In this document: piece by piece, positions 1 through 12,231 of the stretch | Numbering within the stretch: the first letter of the stretch is position 1 | How the letters are laid out: every line of letters begins with the position of its first letter | Position numbers and translations under genes: made by a program | DNA from: a virus | Taxonomy: Duplodnaviria; Heunggongvirae; Uroviricota; Caudoviricetes | IMG/VR virus record: IMGVR_UViG_2645727901_000013 | Length of the DNA: 12,231 bases | Direction: 5' to 3' (one strand) | Notes under the pieces: model-generated | Told to the model about the DNA's origin: nothing | Databases searched by the model: none | Seen by the model: the letters and a program-made list of their open reading frames with translations, nothing else

Positions 1-615
1 ACCCTCGTTCGGTAACTGCCACTGACTGGTACCAAACCAGTGCGAAGCCATGTTTTTCTTTCCGGTGGCTTCCGCTATCTGTTTTGACGTTATTCCCAGT
101 GATTTACGCGCATCACGAAAGTAAGAAATCAGCGGGGCCATGACGTGCTGTTTTAGCTCGCGCCCCTGTGCCACATAGCCATCATCTTTCGGGCGATACG
201 GTCCCTGATAATGTTCTGCAAACAGAATGCGCTCTGTTGCCGGAAAATACGCCCGCAGACTTTCCTTATTGCACCCGTTCCAGCGTCCGGACGGCTTCGC
301 CCAGATAATGTGGTTCAGCACATTAAAGCGCTCACGCATCATGATTTCGGTGTCAGATGCCAGGCGATGACCACAGAACAGGTAAAGACTTCCGGCAGGC
401 TTCAGTACCCGCCAGAACTGCGCCAGACACTGGTCCAGCCATTTCAGGTAATCATCGTCGCCCTCCCACTGGTTATCCCAGCCCTCGGGCTTCACTTTAA
501 AGTATGGCGGGTCTGTGACTATCAGATCGACAGAGTTTTCCGGTAAGGTCTGGATAAATTCCAGGCAATCAGCGTTGATTAACTCACAACTGGATATTTT
601 TACAGTATTAATCAT
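1..615 (-). CDS. DNA N6-adenine methyltransferase (beta-class, DPPY motif), 5' portion only; 3' end lies beyond the window
   Basis: Manual minus-strand translation from ATG at 615-613 is open to position 1 (no stop in the frame with codons 1-3, 4-6 ...). It begins MINTVKISSCELINADCLEFIQTLPENSVDLIVTDPPYFKVKPEG; DPPY is catalytic motif IV of N6/N4 amino-methyltransferases. Absent from the supplied ORF track, presumably because it has no in-window stop. Family assignment is established knowledge; no search run. Confidence 0.8.
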   Translation of the reverse strand, partial: MINTVKISSCELINADCLEFIQTLPENSVDLIVTDPPYFKVKPEGWDNQWEGDDDYLKWLDQCLAQFWRVLKPAGSLYLFCGHRLASDTEIMMRERFNVLNHIIWAKPSGRWNGCNKESLRAYFPATERILFAEHYQGPYRPKDDGYVAQGRELKQHVMAPLISYFRDARKSLGITSKQIAEATGKKNMASHWFGTSQWQLPNEG

Positions 616-751
616 AGATCAATAAGCACTTCTCTGATAGGCTCATACCGCTTTTGCGCAAAGCAGATGGGCCTGAGGTTTGCTTGTGACCCCAACGCAT
701 GAGCAGATGGCTGGCAGGTGCCGCTAACACCCACCAGCCGCCCATTACCAC

Positions 752-779
752 AAATTAAAAAGCCTTCACTGCGGAAGGC
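752..779 (-). terminator. Putative rho-independent terminator (minus strand)
   Basis: Seen in sequence: plus-strand GCCTTC (762-767) / loop ACTGCG / GAAGGC (774-779); read on the minus strand the hairpin is followed by TTTTTAATTT (complement of 752-761). The stop codon of the 766-963 ORF lies inside the stem. Confidence 0.5.
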
Positions 780-963
780 GTCTGTAACAACCGAACTGAT
801 AATCTGCCAGACCCGCCATAACAAGCTGAGTCAGTATTAACTGGCAGCGTTCGCGTGAAAGGTAAGTATTCTGCGCAATTTCCCCGACGGTCGCCGGTTC
901 GGTGACGCTTAATTCATTAAACACCACTCTGGCGGTTTCGGTCATATCCTGCTGTTTTAGCAT
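766..963 (-). CDS. Hypothetical small protein (about 65 aa), possible helix-turn-helix fold
   Basis: Track ORF 766..1086 begins with GTG at 1086 immediately after a terminator U-run and has no RBS, so I prefer the internal ATG at 963-961 (MLKQQDMTETARV...), which has a GGGA-containing purine run upstream. Bracketed by terminators at 1087-1115 and 752-779. Function unknown; HTH guess is from residue pattern only. Confidence 0.35.
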   Translation of the reverse strand: MLKQQDMTETARVVFNELSVTEPATVGEIAQNTYLSRERCQLILTQLVMAGLADYQFGCYRRLPQ

Positions 964-1086
964 GCCTTTTTCCCTTTTCCGGTTAACGTGACATACCAAT
1001 ACCTCTTGTCGAAAAAGCCAGCAAGCTGAAAGACCAGCATTCACAACCACCAGCGCATTTAACGTCCTGTACCGCTTTTCAGACAC

Positions 1087-1115
1087 AAAAAAACCCGCAT
1101 AAAGCGGGTTCTTTC
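1087..1115 (-). terminator. Strong intrinsic terminator downstream of Q-like gene (tR'-like); possibly bidirectional
   Basis: Seen in sequence: plus strand A-run (1087-1093), stem AACCCGC (1092-1098), loop ATAAA, GCGGGTT (1104-1110), then TTCTTTC. On the minus strand the hairpin is followed by 7 T. Position after the Q-like gene matches lambda tR' (established knowledge of lambdoid late-region layout). Confidence 0.7.
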
Positions 1116-1194
1116 AGGTGTCCATGTCTGCTATTCGCCTCGCGGTATAGCTTTGCGAAGCGTAGCTGGATTGAAACAGTTTATGCGTAAAAAA

Positions 1195-1749
1195 TCAAGA
1201 CATTTTTTGAGCAAACGATTCTCGCATAGGGATGTATAGCGCATATTCAGCAACAGCCAACCAATTAGCAATTCGCTTTTCGCATGTACTAAAACACCAT
1301 TCCGGGTGCACCTCATTCAACAATTCAGCCATTTTGCGTTTACTCATCCCCCGCCCTTCGTACCTTTGCCGCAGGATATCAATCAATCCAGGATAACGTG
1401 CAAGCGCTTTACTTATCACCCCATCAATGCGTAACGCCTCTGCATCAGTACAGTGAGACAACCAGCTCTTCTGTCTGCCAGCGATCATCTCTCGCAAGAA
1501 TGCTTCCAGCTCTGGTTTATCAATCCCTGACTCCCTGATTCTACGCAGGGCTTCATTGATCGCGGTTTTTGTCAGTTTTTTGGATGTCAGCAACTGATTG
1601 AACATATTTCCTGGTTTGCCACCACCTATGTACGACCAACGCCCCCACATCCGTAATTTCCCCTGGATCCAGACGGCTTCCAGCGTTTTTAGACGTAAAT
1701 GCTCGCCGCTTTTGCCTGTAATTTCCGGGTATATCATATTTACGATCAC
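1195..1749 (-). CDS. Late-gene antitermination protein Q-like (QuuD/Phage_antitermQ-type)
   Basis: 184-aa ORF directly downstream of rusA, the usual lambdoid Q position. It carries a W-G-R-W motif (LRMWGRWSY) and a LLTSKKLT segment that, recalled from memory, resemble the LERWGAWA and GLITSK regions of E. coli QuuD. The 1749 start is GTG overlapping the rusA stop; an alternative ATG is at 1737. Followed by a terminator. Family call from memory only. Confidence 0.6.
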   Translation of the reverse strand: MIVNMIYPEITGKSGEHLRLKTLEAVWIQGKLRMWGRWSYIGGGKPGNMFNQLLTSKKLTKTAINEALRRIRESGIDKPELEAFLREMIAGRQKSWLSHCTDAEALRIDGVISKALARYPGLIDILRQRYEGRGMSKRKMAELLNEVHPEWCFSTCEKRIANWLAVAEYALYIPMRESFAQKMS

Positions 1750-2105
1750 TCACTCTCAATTTTGTAAATCTTCACGCCCAGCCGCCCCCCAGGAACGAGC
1801 TGACCGCGCACAATATTAATTTCATCAAACTGCTCGTCGTCTATGAGAAGTCCGGCATGCGTCAGCGCATCCAGTGGTGCTTTCAGGATATTGTCCAGGT
1901 CACGACGACGCTTATCCGGTGGCTCTGCAATAATCTTTATCGCCAGCCGTCCGGACAGGTTTAATTTCAGCCGCTGCTCGCGAACAATTAGCGCCACATC
2001 CCGGCGATAACGCTCACCGGCTTTTGATACAAAATATGTGTTGTCACGACGTCGCCAGTAGGTGTTCACCGTTGGCGGGTAAGGCAAAACAAACTCTATA
2101 CGCAT
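1746..2105 (-). CDS. rusA: Crossover junction endodeoxyribonuclease RusA (Holliday junction resolvase)
   Basis: 119-aa protein with LPYPPTVNTYWRR near the N-terminus and the acidic catalytic segment DKRRRDLDNILKAPLDALTHAGLLIDDEQ, recognisably parallel to E. coli RusA (RRRDLDN...DALT...DD). Sits between nin-region-like genes and Q as in lambdoid phages. Confidence 0.9.
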   Translation of the reverse strand: MRIEFVLPYPPTVNTYWRRRDNTYFVSKAGERYRRDVALIVREQRLKLNLSGRLAIKIIAEPPDKRRRDLDNILKAPLDALTHAGLLIDDEQFDEINIVRGQLVPGGRLGVKIYKIESE

Positions 2106-2117
2106 CAGTAACCTCTT

Positions 2118-3113
2118 TTACCCAAGCACGCCGGTTGCAAAGGCGTGATCAAGAAAATGAAAAATTAAATCAACCTGGGAACCATGCTTTTCTTCGAATG
2201 CCAGCGGATCCGCATGAAGCTCGTTGTGATGTTCCCGACACAGCGGTAGTGTGAAAATATCGTGGGATTTTGTTCCCATTCCACCCTGACCGTGGCCTAT
2301 CAGGTGGTGGGCATCATCAGCAGGCTTTCCGCAACATGCGCACGGCTGCGTCTTAACCCAGCGCGTGTACTTTTCATTAACCCAGCGGCGACGTTTTGGG
2401 CGTAACATAAAAGACTCCGGCGACTCCGGATCCACTTTCAGCGCCAGCACCTTTTTCGCCTTATCCTGGATGATGCTGGTGGCAGTAACCGAAGGCACAA
2501 GGTCACTTTCCCGGGTAACAGACGGCACAACAGGCTTCGGTAATCTCAGTGCCTTACGGGCTGCACTTTCCGATAAGGCATCCGCCAGATCATTACGAAT
2601 CAGCCACCAGCACAGTTCCGGCATTGTCACAACGTGACTGTCGTCAAAACCGAGCTCCCGACGCACAACAGACAACACCCAGCGGGCACAGTTATCCGTT
2701 GCCATTGATTCCAGCCGTTCCGTGAACTGATCGCGCAGCTGGTTATCGCAGTGCCAGCACAGACGGATTGCGCCCGGAGCGTGTCGCATTGTGGTCATGT
2801 TCTCGCTGTGCCAGTTGGAATGAGGCCACTGACAGCCCTTTTCACGAAGTAACCAGCTTTCAAGACATTCCACGCCACCAGCACGACGGATCACTGCCTC
2901 ATTGCGGAACACGGCCCGAACGGCAGGATCATCCGCCAGCGGTTGTGATGCCGCCGGAACGGCACCACTGGCAAAAGATGAATAACGTTCCGGCTCAGGC
3001 TCCAGCAGGACACGCCCCTGCATAAACAGGGGCATCAGCTCTGAACCGGGCCTGAACAATACGATCCCCATACGCGGGGCAATTTCAGGGGTCAGTAGTG
3101 CTCTCACGGTCAC
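2118..3113 (-). CDS. Prophage protein with C-terminal HNH-like zinc/His motif (DUF968/YdfU-like)
   Basis: 331-aa ORF. C-terminus contains CACCGKPADDAHHLIGHGQGG...LCREHHNELH, i.e. Cys pair plus His-His and H-x3-H in HNH-type arrangement. Genes of this kind sit just upstream of rusA/Q in E. coli cryptic prophages (established knowledge). Family name is from memory and unverified. Confidence 0.65.
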   Translation of the reverse strand: MTVRALLTPEIAPRMGIVLFRPGSELMPLFMQGRVLLEPEPERYSSFASGAVPAASQPLADDPAVRAVFRNEAVIRRAGGVECLESWLLREKGCQWPHSNWHSENMTTMRHAPGAIRLCWHCDNQLRDQFTERLESMATDNCARWVLSVVRRELGFDDSHVVTMPELCWWLIRNDLADALSESAARKALRLPKPVVPSVTRESDLVPSVTATSIIQDKAKKVLALKVDPESPESFMLRPKRRRWVNEKYTRWVKTQPCACCGKPADDAHHLIGHGQGGMGTKSHDIFTLPLCREHHNELHADPLAFEEKHGSQVDLIFHFLDHAFATGVLG

Positions 3114-3158
3114 CTCAGCGAACGGTATTGCATGAACGCAGAAGAAAAAATTCAGCCA

Positions 3159-3416
3159 TCACGCAGTAAACTCCTTCACCAGTATTTCAAACTGGCTTAC
3201 CTGGCCTTCCAGTTCCGCCACGCAATCCACCAGCTCATCCACCGCCTTTTGTGTGCGGTGTTTTGCCAGCAGCAGATCACGCAGCGCCGGAGTAAGCTGC
3301 TTGCGGAGCGTATCCTTTGCCACGCTCGTTTTTTCCATCTGTTCAGCACAACGAAGCATCTCCTGCGCCTGCCGACGAAGTTGTTCCGGTGAAACAGTGA
3401 TTGCTCTGTTGTTCAA
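3159..3416 (-). CDS. Hypothetical protein (85 aa), charged and probably helical
   Basis: Track ORF; start ATG overlaps the stop of the upstream helicase gene (coordinates 3413-3416), consistent with translational coupling in the operon. No recognisable motif. Confidence 0.55.
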   Translation of the reverse strand: MNNRAITVSPEQLRRQAQEMLRCAEQMEKTSVAKDTLRKQLTPALRDLLLAKHRTQKAVDELVDCVAELEGQVSQFEILVKEFTA

Positions 3417-4813
3417 AATAAACGCTCCGTTTTACTGCCCGACATGCGGTTATTGCTGTATCTGCGCGGATTGCCCGGCGTCATGGGTGTGGAAAGAACC
3501 CGGGCACTCTCCTGGTCCACAGGCAGAAAATGTCCGTTATGAAAACGCCGGTAAATGGTCCCGAGCGTGCCATTACGCTGTTTCGTGATGTTGATTTCTG
3601 CTATGCCTCTGGCCTGAGTTTCCGGGTTGTATACCTCATCCCTGTAAAGCATCAGAATGATGTCGGCATCCGCCTCGATTTCCCCGGAGTTTTTCAGGTC
3701 CGAGTTCATTGGGCGTTTATTGGGTCTGGATTCCACGCCGCGGGAGAGCTGGCTCAGAGCAATCAGCGGAAAACCGCCGGATTTTGCCAGGCTTTTAAGT
3801 CCCTTTGAGATTTCCCCCACAGCAAGGTCGTGACGCCCCGTGCTGCGGGTTTTAATCAGGCCGAGGTAATCGACCACAACCAGCGCCGTTTCCGGGTGTT
3901 TCATCCGGTGGTGCTTCGTGGTTGCACATATCTCATCAATGGTCAGGTTTGCCTGGTCCACCATCCAGATATTACGCCCCGTCATTCGTCCCACGCCCTG
4001 CGAGAAACGCGCCCAGTCTTCATCTTCAAAACGGGCAACAGACTTAAGACGGGATACCGGCATTCCACCGGCAGCAGACACCATACGTTCACCAATCTGG
4101 ATGTTCGCCATCTCCATGGTGAACAGAAGCACGCCATGCCCCTGCTCAGTCACCTTGTCGATGATGTCCAGCGCAAGTTCGGTTTTCCCCATCGAAGGAC
4201 GGGCGGCAATGAATACCAGGTCTCCGGGCTCCATACCGCCCGTTTTTGCGTCCAGTTCATCAATACCGGTCATCAGCGCCCTGGATTTCTCCAGTCCCTG
4301 ATTGCGGCATTCAACACGGTCGACCACTTCCGGAAGGACATCATCAATGTGAACCGGCTGAATGACGCCCTTTCCGGTCGACAGTGAGGCCATCATGTTC
4401 TGCGCATCCTTCAGGGCATCCTCGGCTGCTTCACAGGTATACGCATCACGTAAATTCTGTAATGCTTCAGTCAGTGTTTTTTCTGCATCGCGCAGTGCGG
4501 CATTGCGCCGCAACGCTGCGACATAGTGCTCCAGTGAAGACTTCACCCAGGTTTTGCGTCCGGTGTCGGTAATCACCGGGGCAAGTTCCGGCATCTCATT
4601 GCACAGCAGTACGGGGTCAATGACGCCGGATATGCGAGCCTGTCTGCAAATCCCCGCGTAAATATCCCGGTACTGACGCACAAAAAATACATCCGCCGGA
4701 AGTGTGGCCAGAATATCCATCACTTCCGGATCGGCCCCACGCAGAAAAAACGCACCGATGACAGCGCCTTCCAGGTCATCGTTACGCCATGCCGGGGTGT
4801 TCTGGCTGGTCAT
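3413..4813 (-). CDS. Replicative DNA helicase, DnaB-like (phage-encoded)
   Basis: 466-aa ORF with Walker A IAARPSMGKTELALD, Walker-B-like LVVVDYLGL and DnaB-family arrangement (N-terminal domain plus RecA-like C-terminal domain). Start overlaps the stop of the DnaC-like gene (4810-4813). Confidence 0.9.
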   Translation of the reverse strand: MTSQNTPAWRNDDLEGAVIGAFFLRGADPEVMDILATLPADVFFVRQYRDIYAGICRQARISGVIDPVLLCNEMPELAPVITDTGRKTWVKSSLEHYVAALRRNAALRDAEKTLTEALQNLRDAYTCEAAEDALKDAQNMMASLSTGKGVIQPVHIDDVLPEVVDRVECRNQGLEKSRALMTGIDELDAKTGGMEPGDLVFIAARPSMGKTELALDIIDKVTEQGHGVLLFTMEMANIQIGERMVSAAGGMPVSRLKSVARFEDEDWARFSQGVGRMTGRNIWMVDQANLTIDEICATTKHHRMKHPETALVVVDYLGLIKTRSTGRHDLAVGEISKGLKSLAKSGGFPLIALSQLSRGVESRPNKRPMNSDLKNSGEIEADADIILMLYRDEVYNPETQARGIAEINITKQRNGTLGTIYRRFHNGHFLPVDQESARVLSTPMTPGNPRRYSNNRMSGSKTERLF

Positions 4814-5718
4814 GCGGCAACACCTCCGATACGAGAACGGTAGCTGGGCCAGTTAAACGACAACCAGTTGCGCCCGCCATCGGTGATCCTGTCGGCAATC
4901 CGGGGACTGATGAACGCCCACAATTCTTCCGGTGAAAGGTTGCTGATCAGGATAGTTGGCAAAATACCCTCATACCGGGCATTGATAATTTCCTGCAAAA
5001 TGGCCATTTCAGCCGCACTGCCAAACTGAACGCCGACTTCGTCGACAATCAGCAAATCCAGTGACGCATAATGCTCAATGACGTCATCCGCTGTTTTTTC
5101 ACTGTCATTCCGCCAGCAGTTTTTCACAGCCCGGGTAAGGCGCATCACGTCGGTGATCTCCACACTGGCCAGATAGTTACGGATGATGTGTTTTGCCATT
5201 GATACCGCCAGATGATTTTTCCCGGTACCGCAACTGCCGGTCATAACAAGACTGGTACCGTTCTCCAGCATATCTGGCCAGTTCTCCGCATAGCGGCGAC
5301 AGGCCGCAAGATTTCTGGCTGCGTCAGGATTAACCTCCAGATAATTATCAAACTCGCAGTCCCGAAAACGCAGAGCAATTCCGGCGTTATCAGTCAGTTC
5401 TTCCGCCTTGAGGGACGACAGTTCCATGGTCAAATCACTGGCCTCAGCGATCAAGCAGTCAGGGCAGCATGAAATTTTTTCTCTGTCCTCGCCATTACGA
5501 TCGATCCACACCAGTATATGCGTACGATATTTACCGTGTTTTTCGCAATATCCGCGACCTTCACGCATCAGGCAGGAACGATAAGGCCATGGCTTTTCGC
5601 CCTTCTGAGCAAATGCAATCTCTGCCCGTAACTCATCCATTTCTGCCCGTAACTCATCCATTCGCGCCTGTAGTCTTGTTTGTTTCTCACGTTGGTCAAT
5701 CGTCATCATCGCTGTCAC
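4810..5718 (-). CDS. DnaC/IstB-like AAA+ helicase loader with N-terminal Cys-rich (zinc-ribbon-like) extension
   Basis: 302-aa ORF; Walker A MTGSCGTGKNHLA and Walker B LLIVDEVG typical of DnaC/IstB ATPases. N-terminal region has C..C....CC..C cysteines and an in-frame tandem MDELRAE repeat. Confidence 0.85.
   Translation of the reverse strand: MTAMMTIDQREKQTRLQARMDELRAEMDELRAEIAFAQKGEKPWPYRSCLMREGRGYCEKHGKYRTHILVWIDRNGEDREKISCCPDCLIAEASDLTMELSSLKAEELTDNAGIALRFRDCEFDNYLEVNPDAARNLAACRRYAENWPDMLENGTSLVMTGSCGTGKNHLAVSMAKHIIRNYLASVEITDVMRLTRAVKNCWRNDSEKTADDVIEHYASLDLLIVDEVGVQFGSAAEMAILQEIINARYEGILPTILISNLSPEELWAFISPRIADRITDGGRNWLSFNWPSYRSRIGGVAA
5621..5662. repeat. Perfect 21-bp tandem duplication (2 copies) inside the DnaC-like gene
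   Basis: Seen in sequence: TCTGCCCGTAACTCATCCATT at 5621-5641 and again at 5642-5662. In-frame, giving MDELRAE-MDELRAE in the encoded protein. Confidence 0.9.
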
Positions 5719-5719
5719 C

Positions 5720-6712
5720 TCAGAATGTCAATTTGTTACTGGATTTACCGAATTTGTCAGACATGGCTCCCAGGCCAGCCAGGACATCGACCTGTCGCTG
5801 TCGCCCACCTCCGTGAGCGGCTGGCTGTTGCCAGTAATCTTCGAAGTGACGATCGGGTCCAAAGAACGTCGCAGCCTGCTTCACGAACTGTGTGCCGATA
5901 TTTCCTGTAGCACGTACCCAGGCGGCATACCGCTTCACGCCATCAAGCATGGTCTCCGGTTTTATTCCCTCCCTGATACGGGCTTTCCAGGCTTTGAAGG
6001 CTGCTGACTTGGAATTGCCACCAGCACGTTTGGGATATTCCTGCCAGGCCTGTTCAAATTCCGGTGAATATTCCTGTCGGGCAGAACGCGCTGGCGCAGA
6101 CGCGTCAGCGGATGCATCAATAGTGTTTTTAGTCTCCGTTGTAATCTCTGTAGTAATCTCTGTATTTGTATCAACATTCGGCGTATCCCCTGTTCCGTTA
6201 TGACGTCGGGGGGTGTTCCGTTTTAACGTAATAGCTGTATCGCTGATTGCATTATTGCTGTTACTTTCTGGCGAAACAGAAGAAGGTGTGGTGATGGCCG
6301 CAATTGCCTGTGGGTTGATCCCGACAAACAAAATATTGCTGCATTTCACCCCATCGAGCATTTCCACCGTGCGTAAATCCAGAGTAATAAACCCTGCATC
6401 GCGCAGACGCTTCAGCGCATCTGCGGTTTCCCTTTTCCCGAAACCAAACTGCTCAGCAAACGCCTGGTAGCTTCTTTGCAGTTTGTCGCCCTGAAAACGC
6501 TTGCGATATCCCAGCAACGCTCCGGTGTGCTCATCCCTGACCTCTGTCGGGCGGTACCAGTAAACGATCTCTGAAAGCAGAGCGATAGCCGTCGCATCCG
6601 GACGCCCACTGGGTAGTCGAATATATTTCCACCAGTTCGCAGGTGTAACATTGCCGGAAATATTAATTTGACCAATAGCCATAACTTCCGGTGTGGGGGC
6701 GTAACGGCTCAT
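5720..6712 (-). CDS. Phage replication initiation / replisome organizer protein (O-like; N-terminal organizer domain plus conserved phage C-terminal domain)
   Basis: 330-aa ORF in the lambda O position, immediately upstream of the helicase-loader and helicase genes. Low-complexity central linker (…NTEITTEITTETKNTIDASADASA…). C-terminal segment EYSPEFEQAWQEYPKRAGG…AAFKAWKARI fits the conserved phage replication-protein C-terminus as I recall it. Domain names from memory. Confidence 0.75.
   Translation of the reverse strand: MSRYAPTPEVMAIGQINISGNVTPANWWKYIRLPSGRPDATAIALLSEIVYWYRPTEVRDEHTGALLGYRKRFQGDKLQRSYQAFAEQFGFGKRETADALKRLRDAGFITLDLRTVEMLDGVKCSNILFVGINPQAIAAITTPSSVSPESNSNNAISDTAITLKRNTPRRHNGTGDTPNVDTNTEITTEITTETKNTIDASADASAPARSARQEYSPEFEQAWQEYPKRAGGNSKSAAFKAWKARIREGIKPETMLDGVKRYAAWVRATGNIGTQFVKQAATFFGPDRHFEDYWQQPAAHGGGRQRQVDVLAGLGAMSDKFGKSSNKLTF
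6141..6164. repeat. Iteron-like direct repeat (2 x 12 bp GTAATCTCTGTA) in the linker of the O-like gene; candidate origin element
   Basis: Seen in sequence: GTAATCTCTGTA at 6141-6152 and 6153-6164, followed by TTTGTATC. Lambda-type origins lie inside the initiator gene as iterons (established knowledge); the assignment here is inference. Confidence 0.4.
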
Positions 6713-7008
6713 ACAACCTCCTTCCGCGGCATGAGAATTGTGTAGCCACGCGCAGGTTGTAGTCTGGCTTTTGCATCAATAGTAAGCGTTGCAATTTTTC
6801 GGATATGAAGATAACCAGCTCTTTCCAGTGCCAGGGTTTCCCTGAATATCGCTTGCTTAGAACAACAGCAGAAATCAGCAAGCACCCGATGATCAATAAC
6901 TCTCTCGCCTTCACCGTCTGAAGAACCCGACATCAAAACACGCAACATAATCAGGCGCTGAATCGGGTTATCGAAAGCACATCCGCACACAAACTGAAAA
7001 CAGTTCAC
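6709..7008 (-). CDS. Hypothetical protein (99 aa), possible winged-helix DNA-binding protein
   Basis: Track ORF; ATGA-type start/stop overlaps with both neighbours (7005-7008 and 6709-6712) place it in the coupled operon. Segment KQAIFRETLALERAGYLHIRK looks like a recognition helix/wing; weak. Confidence 0.5.
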   Translation of the reverse strand: MNCFQFVCGCAFDNPIQRLIMLRVLMSGSSDGEGERVIDHRVLADFCCCSKQAIFRETLALERAGYLHIRKIATLTIDAKARLQPARGYTILMPRKEVV

Positions 7009-7229
7009 GCCACACCTCCCAGACGCTTAAACATTTTTCCAGACAGAAATACCGCCAGAGGGTAACTGATGGTGTAGCTACGCCCCTGTAGTTCGCACAC
7101 GACTTTCTGGCTTTCAGCGTTGACTAGGCAAACCCGCAGAACGTGACCGTTGCTGGTGGCGAACCACTGCCCCACACGGGGGCAACGGTTGTATCGGTGA
7201 TACAGGGAATTAACGATGTGGCGGATCAT
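7005..7229 (-). CDS. Hypothetical protein (74 aa)
   Basis: Track ORF; start overlaps upstream stop (7226-7229), stop overlaps downstream start (7005-7008). No recognisable motif. Confidence 0.45.
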   Translation of the reverse strand: MIRHIVNSLYHRYNRCPRVGQWFATSNGHVLRVCLVNAESQKVVCELQGRSYTISYPLAVFLSGKMFKRLGGVA

Positions 7230-7420
7230 GGACGCACCTCCGCCGTAGTTACGTATTTAACCGGGCTACCTTTCATTGAGATGGTTTCACACATCTCTGC
7301 CGCTTTCAGTTCCGCTGTTTTTCTGGATTTATAGCGACGGTGCCAGACAGATACATCCGTGCGAACTGATACATCGTTTCTGTATTCCGTAGTGGAGATG
7401 ATGATTTCGTAACTAATCAT
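7226..7420 (-). CDS. Hypothetical protein (64 aa)
   Basis: Track ORF; start overlaps the stop of the Rha-like gene (7417-7420). No recognisable motif. Confidence 0.45.
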   Translation of the reverse strand: MISYEIIISTTEYRNDVSVRTDVSVWHRRYKSRKTAELKAAEMCETISMKGSPVKYVTTAEVRP

Positions 7421-8265
7421 GGGCGAACCTCCTTGTCAGAACCATTCAGCCTGGAATCAACAAGTGCAGCGCCAAAAACAGCATCACCAACACGGTCGTA
7501 CAGTTTGCTAGCCAGCGGAGATTCAACGGCCTTAAGCATTGGATAAAGCTGGCTTGTCCAGATTTGATGGATTTCACGCAAATGCAGGTATACGCCTCTG
7601 GCGTTTCGTGCGACAGCTGACATATCAACCGCGTCAGCACCAGATAAATTCTTCTCCATCTGGTTAAAGGCGTTGATGTATGCCTCTTTGAACCGGGCTG
7701 CACGTTTGCCAGTAAAGCCCATAGCAAGGAACGCGAAGCCATCGCGGGTGATTTGATAGCAAGGTAGTTTGCGGCCTGTGCAATCGGTGTAATCACTGGG
7801 CTGAAAATTCAGCTCAGTGAATTCAACAGAGCACTCAAGCGTCTGGATTTTTTGAATAACGTTTTTGTGCTGCTTGCAGAAATATTCGGCAACGGCCAAA
7901 GAAGAGGTAACAGCCTTCCCATGGATAACATCAATTTTAGAGTGAGTTTGGGTAGGGGTGGTTGCCATAGTGACATCCTCATGTGCGAATTTTGAAAACT
8001 CACCACATGGGACGCCAATCACAGAGGTGGTGAGACGTACAGGGTTGGCGTAACCGGTCGCACATGACCCCGGCGCATCTTTCGATGCCCCTGCACGCCC
8101 CACCATAATTTGGATGTGAGGAAACGTGCGCAAAAAAACCGCTGAAGCGCGGTTATGCGCATGTGCGAATTTCAGGACGCCAATCCCGGCACCCGCTTTA
8201 TAAGGTGCGGAGACAGTGTAACGTCCCGAAATTGCAGAATCAATATTTGGTCTTGAAATGATCAT
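7417..8265 (-). CDS. Phage regulatory protein, Rha family (N-terminal start uncertain: 8265 or internal ATG at 7963)
   Basis: Central region GKAVTSSLAVAEYFCKQHKNVIQKIQTL…YQITRDGFAFLAMGFTGKRAARFKEAYINAFNQME matches the Rha-domain pattern as I recall it. The ATG at 7963-7961 (MATTPTQ…) has a good GAGGAT Shine-Dalgarno 7 nt upstream, whereas ATG 8265 has none. However, the frame is open from 8265 and contains an in-frame internal repeat, so the long form cannot be excluded. Confidence 0.7.
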   Translation of the reverse strand: MIISRPNIDSAISGRYTVSAPYKAGAGIGVLKFAHAHNRASAVFLRTFPHIQIMVGRAGASKDAPGSCATGYANPVRLTTSVIGVPCGEFSKFAHEDVTMATTPTQTHSKIDVIHGKAVTSSLAVAEYFCKQHKNVIQKIQTLECSVEFTELNFQPSDYTDCTGRKLPCYQITRDGFAFLAMGFTGKRAARFKEAYINAFNQMEKNLSGADAVDMSAVARNARGVYLHLREIHQIWTSQLYPMLKAVESPLASKLYDRVGDAVFGAALVDSRLNGSDKEVRP

Positions 8266-8348
8266 ATAGCTGCTGATATCTTTAGAACTGTTCTTGGATG
8301 TTTCGGAGCCGTTTTATGCGAAACAGCTCCCCGTTATTGATGTTGAGT

Positions 8349-8374
8349 GAGCCGGGTTACTCCCGGCTTTTTTT
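8349..8374 (+). terminator. Intrinsic terminator oriented for the plus strand (antisense to the early operon); oop-like
   Basis: Seen in sequence: stem GCCGGG (8351-8356), loop TTACT, CCCGGC (8362-8367), then 7 T (8368-8374) on the plus strand. On the minus strand the hairpin is not followed by a U-tract. Lies between the two minus-strand Rha-like genes, the position of the lambda oop terminator. Confidence 0.6.
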
Positions 8375-9081
8375 CATCGCTGCCAACCAATAACCTGAAA
8401 TAACCCCATTTTCGGGTGATACCAGCGAGTCCCTCGCGGTTCTGCTTCCTCCATAACCCGATAAAAAGCAGCCATAAACGGTTCCACAGCAACAATTGCG
8501 CGACGTGACAACAATCCGTCCGGCGTCATGAACTCATGTGTGTCTGTAGGAATTTGATAGGCGTTCACCAGATTGCGGCATTTATCATCTGACAAACCGG
8601 TTTTTGCTTTCAGTTGGCGATATCCGGCATAGCCCTCACGAATAGTGCCCTTTTTAATTTGCTCGACTGTTTCAGCAACGTGGCTGACTTTTTCTTCCAC
8701 CTGAGTGATCCGTTTCTGTTGGCGAACGGCTTCAAGAGCCATCGCGGCAACCATTTCGATTTCGCTCATTGGCTTACGGATCTGTTCTTCCAGTTCGCGC
8801 CAGCGATCTACCAGGCGAGCTGTGAATTCAGGACAGAGCTGTGCGACGACAATGATGCTGTCGCGCTTACCTCGTTCACCTTCGAATACATACGCGCTAG
8901 AAAATCGGCGAGGCCCAAGTGATTGTTTATTCTCAATTTCCACAGTCTGTGGAAATTGGATGATTCCCTTTTTAGCCAGTGTTTCAATAGTTCTCTTAAC
9001 ACTATCTGGTCGGCTTCCCACCAGCTCTGCGATCTCAACGCTGGTCATGGATGCTTTGCCGTTAAAAATTGCGGTGTTCAT
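8374..9081 (-). CDS. Phage regulatory protein, divergent Rha-like (cII-position gene)
   Basis: 235-aa ORF whose start overlaps the cro-like stop (9078-9081). N-terminal TSVEIAELVGSRPDSVKRTIETL…YVFEGERGKRDSIIVVAQL follows the same residue pattern as the Rha domain in the next gene (SSLAVAEYF..HKNVIQKIQTL…ITRDGFAFLAMG). Assignment by pattern comparison only. Confidence 0.55.
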   Translation of the reverse strand: MNTAIFNGKASMTSVEIAELVGSRPDSVKRTIETLAKKGIIQFPQTVEIENKQSLGPRRFSSAYVFEGERGKRDSIIVVAQLCPEFTARLVDRWRELEEQIRKPMSEIEMVAAMALEAVRQQKRITQVEEKVSHVAETVEQIKKGTIREGYAGYRQLKAKTGLSDDKCRNLVNAYQIPTDTHEFMTPDGLLSRRAIVAVEPFMAAFYRVMEEAEPRGTRWYHPKMGLFQVIGWQR

Positions 9082-9368
9082 TGTTTATCTCCTGCGTGTA
9101 TTCCATCCGCTCTGTGTGGTGAACTTGGATTTAGGCTTTTGCGTAACAAGTTAGGAATTCCATCTTCAGGGTGAGGATAAAGATCTGGCCTTAAGCCATG
9201 AGGCGTAACCTTCCATGCAACTACTTCACATACTCGTAAAACGAAACGAGCAGGAATTGTGCTTTTTGAAAACCACTGATTCACCGCTTGCGGCGTCACA
9301 CCAAGATTTCGCGCTATGGCATTTTGCGCAATTAATGCACGAAGTTTGTCGTAATCATTTCCTTCCAT
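9078..9368 (-). CDS. Cro-like HTH regulator (Cro/YdaS-type), first gene of the early rightward operon
   Basis: Divergent from the CI-like gene across a 133-bp AT-rich region. Contains ARNLGVTPQAVNQWFS, a Cro/CI-type HTH signature comparable to lambda Cro LGVYQSAINKAI. No strong SD at the 9368 start, so the exact start is uncertain. Confidence 0.7.
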   Translation of the reverse strand: MEGNDYDKLRALIAQNAIARNLGVTPQAVNQWFSKSTIPARFVLRVCEVVAWKVTPHGLRPDLYPHPEDGIPNLLRKSLNPSSPHRADGIHAGDKQ

Positions 9369-9501
9369 AACAAAGCACCAATATTAACTTTATAAATCAA
9401 GAATACATCAAGTTTAAATTAACATGCAAGTTACAAAAGGATCGAATACACTAAAATCAAGTAAAGATTTATCCTTGTAAAGAAACCCACAGGATTTGGT
9501 C
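9369..9501. promoter_or_regulatory. Immunity switch region (OR-like) between divergent cro-like and cI-like genes, with repeated ATCAAG-containing motifs
   Basis: Seen in sequence: AAATCAAG at 9394-9401 and 9454-9461, ATCAAGTTTAAATT at 9407-9420, ATCAAGTAAAGATT at 9456-9469, GAATAC at 9401-9406 and 9443-9448. Individual promoters and operator boundaries could not be resolved by eye. Confidence 0.5.
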
Positions 9502-10191
9502 ATGAAGAACGTCAAAAACACGGAAAATCGAATAGCCGCGATGCTGAAAGCAAAAGGATGGACTCAGGCTCAACTGGCCCGCAAGTTAGGTGTGAGTGCG
9601 CAATCAGTGCAGTACTGGACAACAGGAAAAACATTTCCACGGAGTGATAAGCTCGCGCATTTATCAGAGATTAGCGGTTATCCACAATCCTGGTTCTTAG
9701 GTGAAGACTCCTCACCAACCTTTTCCTCGCAAGAGAAACACCAGACAAGAACAGATAGCGTCGTATTTAATGTCCTTGATGTTGAGTTTAGTTGCGGTGA
9801 TGGAACTCATGTCCGTGGTGACTTGATAGATGTAGTGCGCTCAATAGAACTTGATCCTGAATATGCCCGACGTCTTGTTGGAAATCGGGCATTCAAAAAT
9901 ATAGAAATAGGTAACGCCAGAGGAGACAGTATGGCTCCCACAATCTCACCTGGCGACCTTCTTTTTCTTGATAAGACAGTAACTTATTTTGATGGCGATG
10001 GTATTTATGCATTTTGTTTTGATGGAGAATGCTACGTGAAAAGGCTTCAAAAAATTGGAAGCAAAATCATGGTGTTATCTGATAACCCCAATTATCAACC
10101 ATGGAGCATCGAAAAAGAGGGGTTAGCTCTGCTTTATATCCAGTCTAAAGTGATCTCATCAGTACCATTCAACATAAACAGATTTGGTTAG
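9502..10191 (+). CDS. CI-like prophage repressor: N-terminal XRE-type HTH plus C-terminal S24 (LexA-like) autopeptidase domain
   Basis: HTH: KGWTQAQLARKLGVSAQSVQYWTTGKTFP. S24 catalytic Ser in GDSMAPT and Lys in YVKRL; candidate Cys-Gly cleavage site in EFSCGDG (as in UmuD). ATG at 9502 has AGGAT 6 nt upstream; the track start at 9496 is a TTG. Followed by a strong terminator. Confidence 0.9.
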   Translation: MKNVKNTENRIAAMLKAKGWTQAQLARKLGVSAQSVQYWTTGKTFPRSDKLAHLSEISGYPQSWFLGEDSSPTFSSQEKHQTRTDSVVFNVLDVEFSCGDGTHVRGDLIDVVRSIELDPEYARRLVGNRAFKNIEIGNARGDSMAPTISPGDLLFLDKTVTYFDGDGIYAFCFDGECYVKRLQKIGSKIMVLSDNPNYQPWSIEKEGLALLYIQSKVISSVPFNINRFG

Positions 10192-10202
10192 TCTTTGATT
10201 TT

Positions 10203-10225
10203 AACGGGCTTTGCCCGTTTTTTTT
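10203..10225 (+). terminator. Rho-independent terminator downstream of cI-like gene
   Basis: Seen in sequence: AACGGGC (10203-10209), loop TTT, GCCCGTT (10213-10219), T-run of 8 (10218-10225), 12 nt after the cI stop. Confidence 0.8.
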
Positions 10226-10255
10226 CTGCCTGAAATATACGATATCAATTTTTTC

Positions 10256-10284
10256 TTGACAGCCTGTTTCCCAAAACATAATAT
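10256..10284 (+). promoter_or_regulatory. Near-consensus sigma70 promoter driving the accessory cassette downstream of cI
   Basis: Seen in sequence: TTGACA (10256-10261), 17-bp spacer, TAATAT (10279-10284). An ATCAAGTTATAATT-like motif (reverse orientation, 10294-10307) just downstream resembles the OR motif at 9407-9420, so repressor control is possible (inference). Confidence 0.55.
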
Positions 10285-10337
10285 CGCACCATCAATTATA
10301 ACTTGATTTGATTCAATTTAAAATTGTTGGCGGATAT

Positions 10338-10886
10338 ATGAAGACACTAAAAGCAACTCCAGAAACAACTAATTTTATCAACTGCGGCTGTGTTACGCTT
10401 AAGGGCTTAGAACTTGATTCCTTTGCATTAAATATTGCAAATTTGCTAAGTGCTGTACGCACATTCCATCTTCTGGATTGTGCTCGCTCAAAGGAACTGG
10501 GCATTGAGGTAATGGAATTTATCCATGAATATGCTCTATCTGCTGCTTCTCCTGCACAACAAAAACAATCCTTCCCTGAAAGCTGGCTGGTTAACCTTCG
10601 CACCCAACGCGAAGCCTGCGGCTTAACAACCGCCGAACTCGCCAGGCTGCTCGATCTCGATGAAGAAATTATCATCCAGTGGGAGAGCGGAGAGTATGAA
10701 CCAACTATCAGTATGCTTATCCCACTGGCAAATATTCTTGGCTGCGATCCGATGTGCCTGTTAACTGGTGAGGTTACTCCTCCGGAGCAACCAAAAAGTG
10801 AGGAGCAGCAACACCATGACGCATCTCAACAAGTTTGCCCCTTATCTCGCGAAGCTCTTCTGCGGAAGAACCAATACCAATGGTGA
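10338..10886 (+). CDS. Two-domain protein: unknown N-terminal domain plus C-terminal XRE-family HTH
   Basis: C-terminal LRTQREACGLTTAELARLLDLDEEIIIQWESGEYEPTISMLIPLANILGCDPMCLLTGE is a textbook Cro/CI-type HTH_3 segment. I prefer ATG 10338 over the track's TTG at 10308. The last ~35 codons overlap two other ORFs, so the 3' end is uncertain. N-terminal ~95 aa unassigned. Confidence 0.6.
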   Translation: MKTLKATPETTNFINCGCVTLKGLELDSFALNIANLLSAVRTFHLLDCARSKELGIEVMEFIHEYALSAASPAQQKQSFPESWLVNLRTQREACGLTTAELARLLDLDEEIIIQWESGEYEPTISMLIPLANILGCDPMCLLTGEVTPPEQPKSEEQQHHDASQQVCPLSREALLRKNQYQW

Positions 10887-11014
10887 CATAATCGCCGCTT
10901 CGCCCTTCAAGGTACATGCGAACATTTTTATCAATCATTGCGGAAACAGTCTCAATATGAAAACACTTCTGAGACTCGCTATATAGCAGAACATATAAGT
11001 CAGCTGAGGAAGCC

Positions 11015-11380
11015 ATGAAAAAGTTCGAAAACATAACTGTTCTCCATGTTGATGACTTTGATTATACAAACCCGGAACTTCTCCCGGAGGTTGTAAAGGC
11101 AATGGATGTTGCCGATATAGTGATTAGAGAAAAGAGAATTGTCAAAAACAGGCTCGCATGCACTTCAGGAGCAATGACAGAAACAACCTCACAGCAAGAT
11201 AATTACGAAGGCATTTGTCTGGAGCCTGATTCATTTGCGGTAAATGTTTATCATTTATTGCATGCAACACAGGTATTACATATGTCCAGTAATCACGAAA
11301 CGAAAACACTCGGCAGCGAAATTCTGAGTTTTGCATGTGAGTATACAAAAGCTGCTGCCGAAAAAGAATTAGCGCAATAA
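11015..11380 (+). CDS. Hypothetical acidic protein (121 aa)
   Basis: ATG at 11015 preceded by GAGGAAG with about 4-nt spacing; frame open for 121 codons in an AT-rich region. No recognisable motif. Confidence 0.55.
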   Translation: MKKFENITVLHVDDFDYTNPELLPEVVKAMDVADIVIREKRIVKNRLACTSGAMTETTSQQDNYEGICLEPDSFAVNVYHLLHATQVLHMSSNHETKTLGSEILSFACEYTKAAAEKELAQ

Positions 11381-11458
11381 CAACAAATATGCCCTGAACG
11401 TTTATTGCGGTTTTATCGCCGGGGATTGTTACAACCTTAATCCACAGGAGGCTTTATT

Positions 11459-11572
11459 GTGACTTTTATAAAGAATATGGCATCACACAAGACCGCCTGC
11501 CTTATTGCACAATACGGTGAAAATTACATGCATATTGCCTGCTTATTTCTGCGTAAAGCATACGGGAGATAA
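11459..11572 (+). CDS. Candidate small ORF (37 aa, GTG start), not in the supplied track
   Basis: Seen in sequence: consensus AGGAGG (11446-11451), 7-nt spacer, GTG at 11459; translation (V/M)TFIKNMASHKTACLIAQYGENYMHIACLFLRKAYGR; TAA at 11570-11572, 2 nt before the next gene's ATG at 11575. Could be a small protein or leader peptide. Confidence 0.3.
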   Translation: MTFIKNMASHKTACLIAQYGENYMHIACLFLRKAYGR

Positions 11573-11574
11573 TA

Positions 11575-11763
11575 ATGCATCAGAAAACAGCAGAACACGA
11601 ACAAACCAGAATATTGCTGACCATCAAAAACGGGAAAGTAATATTCATTCTCCATGTTCATGACGATGAACTTGTAGGAACTCTTTCAACATTCCTGTTT
11701 ATTGCAGAAAAGGCAGGATATGACGTTATTGCACCAGCAGATGAAGATGAAGATGAGGAATAA
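11575..11763 (+). CDS. Hypothetical small protein (62 aa) with polyacidic C-terminal tail (ADEDEDEE)
   Basis: ATG at 11575 with GGGAGA 5 nt upstream; stop 5 nt before the next gene's ATG. No recognisable family. Confidence 0.5.
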   Translation: MHQKTAEHEQTRILLTIKNGKVIFILHVHDDELVGTLSTFLFIAEKAGYDVIAPADEDEDEE

Positions 11764-11768
11764 ATATC

Positions 11769-12143
11769 ATGCAATACGATGAATTCCAGGCTGAAGCAAC
11801 AGCCAATGGTATACGAACTGGCAGTATGACGATTGATTATCACGACGCCATACGTCGTCTGGATGCCGGAGAATTCGATACTCCTAATGTGCGAGGTTTA
11901 CGTATCCTTCAGTGTCTGGCGCAAGCCGACGAAGCAGGATTACTGGGTAAACTTCCGGTTGAGATGAAGGTTGCTCAGTGGCGATGGTTGTATGTGACGA
12001 CATTCATCAACGAAGAAGAAGACAAGAACGGCACAATTGATATCCTGAATGAACACGGAACAACTGAACACGCCGTGGTATATAACGGGATGTATGGGTT
12101 TATGACGATATATCCCGGCCCCATTCGATTTGCCTTACGGTGA
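11769..12143 (+). CDS. Hypothetical protein (124 codons as read); 3' end interrupted by the IS1 insertion, so likely truncated
   Basis: ATG at 11769 with GAGGAA upstream. The final codon CGG (12138-12140) and the TGA stop (12141-12143) are built from the first bases of the IS1 terminus (GGTGATG…), so the native C-terminus is unknown. Confidence 0.5.
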   Translation: MQYDEFQAEATANGIRTGSMTIDYHDAIRRLDAGEFDTPNVRGLRILQCLAQADEAGLLGKLPVEMKVAQWRWLYVTTFINEEEDKNGTIDILNEHGTTEHAVVYNGMYGFMTIYPGPIRFALR

Positions 12144-12231
12144 TGCTGCCAACTTACTGATTTAGTGTATGATGGTGTTTTTGAGGTGCTCCAGTGGCTT
12201 CTGTTTCTATCAGCTGTCCCTCCTGTTCAGC
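12139..12231 (+). mobile_element. IS1 insertion sequence, left (insA-proximal) terminus; element continues beyond the window
   Basis: 12139-12231 reads GGTGATGCTGCCAACTTACTGATTTAGTGTATGATGGTGTTTTTGAGGTGCTCCAGTGGCTTCTGTTTCTATCAGCTGTCCCTCCTGTTCAGC, which matches the IS1 left end (terminal inverted repeat GGTGATGCTGCCAACTTACTGAT and start of insA) as I recall it. Recognition from memory; no alignment run. Confidence 0.85.
12194..12231 (+). CDS. insA: IS1 InsA, N-terminal fragment (continues beyond the window)
   Basis: GTG at 12194 followed by GCT TCT GTT TCT ATC AGC TGT CCC TCC TGT TCA = (M)ASVSISCPSCS, the known InsA N-terminus with its CxxC zinc-finger start. Confidence 0.8.
   Translation, partial: MASVSISCPSCS

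Follow-up and report, generated by a model that had tools for sequence, protein, structure and literature searches.

The window analysed here (the whole stretch of 12,231 nt) contains at 5720–6712 on the minus strand a gene for a protein of 330 amino acids, which was recognized from the list of open reading frames and its translation as an initiator gene (O-like, replisome-organizer type) of a lambdoid prophage of Escherichia coli O55:H7. The whole proposed origin lies inside this gene. It was 100% identical to positions 2682703–2683695 of NC_017656.1, where it is annotated as "hypothetical protein". Comparison with PHROG profiles yielded phrog_270, "replication initiation protein" (E = 7e-78), and for the C-terminal part phrog_1701, "DnaD-like helicase loader" (E = 1e-38); the profiles of the C-terminal module span roughly residues 198–309. 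Besides these PHROG families, no sequence match was found in Pfam (Phage_rep_O included), NCBIfam or PDB. The N-terminal domain (residues 1–140; coding region 6293–6712, minus strand), a presumed iteron-binding winged-helix module, was delimited from homologues with 46–72% identity across these residues and divergence beyond them. Precomputed winged-helix Pfam matches (PF13412, PF13730) were present on a few of the homologues, and from these distant relatives, the N-domain itself having no match in Pfam, NCBIfam or PDB, we infer that it binds DNA. The C-terminal module, the presumed recruiter of loader and helicase, starts at about residue 197 (5723–6124, minus strand; megablast and PHROG). 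Directly downstream of the initiator gene is the gene of a DnaC-like helicase loader (4810–5718, minus strand; Pfam IstB_IS21 and Bac_DnaA ATPase matches), for which the NCBIfam DnaC match (E = 4e-36) fell short of the family cut-off. It is followed by the gene of a DnaB-like replicative helicase (3413–4813, minus strand; Pfam DnaB_C, E = 8e-74, and the DnaB N-terminal domain), which is labelled "replicative DNA helicase" in RefSeq. The prophage may be replication-defective.

The two modules of the initiator are connected by a T/S/N/E/P-rich linker that contains the repeats. On the plus strand GTAATCTCTGTA was found twice in perfect tandem, at 6141–6152 and 6153–6164, with a degenerate unit, TTAGTCTCCGTT, ahead of the pair at 6129–6140 (8/12 matches). 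This agrees with the first-pass annotation, which had reported two perfect tandem copies and a partial third. Tandem Repeats Finder delimited the repeat to 6133–6164 (period 12, 2.7 copies, 90% matches, score 50). In the direction of the gene (minus strand), the tract, 6128–6164, is read as ACAGAGATTACT, ACAGAGATTACA, and ACGGAGACTAAA and encodes TEIT TEIT TETK (residues 184–195). Perfect two-copy tandems occurred in the window at two of the periods from 9 to 24, whereas 300 simulations with a first-order Markov model gave 0.05 on average, so the 12-mer tandem is not due to chance. Together with the second set of repeats described below, the tract occupies residues 162–195, between the N-domain homology (1–140) and the C-module profiles (~198–309); the earlier placement of the repeats in a low-complexity interdomain linker was therefore correct. 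Across 80 related loci, near-identical alleles carried from one to four units, with zero substitutions. Such variation is what would be expected of a slippage-prone linker and speaks against an origin function of the tract. In the initiator allele family, the segment 6137–6232 had 4 variable sites in 96 nt vs. 74 in 480 nt of the N-domain.

A GC-rich near-palindrome, CGCTGGCGCAGACGCGTCAGCG (8 pairs, one internal mismatch, 4-nt loop), is located at 6089–6110, where the C-terminal module starts, and codes for ADASAPA. It had been described as flanking the repeats at about 6083–6104; the element is present, six bases to the right of that position, and is probably incidental. A G-to-A change in 59 related loci breaks a stem pair, and a 6-bp deletion in 12 related loci removes the right arm; the 6-bp-shorter allele was also found in E. 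coli genomes (987-bp matches). An apparent compensatory change in Stx1 phage L002 (GAC to GAT with GCG to GCA) was considered and discarded. Since a pair is broken in the commonest alternative allele and the right arm is missing from another frequent one, we reject a conserved structure here, and as an origin flank the near-palindrome is not conserved among close relatives.

A second repeat pair, absent from the first-pass annotation, consists of TGTTCCGTTATGACGT at 6191–6206 and TGTTCCGTTTTAACGT at 6214–6229, spaced by 23 bp and with the core CGTT-NN-AACG. On the minus strand, iteron candidate 1 (6214–6229) is ACGTTAAAACGGAACA, with the perfect dyad core CGTT-AA-AACG, and iteron candidate 2 (6191–6206) is ACGTCATAACGGAACA. 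The two are translated in different reading frames (RRHNGT vs. TLKRNT). Candidate 1 was invariant among 44 distinct alleles, and candidate 2 had a single A-to-G variant among them. By-eye comparison indicated a possible degenerate third iteron, ACGCCGAATGTTGATA (6169–6184, minus strand), 22 bp beyond candidate 2; it is weak and was not recovered by a 3-mismatch search. Its position corresponds to that of the last iteron in two N-domain relatives (L166 and L287), and it matches the L287 copy at 14/22 positions. The consensus TACGTTGAAACGGAAC was present in 3–4 copies in each of the N-domain relatives L166, L215, L283, and L287, in all three frames; the fifth relative examined, L168, had one weak copy only. 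Two distant members of the N-domain group (47–51% identity) contained other repeats, namely, five copies of TGTCCAGRGGTATGGACA in L169 and three of CCTACAGGG in L170. The repeat sequence thus co-varied with the initiator N-domain: four of five relatives shared the consensus, and distant as well as other N-domain types differed. On these sequence grounds, the 16-mers at 6191–6229 are more likely to be the iterons than the 12-mers are. Besides the weak third copy, there are two strong 16-mers in this gene; lambda and phi80 have four iterons each, P22 has three, and most relatives have 3–6. The presence of only two convincing iterons here is an observation that counts against an origin at this locus.

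The 12-mer tract is enclosed by an AT-rich segment of low duplex stability (6115–6180; GC content and nearest-neighbour energy). The GC content was 30–32.5% in 40-bp windows of 6120–6179 and ~50% in the surroundings. As in lambda-type origins, the AT-rich segment directly adjoins the repeats on the C-terminal side, and the order in the direction of the gene is 16-mer direct repeats, AT-rich tract, and conserved C-terminal module. When the 12.2 kb were ranked by nearest-neighbour energy in non-overlapping 50-bp windows, 6120–6169 was ninth in instability, and none of the eight less stable windows was within the initiator, loader, or helicase genes. Repeated short AT-rich units of low duplex stability are thus found beside candidate initiator sites, as is typical of a DNA-unwinding element. 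The sequence ACTAAAAACACTATT (6119–6133) is similar to lambda ACAAAAGACACTATT, which comes right after lambda iteron 4.

In lambda (gene O), phi80 (gene 15), and P22 (gene 18), the origin is likewise part of the initiator gene and is located where the N- and C-domains join. Four iterons are annotated in the lambda record at 39034–39118, the gp15 sites are annotated in the phi80 record, and a rep_origin is annotated inside gene 18 in the P22 record. In lambda, a 38-bp AT-rich stretch follows the iterons (PMC3349717), and two iterons plus the AT-rich region are enough for unwinding in vitro (PMC7466680). Our locus resembles all three phages in its order of elements: direct repeats with dyad symmetry, spaced at about two helical turns (here the candidate iterons), precede ~40 bp of AT-rich DNA, which the C-terminal module follows. 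A related 12-mer unit is present once each in lambda (TCAGAGAATTCT) and phi80 (TCCGAGAATTCT), at the right-hand end of their AT-rich regions. There are also differences: sequence comparison of the N-domain with lambda O and P22 gp18 detected no similarity, there are only two strong iterons, whose sequence differs, a conserved 12-mer repeated in tandem makes up the AT-rich part in place of an A-rich run, and the partners are DnaC-like and DnaB-like proteins instead of lambda P. In O proteins of the L189 type, TENTTEITSESTTE stands directly before lambda-like SSQNSGESSDQP, and in P0007, an N-domain relative of the initiator, TYTETTTEITTEIKNK stands directly before P22-like TPLPPTGG. These arrangements indicate that the tract is positionally equivalent to the AT-rich region of lambda and P22.

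Direct repeats within the initiator's own gene also act as the origin in Gram-positive replisome organizers (TP901-1 ORF13, Tuc2009 Rep2009, r1t ORF11). For TP901-1 and Tuc2009, binding of the initiators to these repeats and the origin function of the repeats are experimentally established; the C-terminal module of such organizers is DnaD-like, and a DnaC-like loader is often encoded next (PMC8965321). In TP901-1, the repeats are likewise followed by an AT-rich stretch coding for T/N/K/E, but ACAGAG units are absent, and hosts and sequences differ. Many other organizers of Firmicute phages do have the unit, among them those of Staphylococcus phage 37 and DnaD-like proteins of Bacillus. Lambda, P22, phi80, and TP901-1 manage with at most one unit, so the 12-mer repeat is not generally needed for this class of origins. 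In oriC and in iteron plasmids such as RK2, AT-rich 13-mers adjoin the initiator sites and are the place of duplex opening; in iteron plasmids, one strand of the 13-mers is bound sequence-specifically by the Rep protein. The unit found here, ACAGAGAnTACn, is different in length (12 bp) and sequence and lies inside a coding region, where it is dual-coding; duplex opening at it is a prediction.

Taken together, the layout and the conservation of the DNA described below give good support to a putative lambda-type origin where the initiator gene encodes the interdomain linker. In this origin, the 12-bp repeats probably make up the half that is AT-rich and melts easily, and the 16-mers are probably the initiator sites. 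Of the earlier proposal of iteron-like repeats forming an in-gene origin, the origin is retained and the assignment of the 12-mers as iterons is given up. Initiator dimers would bind the two strong 16-bp iterons (6214–6229 and 6191–6206) and perhaps the degenerate third one (6169–6184). The resulting complex would strain the adjoining 12-mer tract (6128–6164, in the ~30% GC segment 6115–6180), which would open and serve as the unwinding and helicase-loading element. Onto the DNA so opened, the C-terminal domain would then bring the DnaC-like loader and the DnaB-like helicase, whose genes follow downstream. All steps of this scheme at the candidate origin, from initiator binding through melting to helicase loading, are predictions.

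The exchangeable modules of the initiator meet at a mosaic joint that coincides with the tract. In megablast comparisons, homology to phiP27 and PhiR49_2 stopped at 6122–6124, the C-side edge of the tract, and that to Stx phages, whose N-domain is of another type, stopped inside it at 6163. As the latter homology runs through the tract, the tract travels with the C-side. N- and C-modules of many kinds are connected by this one tract. Breakpoints located exactly here could mean that the tract functions as DNA without being unwound, i.e., as a recombination joint of the modules or as an RNA or translation signal, the origin consisting of the iterons alone or lying elsewhere. We regard this as unlikely, because the tract accompanies iteron arrays even at sites without any gene that could be recombined or translated, corresponds in position to the AT-rich region of lambda and P22, and has the lowest duplex stability of the 50-bp windows found in the three replication genes. 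Signals of the other kinds were also missing: in 5600–6800, the one Rfam match (5713–5851) was sub-threshold and clear of the repeats, and promoter and terminator consensus sites were no commoner than in shuffled sequences. In the window, no other cluster of at least four repeat copies was present, and no 150-bp window had more than three copies of a 9-mer. The three-copy 9-mer clusters, which were rejected as other origins, were the operator region (~9326–9400) and weak sets at chance level; 8326–8500 was rejected as well, being a terminator hairpin with weak repeats.

The unit ACAGAGAnTACn was also found in Stx phages, mEp460, and Staphylococcus phage 37, each time after a lineage-specific repeat array of its own. 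The N-domains of these initiators and of those from Acinetobacter and Bacillus phages were at most 31% identical. Among 55 non-redundant initiator-like ORFs, at least three copies of a 9-mer were present within 150 nt upstream of the tract in 48, but downstream in only 4 and far upstream in 5 (upstream excess, Wilcoxon p ~ 2e-9); the GC content of the tract was 0.36 vs. 0.45–0.48 in its flanks. In ~145 of 158 iteron-associated cases, the tract was translated as T-E-x-T, so a constraint at the protein level acts as well.

Could the tract then be a low-complexity repeat made by slippage in a disordered linker and kept only as a hydrophilic T/E-rich connection, with no function as DNA? The polymorphic copy number (1–4), the location in a low-complexity linker, the nearly constant T-E-x-T reading, and the occurrence of T/E-rich stretches in many unrelated proteins would all fit. 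We nevertheless find it quite unlikely, as the codons were fixed far beyond the usage of the same genes. Outside the searched seed, GAG:GAA was 32:5 vs. 521:717 elsewhere in the same ORFs (p = 6e-8), which also contradicts simple AT-richness, and ACA+ACT:ACC+ACG was 134:6 vs. 495:510 (p = 2e-30). A fully codon-degenerate search yielded 120 stretches, 89 of which were loci already found by the exact-codon pattern. Initiator genes of E. coli, Staphylococcus, Bacillus, and Acinetobacter phages matched each other over 40–45 nt at 83–93% nucleotide identity. In two N-domain homologues with intact ORFs (L408 and L364), the units were translated in another frame (YRDYHRDY), and cassettes of iterons plus tract occurred in apparently non-coding DNA of a Bacillus velezensis plasmid, L443, and L389; the flanking genes listed for the non-coding cassettes L443, L389, and L370 were uninformative. 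The tract thus shares copy-number polymorphism with neutral minisatellites, but not free synonymous drift or a frame-bound motif. Judging from these sequence comparisons, phage initiator genes from many bacterial phyla have conserved the 12-mer tract at the DNA level. The first-pass annotation had named drift of the repeats as ordinary coding sequence in homologues as an argument against an origin, and this objection falls, since the repeats are kept as DNA.

It is very improbable that the 12-mers themselves are the iterons, i.e., specific double-strand sites of the initiator N-domain: they are perfect tandems where lambda-type phages keep iterons, had zero substitutions among 44 alleles, and share AACGGA of the third unit (ACAACGGAGAC) with the 16-mer core, but the unit follows different arrays behind N-domains ≤31% identical (Stx, mEp460, Staphylococcus phage 37, Acinetobacter, Bacillus) and hence cannot be the cognate site that gives specificity, the homology to Stx phages, whose N-domain is a different one, extends across the tract, copy numbers from one to four are tolerated, and the units are contiguous at 12 bp without a dyad, whereas the sites of lambda, phi80, and P22 are dyad-symmetric and spaced by 18–23 bp and a one-face spacing would be ~21–23 bp.

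Within the preferred reading of the tract as the melted half of the origin, the use of GAG for Glu, where GAA would be richer in AT, indicates that the tract is probably recognized by its sequence and not by mere AT-richness. A candidate for this recognition is single-strand binding by the initiator; such binding has been reported for lambda O and plasmid Rep proteins. We tentatively extend this to the possibility that ACAGAGAnTACn units in tandem form a sequence-specific origin element in its own right, common to the in-gene and some stand-alone origins of temperate phages and plasmids, at least in Pseudomonadota, Bacillota, Chloroflexota, and Cyanobacteriota, always located directly after lineage-specific iterons and recognized by a conserved partner. 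This partner would be a single-strand-binding surface of the initiator superfamily or a universal component of the replisome. Searches of the literature with the motif as DNA or peptide strings returned spurious matches only, and no description of such an element was found in the papers searched. As readings of the unit, DnaA box, IHF site, oriC 13-mer, DnaA-trio, and primase CTG fitted the 12-mer poorly, and each left its conservation across Gram-positive and Gram-negative hosts unexplained.

If recognition of the unit is by sequence, very different initiators would share a conserved cis-element for the start of replication, whose partner could be searched for directly. For this prophage, the analysis places a probable origin in a gene called "hypothetical protein" by RefSeq and separates the candidate initiator sites from the unwinding segment. 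More generally, candidate origins and likely iterons in many prophage and phage initiator genes across bacterial phyla are marked by a simple signature, in which ACAGAGAnTACn units come after a lineage-specific repeat array midway through an ORF of ~250–400 amino acids. The tract is also a case of dual coding, with a constraint acting on it both as DNA and as a protein linker.

A lambdoid prophage of E. coli O55:H7 RM12579 matches the window, with 100% identity between the initiator gene and NC_017656.1 2682703–2683695. A cI-like repressor gene on the plus strand, a cro-like gene and two Rha-family genes are followed by the genes for the initiator (330 aa, 5720–6712), a DnaC-like loader (4810–5718) and a DnaB-like helicase (3413–4813); every replication gene of the window is carried by the minus strand. 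The initiator protein had no sequence match in Pfam, NCBIfam or PDB. The PHROG family 'replication initiation protein' matched it along its full length, and its C-terminal part matched the families 'DnaD-like helicase loader' and 'primosomal protein'. A 99-aa ORF (6709–7008, minus strand) overlaps the initiator start codon (ATGA) and matches positions 3–93 of the 223-position PHROG 4617 profile 'replication initiation protein' (E = 1e-28); given this partial match, it resembles a second initiator-like gene, truncated or split, directly upstream.

The best-supported reading is that an origin of the lambda type lies within the initiator gene. This kind of system is already known, and some phages have organizer proteins that bind repeats within their own genes (PMC8965321). 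The tandem 12-mers lie in the part encoding the interdomain linker. GTAATCTCTGTA occurs at 6141–6152 and again at 6153–6164, with a degenerate unit before them at 6129–6140; read along the gene, they are ACAGAGATTACT, ACAGAGATTACA and ACGGAGACTAAA (TEIT-TEIT-TETK). Direct reading and Tandem Repeats Finder (6133–6164, period 12, 2.7 copies) both bear out the tandem copies and partial third copy described in the first-pass annotation. Chance seldom produces perfect tandem duplications of this size: the window has two, and simulated windows had 0.05 on average. Eight non-overlapping 50-bp stretches of the window are less stable than 6120–6169, and all eight fall outside the initiator, loader and helicase genes.

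Apart from the tract, the sole perfect tandem of 9–24 bp in the window is a 21-bp duplication near the 5' end of the DnaC-like gene (5621–5662; TCTGCCCGTAACTCATCCATT twice, TRF score 84), which encodes MDELRAE twice. With up to two mismatches, ACAGAGATTAC occurred 13 times in the whole window on both strands; dinucleotide shuffling predicts 2.2 occurrences, and the highest count in 200 shuffles was 8. Outside the tract, 11 copies are scattered over both strands (e.g., 2540, 5615, 6228, 7789), and the excess may be a codon-usage effect or real.

Upstream of the tract in the gene direction lie two 16-mers, ACGTTAAAACGGAACA (6229–6214) and ACGTCATAACGGAACA (6206–6191), with the dyad CGTT-NN-AACG as their core; a possible third copy at 6184–6169 is a weak match only. 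Their 23-bp spacing places them in different reading frames (TLKRNT vs. RRHNGT), so they are repeats of DNA and not of peptide. In relatives of the N-terminal domain from other bacteria (loci L166, L215, L283 and L287), the consensus TACGTTGAAACGGAAC is present in 3–4 copies at 22–24 bp, occupying all three frames. The two more distant members examined carry other repeats: five dyad-symmetric copies of TGTCCAGRGGTATGGACA in L169 (47% identity) and three copies of CCTACAGGG in L170 (51% identity).

The 12-mers, by comparison, follow no particular N-terminal domain. Megablast matches among phages were confined to the C-terminal 403–444 nt of the initiator gene. Stx-converting phages have the C-terminal module and the tract in common with the window, with homology stopping at 6163, inside the tract; their N-terminal domain is different and is preceded by about five GGGAAAC repeats. 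PhiR49_2 and phiP27 have only the C-terminal module in common and possess their own repeat arrays; here homology stops at 6122–6124, where the AT-rich segment ends on its C-terminal side. Since these breakpoints coincide with origin parts, the proposed origin is also the joint between exchangeable N- and C-terminal modules. The last ~40 C-terminal residues are swapped in some relatives (endings FRG or NFNW vs. KLTF). Tract units are ACAGAGAATACA ACAGAGATTACT TCAGAGAATACT ACAGAGAGTAAA in Stx phages, follow five GTCAAAATG repeats in mEp460, and are two ACAGAGATTACT and then ACAGAGACTACT in ORF012 of Staphylococcus phage 37. The N-terminal domains of these initiators share at most 31% identity, and the tract stands behind different repeat arrays, which argues against the earlier view of the 12-mers as iteron-like sites. 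The proposed in-gene location of the origin holds; the labelling of its parts changes, with the 16-mers as the better candidate iterons on sequence grounds.

The pattern ACAGAGANTACNACAGAG was found at 120 or more IMG/VR loci, and the listed matches were nearly all in frame and in the middle of ORFs of 250–400 aa. Among 55 non-redundant cases, at least three copies of a 9-mer were present within 150 nt upstream of the tract in 48, but downstream of it in only 4 and far upstream in only 5 (p about 2e-9); mean GC content was 36% in the tract vs. 45–48% in the flanks. When one genome per species was scanned, 86 of the 120 matches listed fell in in-frame ORFs of at least 200 aa, 51 of these 86 having upstream repeats; some short-ORF matches are probably due to chance. 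The hosts included members of Pseudomonadota, Bacillota, Chloroflexota, Cyanobacteriota, Desulfobacterota, Fibrobacterota and Gracilibacteria. Blastn gave 40–45-nt matches (83–93% identity) in the initiator genes of phages from Acinetobacter, Staphylococcus, Bacillus, Klebsiella, Erwinia, Burkholderia and Pseudomonas.

Selection on the linker peptide alone is unlikely to explain the tract, which is conserved as DNA. A fully codon-degenerate T-E-x-T-T-E-x-T pattern listed 120 stretches, 89 of them at loci known from the exact-codon search; the 31 new ones were mostly unrelated T/E-rich proteins using GAA. Inside the tracts, with the searched seed left out, GAG:GAA was 32:5 vs. 521:717 elsewhere in the same ORFs, and ACA+ACT:ACC+ACG was 134:6 vs. 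495:510. The preference for GAG counts against simple selection for AT-richness. In two clear homologues of the window N-terminal domain from Lachnospiraceae and Ruminococcus genomes (L408 2361–3410 and L364 6155–6871, reverse strand), the first unit has 13 nt, and this one extra base shifts the frame of the ACAGAGAnTAC units behind it, which then encode YRDYHRDY and YREYNRDS; the ORFs remain intact into a different C-terminal domain. Across homologues, the repeats thus do not drift as ordinary coding sequence: codons are fixed, and other-frame and apparently non-coding copies exist. As about 145 of 158 iteron-associated cases still read T-E-x-T, the tract is constrained both as DNA and as linker peptide.

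An apparently non-coding copy is found at about 7290–7390 of pBamNAU-B3a (NC_022531.1, loci L327/L328), an 8.4-kb rolling-circle plasmid of Bacillus velezensis. Three CCTACAGGGAAA repeats (22-bp spacing) directly precede three ACAGAGATTACT units in DNA that lacks a start codon in the frame concerned; an unannotated rolling-circle Rep gene lies about 530 bp downstream. The core of these repeats matches that of L170, and no homologue of the window N-terminal domain was found in the plasmid. Near-identical plasmids also carry this cassette, which may mimic a phage origin or serve as a second one; L443 and L389 contain similar-looking cassettes.

Among 80 IMG/VR loci with the window N-terminal domain, the tract had one unit in one locus, two in 66, three in 10 and four in one. 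No substitutions within units were observed among the compared alleles, so slippage alters the length of the array and the unit sequence stays constant. Only 4 sites vary in 96 nt (6137–6232) vs. 74 in 480 nt of the N-terminal domain.

In the lambda origin, four iterons of 18 bp adjoin an AT-rich sequence of 38 bp (PMC3349717), and the iterons are annotated at 39034–39118 of the lambda record. The P22 rep_origin, annotated in gene 18, has three GGTAAAAC-type repeats, an AT-rich run and then TPLPPKGG; phi80 has four annotated gp15 sites and then an AT-rich run. Judged by sequence, the window tract occupies the place of this AT-rich region. Two hybrids establish this positional equivalence: L189-type proteins have TENTTEITSESTTE immediately before lambda-like SSQNSGESSDQP, and P0007, an N-terminal domain relative, has TYTETTTEITTEIKNK immediately before P22-like TPLPPTGG. 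In lambda (TCAGAGAATTCT, 39163–39174, locus L171) and phi80 (TCCGAGAATTCT, about 8786–8797 of L326), the AT-rich region has a single tract-related unit (S-E-N-S) at its right edge. The lambda unit includes the EcoRI site at 39168, and L169 has TCAGAGAATTCT twice. By analogy with the lambda model (PMC7466680) and organizer-protein phages (PMC8965321), the 16-mers would be initiator sites and the 12-mer tract an opening or loading segment, with initiator binding, melting and helicase delivery proceeding as in those systems. What is new is the conserved 12-mer, of which our literature search found no description; we regard it as a putative origin element.

The GC-rich near-palindrome reported beside the repeats is present at 6089–6110, six bases from where it had been placed. 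A stem-breaking G-to-A change in 59 related loci and a missing right arm in 12 show that it is not conserved. A 20-nt direct repeat with 90% identity (6401–6420, GCGCAGACGCTTCAGCGCAT; 6094–6113, GCGCAGACGCGTCAGCGGAT) ties the palindrome region to the region coding for the N-terminal domain, 307 bp apart.

Follow-up and report, generated by a model that had tools for sequence, protein, structure and literature searches.

A candidate antisense RNA with an oop-like layout in the early operon of Escherichia coli lambdoid prophages

Positions 8253-8374 of the prophage segment that we have analyzed contain a plausible candidate for an antisense small RNA of about 85 nt, with a layout which resembles that of lambda oop. 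The candidate is delimited by a putative promoter and an intrinsic terminator on the plus strand, and it is found between a Roi-like gene and an antirepressor module, both on the minus strand. All positions refer to the window, which is the whole stretch of DNA analyzed, with a length of 12,231 nucleotides.

Results

The early region of the prophage

The window comes from an E. coli lambdoid prophage and represents its early region, in which the early-right (PR) operon is on the minus strand. The main features are shown in Table 1. Every open reading frame from about 200 to 9368 which is supported by a protein family belongs to the minus strand, so there is no plus-strand gene to the left of the terminator which it might serve. 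The Roi-like gene is translationally coupled to the cro-like gene through an ATGA overlap. Its product matches Phage_pRha in Pfam and PHROG 63, "anti-repressor Ant" (3e-46). The name Roi is that given to the homologous gene in the annotation of PhiR49_2, a phage with 96% identity to the window across 7400-9400. The O-like gene is found 1.5 kb further on, after the IsrK and C4 RNAs and the Rha antirepressor.

This region is not restricted to a single prophage. Several Stx2a/Stx2d-converting phages are 99.5% identical to the window across 8222-8420, and E. coli O55:H7 RM12579 is 100% identical to it there. Among 5,426 complete E. coli genomes, about 240-270 have the sequence, with matches to 8222-8420 in 267.

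Table 1. Features of the early region discussed in the text. Positions are those of the window; minus-strand sites may be given in the direction of reading.
Feature	Position	Strand	Basis or details
Predicted antisense RNA, about 85 nt	8290-8374	+	Positions of P+ and terminator
Intrinsic terminator	8349-8374	+	Scan and folding; 8-bp stem (6 G-C), 5-nt loop, U7 tail
P+ candidate, -35 hexamer TTGAAA	8253-8258	+	Scan
P+ candidate, extended -10 TGaTATCTT	8274-8282	+	Scan; TG 8274-8275, TATCTT 8277-8282
PisrK	8215-8243	-	-35 TTGATT (8243-8238), 17-nt spacer, -10 TACACT (8220-8215), start G8208
IsrK-like sRNA	8132-8208	-	Rfam RF01394, 62.3 bits (gathering 50), E = 1.2e-11
C4-like antisense RNA	8023-8110	-	Rfam RF01695, 75.1 bits (gathering 45), E = 1.4e-13, full length
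C4 target site a2	8018-8012	-
C4 target site b2	7988-7979	-
Rha-type antirepressor gene	7968-7417	-	Pfam Phage_pRha 2.3e-32; PHROG 821/518
ORF with Rha domain	7417-8265	-	After the gap 3' of the Roi-like gene
Roi-like gene	8374-9081	-	235-aa Rha/Ant-like DNA-binding protein; first gene after cro
cro/YdaS-like gene	9078-9368	-
cI-like repressor gene	9496-10191	+
Small ORFs, then O-like, DnaC-like and DnaB-like genes	5720-6712 (O-like)	-
DUF968, RusA and Q-like antiterminator genes		-	Beyond the replication genes

A plus-strand terminator at the end of the Roi-like gene

The terminator at 8349-8374 ranks first among the terminator-like sites which our scan detects in the whole window. On the plus strand, the arms of the hairpin are GAGCCGGG (8349-8356) and CCCGGCTT (8362-8369), separated by a TTACT loop, and a run of seven T (8368-8374) is found at its 3' side. 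The hairpin has a folding energy of -15 kcal/mol (z = -4.2), and none of 200 shuffled sequences was equally stable. When the hairpin is read on the minus strand, it is followed by CACUCAACAUC, without a U-tract, so the terminator is expected to act on plus-strand transcription only. We should also note that the bare hairpin pattern is that of a generic terminator, present in many unrelated contigs.

The first-pass annotation of this DNA had already described a strong plus-strand terminator, antisense to the early operon, and the rank, the energy and the conserved stem (see below) bear this out. It had located the terminator at the end of the gene in the cII position. The placement at the stop codon is correct: The Roi-like gene ends with a TGA stop codon, read as TCA on the plus strand, and T8374 is its first letter there, an overlap of 1 nt. 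The gene, however, is a Rha/Ant-like Roi gene and not cII.

A candidate promoter upstream of the terminator

The putative promoter, which we call P+, has 18 nt between TTGAAA and TATCTT, and its -10 hexamer ends 67 nt before the terminator. It is graded 9/12 plus TG in our scan. As a positive control, the same scan was applied to lambda, where it recovers pO and the oop terminator. The lambda pO promoter (TTGAGT-17-CATAAT) has an identical grade, 9/12 plus TG. A weak promoter had previously been proposed at 8253-8282: its coordinates are right, but it is not particularly weak, as it has an extended -10 whose TG had gone unmentioned.

Promoter-like sites of 9/12 grade are common, with 10 seen in the window vs. 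14.6 +/- 4.1 in shuffled sequences, and the P+ site taken alone proves little. It is the only one of the ten sites in the window which has a TG. We estimate, post hoc, a chance of about 0.06 that a same-strand site falls within about 150 nt before the best terminator; for a site with TG, the estimate is about 0.005. A CI operator at P+ was considered and rejected: The OL-type palindrome ATCAA-N7-TTGA, found at 10244 and 10291 and in degenerate copies in OR, is absent from 8222-8300. Inspection by eye did not reveal any LexA box at P+.

The predicted RNA

An RNA transcribed from P+ would start at about 8289/8290, as judged by a distance of 7-8 nt to the -10 hexamer, and would end at about 8372-8374. 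Its predicted length is therefore about 83-85 nt, in agreement with the 80-90 nt proposed in the first-pass annotation. It would begin with a conserved 5' block, GUUCUUGGAU (8290-8299). A body of variable sequence, which includes a hairpin (8305-8330), would come next, and a U-rich linker (8334-8348) would lead from it to the terminator. The whole predicted RNA folds with -28.2 kcal/mol (z = -2.76). This build, with a 5' hairpin, a U-rich linker, a GC hairpin and U7, resembles that of Hfq-type small RNAs.

Our search of the literature found no RNA-seq or Northern evidence for a transcript from this region. Rfam covariance models gave no plus-strand match at E <= 1, neither for the window nor for the loci of A2, A3 and B described below. 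Possible targets in trans were also considered. Pairing of the RNA body with IsrK, C4 or the ant ribosome site is not better than that of shuffled sequences, and the same is true for the 5' regions of cro, roi, cI and the gene in the N position. The complement of the conserved 5' block has no other occurrence in the window. A small plus-strand ORF is implausible: The sole ATG frame, starting at 8299, crosses the terminator into antisense roi.

Distribution and conservation among related loci

We have surveyed 112 loci which code for a Roi-like protein. They include 89 loci of type A, the type found in the window, four of type B (phiP27), and 19 without any junction element. Type A is formed by three lineages of E. 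coli prophages (A1-A3), which are 78-80% identical over 8222-8420, and most differences between lineages fall between the hairpin and the promoter. The conserved islands are CTTGAAA, TGnTATnTTT, GTTCTTGGAT, and GTTGAG(C/T)GAGCCGGG...CCCGGC-T6-8. Between them, the 15-nt spacer, the discriminator (with a 6-nt indel), the RNA body and the terminator loop are variable.

The hairpin had been expected to be conserved in related prophages, and it is: Stem and T-run are kept across the three lineages and 89 loci. The only change in the stem is found in L207, where a C has been replaced by T, which leaves a U.G pair on the plus strand only. The loop may be TTACT, CACT, TACT or CCACTC. The T-run is uninterrupted in 89/89 loci, with a length of seven in 71 of them, eight in 14 and six in four.

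The promoter shows a similar pattern. The TTGAAA hexamer is kept in 87/89 type-A loci, while the adjacent spacer diverges; the variants are TTGGAA in L177 and aTTGAAA in L217. In A2 and A3 the extended -10 is TGgTATTTT, and the 18-nt spacing is unchanged. When A1 and A2 are compared, 13/14 promoter positions are identical, vs. 10/23 in the spacer and discriminator (Fisher p = 0.004), but this amounts to one lineage comparison only, made post hoc, since there are three lineages and A2 and A3 have one common promoter sequence. In the A3 locus L018, the site homologous to P+ is the lone promoter-like match in 2.6 kb.

The RNA body is less conserved. Some form of the hairpin at 8305-8330 is found in every lineage, yet it is not one and the same hairpin. 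Covariation had been suggested as a check: RNAalifold does not give a convincing consensus structure (-4.7 kcal/mol, with the terminator misaligned). The z-scores of the RNA body are mixed.

Promoter and terminator go together. There is no hairpin after the Roi-like gene of Stx1 phages, nor after its relatives in Yersinia, Providencia, Proteus and Atlantibacter, where the following gene touches or overlaps the stop codon. The isrK module, when it is found elsewhere, has neither TTGAAA nor a reverse terminator. In these junctions without a terminator (Stx1 phages, and isrK in other contexts) we have not detected any plus-strand promoter-like site, which indicates that the two signals co-occur. 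Other gene contexts were searched with regular expressions over 341 loci and with two scans of viral contigs, and the element was only found between a Roi-like gene and isrK.

Judging from its signals, type B is a second, unrelated junction with an analogous plus-strand hairpin and promoter-like site. The hairpin, GGCCGGt/tttctct/gCCGGCC, has -15.7 kcal/mol and a T-rich plus-strand tail over the stop codon. About 55 nt upstream of it, inside the start of a BRO-N antirepressor gene, we find TTGATT-18-TGaTATTGT, a site with a grade of 8/12 only, which was missed by the scan. The RNA predicted for this junction in L002 would cover the SD (GGAG) and the GTG start of the BRO-N antirepressor.

The neighboring antirepressor module

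A simple second Rha gene had been suggested as the neighbor of the candidate. The sequence on the minus-strand side of P+ corresponds instead to a known kind of RNA-controlled antirepressor module, the P1 immI/Gifsy-1 type, with PisrK, IsrK, C4 and a Rha antirepressor. Alignments show that PisrK is kept in SfV, ST64B, Lys8385Vzw and lineage A3: Hexamers and +1 position are conserved, while the discriminator is hypervariable. The mapped isrK start of Gifsy-1 has a promoter of matching geometry. The Rfam isrK model begins at 8208, the PisrK start, and its match is full-length. The IsrK-like sRNA has its own terminator (8154-8132) and holds the decoy sites a1 (8183-8177) and b1 (8168-8160). In PhiR49_2, stem 1 of IsrK presents a compensatory change from GCACC/GGTGC to GCCCC/GGGGC.

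The C4-like RNA is equivalent to STnc1160/orf45' of Gifsy-1. Its loops b' (8066-8058) and a' (8051-8045) are exactly complementary, over 7-10 nt, to b1/a1 and to b2/a2. The b2 site extends into the ribosome site of the antirepressor, formed by the SD GAGGA and ATG 7968. An orf45-like ATG is found at 8106.

Generic isrK/C4 modules are present in 213 phage records. Their homology ends at about 8244-8248, just past the -35 hexamer of PisrK, and the -35 hexamer of P+ is outside the module. P+ and PisrK are divergent and placed back-to-back, with 9 bp between the two -35 hexamers and about 81 bp between the predicted starts.

These results affect the annotation of ORF 7417-8265. Its first 100 codons, approximately, share their DNA with a promoter and two RNA genes, the IsrK-like and C4-like ones. 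It is these codons which yield the Pfam "Ash" match, and PGAP calls the ORF an "ash family protein". Hardly any variation is seen among the lineages at 8221-8246, not even in third codon positions, with single-sequence changes at 8226 and 8233 only, because the IsrK promoter is formed there. On the other hand, codons 2-6 have four non-synonymous changes across lineages. The promoter and the two RNAs beneath it, the invariant third positions and the changes in codons 2-6 make ATG 8265 improbable as a start, so it is probably an annotation artifact. The C4 target sites suggest that the real antirepressor start is most likely ATG 7968. The local annotation may thus be corrected: The 8265 start of the "ash family/Rha" ORF is probably spurious. 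The earlier claim that P+ overlaps the start of the downstream gene is lost with it, as this start is probably an artifact over regulatory RNAs.

Discussion

Comparison with known systems

Lambda OOP is a 77 nt RNA, transcribed from pO and antisense to the 3' end of cII, which it down-regulates in an RNase III-dependent way. Its overlap with the cII coding sequence is about 55 nt (L231 300-354). The candidate is also antisense to the PR operon, and it also has an extended -10 promoter and an intrinsic terminator. In both cases the terminator is found at the end of the gene which comes after cro, with energies of -15 kcal/mol in the candidate vs. -17.2 in lambda, and the lengths are about 85 vs. 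77 nt. In contrast, the candidate would overlap a single base of a stop codon, rather than about 55 nt of cII, and it is flanked by a Rha/Ant-like gene and IsrK/C4, not by cII and O. A comparison of the candidate with lambda oop by blastn-short only detects chance words of 7-9 nt (E >= 0.2). A raised global alignment score was discarded as a sign of homology, as it is due to the shared TTGA, GC hairpin and T-run composition.

As far as sequence signals go, the candidate has those of an oop-type RNA, a putative sigma-70 promoter antisense to PR and a terminator. The parallel with oop drawn in the first-pass annotation holds for layout, orientation, size and promoter grade. It does not hold for coding overlap, neighboring genes and homology, and by these sequence features the candidate is not a member of the oop family. 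RNA-seq of other lambdoid prophages has revealed RNAs which are OOP-like by their position, OOP-BTP1 among them (PMC7067206).

The candidate also has some likeness to P22 sar, as it would start near an antirepressor module and end in the intercistronic region behind the upstream regulator gene. The sar RNA of the immI region is reportedly antisense to the arc-ant intercistronic region and to the ant ribosome site. The phiP27-type junction (L002) has a very sar-like layout, covering SD and GTG. However, the predicted RNA at 8290-8374 misses the antirepressor ribosome site (about 7966-7985), with PisrK in between, and the antirepressor is here under C4-type RNA control. No match to the Rfam sar family was detected in the window, nor in the loci of A2, A3 and B. 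An effect on a target is less obvious than for oop or sar, since neither a coding sequence nor a ribosome site is covered.

In the immI region of P1 and P7 the order is c4 RNA-icd-ant. For Gifsy-1, experiments have shown the isrK promoter, a terminator of IsrK which lets part of the transcription through, and processing which yields a C4-like RNA (PMC4825925). The neighboring module resembles both P1 immI and the isrK-orf45(STnc1160)-anrP region of Gifsy-1: It has IsrK, C4, the a1/b1 and a2/b2 sites, and the antirepressor ribosome site. The candidate RNA differs in being on the opposite strand, upstream of the module. In Gifsy-1, the isrK promoter is found directly after antQ, without room for a divergent RNA. 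To our knowledge, neither P1 immI nor Gifsy-1 isrK has been described as having an antisense or divergent RNA.

A possible mechanism and its alternatives

We consider that there is an even chance that 8253-8374 is a small plus-strand transcription unit which would produce a cis-acting antisense RNA of about 85 nt. From the signals and their conservation we infer the following mechanism. P+ would drive plus-strand transcription from about 8289/8290, back-to-back with the promoter of the IsrK/C4 module, and transcription would stop at the 8349-8374 terminator, at the stop codon of the Roi-like gene. The PR read-through transcript includes the intercistronic stretch from the Roi-like gene to the immI-type module, and the resulting RNA would be complementary to this part along its whole length. 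It may act in cis, like lambda OOP, by forming a duplex of about 85 bp, a substrate for RNase III. Cleavage would separate the cro/roi message from that of IsrK-C4-antirepressor and the replication genes, and would make the roi message accessible to decay at its 3' end. In addition, convergent transcription from P+ would oppose PR read-through, and the terminator would keep antisense transcription out of roi and cro, towards cI.

The terminator might be simply an insulator which keeps roi, cro and, beyond them, cI free of plus-strand transcription arising near the conserved A/T-rich IsrK promoter region or further left. In such a case the short RNA would be a functionless by-product, and P+ an incidental divergent activity of the PisrK region. 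We consider this unlikely, but worth keeping in mind: The terminator is the best-supported element, the RNA body is poorly conserved and has no consistent structure, no target was found in cis or in trans besides the spacer itself, and the -35 hexamers of P+ and PisrK are only 9 bp apart. Against it, the -35, the TGn, the -10 and the 5' block GTTCTTGGAT are conserved, unlike their neighbors, which is unexpected for an incidental activity. Besides, PisrK alone does not create a need for a terminator, since generic isrK modules found elsewhere have neither TTGAAA nor a reverse terminator.

It is improbable, in our opinion, that the hairpins at 8349-8369 and 8305-8330 act on the other strand, as elements of the early mRNA. 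They would then stabilize the 3' end of a cro-roi mRNA after its processing, or serve as a site of pausing or processing ahead of the immI-type module, and the A-run would be inconsequential. Some data from A1 do point to the minus strand. Its second hairpin has 10 continuous pairs and -15.1 kcal/mol when read on this strand (z = -3.65, vs. -1.1 on the plus strand), the GGAAC and AGAGC polymorphisms of its body keep G.U pairs on the minus strand only, and the minus-strand fold of the entire spacer has z = -3.5. Other loci favor the plus strand: Body variants in A3 keep G.U pairs on this strand, as the stem change in L207 does, and the folds of A2 and A3 are better on it by 6-15 kcal/mol. Wobble pairs were discarded as a means of assigning the strand, because they conflict, with three A1 cases for the minus strand and two (A3 and the terminator) for the plus strand. 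A minus-strand terminator is not a valid explanation either, as there is no U-tract on this strand. A run of 6-8 A which is conserved and uninterrupted in 89 loci is not known to play any role when placed upstream of a stabilizer hairpin.

Finally, the element could be a nonfunctional relic of recombination between Roi-like genes and antirepressor modules, as it is confined to E. coli prophages in one context and is absent from distant Roi-like genes and the Stx1-phage junction, but this is hardly credible when stem and T-run have stayed intact in three lineages despite a divergence of 20-35% in the flanks, and when an independent junction type, that of phiP27, has an analogous hairpin.

Significance

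The candidate is placed at the seam of two immunity systems, the CI/Cro switch and the antirepressor controlled by C4 and IsrK. If the antisense RNA is real, it would be a non-homologous addition to the terminator-bounded antisense RNAs of the early operons of temperate phages, such as oop and sar. A more ambitious proposal, which is very doubtful at present, is that the divergent pair formed by P+ and PisrK is an undescribed device coupling CI/Cro to the antirepressor, where the two promoters fire in a mutually exclusive way and the RNA cuts or blocks PR read-through. Such exclusion would follow from the overlapping footprints of RNA polymerase which are expected when the -35 hexamers are 9 bp apart and the starts about 81 bp apart. 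If this were true, the device would decide whether the antirepressor follows the main switch, also in the Stx2-converting phages which have an identical sequence. Any effect on induction would bear on the biology of Shiga-toxin phages, since a near-identical sequence is found in Stx2a/Stx2d phages.

Junctions and repeated sequences

Another type of junction is found 3' of the same Roi-like gene in phiP27 (L002, positions 1436-1530) and in three other comparison loci (L020-L022). Its hairpin, which faces the plus strand, is unlike that of the window, and the T-rich tail covers the TAA stop codon. A candidate promoter, TTGATT-18-TGaTATTGT, lies within the start of a BRO-N antirepressor gene. The predicted RNA, of about 55 nt, would be antisense to the SD and GTG of this gene, much like P22 sar.

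The linker of the candidate antisense RNA contains a 12-nt sequence, TTGATGTTGAGT (8337-8348), which is exactly repeated in the cI coding sequence (9776-9787). Both copies are on the plus strand, so they do not pair with each other; about 0.16 repeats of this length are expected by chance in this 2.3-kb stretch. The spacer of P+, the candidate plus-strand promoter, includes the palindrome ATGATCAT (8259-8266), which spans ATG 8265 and includes a Dam site (GATC). It is only found in A1, the prophage lineage of the window: The other two lineages with this junction, A2 and A3, carry CATTCATA instead.

Region after the cI terminator

A strong promoter follows the cI terminator and is flanked by two palindromes, which are probably OL operators. 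The gene in the N position codes for an HTH protein which belongs to PHROG 4836, rather than for a homologue of N. Between cro and the gene after it, neither a nut nor a tR1 site can be seen.

Features of the region after the cI terminator and of the RNA module
Feature	Position	Strand	Remarks
cI terminator	10203-10219	+	upstream of promoter
Promoter	10256-10284	+	TTGACA-17-TAATAT
Palindromes	10244-10259, 10291-10307		ATCAA-N7-TTGA(T)
N-position gene	10308-10886		192 aa, 'CII-like regulator'
IsrK-like sRNA	8208-8132	-	RNA module
C4-like RNA	8110-8023	-	RNA module
Target pairs a1b1, a2b2	within 8221-7966	-	RNA module; duplicated
Antirepressor ribosome site	ATG 7968	-	RNA module; inside b2

The IsrK/C4 module

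A complete RNA module of the P1 immI / Gifsy-1 type is found in the window (8221-7966, minus strand), within a stretch annotated as a single 282-aa ORF. In PhiR49_2 (L001), in the part homologous to 8208-8188 of the window, stem 1 of IsrK has a compensatory double change, GCACC/GGTGC to GCCCC/GGGGC, which supports an RNA structure for the IsrK-like gene.

A second, weak isrK-like match (Rfam, 21.6 bits, E = 0.41) is found at 1088-1161 (minus strand), directly downstream of a Q-like antiterminator gene (1195-1749, DUF1133 and Phage_antitermQ). The same order, antQ then isrK, is found in Gifsy-1. This match could correspond to a short terminated late-promoter RNA.

Protein annotations over the module

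In cdtI, SfV, ST64B and Stx2a_1447-type phages (L023-L025, L227, L228, L230), the isrK/C4 region is annotated within ORFs of about 380 aa ('antirepressor/peptidase/immunity region'), which look like artefacts. Upstream of isrK, these loci have a separate ORF of about 60 aa (VQELNRWFRDGRG...), which ends with a stop codon that overlaps the -35 of isrK.

Both the 'ash family protein' calls by PGAP (7969-8265, minus strand, and L017-L019) and the match to Pfam Phage_ASH (E = 4e-14, aa 16-110) lie over the IsrK promoter and the IsrK and C4 RNA genes. Positions 8221-8246 are almost without variation, third codon positions included. Conserved RNA and promoter sequence, when translated, may account for most of the 'Ash' family.

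Follow-up and report, generated by a model that had tools for sequence, protein, structure and literature searches.

The locus and its genes

The window, by which we mean the whole 12,231-nucleotide stretch of viral DNA that was analysed (IMG/VR record IMGVR_UViG_2645727901_000013), carries a divergent pair of regulatory genes. A cro-like gene, the first gene of the rightward early operon and on the minus strand here, is separated from a plus-strand cI repressor gene by a 133-bp gap that holds three of the symmetric sites described below (Table 1). Past cI lie an intrinsic terminator, whose stem-loop is conserved in most lineages, and a promoter flanked by further sites. The first gene of the operon that this promoter heads encodes a 182-aa helix-turn-helix (HTH) protein. 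Between 9000 and 10950 the window matches Escherichia phage PhiR49_2, a prophage induced from ECOR13, at 99.4% identity. Identity falls to approximately 78-81% with a group of Stx2a- and Stx2d-converting phages and with phage phi467, whose cI genes are 88-94% identical to that of the window. We found this immunity type in 136 of 5426 complete E. coli genomes.

The strong promoter past cI, TTGACA-17-TAATAT, had been named a cassette promoter in a preliminary description of this DNA. Our promoter scan recovered it (10256, 10284), but the name does not fit. In PhiR49_2 all genes from this promoter to xis and int are co-directional with none on the opposite strand between them, and since the promoter heads an operon of that reach, we assign it as the equivalent of PL rather than as the promoter of an isolated cassette. 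The region is thus oriented as in lambda.

The cI product has the features of an S24 autocleaving repressor: a Peptidase_S24 domain, a Ser/Lys dyad and a Cys-Gly site in the linker. A PDB sequence search matched UmuD/LexA over residues 138-207, and Ser143 (in GDSM), Lys180 (in KRL) and Cys98-Gly99 are invariant in six relatives. Judged by sequence comparison, CI is not close to any characterised repressor. The best named phage repressors are those of mEp460 (~38% identity) and phi80 (~28%), within a nearest range of 28-39%, and the PDB search yielded nothing beyond generic LexA/UmuD matches and weak similarity to the 434 repressor.

Table 1. Genes, predicted operators, promoters and terminator of the control region, in window coordinates; site scores are from the weight matrix described in the text.
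Feature	Position	Strand	Sequence or composition	Remarks
Roi	8374-9081	-		PhiR49_2 annotation
cro-like gene	9078-9368	-	96 aa, YdaS/P22_Cro-type HTH	Pfam PF15943 (1.4e-12) and PF14549; annotated Cro in PhiR49_2
OR1-like operator	9377-9393		ACCAATATTAACTTTAT	13.6-14.2 bits; weak here; just downstream of candidate PR start
Lone half-site	9396-9401		ATCAAG	17-mer 9396-9412 scores 4.3 bits
Candidate PR	9402-9429	-	-35 TTGCAT (9429-9424), 16-bp spacer, -10 TGTATT (9407-9402)	Predicted
OR2-like operator	9407-9423		ATCAAGTTTAAATTAAC	20.7-21.1 bits
Candidate PRM -10	9452-9457	+	TAAAAT	Promoter scan; predicted
OR3-like operator	9456-9472		ATCAAGTAAAGATTTAT	19.3-19.5 bits; overlaps candidate PRM -10 and start
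cI repressor gene	9502-10191	+	229 aa, N-terminal HTH_3, C-terminal S24 autopeptidase	Pfam PF01381 (4.9e-8) and PF00717 (4e-17); annotated cI in PhiR49_2
Intrinsic terminator after cI	10203-10227 (stem-loop 10203-10219)	+	7-bp GC-rich stem and T-run	Terminator scan
OL2-like operator	10244-10260		ATCAATTTTTTCTTGAC	18.4-19.0 bits; right arm forms PL -35
PL-equivalent promoter	10256-10284	+	TTGACA-17-TAATAT	Promoter scan; 10/12 consensus match; -10 at 10284
OL1-like operator	10291-10307		ATCAATTATAACTTGAT (ATCAA-TTATAAC-TTGAT)	22.5-23.0 bits; perfect 5+5 arms; covers predicted PL start
Possible OL3	10312-10328		TTCAATTTAAAATTGTT	Marginal, 12.4-12.9 bits
182-aa protein gene	10338-10886	+	N-terminal part unknown, single HTH_3 domain	Pfam PF01381 (3.1e-10); 'L10'-like hypothetical protein in PhiR49_2

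A 17-bp symmetric site in both control regions

The preliminary description had pointed to a shared 14-bp motif, ATCAAGTTTAAATT at 9407-9420 matched by AATTATAACTTGAT, the reverse complement of ATCAAGTTATAATT, at 10294-10307. Both strings lie where they were placed. They are the first 14 bases of 17-mers at 9407-9423 and 10291-10307, and the repeated unit is a 17-bp site of two-fold symmetry, ATCAA-N7-TTGAT, with the consensus ATCAAGTT-T-AACTTGAT and conserved arms ATCAA and TTGAT. We dropped the 14-bp definition, which had the right register and fell three bases short; the arms ATCAA and TTGAT complete the palindrome. The motif had been described as not cleanly palindromic, and at its full 17 bp it is a palindrome with perfect arms at 10291-10307. 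Because the site is palindromic, the 'reverse orientation' that had been ascribed to the second copy carries no meaning, while the match itself stands.

Matches to ATCAA-N7-TTGAT have no mismatch at 10291, one at 10244 and at 9456, and two at 9377, 9407 and 10312. Further ATCAAG copies had been reported beside the first motif. Both strings are present, at 9396-9401 and 9456-9461, and the second belongs to the OR3-like site. The other, proposed as a copy at 9394-9406, we rejected as an operator, as it is a poorly scoring and non-conserved half-site that is broken by an inserted T in phi467 and absent in the distant lineages. Two sites had been overlooked, one at 10244-10260 over the -35 element and the weak one at 9377-9393.

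A search for over-representation in the window, which the preliminary description had proposed as a check, gave 15 matches to the 14-mer with at most three mismatches where 3.9 were expected, and none of 200 shuffles reached 15. The loose palindrome pattern with at most two mismatches gave 15 matches across the whole window against 8.2 expected, about a twofold excess. We then scored the window with a 17-bp palindromic weight matrix built only from the sites of three distant relatives, whose cI is 74-79% identical; these came from a scan of one genome per species and belong to Pseudocitrobacter faecalis, an Enterobacteriaceae isolate and Citrobacter youngae. The top six matches begin at 10291, 9407, 9456, 10244, 9377 and 10312, all in the two intergenic regions, with window scores given as a range of 13.6-22.5 bits. 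Under a first-order Markov model set to the base composition of those regions (30% GC), 0.04-0.23 matches are expected where six were seen, and none of 5000 simulations reached six.

The same six sites rank first by weight matrix in the complete 41-kb PhiR49_2 genome, so the motif is not one that is spread at similar frequency through AT-rich phage DNA. Four of them are strong, at 19-23 bits against a background maximum of 12.4 bits, and the OL1-like site is the best match both in the window and in the whole genome. The OR1-like site (~14 bits) and the putative OL3 (~13 bits) score near the best background score in PhiR49_2, 12.4.

Conservation of the sites across relatives

An IMG/VR scan with cI alignment added 80 loci, for a total of 87 with 66 distinct flank pairs, all sharing this cI type. 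The 87 loci retain the five main slots at conserved spacings: 29-31 bp from OR1 to OR2, 49-50 bp from OR2 to OR3 and 46-48 bp from OL2 to OL1. The arms of OR2 (ATCAA/TTAAC) and of OL1 are invariant in 87 of 87 loci, in the sense that all 87 match at the expected place, since the OR2 and OL1 slots were found by their arm patterns, and the figure is not a count of variability. Four centre positions of OR2 vary. The OL2 slot, 46-48 bp upstream of OL1, is kept in 86 of the 87 loci. Variation was seen at 11 of 50 arm positions and at 27 of 35 centre positions (Fisher p = 6e-7).

The distant lineages hold the same arrangement. Downstream of cI, each of the three distant relatives has the perfect palindrome ATCAAGTTTAACTTGAT at OL1 and, exactly 47 bp upstream of it, ATCAAGTTTAACTTGAC, which overlaps a TTGACn -35 element. 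Their cro-cI gap contains three sites, spaced 30-31 and 50 bp apart, and the OR1 slot that is weak in the window is filled there by strong sites such as ATCAAGCTATAATTGAT and ATAAAGTATAACTTGAT. Only the phi467 subgroup has a strong site in the OL3 slot (GTTAATTTTAAATTGAT, 19.4), and the Stx2_14040 and distant groups have none; a reading of 10312-10328 as OL3 is weak and doubtful. In alignments of nine lineages, conservation is confined to the operators, the PL -35, a TAnnnT -10 with the base after it, a TAAAAT before OR3 and an ATGCAAG element, while the leaders, the spacer of PL and the stretch beyond OL1 have diverged.

Promoters at the two regions

The PL-equivalent promoter is interleaved with its operators. 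The right arm of OL2, TTGAC, forms the -35 together with the next A, the -10 follows after 17 bp, and OL1 starts six bases past the -10, over the predicted start. This layout of TTGACn, 17 bp, TAnnnT, 6 bp and OL1 is kept in all lineages, with a diverged spacer sequence.

On the cro side, the placement of PR is provisional. The candidate in Table 1 has weak hexamers and was kept only as the best positionally conserved option. Its -35, TTGCAT, is the reverse complement of ATGCAA at 9424-9429, part of an ATGCAAG that lies beside OR2, outside the operator, and is invariant in all nine lineage representatives. The spacer would coincide almost exactly with OR2, which would place OR1 at about +2 to +18 as a counterpart to OL1 at PL. 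The candidate is among the top three on the minus strand in six of seven relatives and always holds the same position relative to OR2, with TATTAT, TGTAAT or TATCCT as its -10 in relatives. Two other versions of PR were rejected: TTGATG-19-TAATAT for its 19-bp spacer, and TTTAAA-18-TATAAA as unconserved outside the E. coli clade.

The candidate PRM is marked by a TAAAAT or TGAAAT that holds a constant place, 4 bp ahead of OR3, in every lineage. Its -35 is poor (GTTACA, 9430-9435, in the window only), and a promoter of this kind overlapping OR3 would fit an autoregulated, perhaps activator-dependent promoter. We rejected a PL-like build of PRM, TTAACA-17-TCGAAT, which occurs in the E. coli clade only, in favour of the conserved TAAAAT. 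The centre of OR2 would lie near -49 from the PRM start, not at lambda's -42, and we therefore do not claim activation of PRM.

Which protein the sites belong to

Several tests of a lambdoid switch gave positive results: divergent cI and cro genes with operators between them, a PL with the same operator, symmetric sites constrained in their arms, and co-variation of the sites with cI/cro. From these we conclude that the window very probably contains the immunity region of a lambda-like E. coli prophage, with 17-bp CI operators at OR and OL. The preliminary description had suggested that one repressor acts at OR-like and OL-like sites and so places the downstream genes under immunity control, and the conservation across 87 loci and the PhiR49_2 operon support this. 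CI and Cro are inherited together in every locus examined, so the sequence data do not separate the two as the binder. By analogy with characterised lambdoid phages, in which CI and Cro use the same operators, we take the sites to be CI operators that Cro probably binds as well, as a dimer; we infer binding, and any preference of either protein among the sites, from the site patterns.

The preliminary description had offered the second HTH protein (10338-10886) as another binder, one that would autoregulate its own promoter and also act at the cI/cro switch. That protein does have a good HTH_3 domain, and its gene directly follows the best site. However, in 12 of the 87 loci, spread over at least three lineages, OL2 and OL1 are retained although no homologue of the 182-aa protein lies within 1 kb downstream. 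Phage phiP27 gives the reciprocal case. Its L10 protein is 77% identical to the 182-aa protein over 81 aa, the HTH domain, but we did not find an ATCAA-N7-TTGAT site in the phiP27 region upstream of L10 or in its switch; its two control regions share a motif of their own, CCAAAGTATCA, paired with a different cI (L11). Loss of the HTH gene with OL2 and OL1 retained, together with this swap, indicates that the motif goes with the cI/cro module. We consider binding by the 182-aa protein exceedingly unlikely; on this comparison the protein is a predicted target of the control and not a binder of the sites. A purely fortuitous likeness between intergenic regions, with no shared function, has next to no probability. 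Both regions are about 30% GC and the loose pattern is only about twofold enriched window-wide, but the local-composition simulations never reached six sites, the six best matches of a whole genome all fall inside the two regions, and slots and spacings are kept in 87 loci with arms fixed amid diverging flanks.

The sites could instead be bound by Cro alone or mainly by Cro, with CI recognising another sequence. The motif and Cro vary together just as the motif and CI do, and the Cro HTH is retained among the relatives. Against this, all characterised lambdoid switches have operators common to CI and Cro, we saw no further repeated, symmetric and conserved motif in the two control regions, and sites over the PL -35 and start are what a lysogenic repressor needs; we rate the proposal as very improbable. 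A further reading, in which the PL-equivalent promoter and the HTH gene are a self-contained moron or defence cassette rather than the early-left operon, and the motif marks only a recombination junction, is highly unlikely. A terminator ahead of the promoter and a downstream gene that differs among lineages, a sign of mosaicism, would suit a cassette, but lambda too has a terminator between its immunity transcript and PL, the PhiR49_2 genes to xis and int lie on one strand without interruption, and the promoter-operator geometry is conserved whichever gene comes next.

Comparison with known switches

The CI-operator arrangement resembles that of lambda in several respects. Three pseudo-symmetric 17-bp operators lie between divergently transcribed cI and cro genes, the leftward early promoter past cI has operators of the same type, the repressor joins an HTH domain to a LexA-like autocleaving domain, and a terminator stands between cI and PL. 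It differs in its parts and in its geometry. The operator sequence (ATCAAGTTTAACTTGAT) is unrelated to that of lambda, CI is not detectably close to lambda CI, and the probable cleavage site is Cys-Gly rather than Ala-Gly. In place of N, the first PL gene encodes an HTH protein; in Pfam it matches HTH_3-type families only, and no N antiterminator was found in that position. In lambda, P22 and 434, adjacent operators lie 6-7 bp apart and are bound cooperatively in pairs. Here the OR operators are separated by 13 and 32 bp and the two firm OL operators by 30 bp (start to start 30, 49 and 47 bp). OL2 and OL1 stand on either side of PL rather than next to each other, and OR2 appears to fill the PR spacer.

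The Stx2 phage 933W also has a lambdoid immunity region, of Stx phages, with two clear OL operators as here. In 933W, OL3 and cooperativity are absent and a match to the consensus need not predict operator affinity (PMC3317979). Given 933W, adjacency at 6-7 bp is a lambda-specific detail and not a requirement of lambdoid switches, and non-adjacent or non-cooperative operation in both 933W and this phage is plausible. The two differ in repressor and in operator sequence, and binding has been measured in 933W whereas the sites here are known from sequence alone. With phiP27 the window shares the gene order of cro-like gene, cI-like gene and L10-type HTH gene (the L10-L11-L12 region) and the logic of one motif common to both control regions; the cI (L11) and the shared motif are different. 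A literature search by operator strings and phage names turned up no description of these operators and no binding, footprinting or reporter results on this type of repressor, and a survey of Stx phage regulatory regions did not define operators (BMC Genomics 2022).

A model for the switch

In a lysogen, CI on OL2 and OL1 would block RNA polymerase at PL, and a repressor dimer on either site should be enough to exclude the polymerase. On the other side, CI on OR2 and OR1 would block PR, the cro-side promoter. OR3, overlapping the PRM -10, would provide negative autoregulation of cI when CI levels are high. The Ser143/Lys180 pair and the invariant Cys98-Gly99 in the linker suggest that CI undergoes RecA-stimulated self-cleavage, probably at Cys98-Gly99, which would release both lytic promoters together. 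PL would then drive the leftward early operon, from the HTH gene through xis and int. The exact positions of PR and PRM in this scheme are predicted ones, with starts near 9394 (minus strand) and 9464 (plus strand) and that of PL near 10291 (plus strand), and any cooperativity would be as well.

More tentatively, the locus may exemplify a lambda-like switch with a non-lambda geometry that holds across genera. At each lytic promoter one operator would cover the start and a second would lie 30 or 47 bp off, over the spacer or the -35, with OR3 49-50 bp from OR2. Repression and cI autoregulation might then dispense with cooperativity between neighbouring sites, as in 933W, or use short DNA loops that join non-adjacent sites, and the invariant ATGCAAG beside OR2 could be an extra control element. 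We regard this combination as possible, though on balance doubtful.

The operator set and promoter arrangement given here were worked out purely by computation, for an immunity type of which we found no description in the literature searched. The whole is ordinary textbook lambdoid immunity wiring with a previously undescribed operator sequence, and it leaves the general understanding of such switches unchanged. The predicted sites may be used for immunity-group typing, and in the related Stx2a and Stx2d phages repressor control governs induction of the toxin phage.

Sequences shared by and flanking the operators

The operators OR1 and OL1, predicted 17-bp sites in the cro-cI gap and at the early promoter PL downstream of cI, lie within a 27-nt direct repeat (70% identity) in which both are directly preceded by CACC. 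Its complement at OR1, GGTG, is a possible ribosome-binding site for cro, and at OL1 CACC coincides with the predicted PL start. In most lineages OL1 is preceded by CACC, or by AACC/AATC. OR2, the second predicted operator in the gap, is adjoined on its right by ATGCAAG, which lies outside the 17-bp site and is unchanged in an alignment of all nine lineage representatives, chosen from 87 loci sharing this cI type. Read on the minus strand, its TTGCAT is a candidate −35 for PR, the cro-side promoter. ATGCAAG also resembles the ATCAAG half-site with one G added.

Positions of the features discussed
Feature	Position	Strand	Remarks
Rha/Ash-like gene	7417-8265		Ash + Rha domains
Operator-matrix match	7930-7946		within Rha/Ash-like gene
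Roi (annotated)	8374-9081	minus	weak Rha/winged-helix match
Repeat, OR1 copy	9367-9393		
ATGCAAG	9424-9430		
cI Cys98-Gly99	9793-9798		
Repeat, OL1 copy	10281-10307		
TTTAAA-16-TATAAT promoter-like	10295-10322	minus	antisense towards cI; 10/12 match
First PL gene (HTH)	10338-10886		
86-aa ORF	10774-11034	minus	opposite strand, overlaps 3' end of HTH gene

The antisense promoter-like sequence takes its −10 from the AT-rich middle of OL1, so it probably arises incidentally from the base composition of the operator. In a scan of the window, the match inside the Rha/Ash-like gene (ATCAATTTTAGAGTGAG) ranked seventh against the operator matrix at 11.5 bits; it is at background level, with 0.8 matches of at least 10 bits expected in the window.

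Gene content and the repressor

The product of the first PL gene consists of an N-terminal part of ~85 aa and an HTH_3 domain common to L10 of phage phiP27, and the Stx2 phage versions of this protein have 242-245 aa and two HTH domains each. Lambda carries N at the same place. A Pfam search found no match for the overlapping 86-aa ORF, which is unannotated in PhiR49_2, a phage 99.4% identical to the window, and it is therefore probably not a gene. On the other side, the two Rha-type regulator genes come next after cro, a place held in lambda by cII, O and P; in PhiR49_2 the O-, DnaC- and helicase-type replication genes come after both.

Judging from its sequence, cI probably cleaves itself between Cys98 and Gly99, and the surrounding EFSCGDG is unchanged among relatives down to 75% identity. 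UmuD also has a Cys-Gly cleavage site, whereas lambda CI and LexA have Ala-Gly.

A possible operator variant

In one relative, L016 (IMGVR_UViG_2526164649_000006), the T-run of OL2, the other predicted operator at PL, has a 1-bp deletion (ATCAATTTTT-CTTGAC). The deletion would leave OL2 shorter and displace the −35. Either the homopolymer was misread in sequencing, or this relative may carry a naturally mutated OL2.

Follow-up and report, generated by a model that had tools for sequence, protein, structure and literature searches.

A conserved gene block downstream of cI in a lambdoid prophage is probably the promoter-proximal part of an early-left operon interrupted by IS1

Results

Gene content of the region downstream of cI

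The window, a stretch of 12,231 nucleotides of tailed-phage DNA, carries on its plus strand a gene for a cI repressor (9502 to 10191), the product of which combines an HTH with an S24 peptidase (Pfam HTH_3, E = 5e-8; Peptidase_S24, E = 4e-17). The gene at the corresponding position of the related loci L001 and L002 is annotated as cI or XRE regulator. As the determinant of immunity type, cI is the context in which we consider the region that follows it, 10226 to 12138. An earlier reading of the sequence alone (hereafter, the sequence-only reading) had placed a terminator of the cI transcript ahead of this region, and an intrinsic terminator is indeed present at 10203 to 10219 of the plus strand, with a 7-bp stem (five GC pairs), a 3-nt loop and a T8 tail. 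No plus-strand terminator was found between 10220 and 12138, an Rfam E-value scan of 9000 to 12231 for known RNAs gave chance-level matches only, and a scan for tRNA genes found none.

The region was correctly described in that reading as a compact plus-strand cluster of five ORFs that lies directly downstream of cI and is co-directional with it. All of these plus-strand ORFs are judged to be coding. The first (10338 to 10886, plus strand; phrog_4836, E = 4e-77) encodes an acidic XRE-family regulator of 182 aa (pI 4.76), composed of an N-terminal helical domain (aa 1 to 86; 10338 to 10595) and an HTH (aa 87 to 145; 10596 to 10772). The latter matches HTH_3 (PF01381) over aa 87 to 138 with an E-value of 3e-10 and a score of 40.4 bits, as compared with a Pfam gathering cut-off of 23. 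In the family alignment, the N-domain is variable and the HTH near-invariant, and a mosaic joint lies at 10596. The two-domain HTH-XRE protein that had been proposed is present, but the last ~36 codons of its ORF (about 10776 to 10886) are not conserved as protein; in this frame the window and ASU11 differ by 3 synonymous and 31 non-synonymous substitutions, and ASU11 has three stops. A PDB sequence search with the regulator returned P22 C2 (E = 1e-4) and MBF1.

The second ORF (11015 to 11380, plus strand; phrog_5451 and phrog_4587) encodes the acidic 121-aa protein (pI 4.99) that had already been recognized. Its C-terminal half (11174 to 11380) is a paralogue of the regulator N-domain. BLASTP aligned aa 24 to 70 of the regulator with aa 69 to 115 of the 121-aa protein at 43% identity over 47 aa (E = 2e-10), and PHROG matches between the two proteins are reciprocal. 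The N-terminal half is an extension that is found only where a minus-strand gene (described below) or its remnant is present, and Stx phages, which are without the minus-strand gene, carry a short form of the paralogue (66 to 68 aa). RefSeq annotates a gene of 68 aa, which would make the 121-aa ORF an over-call; we reject this view as a general one, since even homologues with as little as 44% identity remain exactly 121 aa in length, with a conserved N-half. The type of paralogue is independent of the type of regulator N-domain, the same paralogue accompanying regulators of types A, B and C, and this lack of co-variation is mild evidence against strict heterodimer specificity.

The spacer that precedes the third ORF contains an invariant 13-mer, ATCGCCGGGGATT (11415 to 11427), a 10/12 palindrome that occurs once, in identical form, in each of the eight related E. 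coli and phage loci (eight of eight), whereas its flanks vary. The third ORF (11459 to 11572, plus strand) encodes a basic protein of 37 aa (pI 9.5); it begins with GTG, and the consensus Shine-Dalgarno sequence attributed to it is found as AGGAGG 7 nt upstream. The ORF is kept in six loci, with 10, 4 and 17 substitutions at the three codon positions relative to L005, and has no family match in Pfam, PHROGs or NCBIfam. It is followed by the gene for an acidic 62-aa protein (11575 to 11763, plus strand; phrog_340, E = 4e-21), which ends, as had been reported, in a polyacidic tail (ADEDEDEE) and shows weak PHROG matches to the C-termini of anti-repressors. The codon-position pattern of this gene is 22, 12 and 31, and it is present in the same 25 phages that share the gene order presented below.

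The last ORF of the cluster had been read as a 124-codon frame cut by IS1 (11769 to 12143), and it can now be identified as the 5' part, 123 codons long, of a gene for a 193-aa protein (11769 to 12138, plus strand; phrog_1515, E = 3e-90; codon-position pattern 26, 22 and 61). An intact copy in L001 corresponds to WP_001199104, and identity to the intact copy of O55:H7 strain RM12579 ends at 12138. The 193-aa family comprises about 100 clusters at 50% identity, with members of 190 to 220 aa; Pfam scans of the longer members for fused domains gave nothing informative. The AF2 model of the protein is confident (pLDDT 90.8), and the predicted fold appears to have no relative among known folds. PDB sequence searches with the 193-, 121- and 62-aa proteins returned no matches. 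The final 93 nt of the window (12139 to 12231, plus strand), at which the sequence diverges from L001, are what we take to be the end of an IS1, consisting of the terminal inverted repeat and the start of insA. They occur 72,920 times in 4,988 genomes, with a median of 10 copies per E. coli genome, and the junction between 12138 and 12139 is in no complete genome of the collection. The target duplication of the IS1 falls outside the window.

The statement that none of the proteins belongs to a recognizable family holds for Pfam (HTH_3 excepted), NCBIfam and PADLOC but not for PHROGs, in which all but the 37-aa ORF have a family. The region is also AT-rich, as had been judged by eye, its GC content being 42.4% as compared with 51.2% in positions 1 to 9077. 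This feature is not peculiar to the cluster, however; the segment between cro and cI is equally AT-rich (41.2% GC), so low GC is no special mark of the genes that follow cI.

A minus-strand gene between the regulator and its paralogue

A gene of 86 aa on the minus strand (10774 to 11034; phrog_6104, E = 1e-49) was missed by the sequence-only reading and is unannotated in the RefSeq records inspected. Convergent with the promoter that follows cI, it shares sequence with both flanking plus-strand ORFs, namely with the 3' end of the regulator frame and with the initial 20 nt of the 121-aa frame. Between the window and ASU11 it has accumulated 16, 12 and 36 substitutions at the three codon positions, with 25 synonymous changes, and stops appear in the other frames; it is evidently a real gene under purifying selection. 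Its homologues, of 82 to 88 aa and 59 to 97% identity, are found in Escherichia, Salmonella and Citrobacter with the same neighbours, slot and orientation, the overlap being 100 to 119 nt at the 3' end and 20 nt at the 5' end. The AF2 model of the protein has a pLDDT of 78.6, and a PDB sequence search gave no match. A test for the GIY-YIG sequence motifs and fold was negative, and we rejected the idea that the protein is a GIY-YIG nuclease.

A weak candidate promoter for the 86-aa gene, TTGACA-17-CACTAT, can be discerned from the sequence at 11117 to 11145 of the minus strand. The element falls below the threshold of the promoter scan and lies inside conserved coding sequence. Its 17-nt spacing is kept in Salmonella and Citrobacter (TTGACA/CACTAT, TTGATA/TACGAT) while the sequence of the spacer changes. 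The 86-aa gene is the only one of the region for which expression in the lysogen is plausible, and a role in that state is possible.

One explanation, which we regard as tentative, is that the 86-aa gene and the N-terminal extension of the 121-aa ORF, within which the sequence upstream of the 86-aa gene lies, together make up a small moron, situated between the regulator and its paralogue and equipped with its own promoter active in the lysogen. It might act as a protein, in exclusion or regulation, or as an antisense transcript that damps the regulator mRNA. The purifying selection and the constant slot and orientation in three genera are consistent with such a unit, as is the variability of the slot itself, which is empty in Stx phages (a 5-nt gap) and in phiP27 contains different DNA, including a minus-strand ORF of its own, L09. 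The distribution of the two forms of the paralogue, the long one with the minus-strand gene or a remnant and the short one without, and the retained spacing of the TTGACA-17-CACTAT element point in the same direction. However, the −10 hexamer of the candidate promoter is weak, and because the promoter is embedded in coding sequence, its conservation may reflect the protein; moreover, a search downstream of the gene for a minus-strand terminator found none.

The promoter downstream of cI is overlapped by operator-like palindromes

The near-consensus promoter that had been noted behind the cI terminator, TTGACA-17-TAATAT (10256 to 10284, plus strand), stands as a sequence feature: the putative hexamers (TTGACA, 10256 to 10261; TAATAT, 10279 to 10284) are separated by 17 nt and match the consensus at 10 of 12 positions. 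Seven such consensus matches were found in the region, whereas 6.7 +/- 2.6 were expected. Promoter-like sites are no commoner here than by chance, and the match by itself therefore proves nothing.

Operator-like repeats surround this promoter and were overlooked in the earlier reading. The palindrome ATCAATTTTTTCTTGA (10244 to 10259), of OL type and belonging to repeat family D4, overlaps the −35 hexamer. A second palindrome, ATCAATTATAACTTGAT (10291 to 10307), lies at about +1 to +20 and is kept in L005 and L009, and a third, weaker site, TCAATTTAAAATTGTT (10313 to 10328), has two mismatches to the motif. With up to two mismatches allowed, the 16-nt motif ATCAATTNTNNCTTGA has five copies in the 12.2-kb window as compared with 0.59 expected, a number that none of 200 shuffles reached. 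Three copies are at the promoter (starting at 10244, 10291 and 10313) and one is in the cro-cI spacer (9457). The word AAATCAAG is common to the PL and cro-cI regions.

Relatives of two other immunity types also bear, in the region after cI, each phage's own operator words, and promoter-like sites are found at the equivalent place in types B, C and A'. When the 8-mers shared between OR and PL were counted, the matrix was block-diagonal by immunity type (type A, 5 to 13; type B, 2 to 11; cross-type, 0 to 3), in a comparison that covers three types and in which the PL region is physically linked to cI. As an example, OR and PL share the 12-mer CCAAAGTATCAA in type B. The covariation with immunity type could be due partly to hitch-hiking through linkage to cI, but hitch-hiking gives no account of words that are shared by two separate spacers of one phage. 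Within the window, OR sites match PL sites at only about 12 of 17 positions, and a window-only shuffle test of OR/PL sharing was modest (P about 0.03).

Because the operator-like palindromes lie over the promoter, match the cro-cI region and change with immunity type, we infer that the promoter at 10256 to 10284 is of the PL/OL type and is repressed by cI in the lysogen. The proposal that the genes are lysogen-expressed is not borne out, since the strong cI terminator is followed by a promoter overlapped by immunity-type operator-like palindromes. This combination of a terminator with an operator-covered promoter is the signature of a repressed PL rather than of co-transcription as in rexAB or of a moron promoter that is constitutively active. 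Some repressor-independent expression of the distal genes could come from a second promoter-like site, at 11174 to 11203.

The block has a constant order in phages of different immunity types

The order after cI (XRE regulator, small paralogue, 37-aa, 62-aa and 193-aa genes) is the same in 25 sequenced phages, among them phiP27, PhiR49_2, ASU11 and 20 Stx1- or Stx2-converting phages. It is also kept in more than 200 (200 to 300) of 5426 E. coli genomes searched, the sub-segments of the cluster used for the count being present in 308, 242 and 203 of them. This order is found in combination with three types of repressor and with several modules for replication and for integration. In seven intact relatives (L001, L002, L003, L005, L006, L007 and L008) the genes lead on, without a change of strand, to ea22, xis and int; in the window this run is broken by IS1 at 12139.

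Over its full length the cluster is 99.5% identical to that of PhiR49_2, and it is 80 to 97% identical to phiP27 in parts. The genes of phiP27 (L10 to L06), PhiR49_2, ASU11 and the Stx1a- and Stx2a-converting phages of O145:H28 (LC5678xx) are annotated as hypothetical, as 'transcriptional regulator' or as 'putative CII repressor'. The differences are that IS1 interrupts the 193-aa gene in the window, that the slot of the 86-aa gene is taken up by other DNA in phiP27, and that the Stx phages have a two-HTH regulator with the short paralogue and without the minus-strand gene. A literature search found no paper on phiP27 L10, the WP accessions or the block.

It had been proposed that the cluster occupies the slot of rexAB and sieB as a lysogen-expressed accessory cassette; spelled out, this rival explanation would have a constitutive promoter drive a new module for exclusion, abortive infection or anti-defence. 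Defence genes immediately after the repressor gene are known from other prophages, as with lambda rexAB and BTP1 bstA, and the cluster adjoins cI in the same direction, has a near-consensus promoter and low GC, and consists of genes without assigned function. In lambdoid early-left operons, moreover, genes just left of cI may ride on the cI transcript (PMC12315714). We nevertheless consider this proposal very improbable for the window. Here the terminator parts the cluster from cI, and the promoter lies under immunity-specific operator-like sites. The unit does recur next to cI, as the proposal anticipated, but as a constant syntenic block in many phages, with a fixed order across three repressor types on to xis and int; it is not variable cargo, and the term accessory cassette does not suit it. 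Conservation of the order in 25 phages and its continuation to xis and int point to a conserved operon head and not to the cargo of a hotspot.

The gene products do not resemble defence proteins either. A search of the six proteins against PADLOC-DB v2.0, which covers systems described up to 2023, gave no effector matches. The only matches were to the regulator HTH and were generic, involving the HTH regions of RmrA, HTH_VI and capH at E-values of 7e-7 or weaker. No enzymatic domain, and nothing beyond HTH_3, was found in Pfam and NCBIfam. In lambda, the rexAB genes share the transcript of cI; RexB is a polytopic membrane protein, and SieB, which is also located in the membrane, has its own promoter inside the PL operon. 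None of the proteins studied here has a transmembrane segment, the maximum KD19 being at most 1.67 in the regulator (borderline) and below 1.1 in all others; PADLOC, Pfam and NCBIfam revealed no homology to RexA or RexB, and Pfam no match to the SieB family. The likeness to lambda rexAB and sieB is confined to the map position left of cI, and the window differs from rexAB in having a terminator (10203 to 10219) and an operator-flanked promoter (10256 to 10284) after cI. We conclude that the region is very probably not a lysogen-expressed defence cassette and that it is most likely silenced by cI in the lysogen.

Discussion

Positions 10226 to 12138 probably represent the promoter-proximal segment of an early-left (PL) operon that belongs to a lambdoid prophage of the phiP27/Stx1-phage type. 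According to this model, cI would shut PL in the lysogen through the three operator-like palindromes, which are related to those of the cro-cI spacer and cover the −35 region and the transcription start, and PL would fire upon induction or infection. The transcript, uninterrupted by a plus-strand terminator as far as IS1, would express the XRE-type regulator first; its HTH is nearly constant across the phage group, and its N-terminal helical domain moves with the immunity region. The second product would be the small acidic protein, the C-half of which is the N-domain paralogue; this protein most likely acts by protein-protein contact, either modulating the regulator or vying with it for a common partner, much as SinI antagonizes SinR. 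The translationally packed 37-, 62- and 193-aa proteins, produced third, are candidates for early regulatory or host-takeover functions. In intact relatives the operon would lead onward via ea22-like genes to xis and int, whereas in the window IS1 destroys the 193-aa gene and would sever all downstream genes from PL. The 86-aa gene sits between genes 1 and 2 on the opposite strand, and its transcription would yield RNA antisense to the 3' end of the regulator gene. Conservation, synteny, paralogy, coding status and the covariation of operators with immunity type, like the sequence features themselves, are observations, whereas it is by inference that we arrive at a cI-repressed promoter, a mechanism like that of SinI and the time at which the genes are expressed.

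In lambda, the early-left operon is headed by PL/OL and extends from N to xis and int. The locus studied here resembles it in that the promoter follows the repressor gene and points in the same direction, that several operator-like sites apparently related to those of OR lie over the promoter, and that the operon so headed ends in xis and int. It differs in that an acidic XRE regulator comes first in place of the arginine-rich N antiterminator; a small arginine-rich protein is absent from the operon head, and so are plus-strand terminators to override. Searches of Pfam, PHROGs and NCBIfam gave no homologues of the Rec module, cIII, kil or ral. Lambdoid phages lacking the Rec module are a recognized group (PMC12315714). 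The 86-aa gene bears some likeness to the unit for lambda OOP RNA, being short, convergent with an early regulator gene (cII in lambda) and overlapping its 3' end, by 113 nt in the window and by 100 to 119 nt in the Salmonella and Citrobacter loci. Unlike OOP, the antisense unit of the window codes for a conserved protein, and its transcript is putative.

One could envision that the XRE protein is a CII-like or second repressor that sets the lysis-lysogeny decision, as a functional substitute for the cII that is missing next to cro, with the small proteins downstream acting as cIII-like stabilizers or antagonists. This role, which is compatible with the PL-operon explanation and merely specifies the function of the regulator, seems to us possible but doubtful. 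Labels such as 'CII-like regulator' and 'putative CII repressor' in PHROG and in some GenBank records agree with it, but they are annotation by analogy and not experiment. DicA is the best NCBIfam match, although well under the cut-off, and the HTH similarity is of a generic XRE kind, as exemplified by the P22 C2 match. The cro gene of these phages has no cII-like neighbour, Rha/Roi genes coming next. That the HTH is near-invariant implies that phages of different immunity types share a DNA target, and the invariant near-palindrome at 11415 to 11427 would be a candidate, but this target site is putative.

With respect to the paralogue, the combination of a regulator with a stand-alone copy of its N-domain suggests, by analogy, a SinR/SinI-like arrangement. 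SinI is an antagonist of SinR in Bacillus subtilis. As in the SinR/SinI and SlrR/SlrA pairs of that organism, the helical domain of an XRE-type HTH regulator would serve protein interaction, and a neighbouring gene encodes a small paralogue of this domain alone. In the phage regulator, however, the domain order is reversed, the interaction domain being N-terminal, and the pair is unrelated in sequence to SinR and SinI; Pfam gave no match to SinI or the SinR-multimerisation domain at E-values up to 0.1.

A broader interpretation, which we consider rather unlikely, is that the trio of XRE regulator, 86-aa gene and paralogue forms an undescribed lysis-lysogeny or exclusion switch and that the 62- and 193-aa proteins are new early host-takeover or anti-defence factors. 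The hosts of such a switch would be the N-less lambdoid prophages of Escherichia, Salmonella and Citrobacter, with a regulator N-domain that is linked to immunity. If it existed, the lysogen-expressed 86-aa gene would curb the regulator via antisense RNA, protein or both, and the paralogue would be a SinI-like antagonist after induction. Lambdoid early-left genes often have host-takeover or anti-restriction functions, and an early-expressed anti-defence role of the 62-aa or the 193-aa protein is possible.

Returning to the early-left operon, adjacency to cI alone is no mark of a defence island, given that the slot is occupied in this phage group by what is probably a repressor-controlled operon. 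Three leads emerge from the locus: an unannotated 86-aa gene, present in three genera and antisense to an early regulator; an XRE regulator with a free-standing copy of its N-domain, a SinR/SinI-like design in phages without N and cII; and a phage protein family of ~100 clusters with a confidently predicted fold that resembles nothing solved. Because the block is present in both Stx1- and Stx2-converting phages, its regulators could bear on the induction of toxin phages.

A conserved gene block begins the left arm of the prophage

The window is a segment of a lambdoid prophage; it is 99.6% identical to PhiR49_2, an induced phage of ECOR13, and its 9069-12138 part is 99.9% identical to the mlrA (yehV) prophage of E. 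coli O55:H7 RM12579. The early-right genes occupy the minus strand and comprise cro (9078-9368), two genes of the Rha/Roi type, O-, DnaC- and DnaB-like replication genes, and genes for DUF968, RusA and DUF1133. The region under study (10226-12138) comes next after cI on the plus strand. The start of cI is placed at ATG 9502 (9502-10191, 229 aa) by RefSeq and the alignments, and at TTG 9496 (231 aa) by a mechanical ORF list.

The elements that the sequence-only reading had described after cI are all present: the terminator (10203-10219), the promoter TTGACA-17-TAATAT (10256-10284), an XRE protein (10338-10886; HTH_3, E 3e-10), an acidic 121-aa ORF (11015-11380; pI 5.0), a 37-aa ORF with a good SD (AGGAGG upstream of a GTG start), a 62-aa ORF ending in ADEDEDEE, and a 124-codon ORF cut by IS1, which corresponds to codons 1-123 of a 193-aa gene beginning at 11769. 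The region is indeed AT-rich (42.4% GC vs 51.2% for the rest), but the cro-cI region is equally so (41.2%).

What these elements amount to is a conserved operon head, not the accessory cassette that had been proposed. The same gene order directly after cI (XRE regulator, small paralogue, 37-aa ORF in most, 62-aa and 190-193-aa genes) was found in 25 sequenced phages, namely phiP27 (two records), PhiR49_2, ASU11, phi467 (in part) and 20 phages of the LC56xxxx/LC616079 series (19 Stx-converting phages and PPyecE_EH1910). The block is kept despite differing repressors, replication modules (O/P-like or primase-helicase) and integrases. cI and the regulator gene are always adjacent, with a gap of 97-146 nt, which leaves no cargo slot between cI and the promoter that follows it (PL). 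Among 5426 complete E. coli genomes, the HTH segment occurs in 308, the segment of a minus-strand gene described below in 242, and the 62-aa plus 193-aa segment in 203, in every case on the chromosome. In intact relatives, the plus-strand genes run on via DUF4752 and ea22-like genes to xis and int, and thus the region is the start of the left arm rather than an island between the arms.

The block entered the databases with phiP27, where its genes are the hypothetical L06-L10, and our literature search found no functional study of it. A defence module resembling rexAB or sieB had also been suggested for this position. The region lacks the defining features of both, and a search of the block's proteins yielded no membrane segment, no enzymatic domain and no match to a known defence system. 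It works as operons of the lambdoid early-left class do, and we assign it to that class as a variety without N and without Rec. Lambdoids that lack Rec form a recognised group (PMC12315714).

Operator-like sites around the promoter follow the repressor type

The promoter match alone is not significant, since 7 consensus matches were found in the region and 6.7 were expected. The promoter carries two copies of a 16-nt imperfect palindrome, ATCAATTnTnnCTTGA, one over the −35 hexamer (10244-10259) and another over the start site (10291-10306). With two mismatches at most allowed, this motif is found 5 times in the 12.2-kb window vs 0.59 expected, a count that was reached in none of 200 shuffles. 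Further copies lie at 10313-10328, at 9457-9472 in the cro-cI spacer, and at 7930, the last probably fortuitous. A second word, AAATCAAG, has one copy at the promoter and two in the cro-cI spacer.

As a stronger test, we compared eight loci that have the same gene order and carry three types of repressor: type A (the window and related loci L005, L006 and L009), type B (phiP27, L004 and L007) and type C (ASU11). In all three types, the spacer after cI shares words with the cro-cI spacer of the same phage. Type B has CCAAAGTATCAA in both spacers and CTTGATACCTTAG within the promoter spacer, and in type C the two spacers share ATAGAAC...CTAT units. The matrix of 8-mers shared between the two kinds of spacer is block-diagonal, with 5-13 within type A, 2-11 within type B and 0-3 across types. 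Promoter-like hexamers occupy the equivalent position in types B and C and in another type A phage. The sites around the promoter thus look like cI operators at a PL promoter. These immunity-type-specific sites lead us to infer that the repressor shuts off the plus-strand genes in a lysogen, the opposite of the lysogenic expression previously assigned to them.

The regulator and its paralogue

The HTH of the regulator (aa 87-145), RTQREACGLTTAELARLLDLDEEIIIQWESGEYEPTISMLIPLANILGCDP, is near-invariant over all E. coli phages of the group, and the types of its N-terminal ~85 aa follow the cI type. From 10596 rightwards, many E. coli prophages share >99% identity with the window, and to the left of this point they are unrelated to it. 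This mosaic joint falls exactly on the border between the N-domain and the HTH, which makes the N-domain part of an exchangeable immunity module with cI, cro and the operators. In some phages the regulator has an additional, second HTH. The last ~36 codons of the regulator ORF in the window show no conservation at the protein level (vs ASU11, 3 synonymous changes, 31 non-synonymous changes and 3 stops).

The near-invariant HTH implies a single conserved DNA target. A candidate for this site, or for some other regulatory signal, is the 13-mer ATCGCCGGGGATT (11415-11427; 10/12 palindrome) in the spacer before the 37-aa ORF, which is present once and invariant in 8/8 related loci with variable flanks.

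The C-terminal half of the 121-aa protein is paralogous to the N-domain of the type A regulator, with 43% identity over 47 aa (E 2e-10), and the PHROG matches of the two proteins are reciprocal. In Stx phages the paralogue domain stands alone, as 66 aa, 5 nt after the regulator. Homologues with identities as low as 44% are exactly 121 aa long and conserve the N-terminal half, so the long form is real. Six loci conserve the 37-aa ORF, and its substitutions follow a coding pattern. The 62-aa protein belongs to phrog_340 and weakly resembles anti-repressor C-termini.

In SinR/SinI, a small protein titrates a regulator. By analogy, an XRE regulator accompanied by a separately encoded copy of its interaction domain might work in this way, but we regard this as rather doubtful because the paralogue type does not follow the type of the regulator N-domain. 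Alternatively, the shared domain might serve both proteins for binding a common third partner.

A minus-strand gene lies between the regulator and the paralogue

An 86-aa ORF on the minus strand (10774-11034), overlooked in the sequence-only reading and unannotated in the RefSeq records inspected, matches phrog_6104 (E 1e-49). Compared with ASU11 (77% protein identity), its frame has 16, 12 and 36 substitutions by codon position, and 25 synonymous changes. The other frames over this interval contain stops and show 0-5 synonymous changes, except for the frame that shares the wobble position. Homologues of 82-88 aa with 59-97% identity occur in Escherichia, Salmonella and Citrobacter. The same trio of genes is found in Salmonella and Citrobacter prophages whose small repressors are quite different; the regulator is convergent with an 88-aa gene (overlap 100-119 nt), which is in turn divergent from a 121-aa gene (overlap 20 nt).

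The slot is variable, being empty in Stx phages and holding other DNA after codon 36 in phiP27. The phiP27 slot contains ~580 bp of unrelated DNA in place of the 86-aa gene, with L09 at 5494-5673 (−) and an unannotated 80-aa ORF right after L10 at 5201-5443 (+), both in phiP27 coordinates. This suggests that extra genes use the gap between regulator and paralogue as a small insertion site.

An element TTGACA-17-CACTAT on the minus strand (11145-11117) keeps its spacing in distant loci. It is only a candidate promoter because it sits in conserved coding sequence. Of the genes here, the 86-aa gene alone can credibly be proposed to be expressed independently of the repressor. Its AF2 model (pLDDT 78.6) is beta-beta-alpha-beta-alpha, with no significant match among structural neighbours. 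A GIY-YIG identity was considered and rejected, as the resemblance failed sequence tests.

Proposed working of the operon and the effect of IS1

In the lysogen, cI would occupy the OL-type sites and PL would be silent. Upon induction, PL would transcribe the regulator, the paralogue and the three downstream proteins, and could do so without antitermination because no plus-strand terminator was found in 10220-12138. A reading of the regulator, the antisense gene and the paralogue as a switch, alongside new early host-takeover proteins, seems to us improbable.

Identity to the intact 193-aa copy ends at 12138. The sequence beyond, starting with 12139, belongs to a multicopy element (median 10 per E. 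coli genome), which we take to be the end of IS1, with insA on the strand of the operon. The junction at 12139 occurs in no complete E. coli genome of the collection, and the window probably derives from a draft genome or a different host, Shigella for example. The insertion destroys the 193-aa gene and disconnects the genes beyond it, presumably ea22, xis and int, from PL, so that the prophage is probably impaired in excision.

Other features of the prophage

Two Rfam matches above the gathering score, to C4 antisense RNA (8023-8110, minus strand; 75 bits) and the Hfq-binding RNA isrK (8132-8208, minus strand; 62 bits), both lie within the 5′ third of a 282-aa "Rha family" ORF (7417-8265, minus strand). 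A later Met is probably the true start of the Rha/Ant-like gene therein, which is probably controlled by an RNA like that of P1 immI or Gifsy isrK. If so, the prophage would have a second, anti-repressor-type induction circuit alongside its S24-type cI.

[quoted passage not shown] About 40% of complete E. coli genomes contain this stretch, with up to 7 copies per genome, and it is a widely shared nin-region/late-regulation segment.

Follow-up and report, generated by a model that had tools for sequence, protein, structure and literature searches.

The presumed start of the early-left region holds three overlapping ORFs

The window analysed here (the whole stretch of 12,231 nucleotides) comes from a lambdoid E. 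coli prophage of the phiP27 type and appears to include the beginning of its early-left operon, with a helix-turn-helix (HTH) regulator gene at the head. The preliminary description of this locus had reported mutually overlapping ORFs at the 3′ end of the HTH gene, and all three ORFs were recovered with their coordinates unchanged. The features on which the analysis rests, numbered by position in the window, are as follows.

10203-10226, plus strand: intrinsic-terminator-like hairpin with a T-run, putative end of the cI-like gene (9496-10191)
10256-10284, plus strand: sigma-70-like promoter (TTGACA-17-TAATAT), candidate early-left (PL-like) promoter of the HTH gene
10291-10329: operator-like repeats of the ACTTGAT/ATCAAGT type, in inverted-repeat pairs I1-I3 (71-87% complementary)
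10338-10886, plus strand: XRE-family HTH regulator gene, 182 aa
10407-10553, plus strand: helical hairpin domain of the HTH protein, residues 24-72 (AF2 pLDDT about 84)
10581-10766, plus strand: HTH domain, residues 82-143 (five helices in the AF2 model)
10773-10883, plus strand: unconserved, disordered tail of the HTH protein, residues 146-182 (AF2 pLDDT 31-55)
10774-10886, plus strand: HTH tail, read across the antisense strand of the small gene in a 113-nt convergent overlap of about 37 codons
10774-11034, minus strand: small gene of the phrog_6104 family, 86 aa (ATG at 11034, GGAGA 6 nt upstream)
10816-10986, plus strand: small plus ORF, 56 aa from its ATG (GTGAGGAG at 10798-10805; open from GTG 10768)
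11015-11380, plus strand: L08-like gene, 121 aa (phrog_5451, E 4e-83)
11145-11117, minus strand: candidate small-gene promoter (TTGACA-17-CACTAT), embedded in L08 codons 35-45 (IVI...VKNR)

In the terminator-like site a 7-bp stem containing 5 GC pairs precedes TTTTTTTCT, and the promoter-like site, which matches the consensus at 10 of 12 positions, lies between this terminator and the HTH gene. The repeats at 10291-10329 also occur in the cro-cI intergenic region (9406-9472) and, judged by their sequence, are candidate cI operators. A scan of 10200-11500 against Rfam returned no known RNA.

The slot between the HTH gene and the L08-like gene is variable among related loci. In type A it holds the minus-strand 86-aa gene. 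In type B, which includes phiP27, it holds a different minus-strand gene and the phrog_6104 ORF is cut to 36-50 aa, and in type C it is empty, with the HTH stop and the L08 start overlapping as ATGA. Homology breakpoints among the three types fall at 10769-10771, 10928 and 11014, the first of these being where homology with the type B and C HTH genes ends.

The minus-strand ORF is a genuine protein-coding gene

One reading offered in the preliminary description was a small gene convergent to the HTH gene, and it is this reading that holds. Our comparisons show that the minus ORF at 10774-11034 is a genuine protein-coding gene and that its frame is the only one of the overlapping frames under protein-level selection. 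Residues 7-86 of its product align with the complete phrog_6104 profile (positions 1-80 of 80; E 1.4e-49), and homologues with 58-97% identity, grouped in 18 database clusters, occur in Escherichia, Salmonella and Citrobacter. The ORF is kept at 82-90 aa in 86 of the 91 loci fetched. Over codons 1-49, five of six comparisons gave a dN/dS of 0.08-0.19 and the sixth, between the least diverged sequences, gave 0.32; pN/pS over codons 17-73 was 0.19-0.35. The Shine–Dalgarno sequence and ATG are also conserved. PHROGs and some gene callers use Met7 (ATG 11016) as the start; since this residue is Ile in Salmonella and Thr in the lineage L071, we place the start at Met1.

The AF2 model of the small protein has a beta-beta-alpha-beta-alpha core spanning residues 11-72 (10819-11004) with pLDDT above 90. 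Its best structural neighbours were GIY-YIG and MbtH-like folds, and both were rejected on the requirement for a significant structural match together with the catalytic or signature motif. No Pfam, NCBIfam or PADLOC toxin model matched the small protein, and searches of PADLOC and NCBIfam returned no model for it or for L08. A profile search with the small protein retrieved 390 remote representatives that share the motif [YWF]V[LV]L[YW]S.SQ..FH[IV]E...N...DY, and homologues as distant as about 30% identity lie in unrelated contexts. The result is an uncharacterised family of small proteins, about 390 clusters in size, that has no Pfam entry and no solved structure. Phage early operons and other mobile elements repeatedly carry its members as counter-oriented cargo, the opposite orientation being seen also in the distant relatives L095/L096, L102 and L101. 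A profile search of genome contigs with the family alignment gave zero confirmed small-gene loci, and literature on phiP27 L09/L10, the peptide motif, these PHROGs and Stx-phage lysogeny modules returned nothing on these genes.

A candidate promoter for the small gene lies within the L08-like gene

The L08-like gene and the small gene are divergent, and their starts overlap over the first 20 nt of the L08-like gene. The N-terminal domain of the L08-like protein carries the motif ADIVI-x4-IVKNR, and the DNA encoding part of this motif contains, on the opposite strand, a candidate sigma-70 promoter with a -35 element TTGACA (11145-11140), a 17-nt spacer and a -10 element CACTAT (11122-11117). 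Transcription from it is predicted to begin close to 11110, so that a leader of some 75 nt would lie antisense to the region around the L08 start. The same hexamers and 17-nt spacing were present in all enteric lineages, and the distant phages L095 and L102 have TTGACG or TTGACT, 17 nt and CACAAT. All 8 lineages have C as the third base of the L08 Val43 codon, and the spacer codons vary synonymously; the hexamers coincide with the conserved L08 protein motif, and few synonymous positions separate the two constraints. The -10 element matches the consensus at 3 of 6 positions and is missing from the list of a generic promoter scan. A perfect TATAAT on the minus strand (11066-11061) was rejected as the -10 element, having no usable -35 and no conservation in divergent lineages. 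We also set aside a terminator-like hairpin at 11088-11071 (minus strand), which is not conserved and belongs to a class of sites as numerous as expected from shuffling. On the minus strand below 10774 there is no terminator for the small gene; a 7-bp hairpin without a U-tract lies at its stop codon.

Homologues of the L08 N-terminal domain adjoin distant homologues of the small gene. The small gene and the L08-like gene form a divergent pair, newly recognised here, that recurs in distant phages. Two distant phage groups pair a member of the family with an L08-like gene whose own codons seem to contain its promoter.

The small gene is probably an independently expressed accessory gene

Taking these observations together with the analysis of the overlaps below, we favour with reasonable confidence an account in which a real counter-oriented small gene occupies the variable slot and is served by its own putative promoter, the HTH tail is passive and the plus ORF is a shadow. 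We infer that the small gene is a self-transcribed, counter-oriented accessory gene. It would be transcribed alone, from the candidate sigma-70 promoter inside the L08 coding sequence, and its mRNA would be complementary both to the site where L08 translation begins and to the HTH mRNA at its 3′ end. Transcripts initiated at the early-left promoter (10256-10284) would cross the small gene head-on, and the gene would therefore be expected to be on in lysogeny, when that promoter is repressed, and damped on induction, in a moron-like manner. A reciprocal antisense effect on the L08-like and HTH genes is possible.

Morons are reportedly autonomously transcribed accessory genes situated between conserved genes of lambdoid phages. 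The small gene resembles them in that types A, B and C differ in carrying it while their flanks are homologous, in that it is oriented against the operon with a promoter-like element of its own and in that its function is presumably unrelated to the flanking genes. Unlike morons, it lacks its own terminator and intergenic space, as both of its ends overlap neighbours; in addition, its candidate promoter is inside a neighbouring ORF and it belongs to a conserved pair with the L08-like gene across distant phages. In phage lambda, OOP RNA is a convergent transcript that overlaps the 3′ end of the mRNA of the regulator cII. The locus is similar in its predicted short counter-transcript, which would overlap the HTH regulator gene at its 3′ end, where the early operon begins, and in offering a possible route to antisense/RNase III control and transcriptional interference. 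It differs in that the counter-transcript would encode a conserved protein and in that the HTH protein is no cII homologue (Phage_CII appeared in neither Pfam scan).

A more far-reaching version would make the small gene and the L08-like gene an undescribed divergent two-gene switch module heading the early-left operon. In that version the embedded promoter drives the counter-transcript and the L08 and HTH proteins share a dimerisation hairpin, creating a mutually exclusive three-gene circuit that tunes the lysis–lysogeny decision or prophage exclusion, and the small protein is the first member of a family of about 390 clusters, widespread on mobile elements, that act as regulators or exclusion factors. 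We consider this speculative, with perhaps a modest chance of being correct.

The plus-strand overlaps are no longer than the small protein predicts

Positions 10774 and 10816 are both 1 mod 3 and the HTH frame is 0 mod 3, such that the minus gene and the plus ORF share codon boundaries. The suspicion that one of these two ORFs is a shadow of the other was well founded: the plus ORF is the shadow of the minus gene. Its frame had a pN/pS of 1.0-2.2 and an open length that ranged from 90 to 237 nt across loci, the ORF was missing in ASU11, and it matched no Pfam or PHROG family. We resampled the minus gene by redrawing its synonymous codons with the protein sequence fixed. A 56-aa ATG-initiated ORF then arose in the shadow frame at P = 0.11, and an overlap of 113 nt or more in the HTH frame arose at P = 0.63 (P 0.32-1.0 in five other lineages, the lineages compared being partly dependent on one another). 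Therefore, both plus-strand overlaps are no longer than the protein sequence of the small gene predicts. The minus ORF itself greatly exceeds chance, judged by its homologues, its selection measures and its fold. Shadow or spurious antisense ORFs opposite real genes are a general phenomenon of annotation, and the plus ORF, sharing codon boundaries with a real gene, is of this kind. Avoidance of the sense codons TTA, CTA and TCA keeps it open, and the HTH tail owes its open frame to the small number of residue pairs in the small protein that could make antisense stops.

The frame of the HTH tail had a pN/pS of 0.6-1.8, the overlap with the small gene measured 20, 38, 59, 101, 107, 110, 113 or 119 nt depending on the locus, with the small gene intact, and synonymous change in the small gene was not reduced within the HTH overlap. 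In types B and C the HTH protein ends 8-9 residues past LLTG. The type A HTH gene has lost its own short C-terminus and stop codon and reads on to the first in-frame stop, which here is a TGA opposite conserved Val-Thr codons of the small gene. These results show that the HTH tail is a disordered 37-residue read-through that is not under protein-level selection.

In true dual coding, the HTH tail would be selected and both proteins would need the 113-nt overlap. In its favour, five lineages that have diverged from one another (the window, L088/L089, L090, L091 and L092) have overlaps of 101-119 nt, and every one of the tails is hydrophilic with many Q, P, H and E residues. However, such lengths are expected from the small-protein sequence alone (P 0.3-0.8 on resampling), and the tail combines relaxed pN/pS with low pLDDT. 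Tails covering 20, 38 and 59 nt exist naturally beside intact small genes, and the HTH domain of types B and C ends early. Purifying selection on both frames, the mark of dual coding, was found on the minus frame alone, and we consider dual coding improbable. The preliminary description had also considered that the long HTH frame might be the only one conserved; instead, the minus frame alone is kept among homologues, and both the HTH tail and the plus ORF are unconserved. The conserved, usually unannotated minus-strand gene is the only extra real gene at the HTH 3′ end, and the overlap itself is ordinary.

The 101-119 nt overlaps, seen in most of the divergent lineages, could still reflect weak selection below the reach of these tests.

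The HTH protein shares a helical hairpin with the L08-like protein

Assignment of the regulator to the XRE helix-turn-helix type was confirmed by a match of residues 87-138 to Pfam HTH_3 (PF01381; E 3e-10), which scored 40.4 bits against a gathering cut-off of 23. The N-terminal domain had been left unassigned and can now be identified as a helical hairpin that shares homology with the C-terminus of the L08-like protein encoded downstream (BLASTP, 43% identity over 47 aa, E 9e-10). In PHROG profile comparison the protein matches phrog_4836 and phrog_4739, and its homologues are 142-265 aa long and carry one or two HTH domains. We rejected a Lambda CII-like identity, which is the label of phrog_4836 by annotation only: a Pfam scan at E ≤ 0.1 gave generic HTH families only, and Phage_CII was absent from the precomputed Pfam domains of 120 HTH homologues. 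The DicA repressor was likewise rejected; its NCBIfam model (NF007257) aligns to residues 87-159, in the HTH region only, with 34.9 bits against a cut-off of 101. Like DicA and other XRE prophage repressors, this is an HTH_3 protein adjoining an immunity switch. Unlike DicA, it has an N-terminal helical hairpin and a modular architecture with one or two HTH domains, and its gene adjoins a separate S24-type cI repressor. Co-variation of the HTH N-hairpin of each phage with its own L08 C-hairpin was also rejected, as the ASU11 HTH hairpin matches a Salmonella-type L08 hairpin.

An antitoxin-like HTH protein followed by a small overlapping partner had been proposed, and in that form the idea fails: the plus ORF is unconserved, the real small gene is convergent and not co-transcribed, and no toxin–antitoxin model scored above threshold. 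A broader form, in which the HTH protein and the small protein act directly on each other as a toxin–antitoxin-like or regulator–effector pair, is slightly less probable again than dual coding. It draws on the weak resemblance of the HTH domain to HipB, MqsA and DicA-type models, on the remote family member P0047, which fuses the small domain to an XRE HTH, and on the adjacency of the two genes in all enteric loci. Yet the HipB- and MqsA-type hits reach 20-23 bits against cut-offs of 62-72, PADLOC gives a generic HTH only, and convergent genes do not make a co-directional operon. Moreover, the HTH gene occurs without the small gene in types B and C, the small gene has no HTH neighbour in L093, L097, L099 and L101, and the conserved partner of the small gene is the L08-like gene, not the HTH gene.

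Antisense RNA and frameshifting fit the locus poorly

The conserved element could instead be an antisense RNA started inside L08, with the minus ORF untranslated and incidental. In favour of this, type C loci retain the promoter-like sequence without any cargo gene, and the type B ORF is shortened. We nevertheless regard an antisense RNA as very unlikely, given strong purifying selection specific to the minus frame, the conserved Shine–Dalgarno sequence and ATG, the confidently predicted fold and the distant protein homologues in unrelated contexts. Least credible is the frameshift-dependent arrangement suggested earlier, in which programmed frameshifting joins the HTH frame to the plus ORF in a longer fusion, for despite the GTGAGGAG motif and A-run just upstream and a 215-aa protein from one E. 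coli genome (P0170) with exactly such a fusion, inspection of 10785-10816 by eye found no X_XXY_YYZ heptamer in the zero frame, the plus-ORF frame is unconstrained and closes at 90 or 93 nt in several lineages, and P0170, the sole fusion, differs by an apparent single-base deletion and looks like a 1-nt deletion mutant. The overlap that prompted this analysis is neither a dual-coding nor a frameshift device.

The small gene is usually missing from annotation

Returning to the counter-oriented small gene, we found it in 151 of 5426 complete E. coli genomes (∼3%), ST131 and O55:H7 strains included. RefSeq omits it in every record listed among the 151 carrier genomes, likely because the HTH ORF reads through it. 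This reverses the usual error with shadow ORFs: the RefSeq records listed annotate the passive extension and suppress the real small gene. Both the HTH C-terminus as annotated and the truncated L08 call are probably misleading.

The minus-strand ORF is a real gene

The window corresponds to the immunity/early region of a lambdoid E. coli prophage resembling phiP27, with positions 10200–11400 sharing 99.9% identity with E. coli O55:H7 RM12579 and 99.4% with phage PhiR49_2. The relevant features were as follows.

Features of the immunity and early-left region
9078–9368, minus strand: Cro/YdaS-like gene, facing the cI-like repressor
9496–10191, plus strand: S24-type cI-like repressor
10203–10226: terminator-like hairpin downstream of cI
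10256–10284: promoter-like site (TTGACA-17-TAATAT) after that hairpin
10291–10329: ACTTGAT/ATCAAGT-type repeats, also of the type present in the cro–cI intergenic region
10338–10886, plus strand: HTH gene, 182 aa
10774–11034, minus strand: small gene (minus ORF), 86 aa, GGAGA six bases before the ATG
10816–10986, plus strand: small plus ORF (ATG 10816, stop 10986), 56 aa, GTGAGGAG at 10798–10805, frame open from GTG 10768
11015–11380, plus strand: L08-like gene, 121 aa

This layout suggests that the HTH gene heads a cI-controlled early-left operon. A search for a plus-strand terminator from the HTH gene to the L08-like gene found none, so early-left transcription should pass straight through the antisense strand of the minus ORF.

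The preliminary description had noted three overlapping ORFs at the 3′ end of the HTH gene, and the ORF listing and sequence reading confirmed every element; its interpretation was partly right. The minus ORF overlaps the HTH gene by 113 nt and shares codon boundaries with the small plus ORF (10774 and 10816 are both 1 mod 3), while the HTH frame is 0 mod 3. A point not stressed earlier is its further overlap, by 20 nt, with the start of the L08-like gene.

Of the two small ORFs, only the minus ORF matched a protein family (phrog_6104; E 1.4e-49), and no match was found for the plus ORF in Pfam and PHROG searches. A protein search with the minus ORF returned 18 clusters from Escherichia, Salmonella and Citrobacter, with identity down to 58%, all annotated as hypothetical. 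The comparison covered 80 loci from viral contigs, along with several annotated records and five divergent enteric contigs. The minus ORF was about 86–90 aa in 86 of the 91 loci with a match, and was broken only by recombination in one locus arrangement (type B, below) and in three single cases. Against six divergent lineages, dN/dS over codons 1–49 was 0.08–0.19 in five and 0.32 in the least diverged. Over codons 17–73, pN/pS was 0.19–0.35 in the minus frame, compared with 1.0–2.2 for the small plus ORF and 0.6–1.8 for the HTH tail on the same nucleotides; synonymous divergence of the small gene did not drop within the overlap. Since constraint is found in the minus frame and not in the plus frames, the minus frame is the only one conserved as protein. 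These results show that the minus ORF is a real, overlooked gene, as in the convergent small gene reading proposed earlier, and that the plus ORF is its shadow.

Of 5426 complete E. coli genomes, 151 carry the full small gene, and in each record listed the HTH gene is the only annotation under the match. In the RM12579 RefSeq record, L08 is annotated from an internal Met as 68 aa (L001 3975–4181, equivalent to window 11174–11380), even though the full 121-aa L08-like ORF is conserved across genera. This short call leaves an apparently empty 287-bp gap, inside which lies the unannotated small gene. Points of some interest are the small-protein family, which is uncharacterised, the conserved divergent pairing of its gene with the L08-like gene and a promoter that seems to lie within L08 codons.

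The overlap is a by-product of modular recombination

Homology to related loci stops at 10769–10771, 10928 and 11014. The slot flanked by the HTH and L08-like genes is mosaic, with four arrangements.

Arrangements of the slot
Type A (window): small-gene stop 2–3 codons past LLTGE; HTH frame continues
Type B (phiP27, L004): HTH protein ends LLTGETAAKDICA, followed by a 516-bp segment with other ORFs; small ORF cut to 36–50 aa
Type C (L006): HTH protein ends LLTGKPTAGDTCA; HTH stop overlaps the L08 start as GCATGA (L006 1697–1703); no small gene
ASU11 (related locus): HTH protein with two HTH domains; only 20 nt of overlap with an intact small gene

The last HTH domain ends PLANxLxCDPMWLLTG in all homologues, and modules are swapped at that point. 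Across loci, the HTH gene and small gene overlap by 20, 38, 59, 101, 107, 110, 113 or 119 nt. A stop in the antisense frame arises only where a sense codon that ends in TT, CT or TC precedes one beginning with A, and few residue pairs in the C-terminal third of the small protein permit one; the HTH stop in the window sits opposite the conserved Val-Thr of DYVT. When synonymous codons of the small gene were resampled, the probability of an overlap at least as long as observed was 0.63 for the window and 0.32–1.0 for five other lineages. Because overlap lengths match the resampling and residues 146–182 have low confidence in the AF2 model (pLDDT 31–55), the HTH tail is shown to be passive, disordered read-through. 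The overlap is an unexceptional consequence of modules recombining around a genuine, overlooked small gene.

The two other readings fared less well. A frameshift-dependent arrangement is unsupported given the pN/pS of the shadow frame, whose length was also unremarkable in resampling (P = 0.11). The single database protein that fuses the HTH protein to this frame (P0170, 215 aa) seems to stem from a one-base deletion; it shows the fragility of these frames. A toxin–antitoxin pair is likewise unsupported, with HipB and MqsA models far below cut-offs for the HTH protein and no match for the small protein in Pfam, NCBIfam or PADLOC.

A stop/start overlap like that of type C typifies translationally coupled partners. 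The type B slot holds a different minus-strand ORF of 75 aa (L09; apparently coiled-coil on inspection by eye; annotated at 60 aa in phiP27) and an 80-aa plus ORF starting at the HTH stop codon, which overlap by ∼70 nt (L004 2098–2496; phiP27 L003 3494–3673).

The small gene is paired with a divergent L08-like gene

In distant metagenomic phages (L095/L096 and L102), a small protein ∼30% identical to that of the window is again encoded counter-oriented inside a leftward operon, near the repressor–cro switch. Its divergent neighbour encodes a 60–62-aa protein homologous to the L08 N-domain (pairwise E 2e-6 and 3e-5), with the common motif ADIVI-x4-[IV]VKNR. The divergent pairing of the small gene and L08-like gene is shown to be conserved.

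On the small-gene strand, the Ile-Val and Val-Lys codons of this motif read as −10 and −35 elements spaced by exactly 17 nt.

Candidate promoter within L08 codons
Window, L083, L092, L091 and L089 (five enteric lineages): −35 TTGACA, −10 CACTAT
Citrobacter (L090): −35 TTGATA, −10 TACGAT
L095: −35 TTGACG, −10 CACAAT
L102: −35 TTGACT, −10 CACAAT

All eight lineages have C as the synonymous third base of Val43 (the source of the G in TTG), while L095 and L102 differ synonymously at four of five spacer codons. In the window, the candidate occupies 11145–11117 (minus strand), with a predicted start near 11110 and a predicted leader of ∼75 nt that would be antisense to the ribosome-binding site and start codon of L08. 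Among the available evidence, this makes the strongest case for independent transcription of the small gene, which we infer rather than assert because protein and promoter constraints coincide. As types B and C keep the same promoter-like sequence, the promoter may belong to L08 and drive whatever cargo fills the slot. The small gene is predicted to be expressed in lysogeny and to meet head-on interference from early-left transcription, and it may exert antisense effects on L08 and on the HTH gene.

The predicted leader also contains a terminator-like hairpin (11071–11088, minus strand; TCCGGGAGAAGTTCCGGG then TTTGTATAAT). Divergent lineages do not conserve this hairpin, and such sites are as numerous as expected from shuffling.

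The HTH and L08-like proteins share a helical hairpin

The XRE HTH assignment stood (Pfam HTH_3, residues 87–138), while the N-terminal domain, previously unassigned, was modelled by AF2 as a helical hairpin (residues 26–70, pLDDT about 84). It is homologous to L08-like residues 69–115, with 43% identity over 47 residues (pairwise E 9e-10; window 10407–10547 and 11219–11359), and both proteins match phrog_4587 and phrog_5451. This similarity suggests a common dimerisation or partner-binding module. Like HipB and MqsA, the DicA and RstR models scored far below their cut-offs on the HTH protein. HTH homologues range from 142 to 265 aa, with varied hairpin alleles and one or two HTH domains. Hairpin alleles are shuffled between HTH and L08 genes across phages.

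The small protein belongs to a family found on mobile elements

The AF2 model of the small protein has a mean pLDDT of 79, above 90 for residues 11–72, with elements in the order beta, beta, alpha, beta, alpha. A sequence search against PDB gave no match. Its likely start is Met1 (11034), since Met7 is replaced by Ile in Salmonella and by Thr in one E. coli locus. Searching 1.84 billion representatives with a profile gave 390 at E ≤ 1e-3, mostly 60–100 aa, with the common motif [YWF]V[LV]L[YW]S.SQ..FH[IV]E...N...DY; Ser19 is invariant and Gln22, His26 and Tyr49 nearly so.

Genomic contexts of family members
L097/L098: after dnaB, co-directional
L093: IS-rich Vibrio region
L099: Salmonella island
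L101: counter-oriented within a tra operon
L103: near an integrase

Judged by these contexts, members of the family behave like accessory cargo on mobile elements. In a remote member (P0047, 165 aa), the small-protein domain (residues 17–86) is fused to a C-terminal XRE HTH domain, which hints at a functional link with HTH regulators.

Other features of the window

The last ∼95 bases (12135–12231) match IS1A copies on thousands of plasmids at 100% identity and form the end of an IS1 element, which cuts gene 11769–12143 to 124 aa compared with 193 aa in the RM12579 prophage. Rfam identified C4 antisense RNA (8023–8110, minus strand; 75 bits) and isrK (8132–8208, minus strand; 62 bits) within the 5′ third of a long ‘Rha family’ ORF (7417–8265). 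This 5′ part is probably a non-coding leader, and the locus resembles a P1/P7-type antirepressor under C4 control.

Follow-up and report, generated by a model that had tools for sequence, protein, structure and literature searches.

The closest described counterparts of the gene analysed here are the very small early proteins of lambdoid phages. CIII (54 aa) and Kil (47 aa) of phage lambda are tiny early proteins that act by binding protein partners. The small protein described below resembles them in being tiny and predicted to be helical, and in belonging to what looks like a repressor-controlled leftward early operon, with the immunity region on one side and the recombination/int end on the other. 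As for CIII and Kil, its expression would be expected after induction or infection only. Unlike CIII and Kil, it is shorter still, has no detectable similarity to characterised proteins or curated families, and gives no indication of a target such as FtsH or FtsZ; its motifs, MTFIKD and LRKAYGR, are unique to its own family.

A described phage with a comparable arrangement is the Stx2e phage phiP27 (NC_003356), whose genes L08, L07 and L06 have the same order as their counterparts here, at 72 to 77% nucleotide identity. We analysed a 12,231-nt stretch of DNA, IMG/VR virus record IMGVR_UViG_2645727901_000013, which we refer to as the window. Its 62-aa protein is 49% identical to phiP27 L07, and the small ORF that precedes the 62-aa gene is also present in phiP27, within the L08-L07 "intergenic" gap. 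Unlike the window as described here, phiP27 carries no annotation for the small ORF, and its L07 protein lacks an acidic tail and ends in ...PPAKEQTL.

Genomic setting of the small gene

Positions 10900-12138 of the window are 100% identical to a prophage of E. coli O55:H7 RM12579 that is integrated next to mlrA (yehV). The order on the plus strand is a cI-type repressor, a terminator, a strong promoter-like site, an HTH protein, an L08-like gene, the small ORF, an L07-like gene and an L06-like gene (Table 1). In the reference prophage, the L06-like gene is followed by Ea22-like genes, xis and int. Repeats of the form ATCAAG(T)/ACTTGAT occur at 9396-9470, in the cro-cI intergenic region, and at 10288-10330, just past the promoter-like site; these are candidate OR and OL operators of this immunity type. 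The promoter-like site and its repeats probably drive the operon that contains the small gene, and the gene anatomy places the small ORF in what looks like a repressor-controlled early-left operon.

Table 1. Positions of the features discussed, numbered from the first letter of the window
Feature	Coordinates	Strand	Remarks
cI-type repressor	9496-10191	+	HTH and S24 peptidase
cI terminator	10203-10219	+	downstream of cI
Probable early-left promoter, TTGACA-17-TAATAT	10256-10284	+	consensus match
Probable promoter and operator-like region	10256-10330	+	ATCAAT/ACTTGAT repeat matches
HTH protein, phiP27 L10-like	10338-10886	+	
L08-like gene	11015-11380	+	121 aa; phrog_5451
Leader hairpin, CGGT-TTTATC-GCCG	11408-11421	+	stem 11408-11411 / 11418-11421
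Shine-Dalgarno AGGAGG of the small gene	11446-11451	+	7 nt before GTG
Small protein gene	11459-11572	+	37 codons, GTG start; product MTFIKNMASHKTACLIAQYGENYMHIACLFLRKAYGR
GGGAGA	11564-11569	+	Gly36-Arg37 codons of the small gene; predicted Shine-Dalgarno of the 62-aa gene
62-aa gene	11575-11763	+	phiP27 L07 family, phrog_340; tail ...APADEDEDEE ends at 11760
(GAT GAA)n repeat for the DEDEDEE tail	11740-11760	+	varies among close relatives
5' part of phiP27 L06 / phrog_1515 gene	11769-12143	+	next cistron; 124-codon ORF

The neighbouring genes were assigned by profile matching. For the L08-like gene, PGAP calls the C-terminal 68 codons alone (from 11174); the longer start is probably right, because the 121-aa ORF matches phrog_5451 over residues 1-121 of 121 (E=4e-83). 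A domain is shared between the HTH protein, in its N-terminal ~50 residues, and the L08-like protein, in its C-terminal ~50; both hit phrog_4587 and phrog_5451. The L06/phrog_1515 gene is cut by an IS1 end at about position 12139; its intact homologue in RM12579 has 193 aa and matches phrog_1515 at E=3e-90. The IS1 terminal sequence (~12139-12231) alone accounts for thousands of E. coli matches to the window.

Elsewhere in the window, two Rfam families scored above the gathering score, the C4 antisense RNA (75 bits) and isrK (62 bits), at 8023-8110 and 8132-8221 on the minus strand, and there was a weak match to the c4-a1b1 target as well. All lie inside or next to a Rha/anti-repressor-type gene (7417-8265, minus strand), which suggests that this prophage controls an anti-repressor operon by antisense RNA in the manner of P1/P7.

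Conservation and coding status of the small ORF

An earlier sequence-only reading of the window had singled out AGGAGG, a 7-nt spacer and a GTG codon as the start of a 37-codon ORF that ends 2 nt before the 62-aa gene, and all of these coordinates were confirmed. The spacer, CTTTATT, occupies 11452-11458; the GTG codon begins at 11459, and the stop codon, TAA, is at 11570-11572. AGGAGG occurs four times in the window, against 3.35 copies expected, and three of the four lie 4 to 7 nt upstream of ORF start codons. Since this count is not above chance, the motif alone proves nothing, and the case for the gene rests on its relatives.

Related loci came from DNA and tblastn searches and from scanning IMG/VR, and a set with one genome for each species, for a sequence pattern. 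In all 111 of them the small ORF has an intact frame, start and stop; together they carry 40 distinct alleles. Close and distant relatives alike were free of stops and frameshifts, so that the frame conservation on which the earlier proposal depended was borne out. (One of the 111 loci is a Gly-to-Glu variant that falls outside the search pattern; its frame is intact, and it is counted.) The alleles range from 32 to 38 codons, and every indel among the 40 is a multiple of three. A purine-rich, Shine-Dalgarno-like motif (GGAGG, GGAG, GAGG or similar) stands upstream of the start in most relatives, and the start codon is mostly ATG; a few of the most divergent loci have a weak motif alone.

The pattern of substitution is that of a protein-coding gene. 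Comparison with the window allele gives saturation at synonymous sites (pS 0.7-1.0) and a pN of 0.14-0.35, and pairs without saturation give dN/dS of 0.06-0.25. The consensus of the family is MTFIKDKxAYKTAxLxAxxG(xx)YxxIAxL(F/Y)LRKAYG(R/K), and purifying selection covers the entire peptide, the N-terminal MTFIKD included. Because the frame is intact at 111 of 111 loci and under strong purifying selection, the ORF exceeds what chance would produce. On this comparative record, the 37-codon ORF is a genuine conserved small-protein gene that standard annotation has missed.

The gene is distributed widely among enterobacterial phages and prophages. Carriers in Escherichia include Stx1a, Stx2a and Stx2d phages, phiP27, ASU11 and phi467; Salmonella Fels-1 and Cronobacter ENT39118 are further phage carriers, and prophages carry it in Citrobacter, Trabulsiella, Phytobacter, Pseudocitrobacter, Atlantibacter, Kosakonia, Buttiauxella, Raoultella, Superficieibacter and Pantoea. 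IMG/VR holds 387 relatives, and the gene is present in 340 of 5426 complete E. coli genomes. The description of the ORF as unannotated is right for RefSeq/PGAP, which leaves the space between the two flanking genes of the O55:H7 RM12579 prophage without a CDS, and for the Fels-1 copy. It does not extend to a few GenBank phage records, in which the ORF appears as a "hypothetical protein" (PhiR49_2 XSB43068.1, Stx1a phage BCI49047.1, SaltyDalty and EKP1).

Sequence and predicted structure of the small protein

The small protein matched no family in Pfam, NCBIfam, PHROG or PADLOC. A search of a 5.8-billion-protein collection, for which the query was the small protein plus five upstream in-frame residues, returned seven clusters. 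An exhaustive HMMER search over 1.84 billion representatives gave 19 hits, most of them stand-alone relatives of 34 to 40 aa. The remainder were three truncated or fused relatives and a set of long proteins matched in multiple stretches; we took the long proteins as noise, the one inspected being an ankyrin-repeat protein. A profile search of the PDB yielded at best a non-significant hit to a designed TPR protein (E=0.12), and Pfam gave no TPR hit in the small protein. E. coli K-12 Qin proteins YdfA, YdfB and YdfC, considered as homologues because of a DicA-like neighbour, proved unrelated in sequence. We found no papers on the peptide motif or on the small ORF. The family thus appears new to curated libraries, without homology to any characterised protein.

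The peptide is basic, with a net charge of +4. AlphaFold2 (AF2), working from a shallow alignment, modelled residues 2-35 as one continuous helix (pLDDT 75.6), which includes the invariant Gly20.

Gene order in the cassette

To describe the surroundings of the small gene we compared 28 diverse loci. The order in these is leader hairpin, small gene, an optional phrog_8959 gene (~67 aa), an optional phrog_1737 gene (~119 aa), phrog_340 (the family of the 62-aa protein) and, further on, phrog_1515; an optional S24-only "CI-like" gene or another ORF can stand between the hairpin and the small gene. Which gene comes next after the small ORF varies by prophage: it may be phrog_340, phrog_1737 or phrog_8959. 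In most lineages it is phrog_8959 or phrog_1737, and one or two genes usually separate the small gene from the 62-aa family. The small gene abuts the L07 homologue in the window because both middle genes of the cassette are absent there. Members of the small-gene and L07 families occur together in 22 of the 28 loci.

The two genes had been proposed to form a two-component small-protein module. Their adjacency is not conserved, and genes of three different families follow the small gene, which removes the basis of that proposal. As judged from gene order, the small gene and the 62-aa gene have a cassette in common, and their pairing in the window is a local accident and not obligate, since the next gene can belong to any of three families. 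Nor does the pair look like a type II toxin-antitoxin system: adjacency is not conserved, and neither protein has a TA domain.

Several loci have further features around the small gene. Cronobacter ENT39118, Fostie and a Kosakonia prophage carry the S24-peptidase-only "CI-like" gene (128-131 aa) between the hairpin and the small gene, at 2118-2608 in locus L012, 2112-2608 in L013 and 2109-2599 in L106; in all three, its stop overlaps the small-gene start (ATGA). In Citrobacter prophages (L098, L099 and L100, at ~2480-2500), a poly-G tract of 6 to 10 G lies directly upstream of the small-gene ATG, and a database protein, P0153 (127 aa), consists of the upstream ORF fused in frame to the small protein. 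These two observations could reflect slippage-dependent fusion or variation in the Shine-Dalgarno sequence. In two loci, a ParE-like toxin gene (PF24732, E=1.6e-17) directly follows the L07-family gene and overlaps it by 29 nt (L008, 2055-2460; L009, 2043-2448); some proteins of the phrog_340 family might therefore have a toxin as their partner.

The 62-aa protein and its acidic tail

The 62-aa protein matches phrog_340 over residues 2-61 (E=4.2e-21), and divergent relatives match the same family at 1e-26 and 2e-25. A profile search retrieved 475 relatives; every one is short (76-104 aa among those listed), and nearly all come from enterobacteria. Weak hits to the C-terminal parts of two PHROGs labelled "anti-repressor" (E about 1e-4) may be treated as a lead, not as a finding. 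The AF2 model (mean pLDDT 67.5) shows a beta-hairpin (residues 12-28) and a helix (residues 37-46); confidence is low for the final ~12 residues, tail included. The model is consistent with a separate small beta-beta-alpha domain protein of the same cassette.

The acidic C terminus had been read as a possible sign of a DNA-mimic or anti-restriction protein, and its behaviour among relatives speaks against that. Among relatives more than 90% identical, the tail ranges from ADEDEE to ADEDEDEDEDEDEDEDEE, with one to seven DE units. This (DE)n tail is confined to a single clade. The more distant homologues have no acidic tail, and their C termini read AKEQTL, ...TDSNSNT, ...KEVMR and other sequences. 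Net charge is likewise not conserved, running from +3 to -9 across the L07 family, with the window protein at -9. Among nearly identical prophages, the (GAT GAA)n tract behaves like a coding microsatellite.

Database comparisons agree. Neither protein has a Pfam, PADLOC or PDB hit that would link it to DNA mimicry, anti-restriction or antitoxin function, and the 62-aa protein shows no sequence or structural similarity to DNA mimics of the Ocr/ArdA type. DNA mimicry is therefore not supported, because the tail is a hypervariable (DE)n tract in one clade only. It is best explained as a slippage-prone and probably dispensable appendage.

One homologue carries the UniRef name DUF905 (PF06006), and we rejected this assignment for the 62-aa protein. 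An hhalign comparison with YkfF gave a probability of 0.3%, and PF06006 had no hit in the window protein, in three divergent relatives derived from the loci or in five database homologues, the so-named one included. YkfF itself matches DUF905, which is the YkfF/YpjJ family, at 4e-43.

The junction between the small gene and the next cistron

Translationally coupled cistrons of bacteria and phages are known for stop-start juxtaposition and for a downstream Shine-Dalgarno sequence inside the upstream ORF, and the small gene resembles them in both respects. In the window, 2 nt separate the small-ORF stop from the ATG of the 62-aa gene (11575). At most of the distinct stop-start junctions examined among relatives, and with members of all three downstream families, the stop is followed by the next ATG within 1 to 6 nt, or the two genes overlap.

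Codon usage at the end of the gene points to a second constraint. GGG encodes the terminal Gly in 37 of 40 alleles, while every one of the four Gly codons occurs at the invariant internal Gly20; AGA or AGG encodes the terminal Arg in 22 of 26, against CGT or CGC in 35 of 40 at internal Arg32. The terminal codons are thus constrained to GGG AGR, and GGGAGR is thereby retained as the Shine-Dalgarno sequence of the next gene. By this comparison of codons, the end of the small gene is in dual use at the nucleotide level, its terminal codons doubling as the predicted ribosome-binding site of the downstream gene. This dual use makes coupling by termination and reinitiation plausible.

Unlike classic coupled cistrons, this locus lacks support for an SD-masking structure as a feature of the family. 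A 12-bp hairpin that would bury the downstream Shine-Dalgarno sequence is predicted in the window (11543-11555 / 11561-11572). Across relatives, its covariation is not above that expected from column composition, and the site is no better sequestered in the real alleles than in synonymous recodings of them (median rank 0.49; Fisher p=0.095). Coupling by SD unmasking is therefore unsupported, with neither covariation nor selection at synonymous sites in its favour. The downstream gene has a good Shine-Dalgarno sequence of its own and may not depend on the small gene.

A conserved hairpin in the leader

The leader upstream of the small gene contains a conserved 36-nt element (11402-11437) that consists of a hairpin followed by GGGGATT..CAACC. 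The hairpin lies 37 nt upstream of the small-gene start in the window, and in some loci another ORF separates the two by 300-460 nt. Its four pairs are 100% paired in 17 diverse leaders, with compensatory double changes at all four (e.g., GC in 9 and AU in 8, or GC in 11 and CG in 5, of the 17 loci), and RNAalifold independently predicts the same 4-bp helix. An RNA helix is favoured over a DNA palindrome because G.U wobbles occur on the plus strand of the hairpin. A covariance model of the element (R1) finds exactly one hairpin per locus, on the plus strand and at the head of the cassette. Rfam has no match in 11381-11763, even at E<=1. A second possible leader helix, GGATT/AATCC (11424-11428 / 11440-11444), is 74% paired across relatives and was set aside.

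Other readings of the leader were tried and rejected. As a sigma-70 promoter, it shows no convincing hexamers by eye, and a promoter scan had no hit there; as a sigma-54 promoter, also judged by eye, its GG/GC spacing is off by one, and the GC element is absent in Fels-1. No consistent match to an IHF site was seen by eye.

The element resembles a lambda-type nut site in that its hairpin is small and conserved, shows compensatory changes and stands in an early-left leader. Unlike lambda nut boxB, it has a 4-bp stem with a 6-nt U-rich loop in place of a GNRA-like pentaloop, and unlike a lambda nut site, it is ~1.1 kb away from the putative promoter. Inspection by eye of the aligned leaders showed no boxA upstream of the hairpin. 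In the 29-kb stretch of the reference prophage, a scan found no second copy of the hairpin, and the gene annotations include no N-type antiterminator. With a single copy in the 29 kb scanned, the hairpin is not one of a nutL/nutR pair. Its possible roles include those of a translational operator and of a processing or stability element, and a small covarying hairpin of this kind offers a candidate regulatory element.

Discussion

Taken as a whole, the evidence makes it likely that the small-protein gene is the first cistron of a conserved cassette, within a probable repressor-controlled early-left operon, in enterobacterial (Enterobacterales) lambdoid prophages of the phiP27/Fels-1/HK97 type; its peptide would act in trans, and translation would be handed over to the next cistron. 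The gene would be expressed from the early-left promoter after prophage induction. The AGGAGG/GTG site would then drive the output of both the peptide and the 62-aa protein, with ribosomes that finish the small gene reinitiating at, or passing to, the ATG 2 nt downstream. By analogy with CIII and Kil, the basic, predicted all-helical 37-mer would act through a protein partner.

The main competing explanation is that the ORF is a cis-acting leader uORF which, together with the hairpin, controls translation or stability of the downstream genes by arrest or coupling and has no function in trans. It accounts for the position of the small gene, invariably the first ORF to follow the structured leader or a single inserted gene, and for the way the gene abuts the next start at most junctions, with a Shine-Dalgarno sequence embedded in its last codons and a rare AGA/AGG codon directly before the stop. 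We nevertheless consider it unlikely, as purifying selection on the whole peptide, including N-terminal MTFIKD, exceeds what coupling requires, and the locus shows neither an attenuator or terminator nor a selected SD-masking structure. The peptide is also kept where the hairpin is 300-460 nt away with another gene between. A variant that combines the hairpin and the basic 37-residue peptide into an RNA-peptide regulatory unit, in which the peptide binds the hairpin or arrests and so gates translation or stability of the early-left cassette, strikes us as highly improbable; if true, it would represent a kind of miniature regulator so far undescribed in lambdoid phages. That the ORF is a chance one, lying over a conserved noncoding RNA or DNA element so that its conservation is not protein driven, is scarcely credible. 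The ORF is short, callers mostly skip it (seven clusters in the 5.8-billion-protein collection), and the neighbouring leader is itself a conserved noncoding element. Against this, changes are concentrated at synonymous sites, Gly20 is invariant while using four codons, codons vary at conserved Leu, Ala and Lys, indels are in frame, start and stop are kept at all 111 loci, and the regional fold energy is unexceptional (z=0.21).

The earlier proposal of a dedicated module, with the acidic-tailed protein as a DNA mimic, an anti-restriction protein or a chaperone-like antitoxin, we regard as very unlikely. The genes do belong to one conserved cassette and are found together at 22 of 28 loci, they lie 2 nt apart in the window, the window protein has a net charge of -9, and at two loci a ParE-like toxin gene follows and overlaps the L07-family gene. 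Most lineages, however, have phrog_8959 or phrog_1737 next to the small gene; the tail is a (DE)n tract of one to seven units among proteins more than 90% identical and is replaced by unrelated tails elsewhere; sequence searches of Pfam, PADLOC and the PDB gave no hits, and structure comparison no matches; and the ParE-like neighbour is confined to one lineage. The anti-restriction and DNA-mimic reading of the acidic tail is accordingly withdrawn.

The small-protein gene that we favour is a solid annotation correction of a familiar kind, a small early phage protein, and not a surprising system. It shows how pipelines overlook a gene despite one of the strongest initiation signals of its region, and it is a clean example of terminal codons that would serve also as a Shine-Dalgarno sequence. 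As no function follows from the data, it is useful in practice mainly as a candidate to include when small proteins are screened in studies of Stx-phage induction. For the phages themselves, it adds a widespread, essentially unannotated small-protein family to the early genes of Stx-converting and related prophages.

Follow-up and report, generated by a model that had tools for sequence, protein, structure and literature searches.

An IS1 left end abuts a truncated phrog_1515-family gene at the edge of a Stx-phage-like prophage contig

The insertion sequence IS1 measures 768 bp, has terminal repeats of ~30 bp and the genes insA and insB, and produces target duplications of 8 or 9 bp (PMC12428005). 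The stretch of DNA analysed here (the window) is 12,231 bp long, is identical to the complete contig JHTE01000084.1 of the short-read draft assembly GCA_001266335.1, and covers the immunity and replication region of a lambdoid, Stx-phage-like prophage. Its closest described relatives are the mlrA/yehV-integrated prophage of strain O55:H7 RM12579 (NC_017656.1, ~2.677-2.695 Mb) and phage PhiR49_2, which are collinear with window positions 1-12138 at 99.8-100% identity. Their gene order is also that of the window, with DnaB, a DnaC-like and an O-like protein, two Rha proteins and a cro-like protein on one side, and cI, an HTH protein and proteins of 121, 62 and 193 amino acids on the other. Compared with RM12579, only 3 of 7139 positions differ before the junction described below, and the first 5 kb are collinear too. 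Unlike the window, both relatives carry an uninterrupted gene for the 193-aa protein, with no IS1 at this site.

The terminal 93 bases of the window, which open with GGTGATGCTGCCAACTTACTGATTTAG..., are identical to the left end of IS1 from the first base of the element onward; position 12139 corresponds to IS1 base 1, the G of GGTGATGCTGCC. An alignment that included flanking DNA showed the same left end for the IS1A copy of E. coli K-12 MG1655 (annotated mobile element, 19796-20563). At least 5000 plasmid records hold an IS1 that is 100% identical over all 93 bases (E = 4e-41), including R100 (IS1B) and K. pneumoniae plasmids (IS1A). The recognizable parts are the following.

12139-12231, plus strand: first 93 bp of IS1, comprising the left inverted repeat, the insA leader and 12 insA codons (93/93 identity to IS1A and IS1B)
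12139-12168, plus strand: left inverted repeat (IRL) of IS1, ~30 bp, starting with GGTGATGCTGCC (aligned to the annotated end of K-12 IS1A)
12194-12231, plus strand: 5' end of insA, GTG and 12 codons (VASVSISCPSCS), equal to the start of K-12 InsA1 at the same offset

The terminal inverted repeat, GGTGATGCTGCCAACTTACTGAT..., lies at the element boundary, as in IS1A and IS1B, and the insA frame opens ~56 bp from the left end, of which 12 codons are present before the contig ends. Its GTG start is base 56 of the element both in the window and in K-12 insA1. Inverted repeat, insA offset and first insA codons thus agree with IS1A of K-12 and with the IS1B-family copies of R100 and other plasmids; the visible part amounts to 12% of the 768-bp element, and these 93 bases fit IS1A and IS1B alike. 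A promoter-like site at 12146-12173 agrees with the known insA promoter in the IRL. The initial annotation had read the end of the window as the left terminus of IS1 with the start of insA, and the perfect match of the terminal bases together with the GTG at 12194 bears this out.

The gene that meets the element is the following.

11769-12143, plus strand: gene cut short to 124 aa, sharing residues 1-123 with a 193-aa phage early protein (phrog_1515)

When aligned with the uninterrupted gene, identity runs through 12138 and stops there; beyond this position the uninterrupted gene reads on into AACAGTATATTG. The last sense codon of the truncated frame, CGG (12138-12140), has two of its three bases, both G's, from IS1, and the stop codon TGA (12141-12143) consists of IS1 bases 3-5. 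Residue 124 is R in the product encoded by the window and Q in the intact protein, which has 69 residues more. The earlier proposal that this frame takes its last codon and stop from IS1 is therefore correct to the base, in part for CGG and wholly for TGA. The window carries a genuine IS1 end abutting a gene at a point where the intact relatives read on, and the 124-aa ORF should be annotated as a pseudogene disrupted by IS1.

Comparison with related loci confirms where the native gene ends. A megablast search with positions 11000-12231 found matches to 11000-12138 in 178 of 5,426 complete E. coli genomes, and the match ends at 12138 in every genome among the matches listed; similarity to PhiR49_2 and to many Stx1a/Stx2a phages likewise ends at this position. 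The intact gene measures 582 nt (193 aa) in RM12579 (WP_001199104.1) and PhiR49_2 (XSB43066.1), and both products are annotated as 'hypothetical protein'. Among 80 related IMG/VR loci the ORF has 193 aa in 56, 190 aa in 22, 192 aa in one and 279 aa in one; none of the 80 has a stop at codon 124, and IS1 is absent from all of them. As none of these viral loci and neither RM12579 nor PhiR49_2 has a gene ending at codon 124, the claim that the native 3' end is truncated is upheld. The further claim that this native end and everything downstream were displaced stands for the cut at IS1 and goes too far on the fate of the downstream DNA, which may have been lost or just shifted by about 0.78 kb, as the contig stops inside the element.

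The interrupted allele is rare. None of the 5,426 complete E. coli genomes covered at least 80% of a junction query spanning 12060-12231, and the exact 124-aa product was found on only two contigs (NCBI and Logan sources), of which the second belongs to the 5-10 kb class. Because no complete genome has the junction and the product occurs on two contigs, the insertion allele is private to this strain or clone. The exact left junction had zero hits in genome_contigs, viral_contigs and metagenome_contigs, and the source assembly is absent from all three; a search for related loci in genome_contigs returned no relatives, and a literature search for the assembly accession gave no paper.

The reading that we favour, at a probability of about 0.88, is transposition of the 768-bp IS1 into codon 124 of a 193-codon prophage gene, which truncated the product to 124 aa. 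In this mechanism the InsAB' transposase would have placed the element in a gene of the early arm (cI to int), with an 8-9 bp duplication; the host prophage is the lambdoid, Stx-phage-like one that is 99.8-100% identical to the RM12579 prophage adjoining mlrA. The left end of IS1 points toward the gene, with insA in the same direction as the gene, and the first five bases of the element complete CGG and add an in-frame TGA, giving the 124-aa product. The duplication, the remainder of the gene and the rest of the prophage would then lie beyond IS1 on another contig. IS1 insertions are classically polar. As insA is co-oriented with the early operon, one may speculate that IS1 polarity reduces transcription of the downstream early genes up to xis and int, and expression of xis might fall with it.

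A simple insertion also makes a prediction for the right end, starting from the following site.

12130-12138, plus strand: predicted IS1 target TTGCCTTAC, deduced from the 8-9 bp duplication of IS1 (PMC12428005)

If the insertion was simple, a second copy of TTGCCTTAC should follow the right end of IS1, and the predicted right junction would consist of the IS1 end (...GGAGTCATTACC or ...AAGTTGGAGTCATTACC), the duplicate (T)TGCCTTAC and the rest of the gene, AACAGTATATTGAATGG. With a 9-bp duplication the insert would amount to 777 bp and the frame would be kept, yet stop codons internal to IS1 would block read-through. In the intact gene, the 30 bp that directly follow the target are AT-rich, which agrees with the known preference of IS1. 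An exact-pattern scan of viral_contigs for the predicted junction (right end of IS1, duplicate and rest of the gene) gave zero hits. The predicted 53-aa C-terminal remnant sequence occurs on 25 contigs, and the predicted 77-aa and 43-aa remnants were absent from the protein collection searched. Separately, a group of contig-edge partial proteins from other draft assemblies (P0153-P0160) starts near the IS1 site, at residues ~118-129 (PIRFALQQ..., IRFALQQ..., FALQQ..., YIEW...). Such starts are not what the predicted IS1 duplication would give, and a mosaic or recombination boundary at this place seems likelier, since protein P0005 looks recombinant.

The alternative that survives best, which we nevertheless consider unlikely, is that IS1 marks a rearrangement, i.e. 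an adjacent deletion or inversion that took place after insertion or through recombination with another IS1 copy. The 3' end of the gene, and perhaps the whole left arm through xis/int, would in that case have been deleted or relocated, leaving a grounded remnant. The introduction of PMC12428005 describes IS1 as a cause of deletions and rearrangements, and such a history would agree with a contig that ends inside IS1, with the multi-copy state of the element in most E. coli genomes and with the absence of a right junction carrying the expected duplication from the collections scanned. However, the failed scans are weak evidence, as the source assembly lies outside these collections and its left junction is missing there as well, and the left boundary coincides exactly with the IS1 terminus, just as a primary insertion would leave it. 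Simple IS1 insertions are also a commoner outcome than rearrangements. A simple insertion is most likely, ahead of an event in which IS1 deleted or rearranged the left prophage arm.

Far less probable is an assembly chimera, where a false join put an IS1 end onto the prophage contig and the strain itself has an uninterrupted gene. The contig does come from a draft short-read assembly, with the junction 93 bp from its end, and the exact 124-aa product is known from only 2 contigs. Against this, the join falls to the base on IS1 nucleotide 1, for which the chance would be ~1 in 768 per orientation if joining were random, and the same truncated product is encoded on a second contig; because the boundary coincides with the exact IS1 terminus, transposition is favoured over a random mis-join. 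That the ORF naturally ends near codon 124, with IS1 merely downstream, can be dismissed, as intact homologues run 70 conserved residues further and 0 of 80 related loci stop at codon 124.

The lost part of the protein can be described from its family. The intact protein matches phrog_1515, a family of unassigned function, over residues 1-192 of 193 (E = 3e-90), and homologues include L06 of phage phiP27. A full-length member of phrog_1515 is expected to have about 190-210 aa, whereas the window allele encodes only residues 1-123 and represents a truncated member. A profile search of 1.84 billion representatives yielded 101 relatives, of which the full-length ones (190-213 aa) match end to end. 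In an alignment of 20 full-length members, the C-terminal third, from residue 124 onward, holds 26 of the 72 invariant columns. The confident AlphaFold2 model based on this 20-member alignment (mean pLDDT 85.1, pTM 0.83) has its best-predicted blocks in residues 121-180 (pLDDT 91-97); measured against it, the window allele lacks most of helix 116-135 together with helix 137-150, a beta hairpin and helix 164-183. Because the lost part is conserved and confidently modelled, and full-length relatives match end to end, loss of function is very likely; the 124-aa product, lacking the conserved C-terminal 70 residues, is very probably non-functional.

The family consists of about 100 clusters of early proteins from phages and satellites, with a confidently predicted fold that is like nothing solved. 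The 193-aa protein gave no match in Pfam, NCBIfam, PADLOC or PDB, its model had no fold match, and no member of the phrog_1515 / phiP27 L06 family with an assigned function or a solved structure was found. PhiP27 and Stx1a/Stx2a phages carry the same pair of genes, for 62-aa and ~193-aa proteins, between repressor and int, and the intact 193-aa protein is commonly encoded by lambdoid and Stx prophages of E. coli, in the early operon. Proteins of 84 aa annotated as 'MarR family transcriptional regulator', which fall into one 90% cluster with the 193-aa protein, were considered as relatives and rejected, being unrelated in sequence. In Stx1a phages the 84-aa gene comes next downstream (locus L005, 4980-5234), and fused ORFs such as P0039 probably brought the two into one cluster, as a linkage artefact.

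The event is an ordinary case, known in kind, of IS1 inactivating a prophage gene for a hypothetical protein, and its significance lies mostly in annotation: the contig end is to be read as a repeat-induced assembly break. The strain further supplies a natural truncation allele for study of the phrog_1515 / phiP27 L06 family. If that family has a real role, for example in host takeover, anti-defence or excision control, the strain would be a natural knockout, and polarity of the co-oriented IS1 might help to lock the prophage in place; we regard this broader significance as doubtful.

Among the 5,426 complete E. coli genomes, 4,980 contain the IS1 end, with a median of 10 sites in each. Short-read assemblers cannot bridge such a multi-copy element, which explains why the contig breaks off after 93 bp of IS1. 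At its left end (window position 1) the contig also cuts through a gene, encoding a DNA methyltransferase, in a late-regulatory region common to many lambdoid prophages; the counterpart in RM12579 is NC_017656.1 2676549-2677598 (L095, 4050-5099). Both ends of the window are assembly breaks and not biological boundaries.

On the plus strand, cI is followed by genes for a 182-aa HTH protein, a 121-aa protein and a 62-aa protein and then by the disrupted gene; the minus strand carries a cro-like gene (YdaS family), two Rha-family genes, small ORFs and genes for an O-like protein, a DnaC/IstB-like protein, DnaB, DUF968 and RusA. Two of the plus-strand genes deserve their own lines.

9502-10191, plus strand: cI-type repressor (HTH_3 and Peptidase_S24), heading the rightward early arm that includes the disrupted gene
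11575-11763, plus strand: intact 62-aa gene (phrog_340, homologue of phiP27 L07), ending 5 nt before the ATG of the truncated gene

The initial annotation regarded the truncated ORF as the last gene of an accessory cassette, which the RM12579 prophage contradicts: ~12 further co-directional genes precede its mlrA junction, and those after the position of the disrupted gene include DUF4752, three ea22-like genes, DUF4222, xis and int. The impression of a last gene is an assembly artefact, since the contig ends there. The suggestion that a system is encoded at this place found no support either, as no match appeared in PADLOC and the neighbours are not conserved in distant relatives. PADLOC-DB gave no match for the 193-aa, 62-aa and 121-aa proteins and only generic HTH matches for the HTH protein and cI, and neither the 62-aa nor the 121-aa protein had a match in Pfam or NCBIfam.

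A two-gene, toxin-antitoxin-like module of the 62-aa and 193-aa proteins was also considered. The 62-aa gene lies immediately upstream in all 80 related viral loci. The distant relatives, however, have no conserved small partner: their upstream neighbours (a 74-aa ParE_like protein, proteins of 59 and 74 aa and a 277-aa ORF6N protein) resemble neither the 62-aa protein nor one another in sequence, and the module was rejected. These distant family members reside in early-gene arrays of other prophages and P4-like elements, together with AlpA, AntA, DUF4222 and primase genes. The gene content thus points to no defined multi-gene system, and the disrupted gene is one of many small early genes. 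In one distant relative (P0050) the 74-aa ParE_like gene (PF24732) is located just upstream with a 4-nt overlap (L087, 708-932); the other relatives do not have it.

Some minor features of the region were also recorded. Two tandem Rha-family regulator genes lie downstream of the gene in the cro position, for which Pfam gives YdaS_toxin (7417-8265, 8374-9081 and 9078-9368, all minus strand). A terminator-like hairpin (10203-10219) directly follows cI, and a promoter-like sequence (TTGACA-17-TAATAT, 10256-10284) lies in front of the HTH gene. On the plus strand, the genes beyond cI may form a transcription unit of their own; counts of terminator-like and promoter-like sites are no higher than in shuffled sequence. 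Residues 24-72 of the 182-aa HTH protein (10338-10886) and residues 69-116 of the 121-aa protein (11015-11380) match the same PHROG profiles (phrog_5451, phrog_4587 and phrog_4836), which suggests a ~48-aa module common to these adjacent genes. Finally, outside the window, the RM12579 prophage has a tRNA-Ile/Arg/Arg cluster followed directly by a SASA esterase gene (NC_017656.1, 2673910-2676499), at the position where Stx phages carry stx. Because the esterase gene follows the tRNA cluster directly, the RM12579 prophage is an stx-negative relative of the Stx phages.
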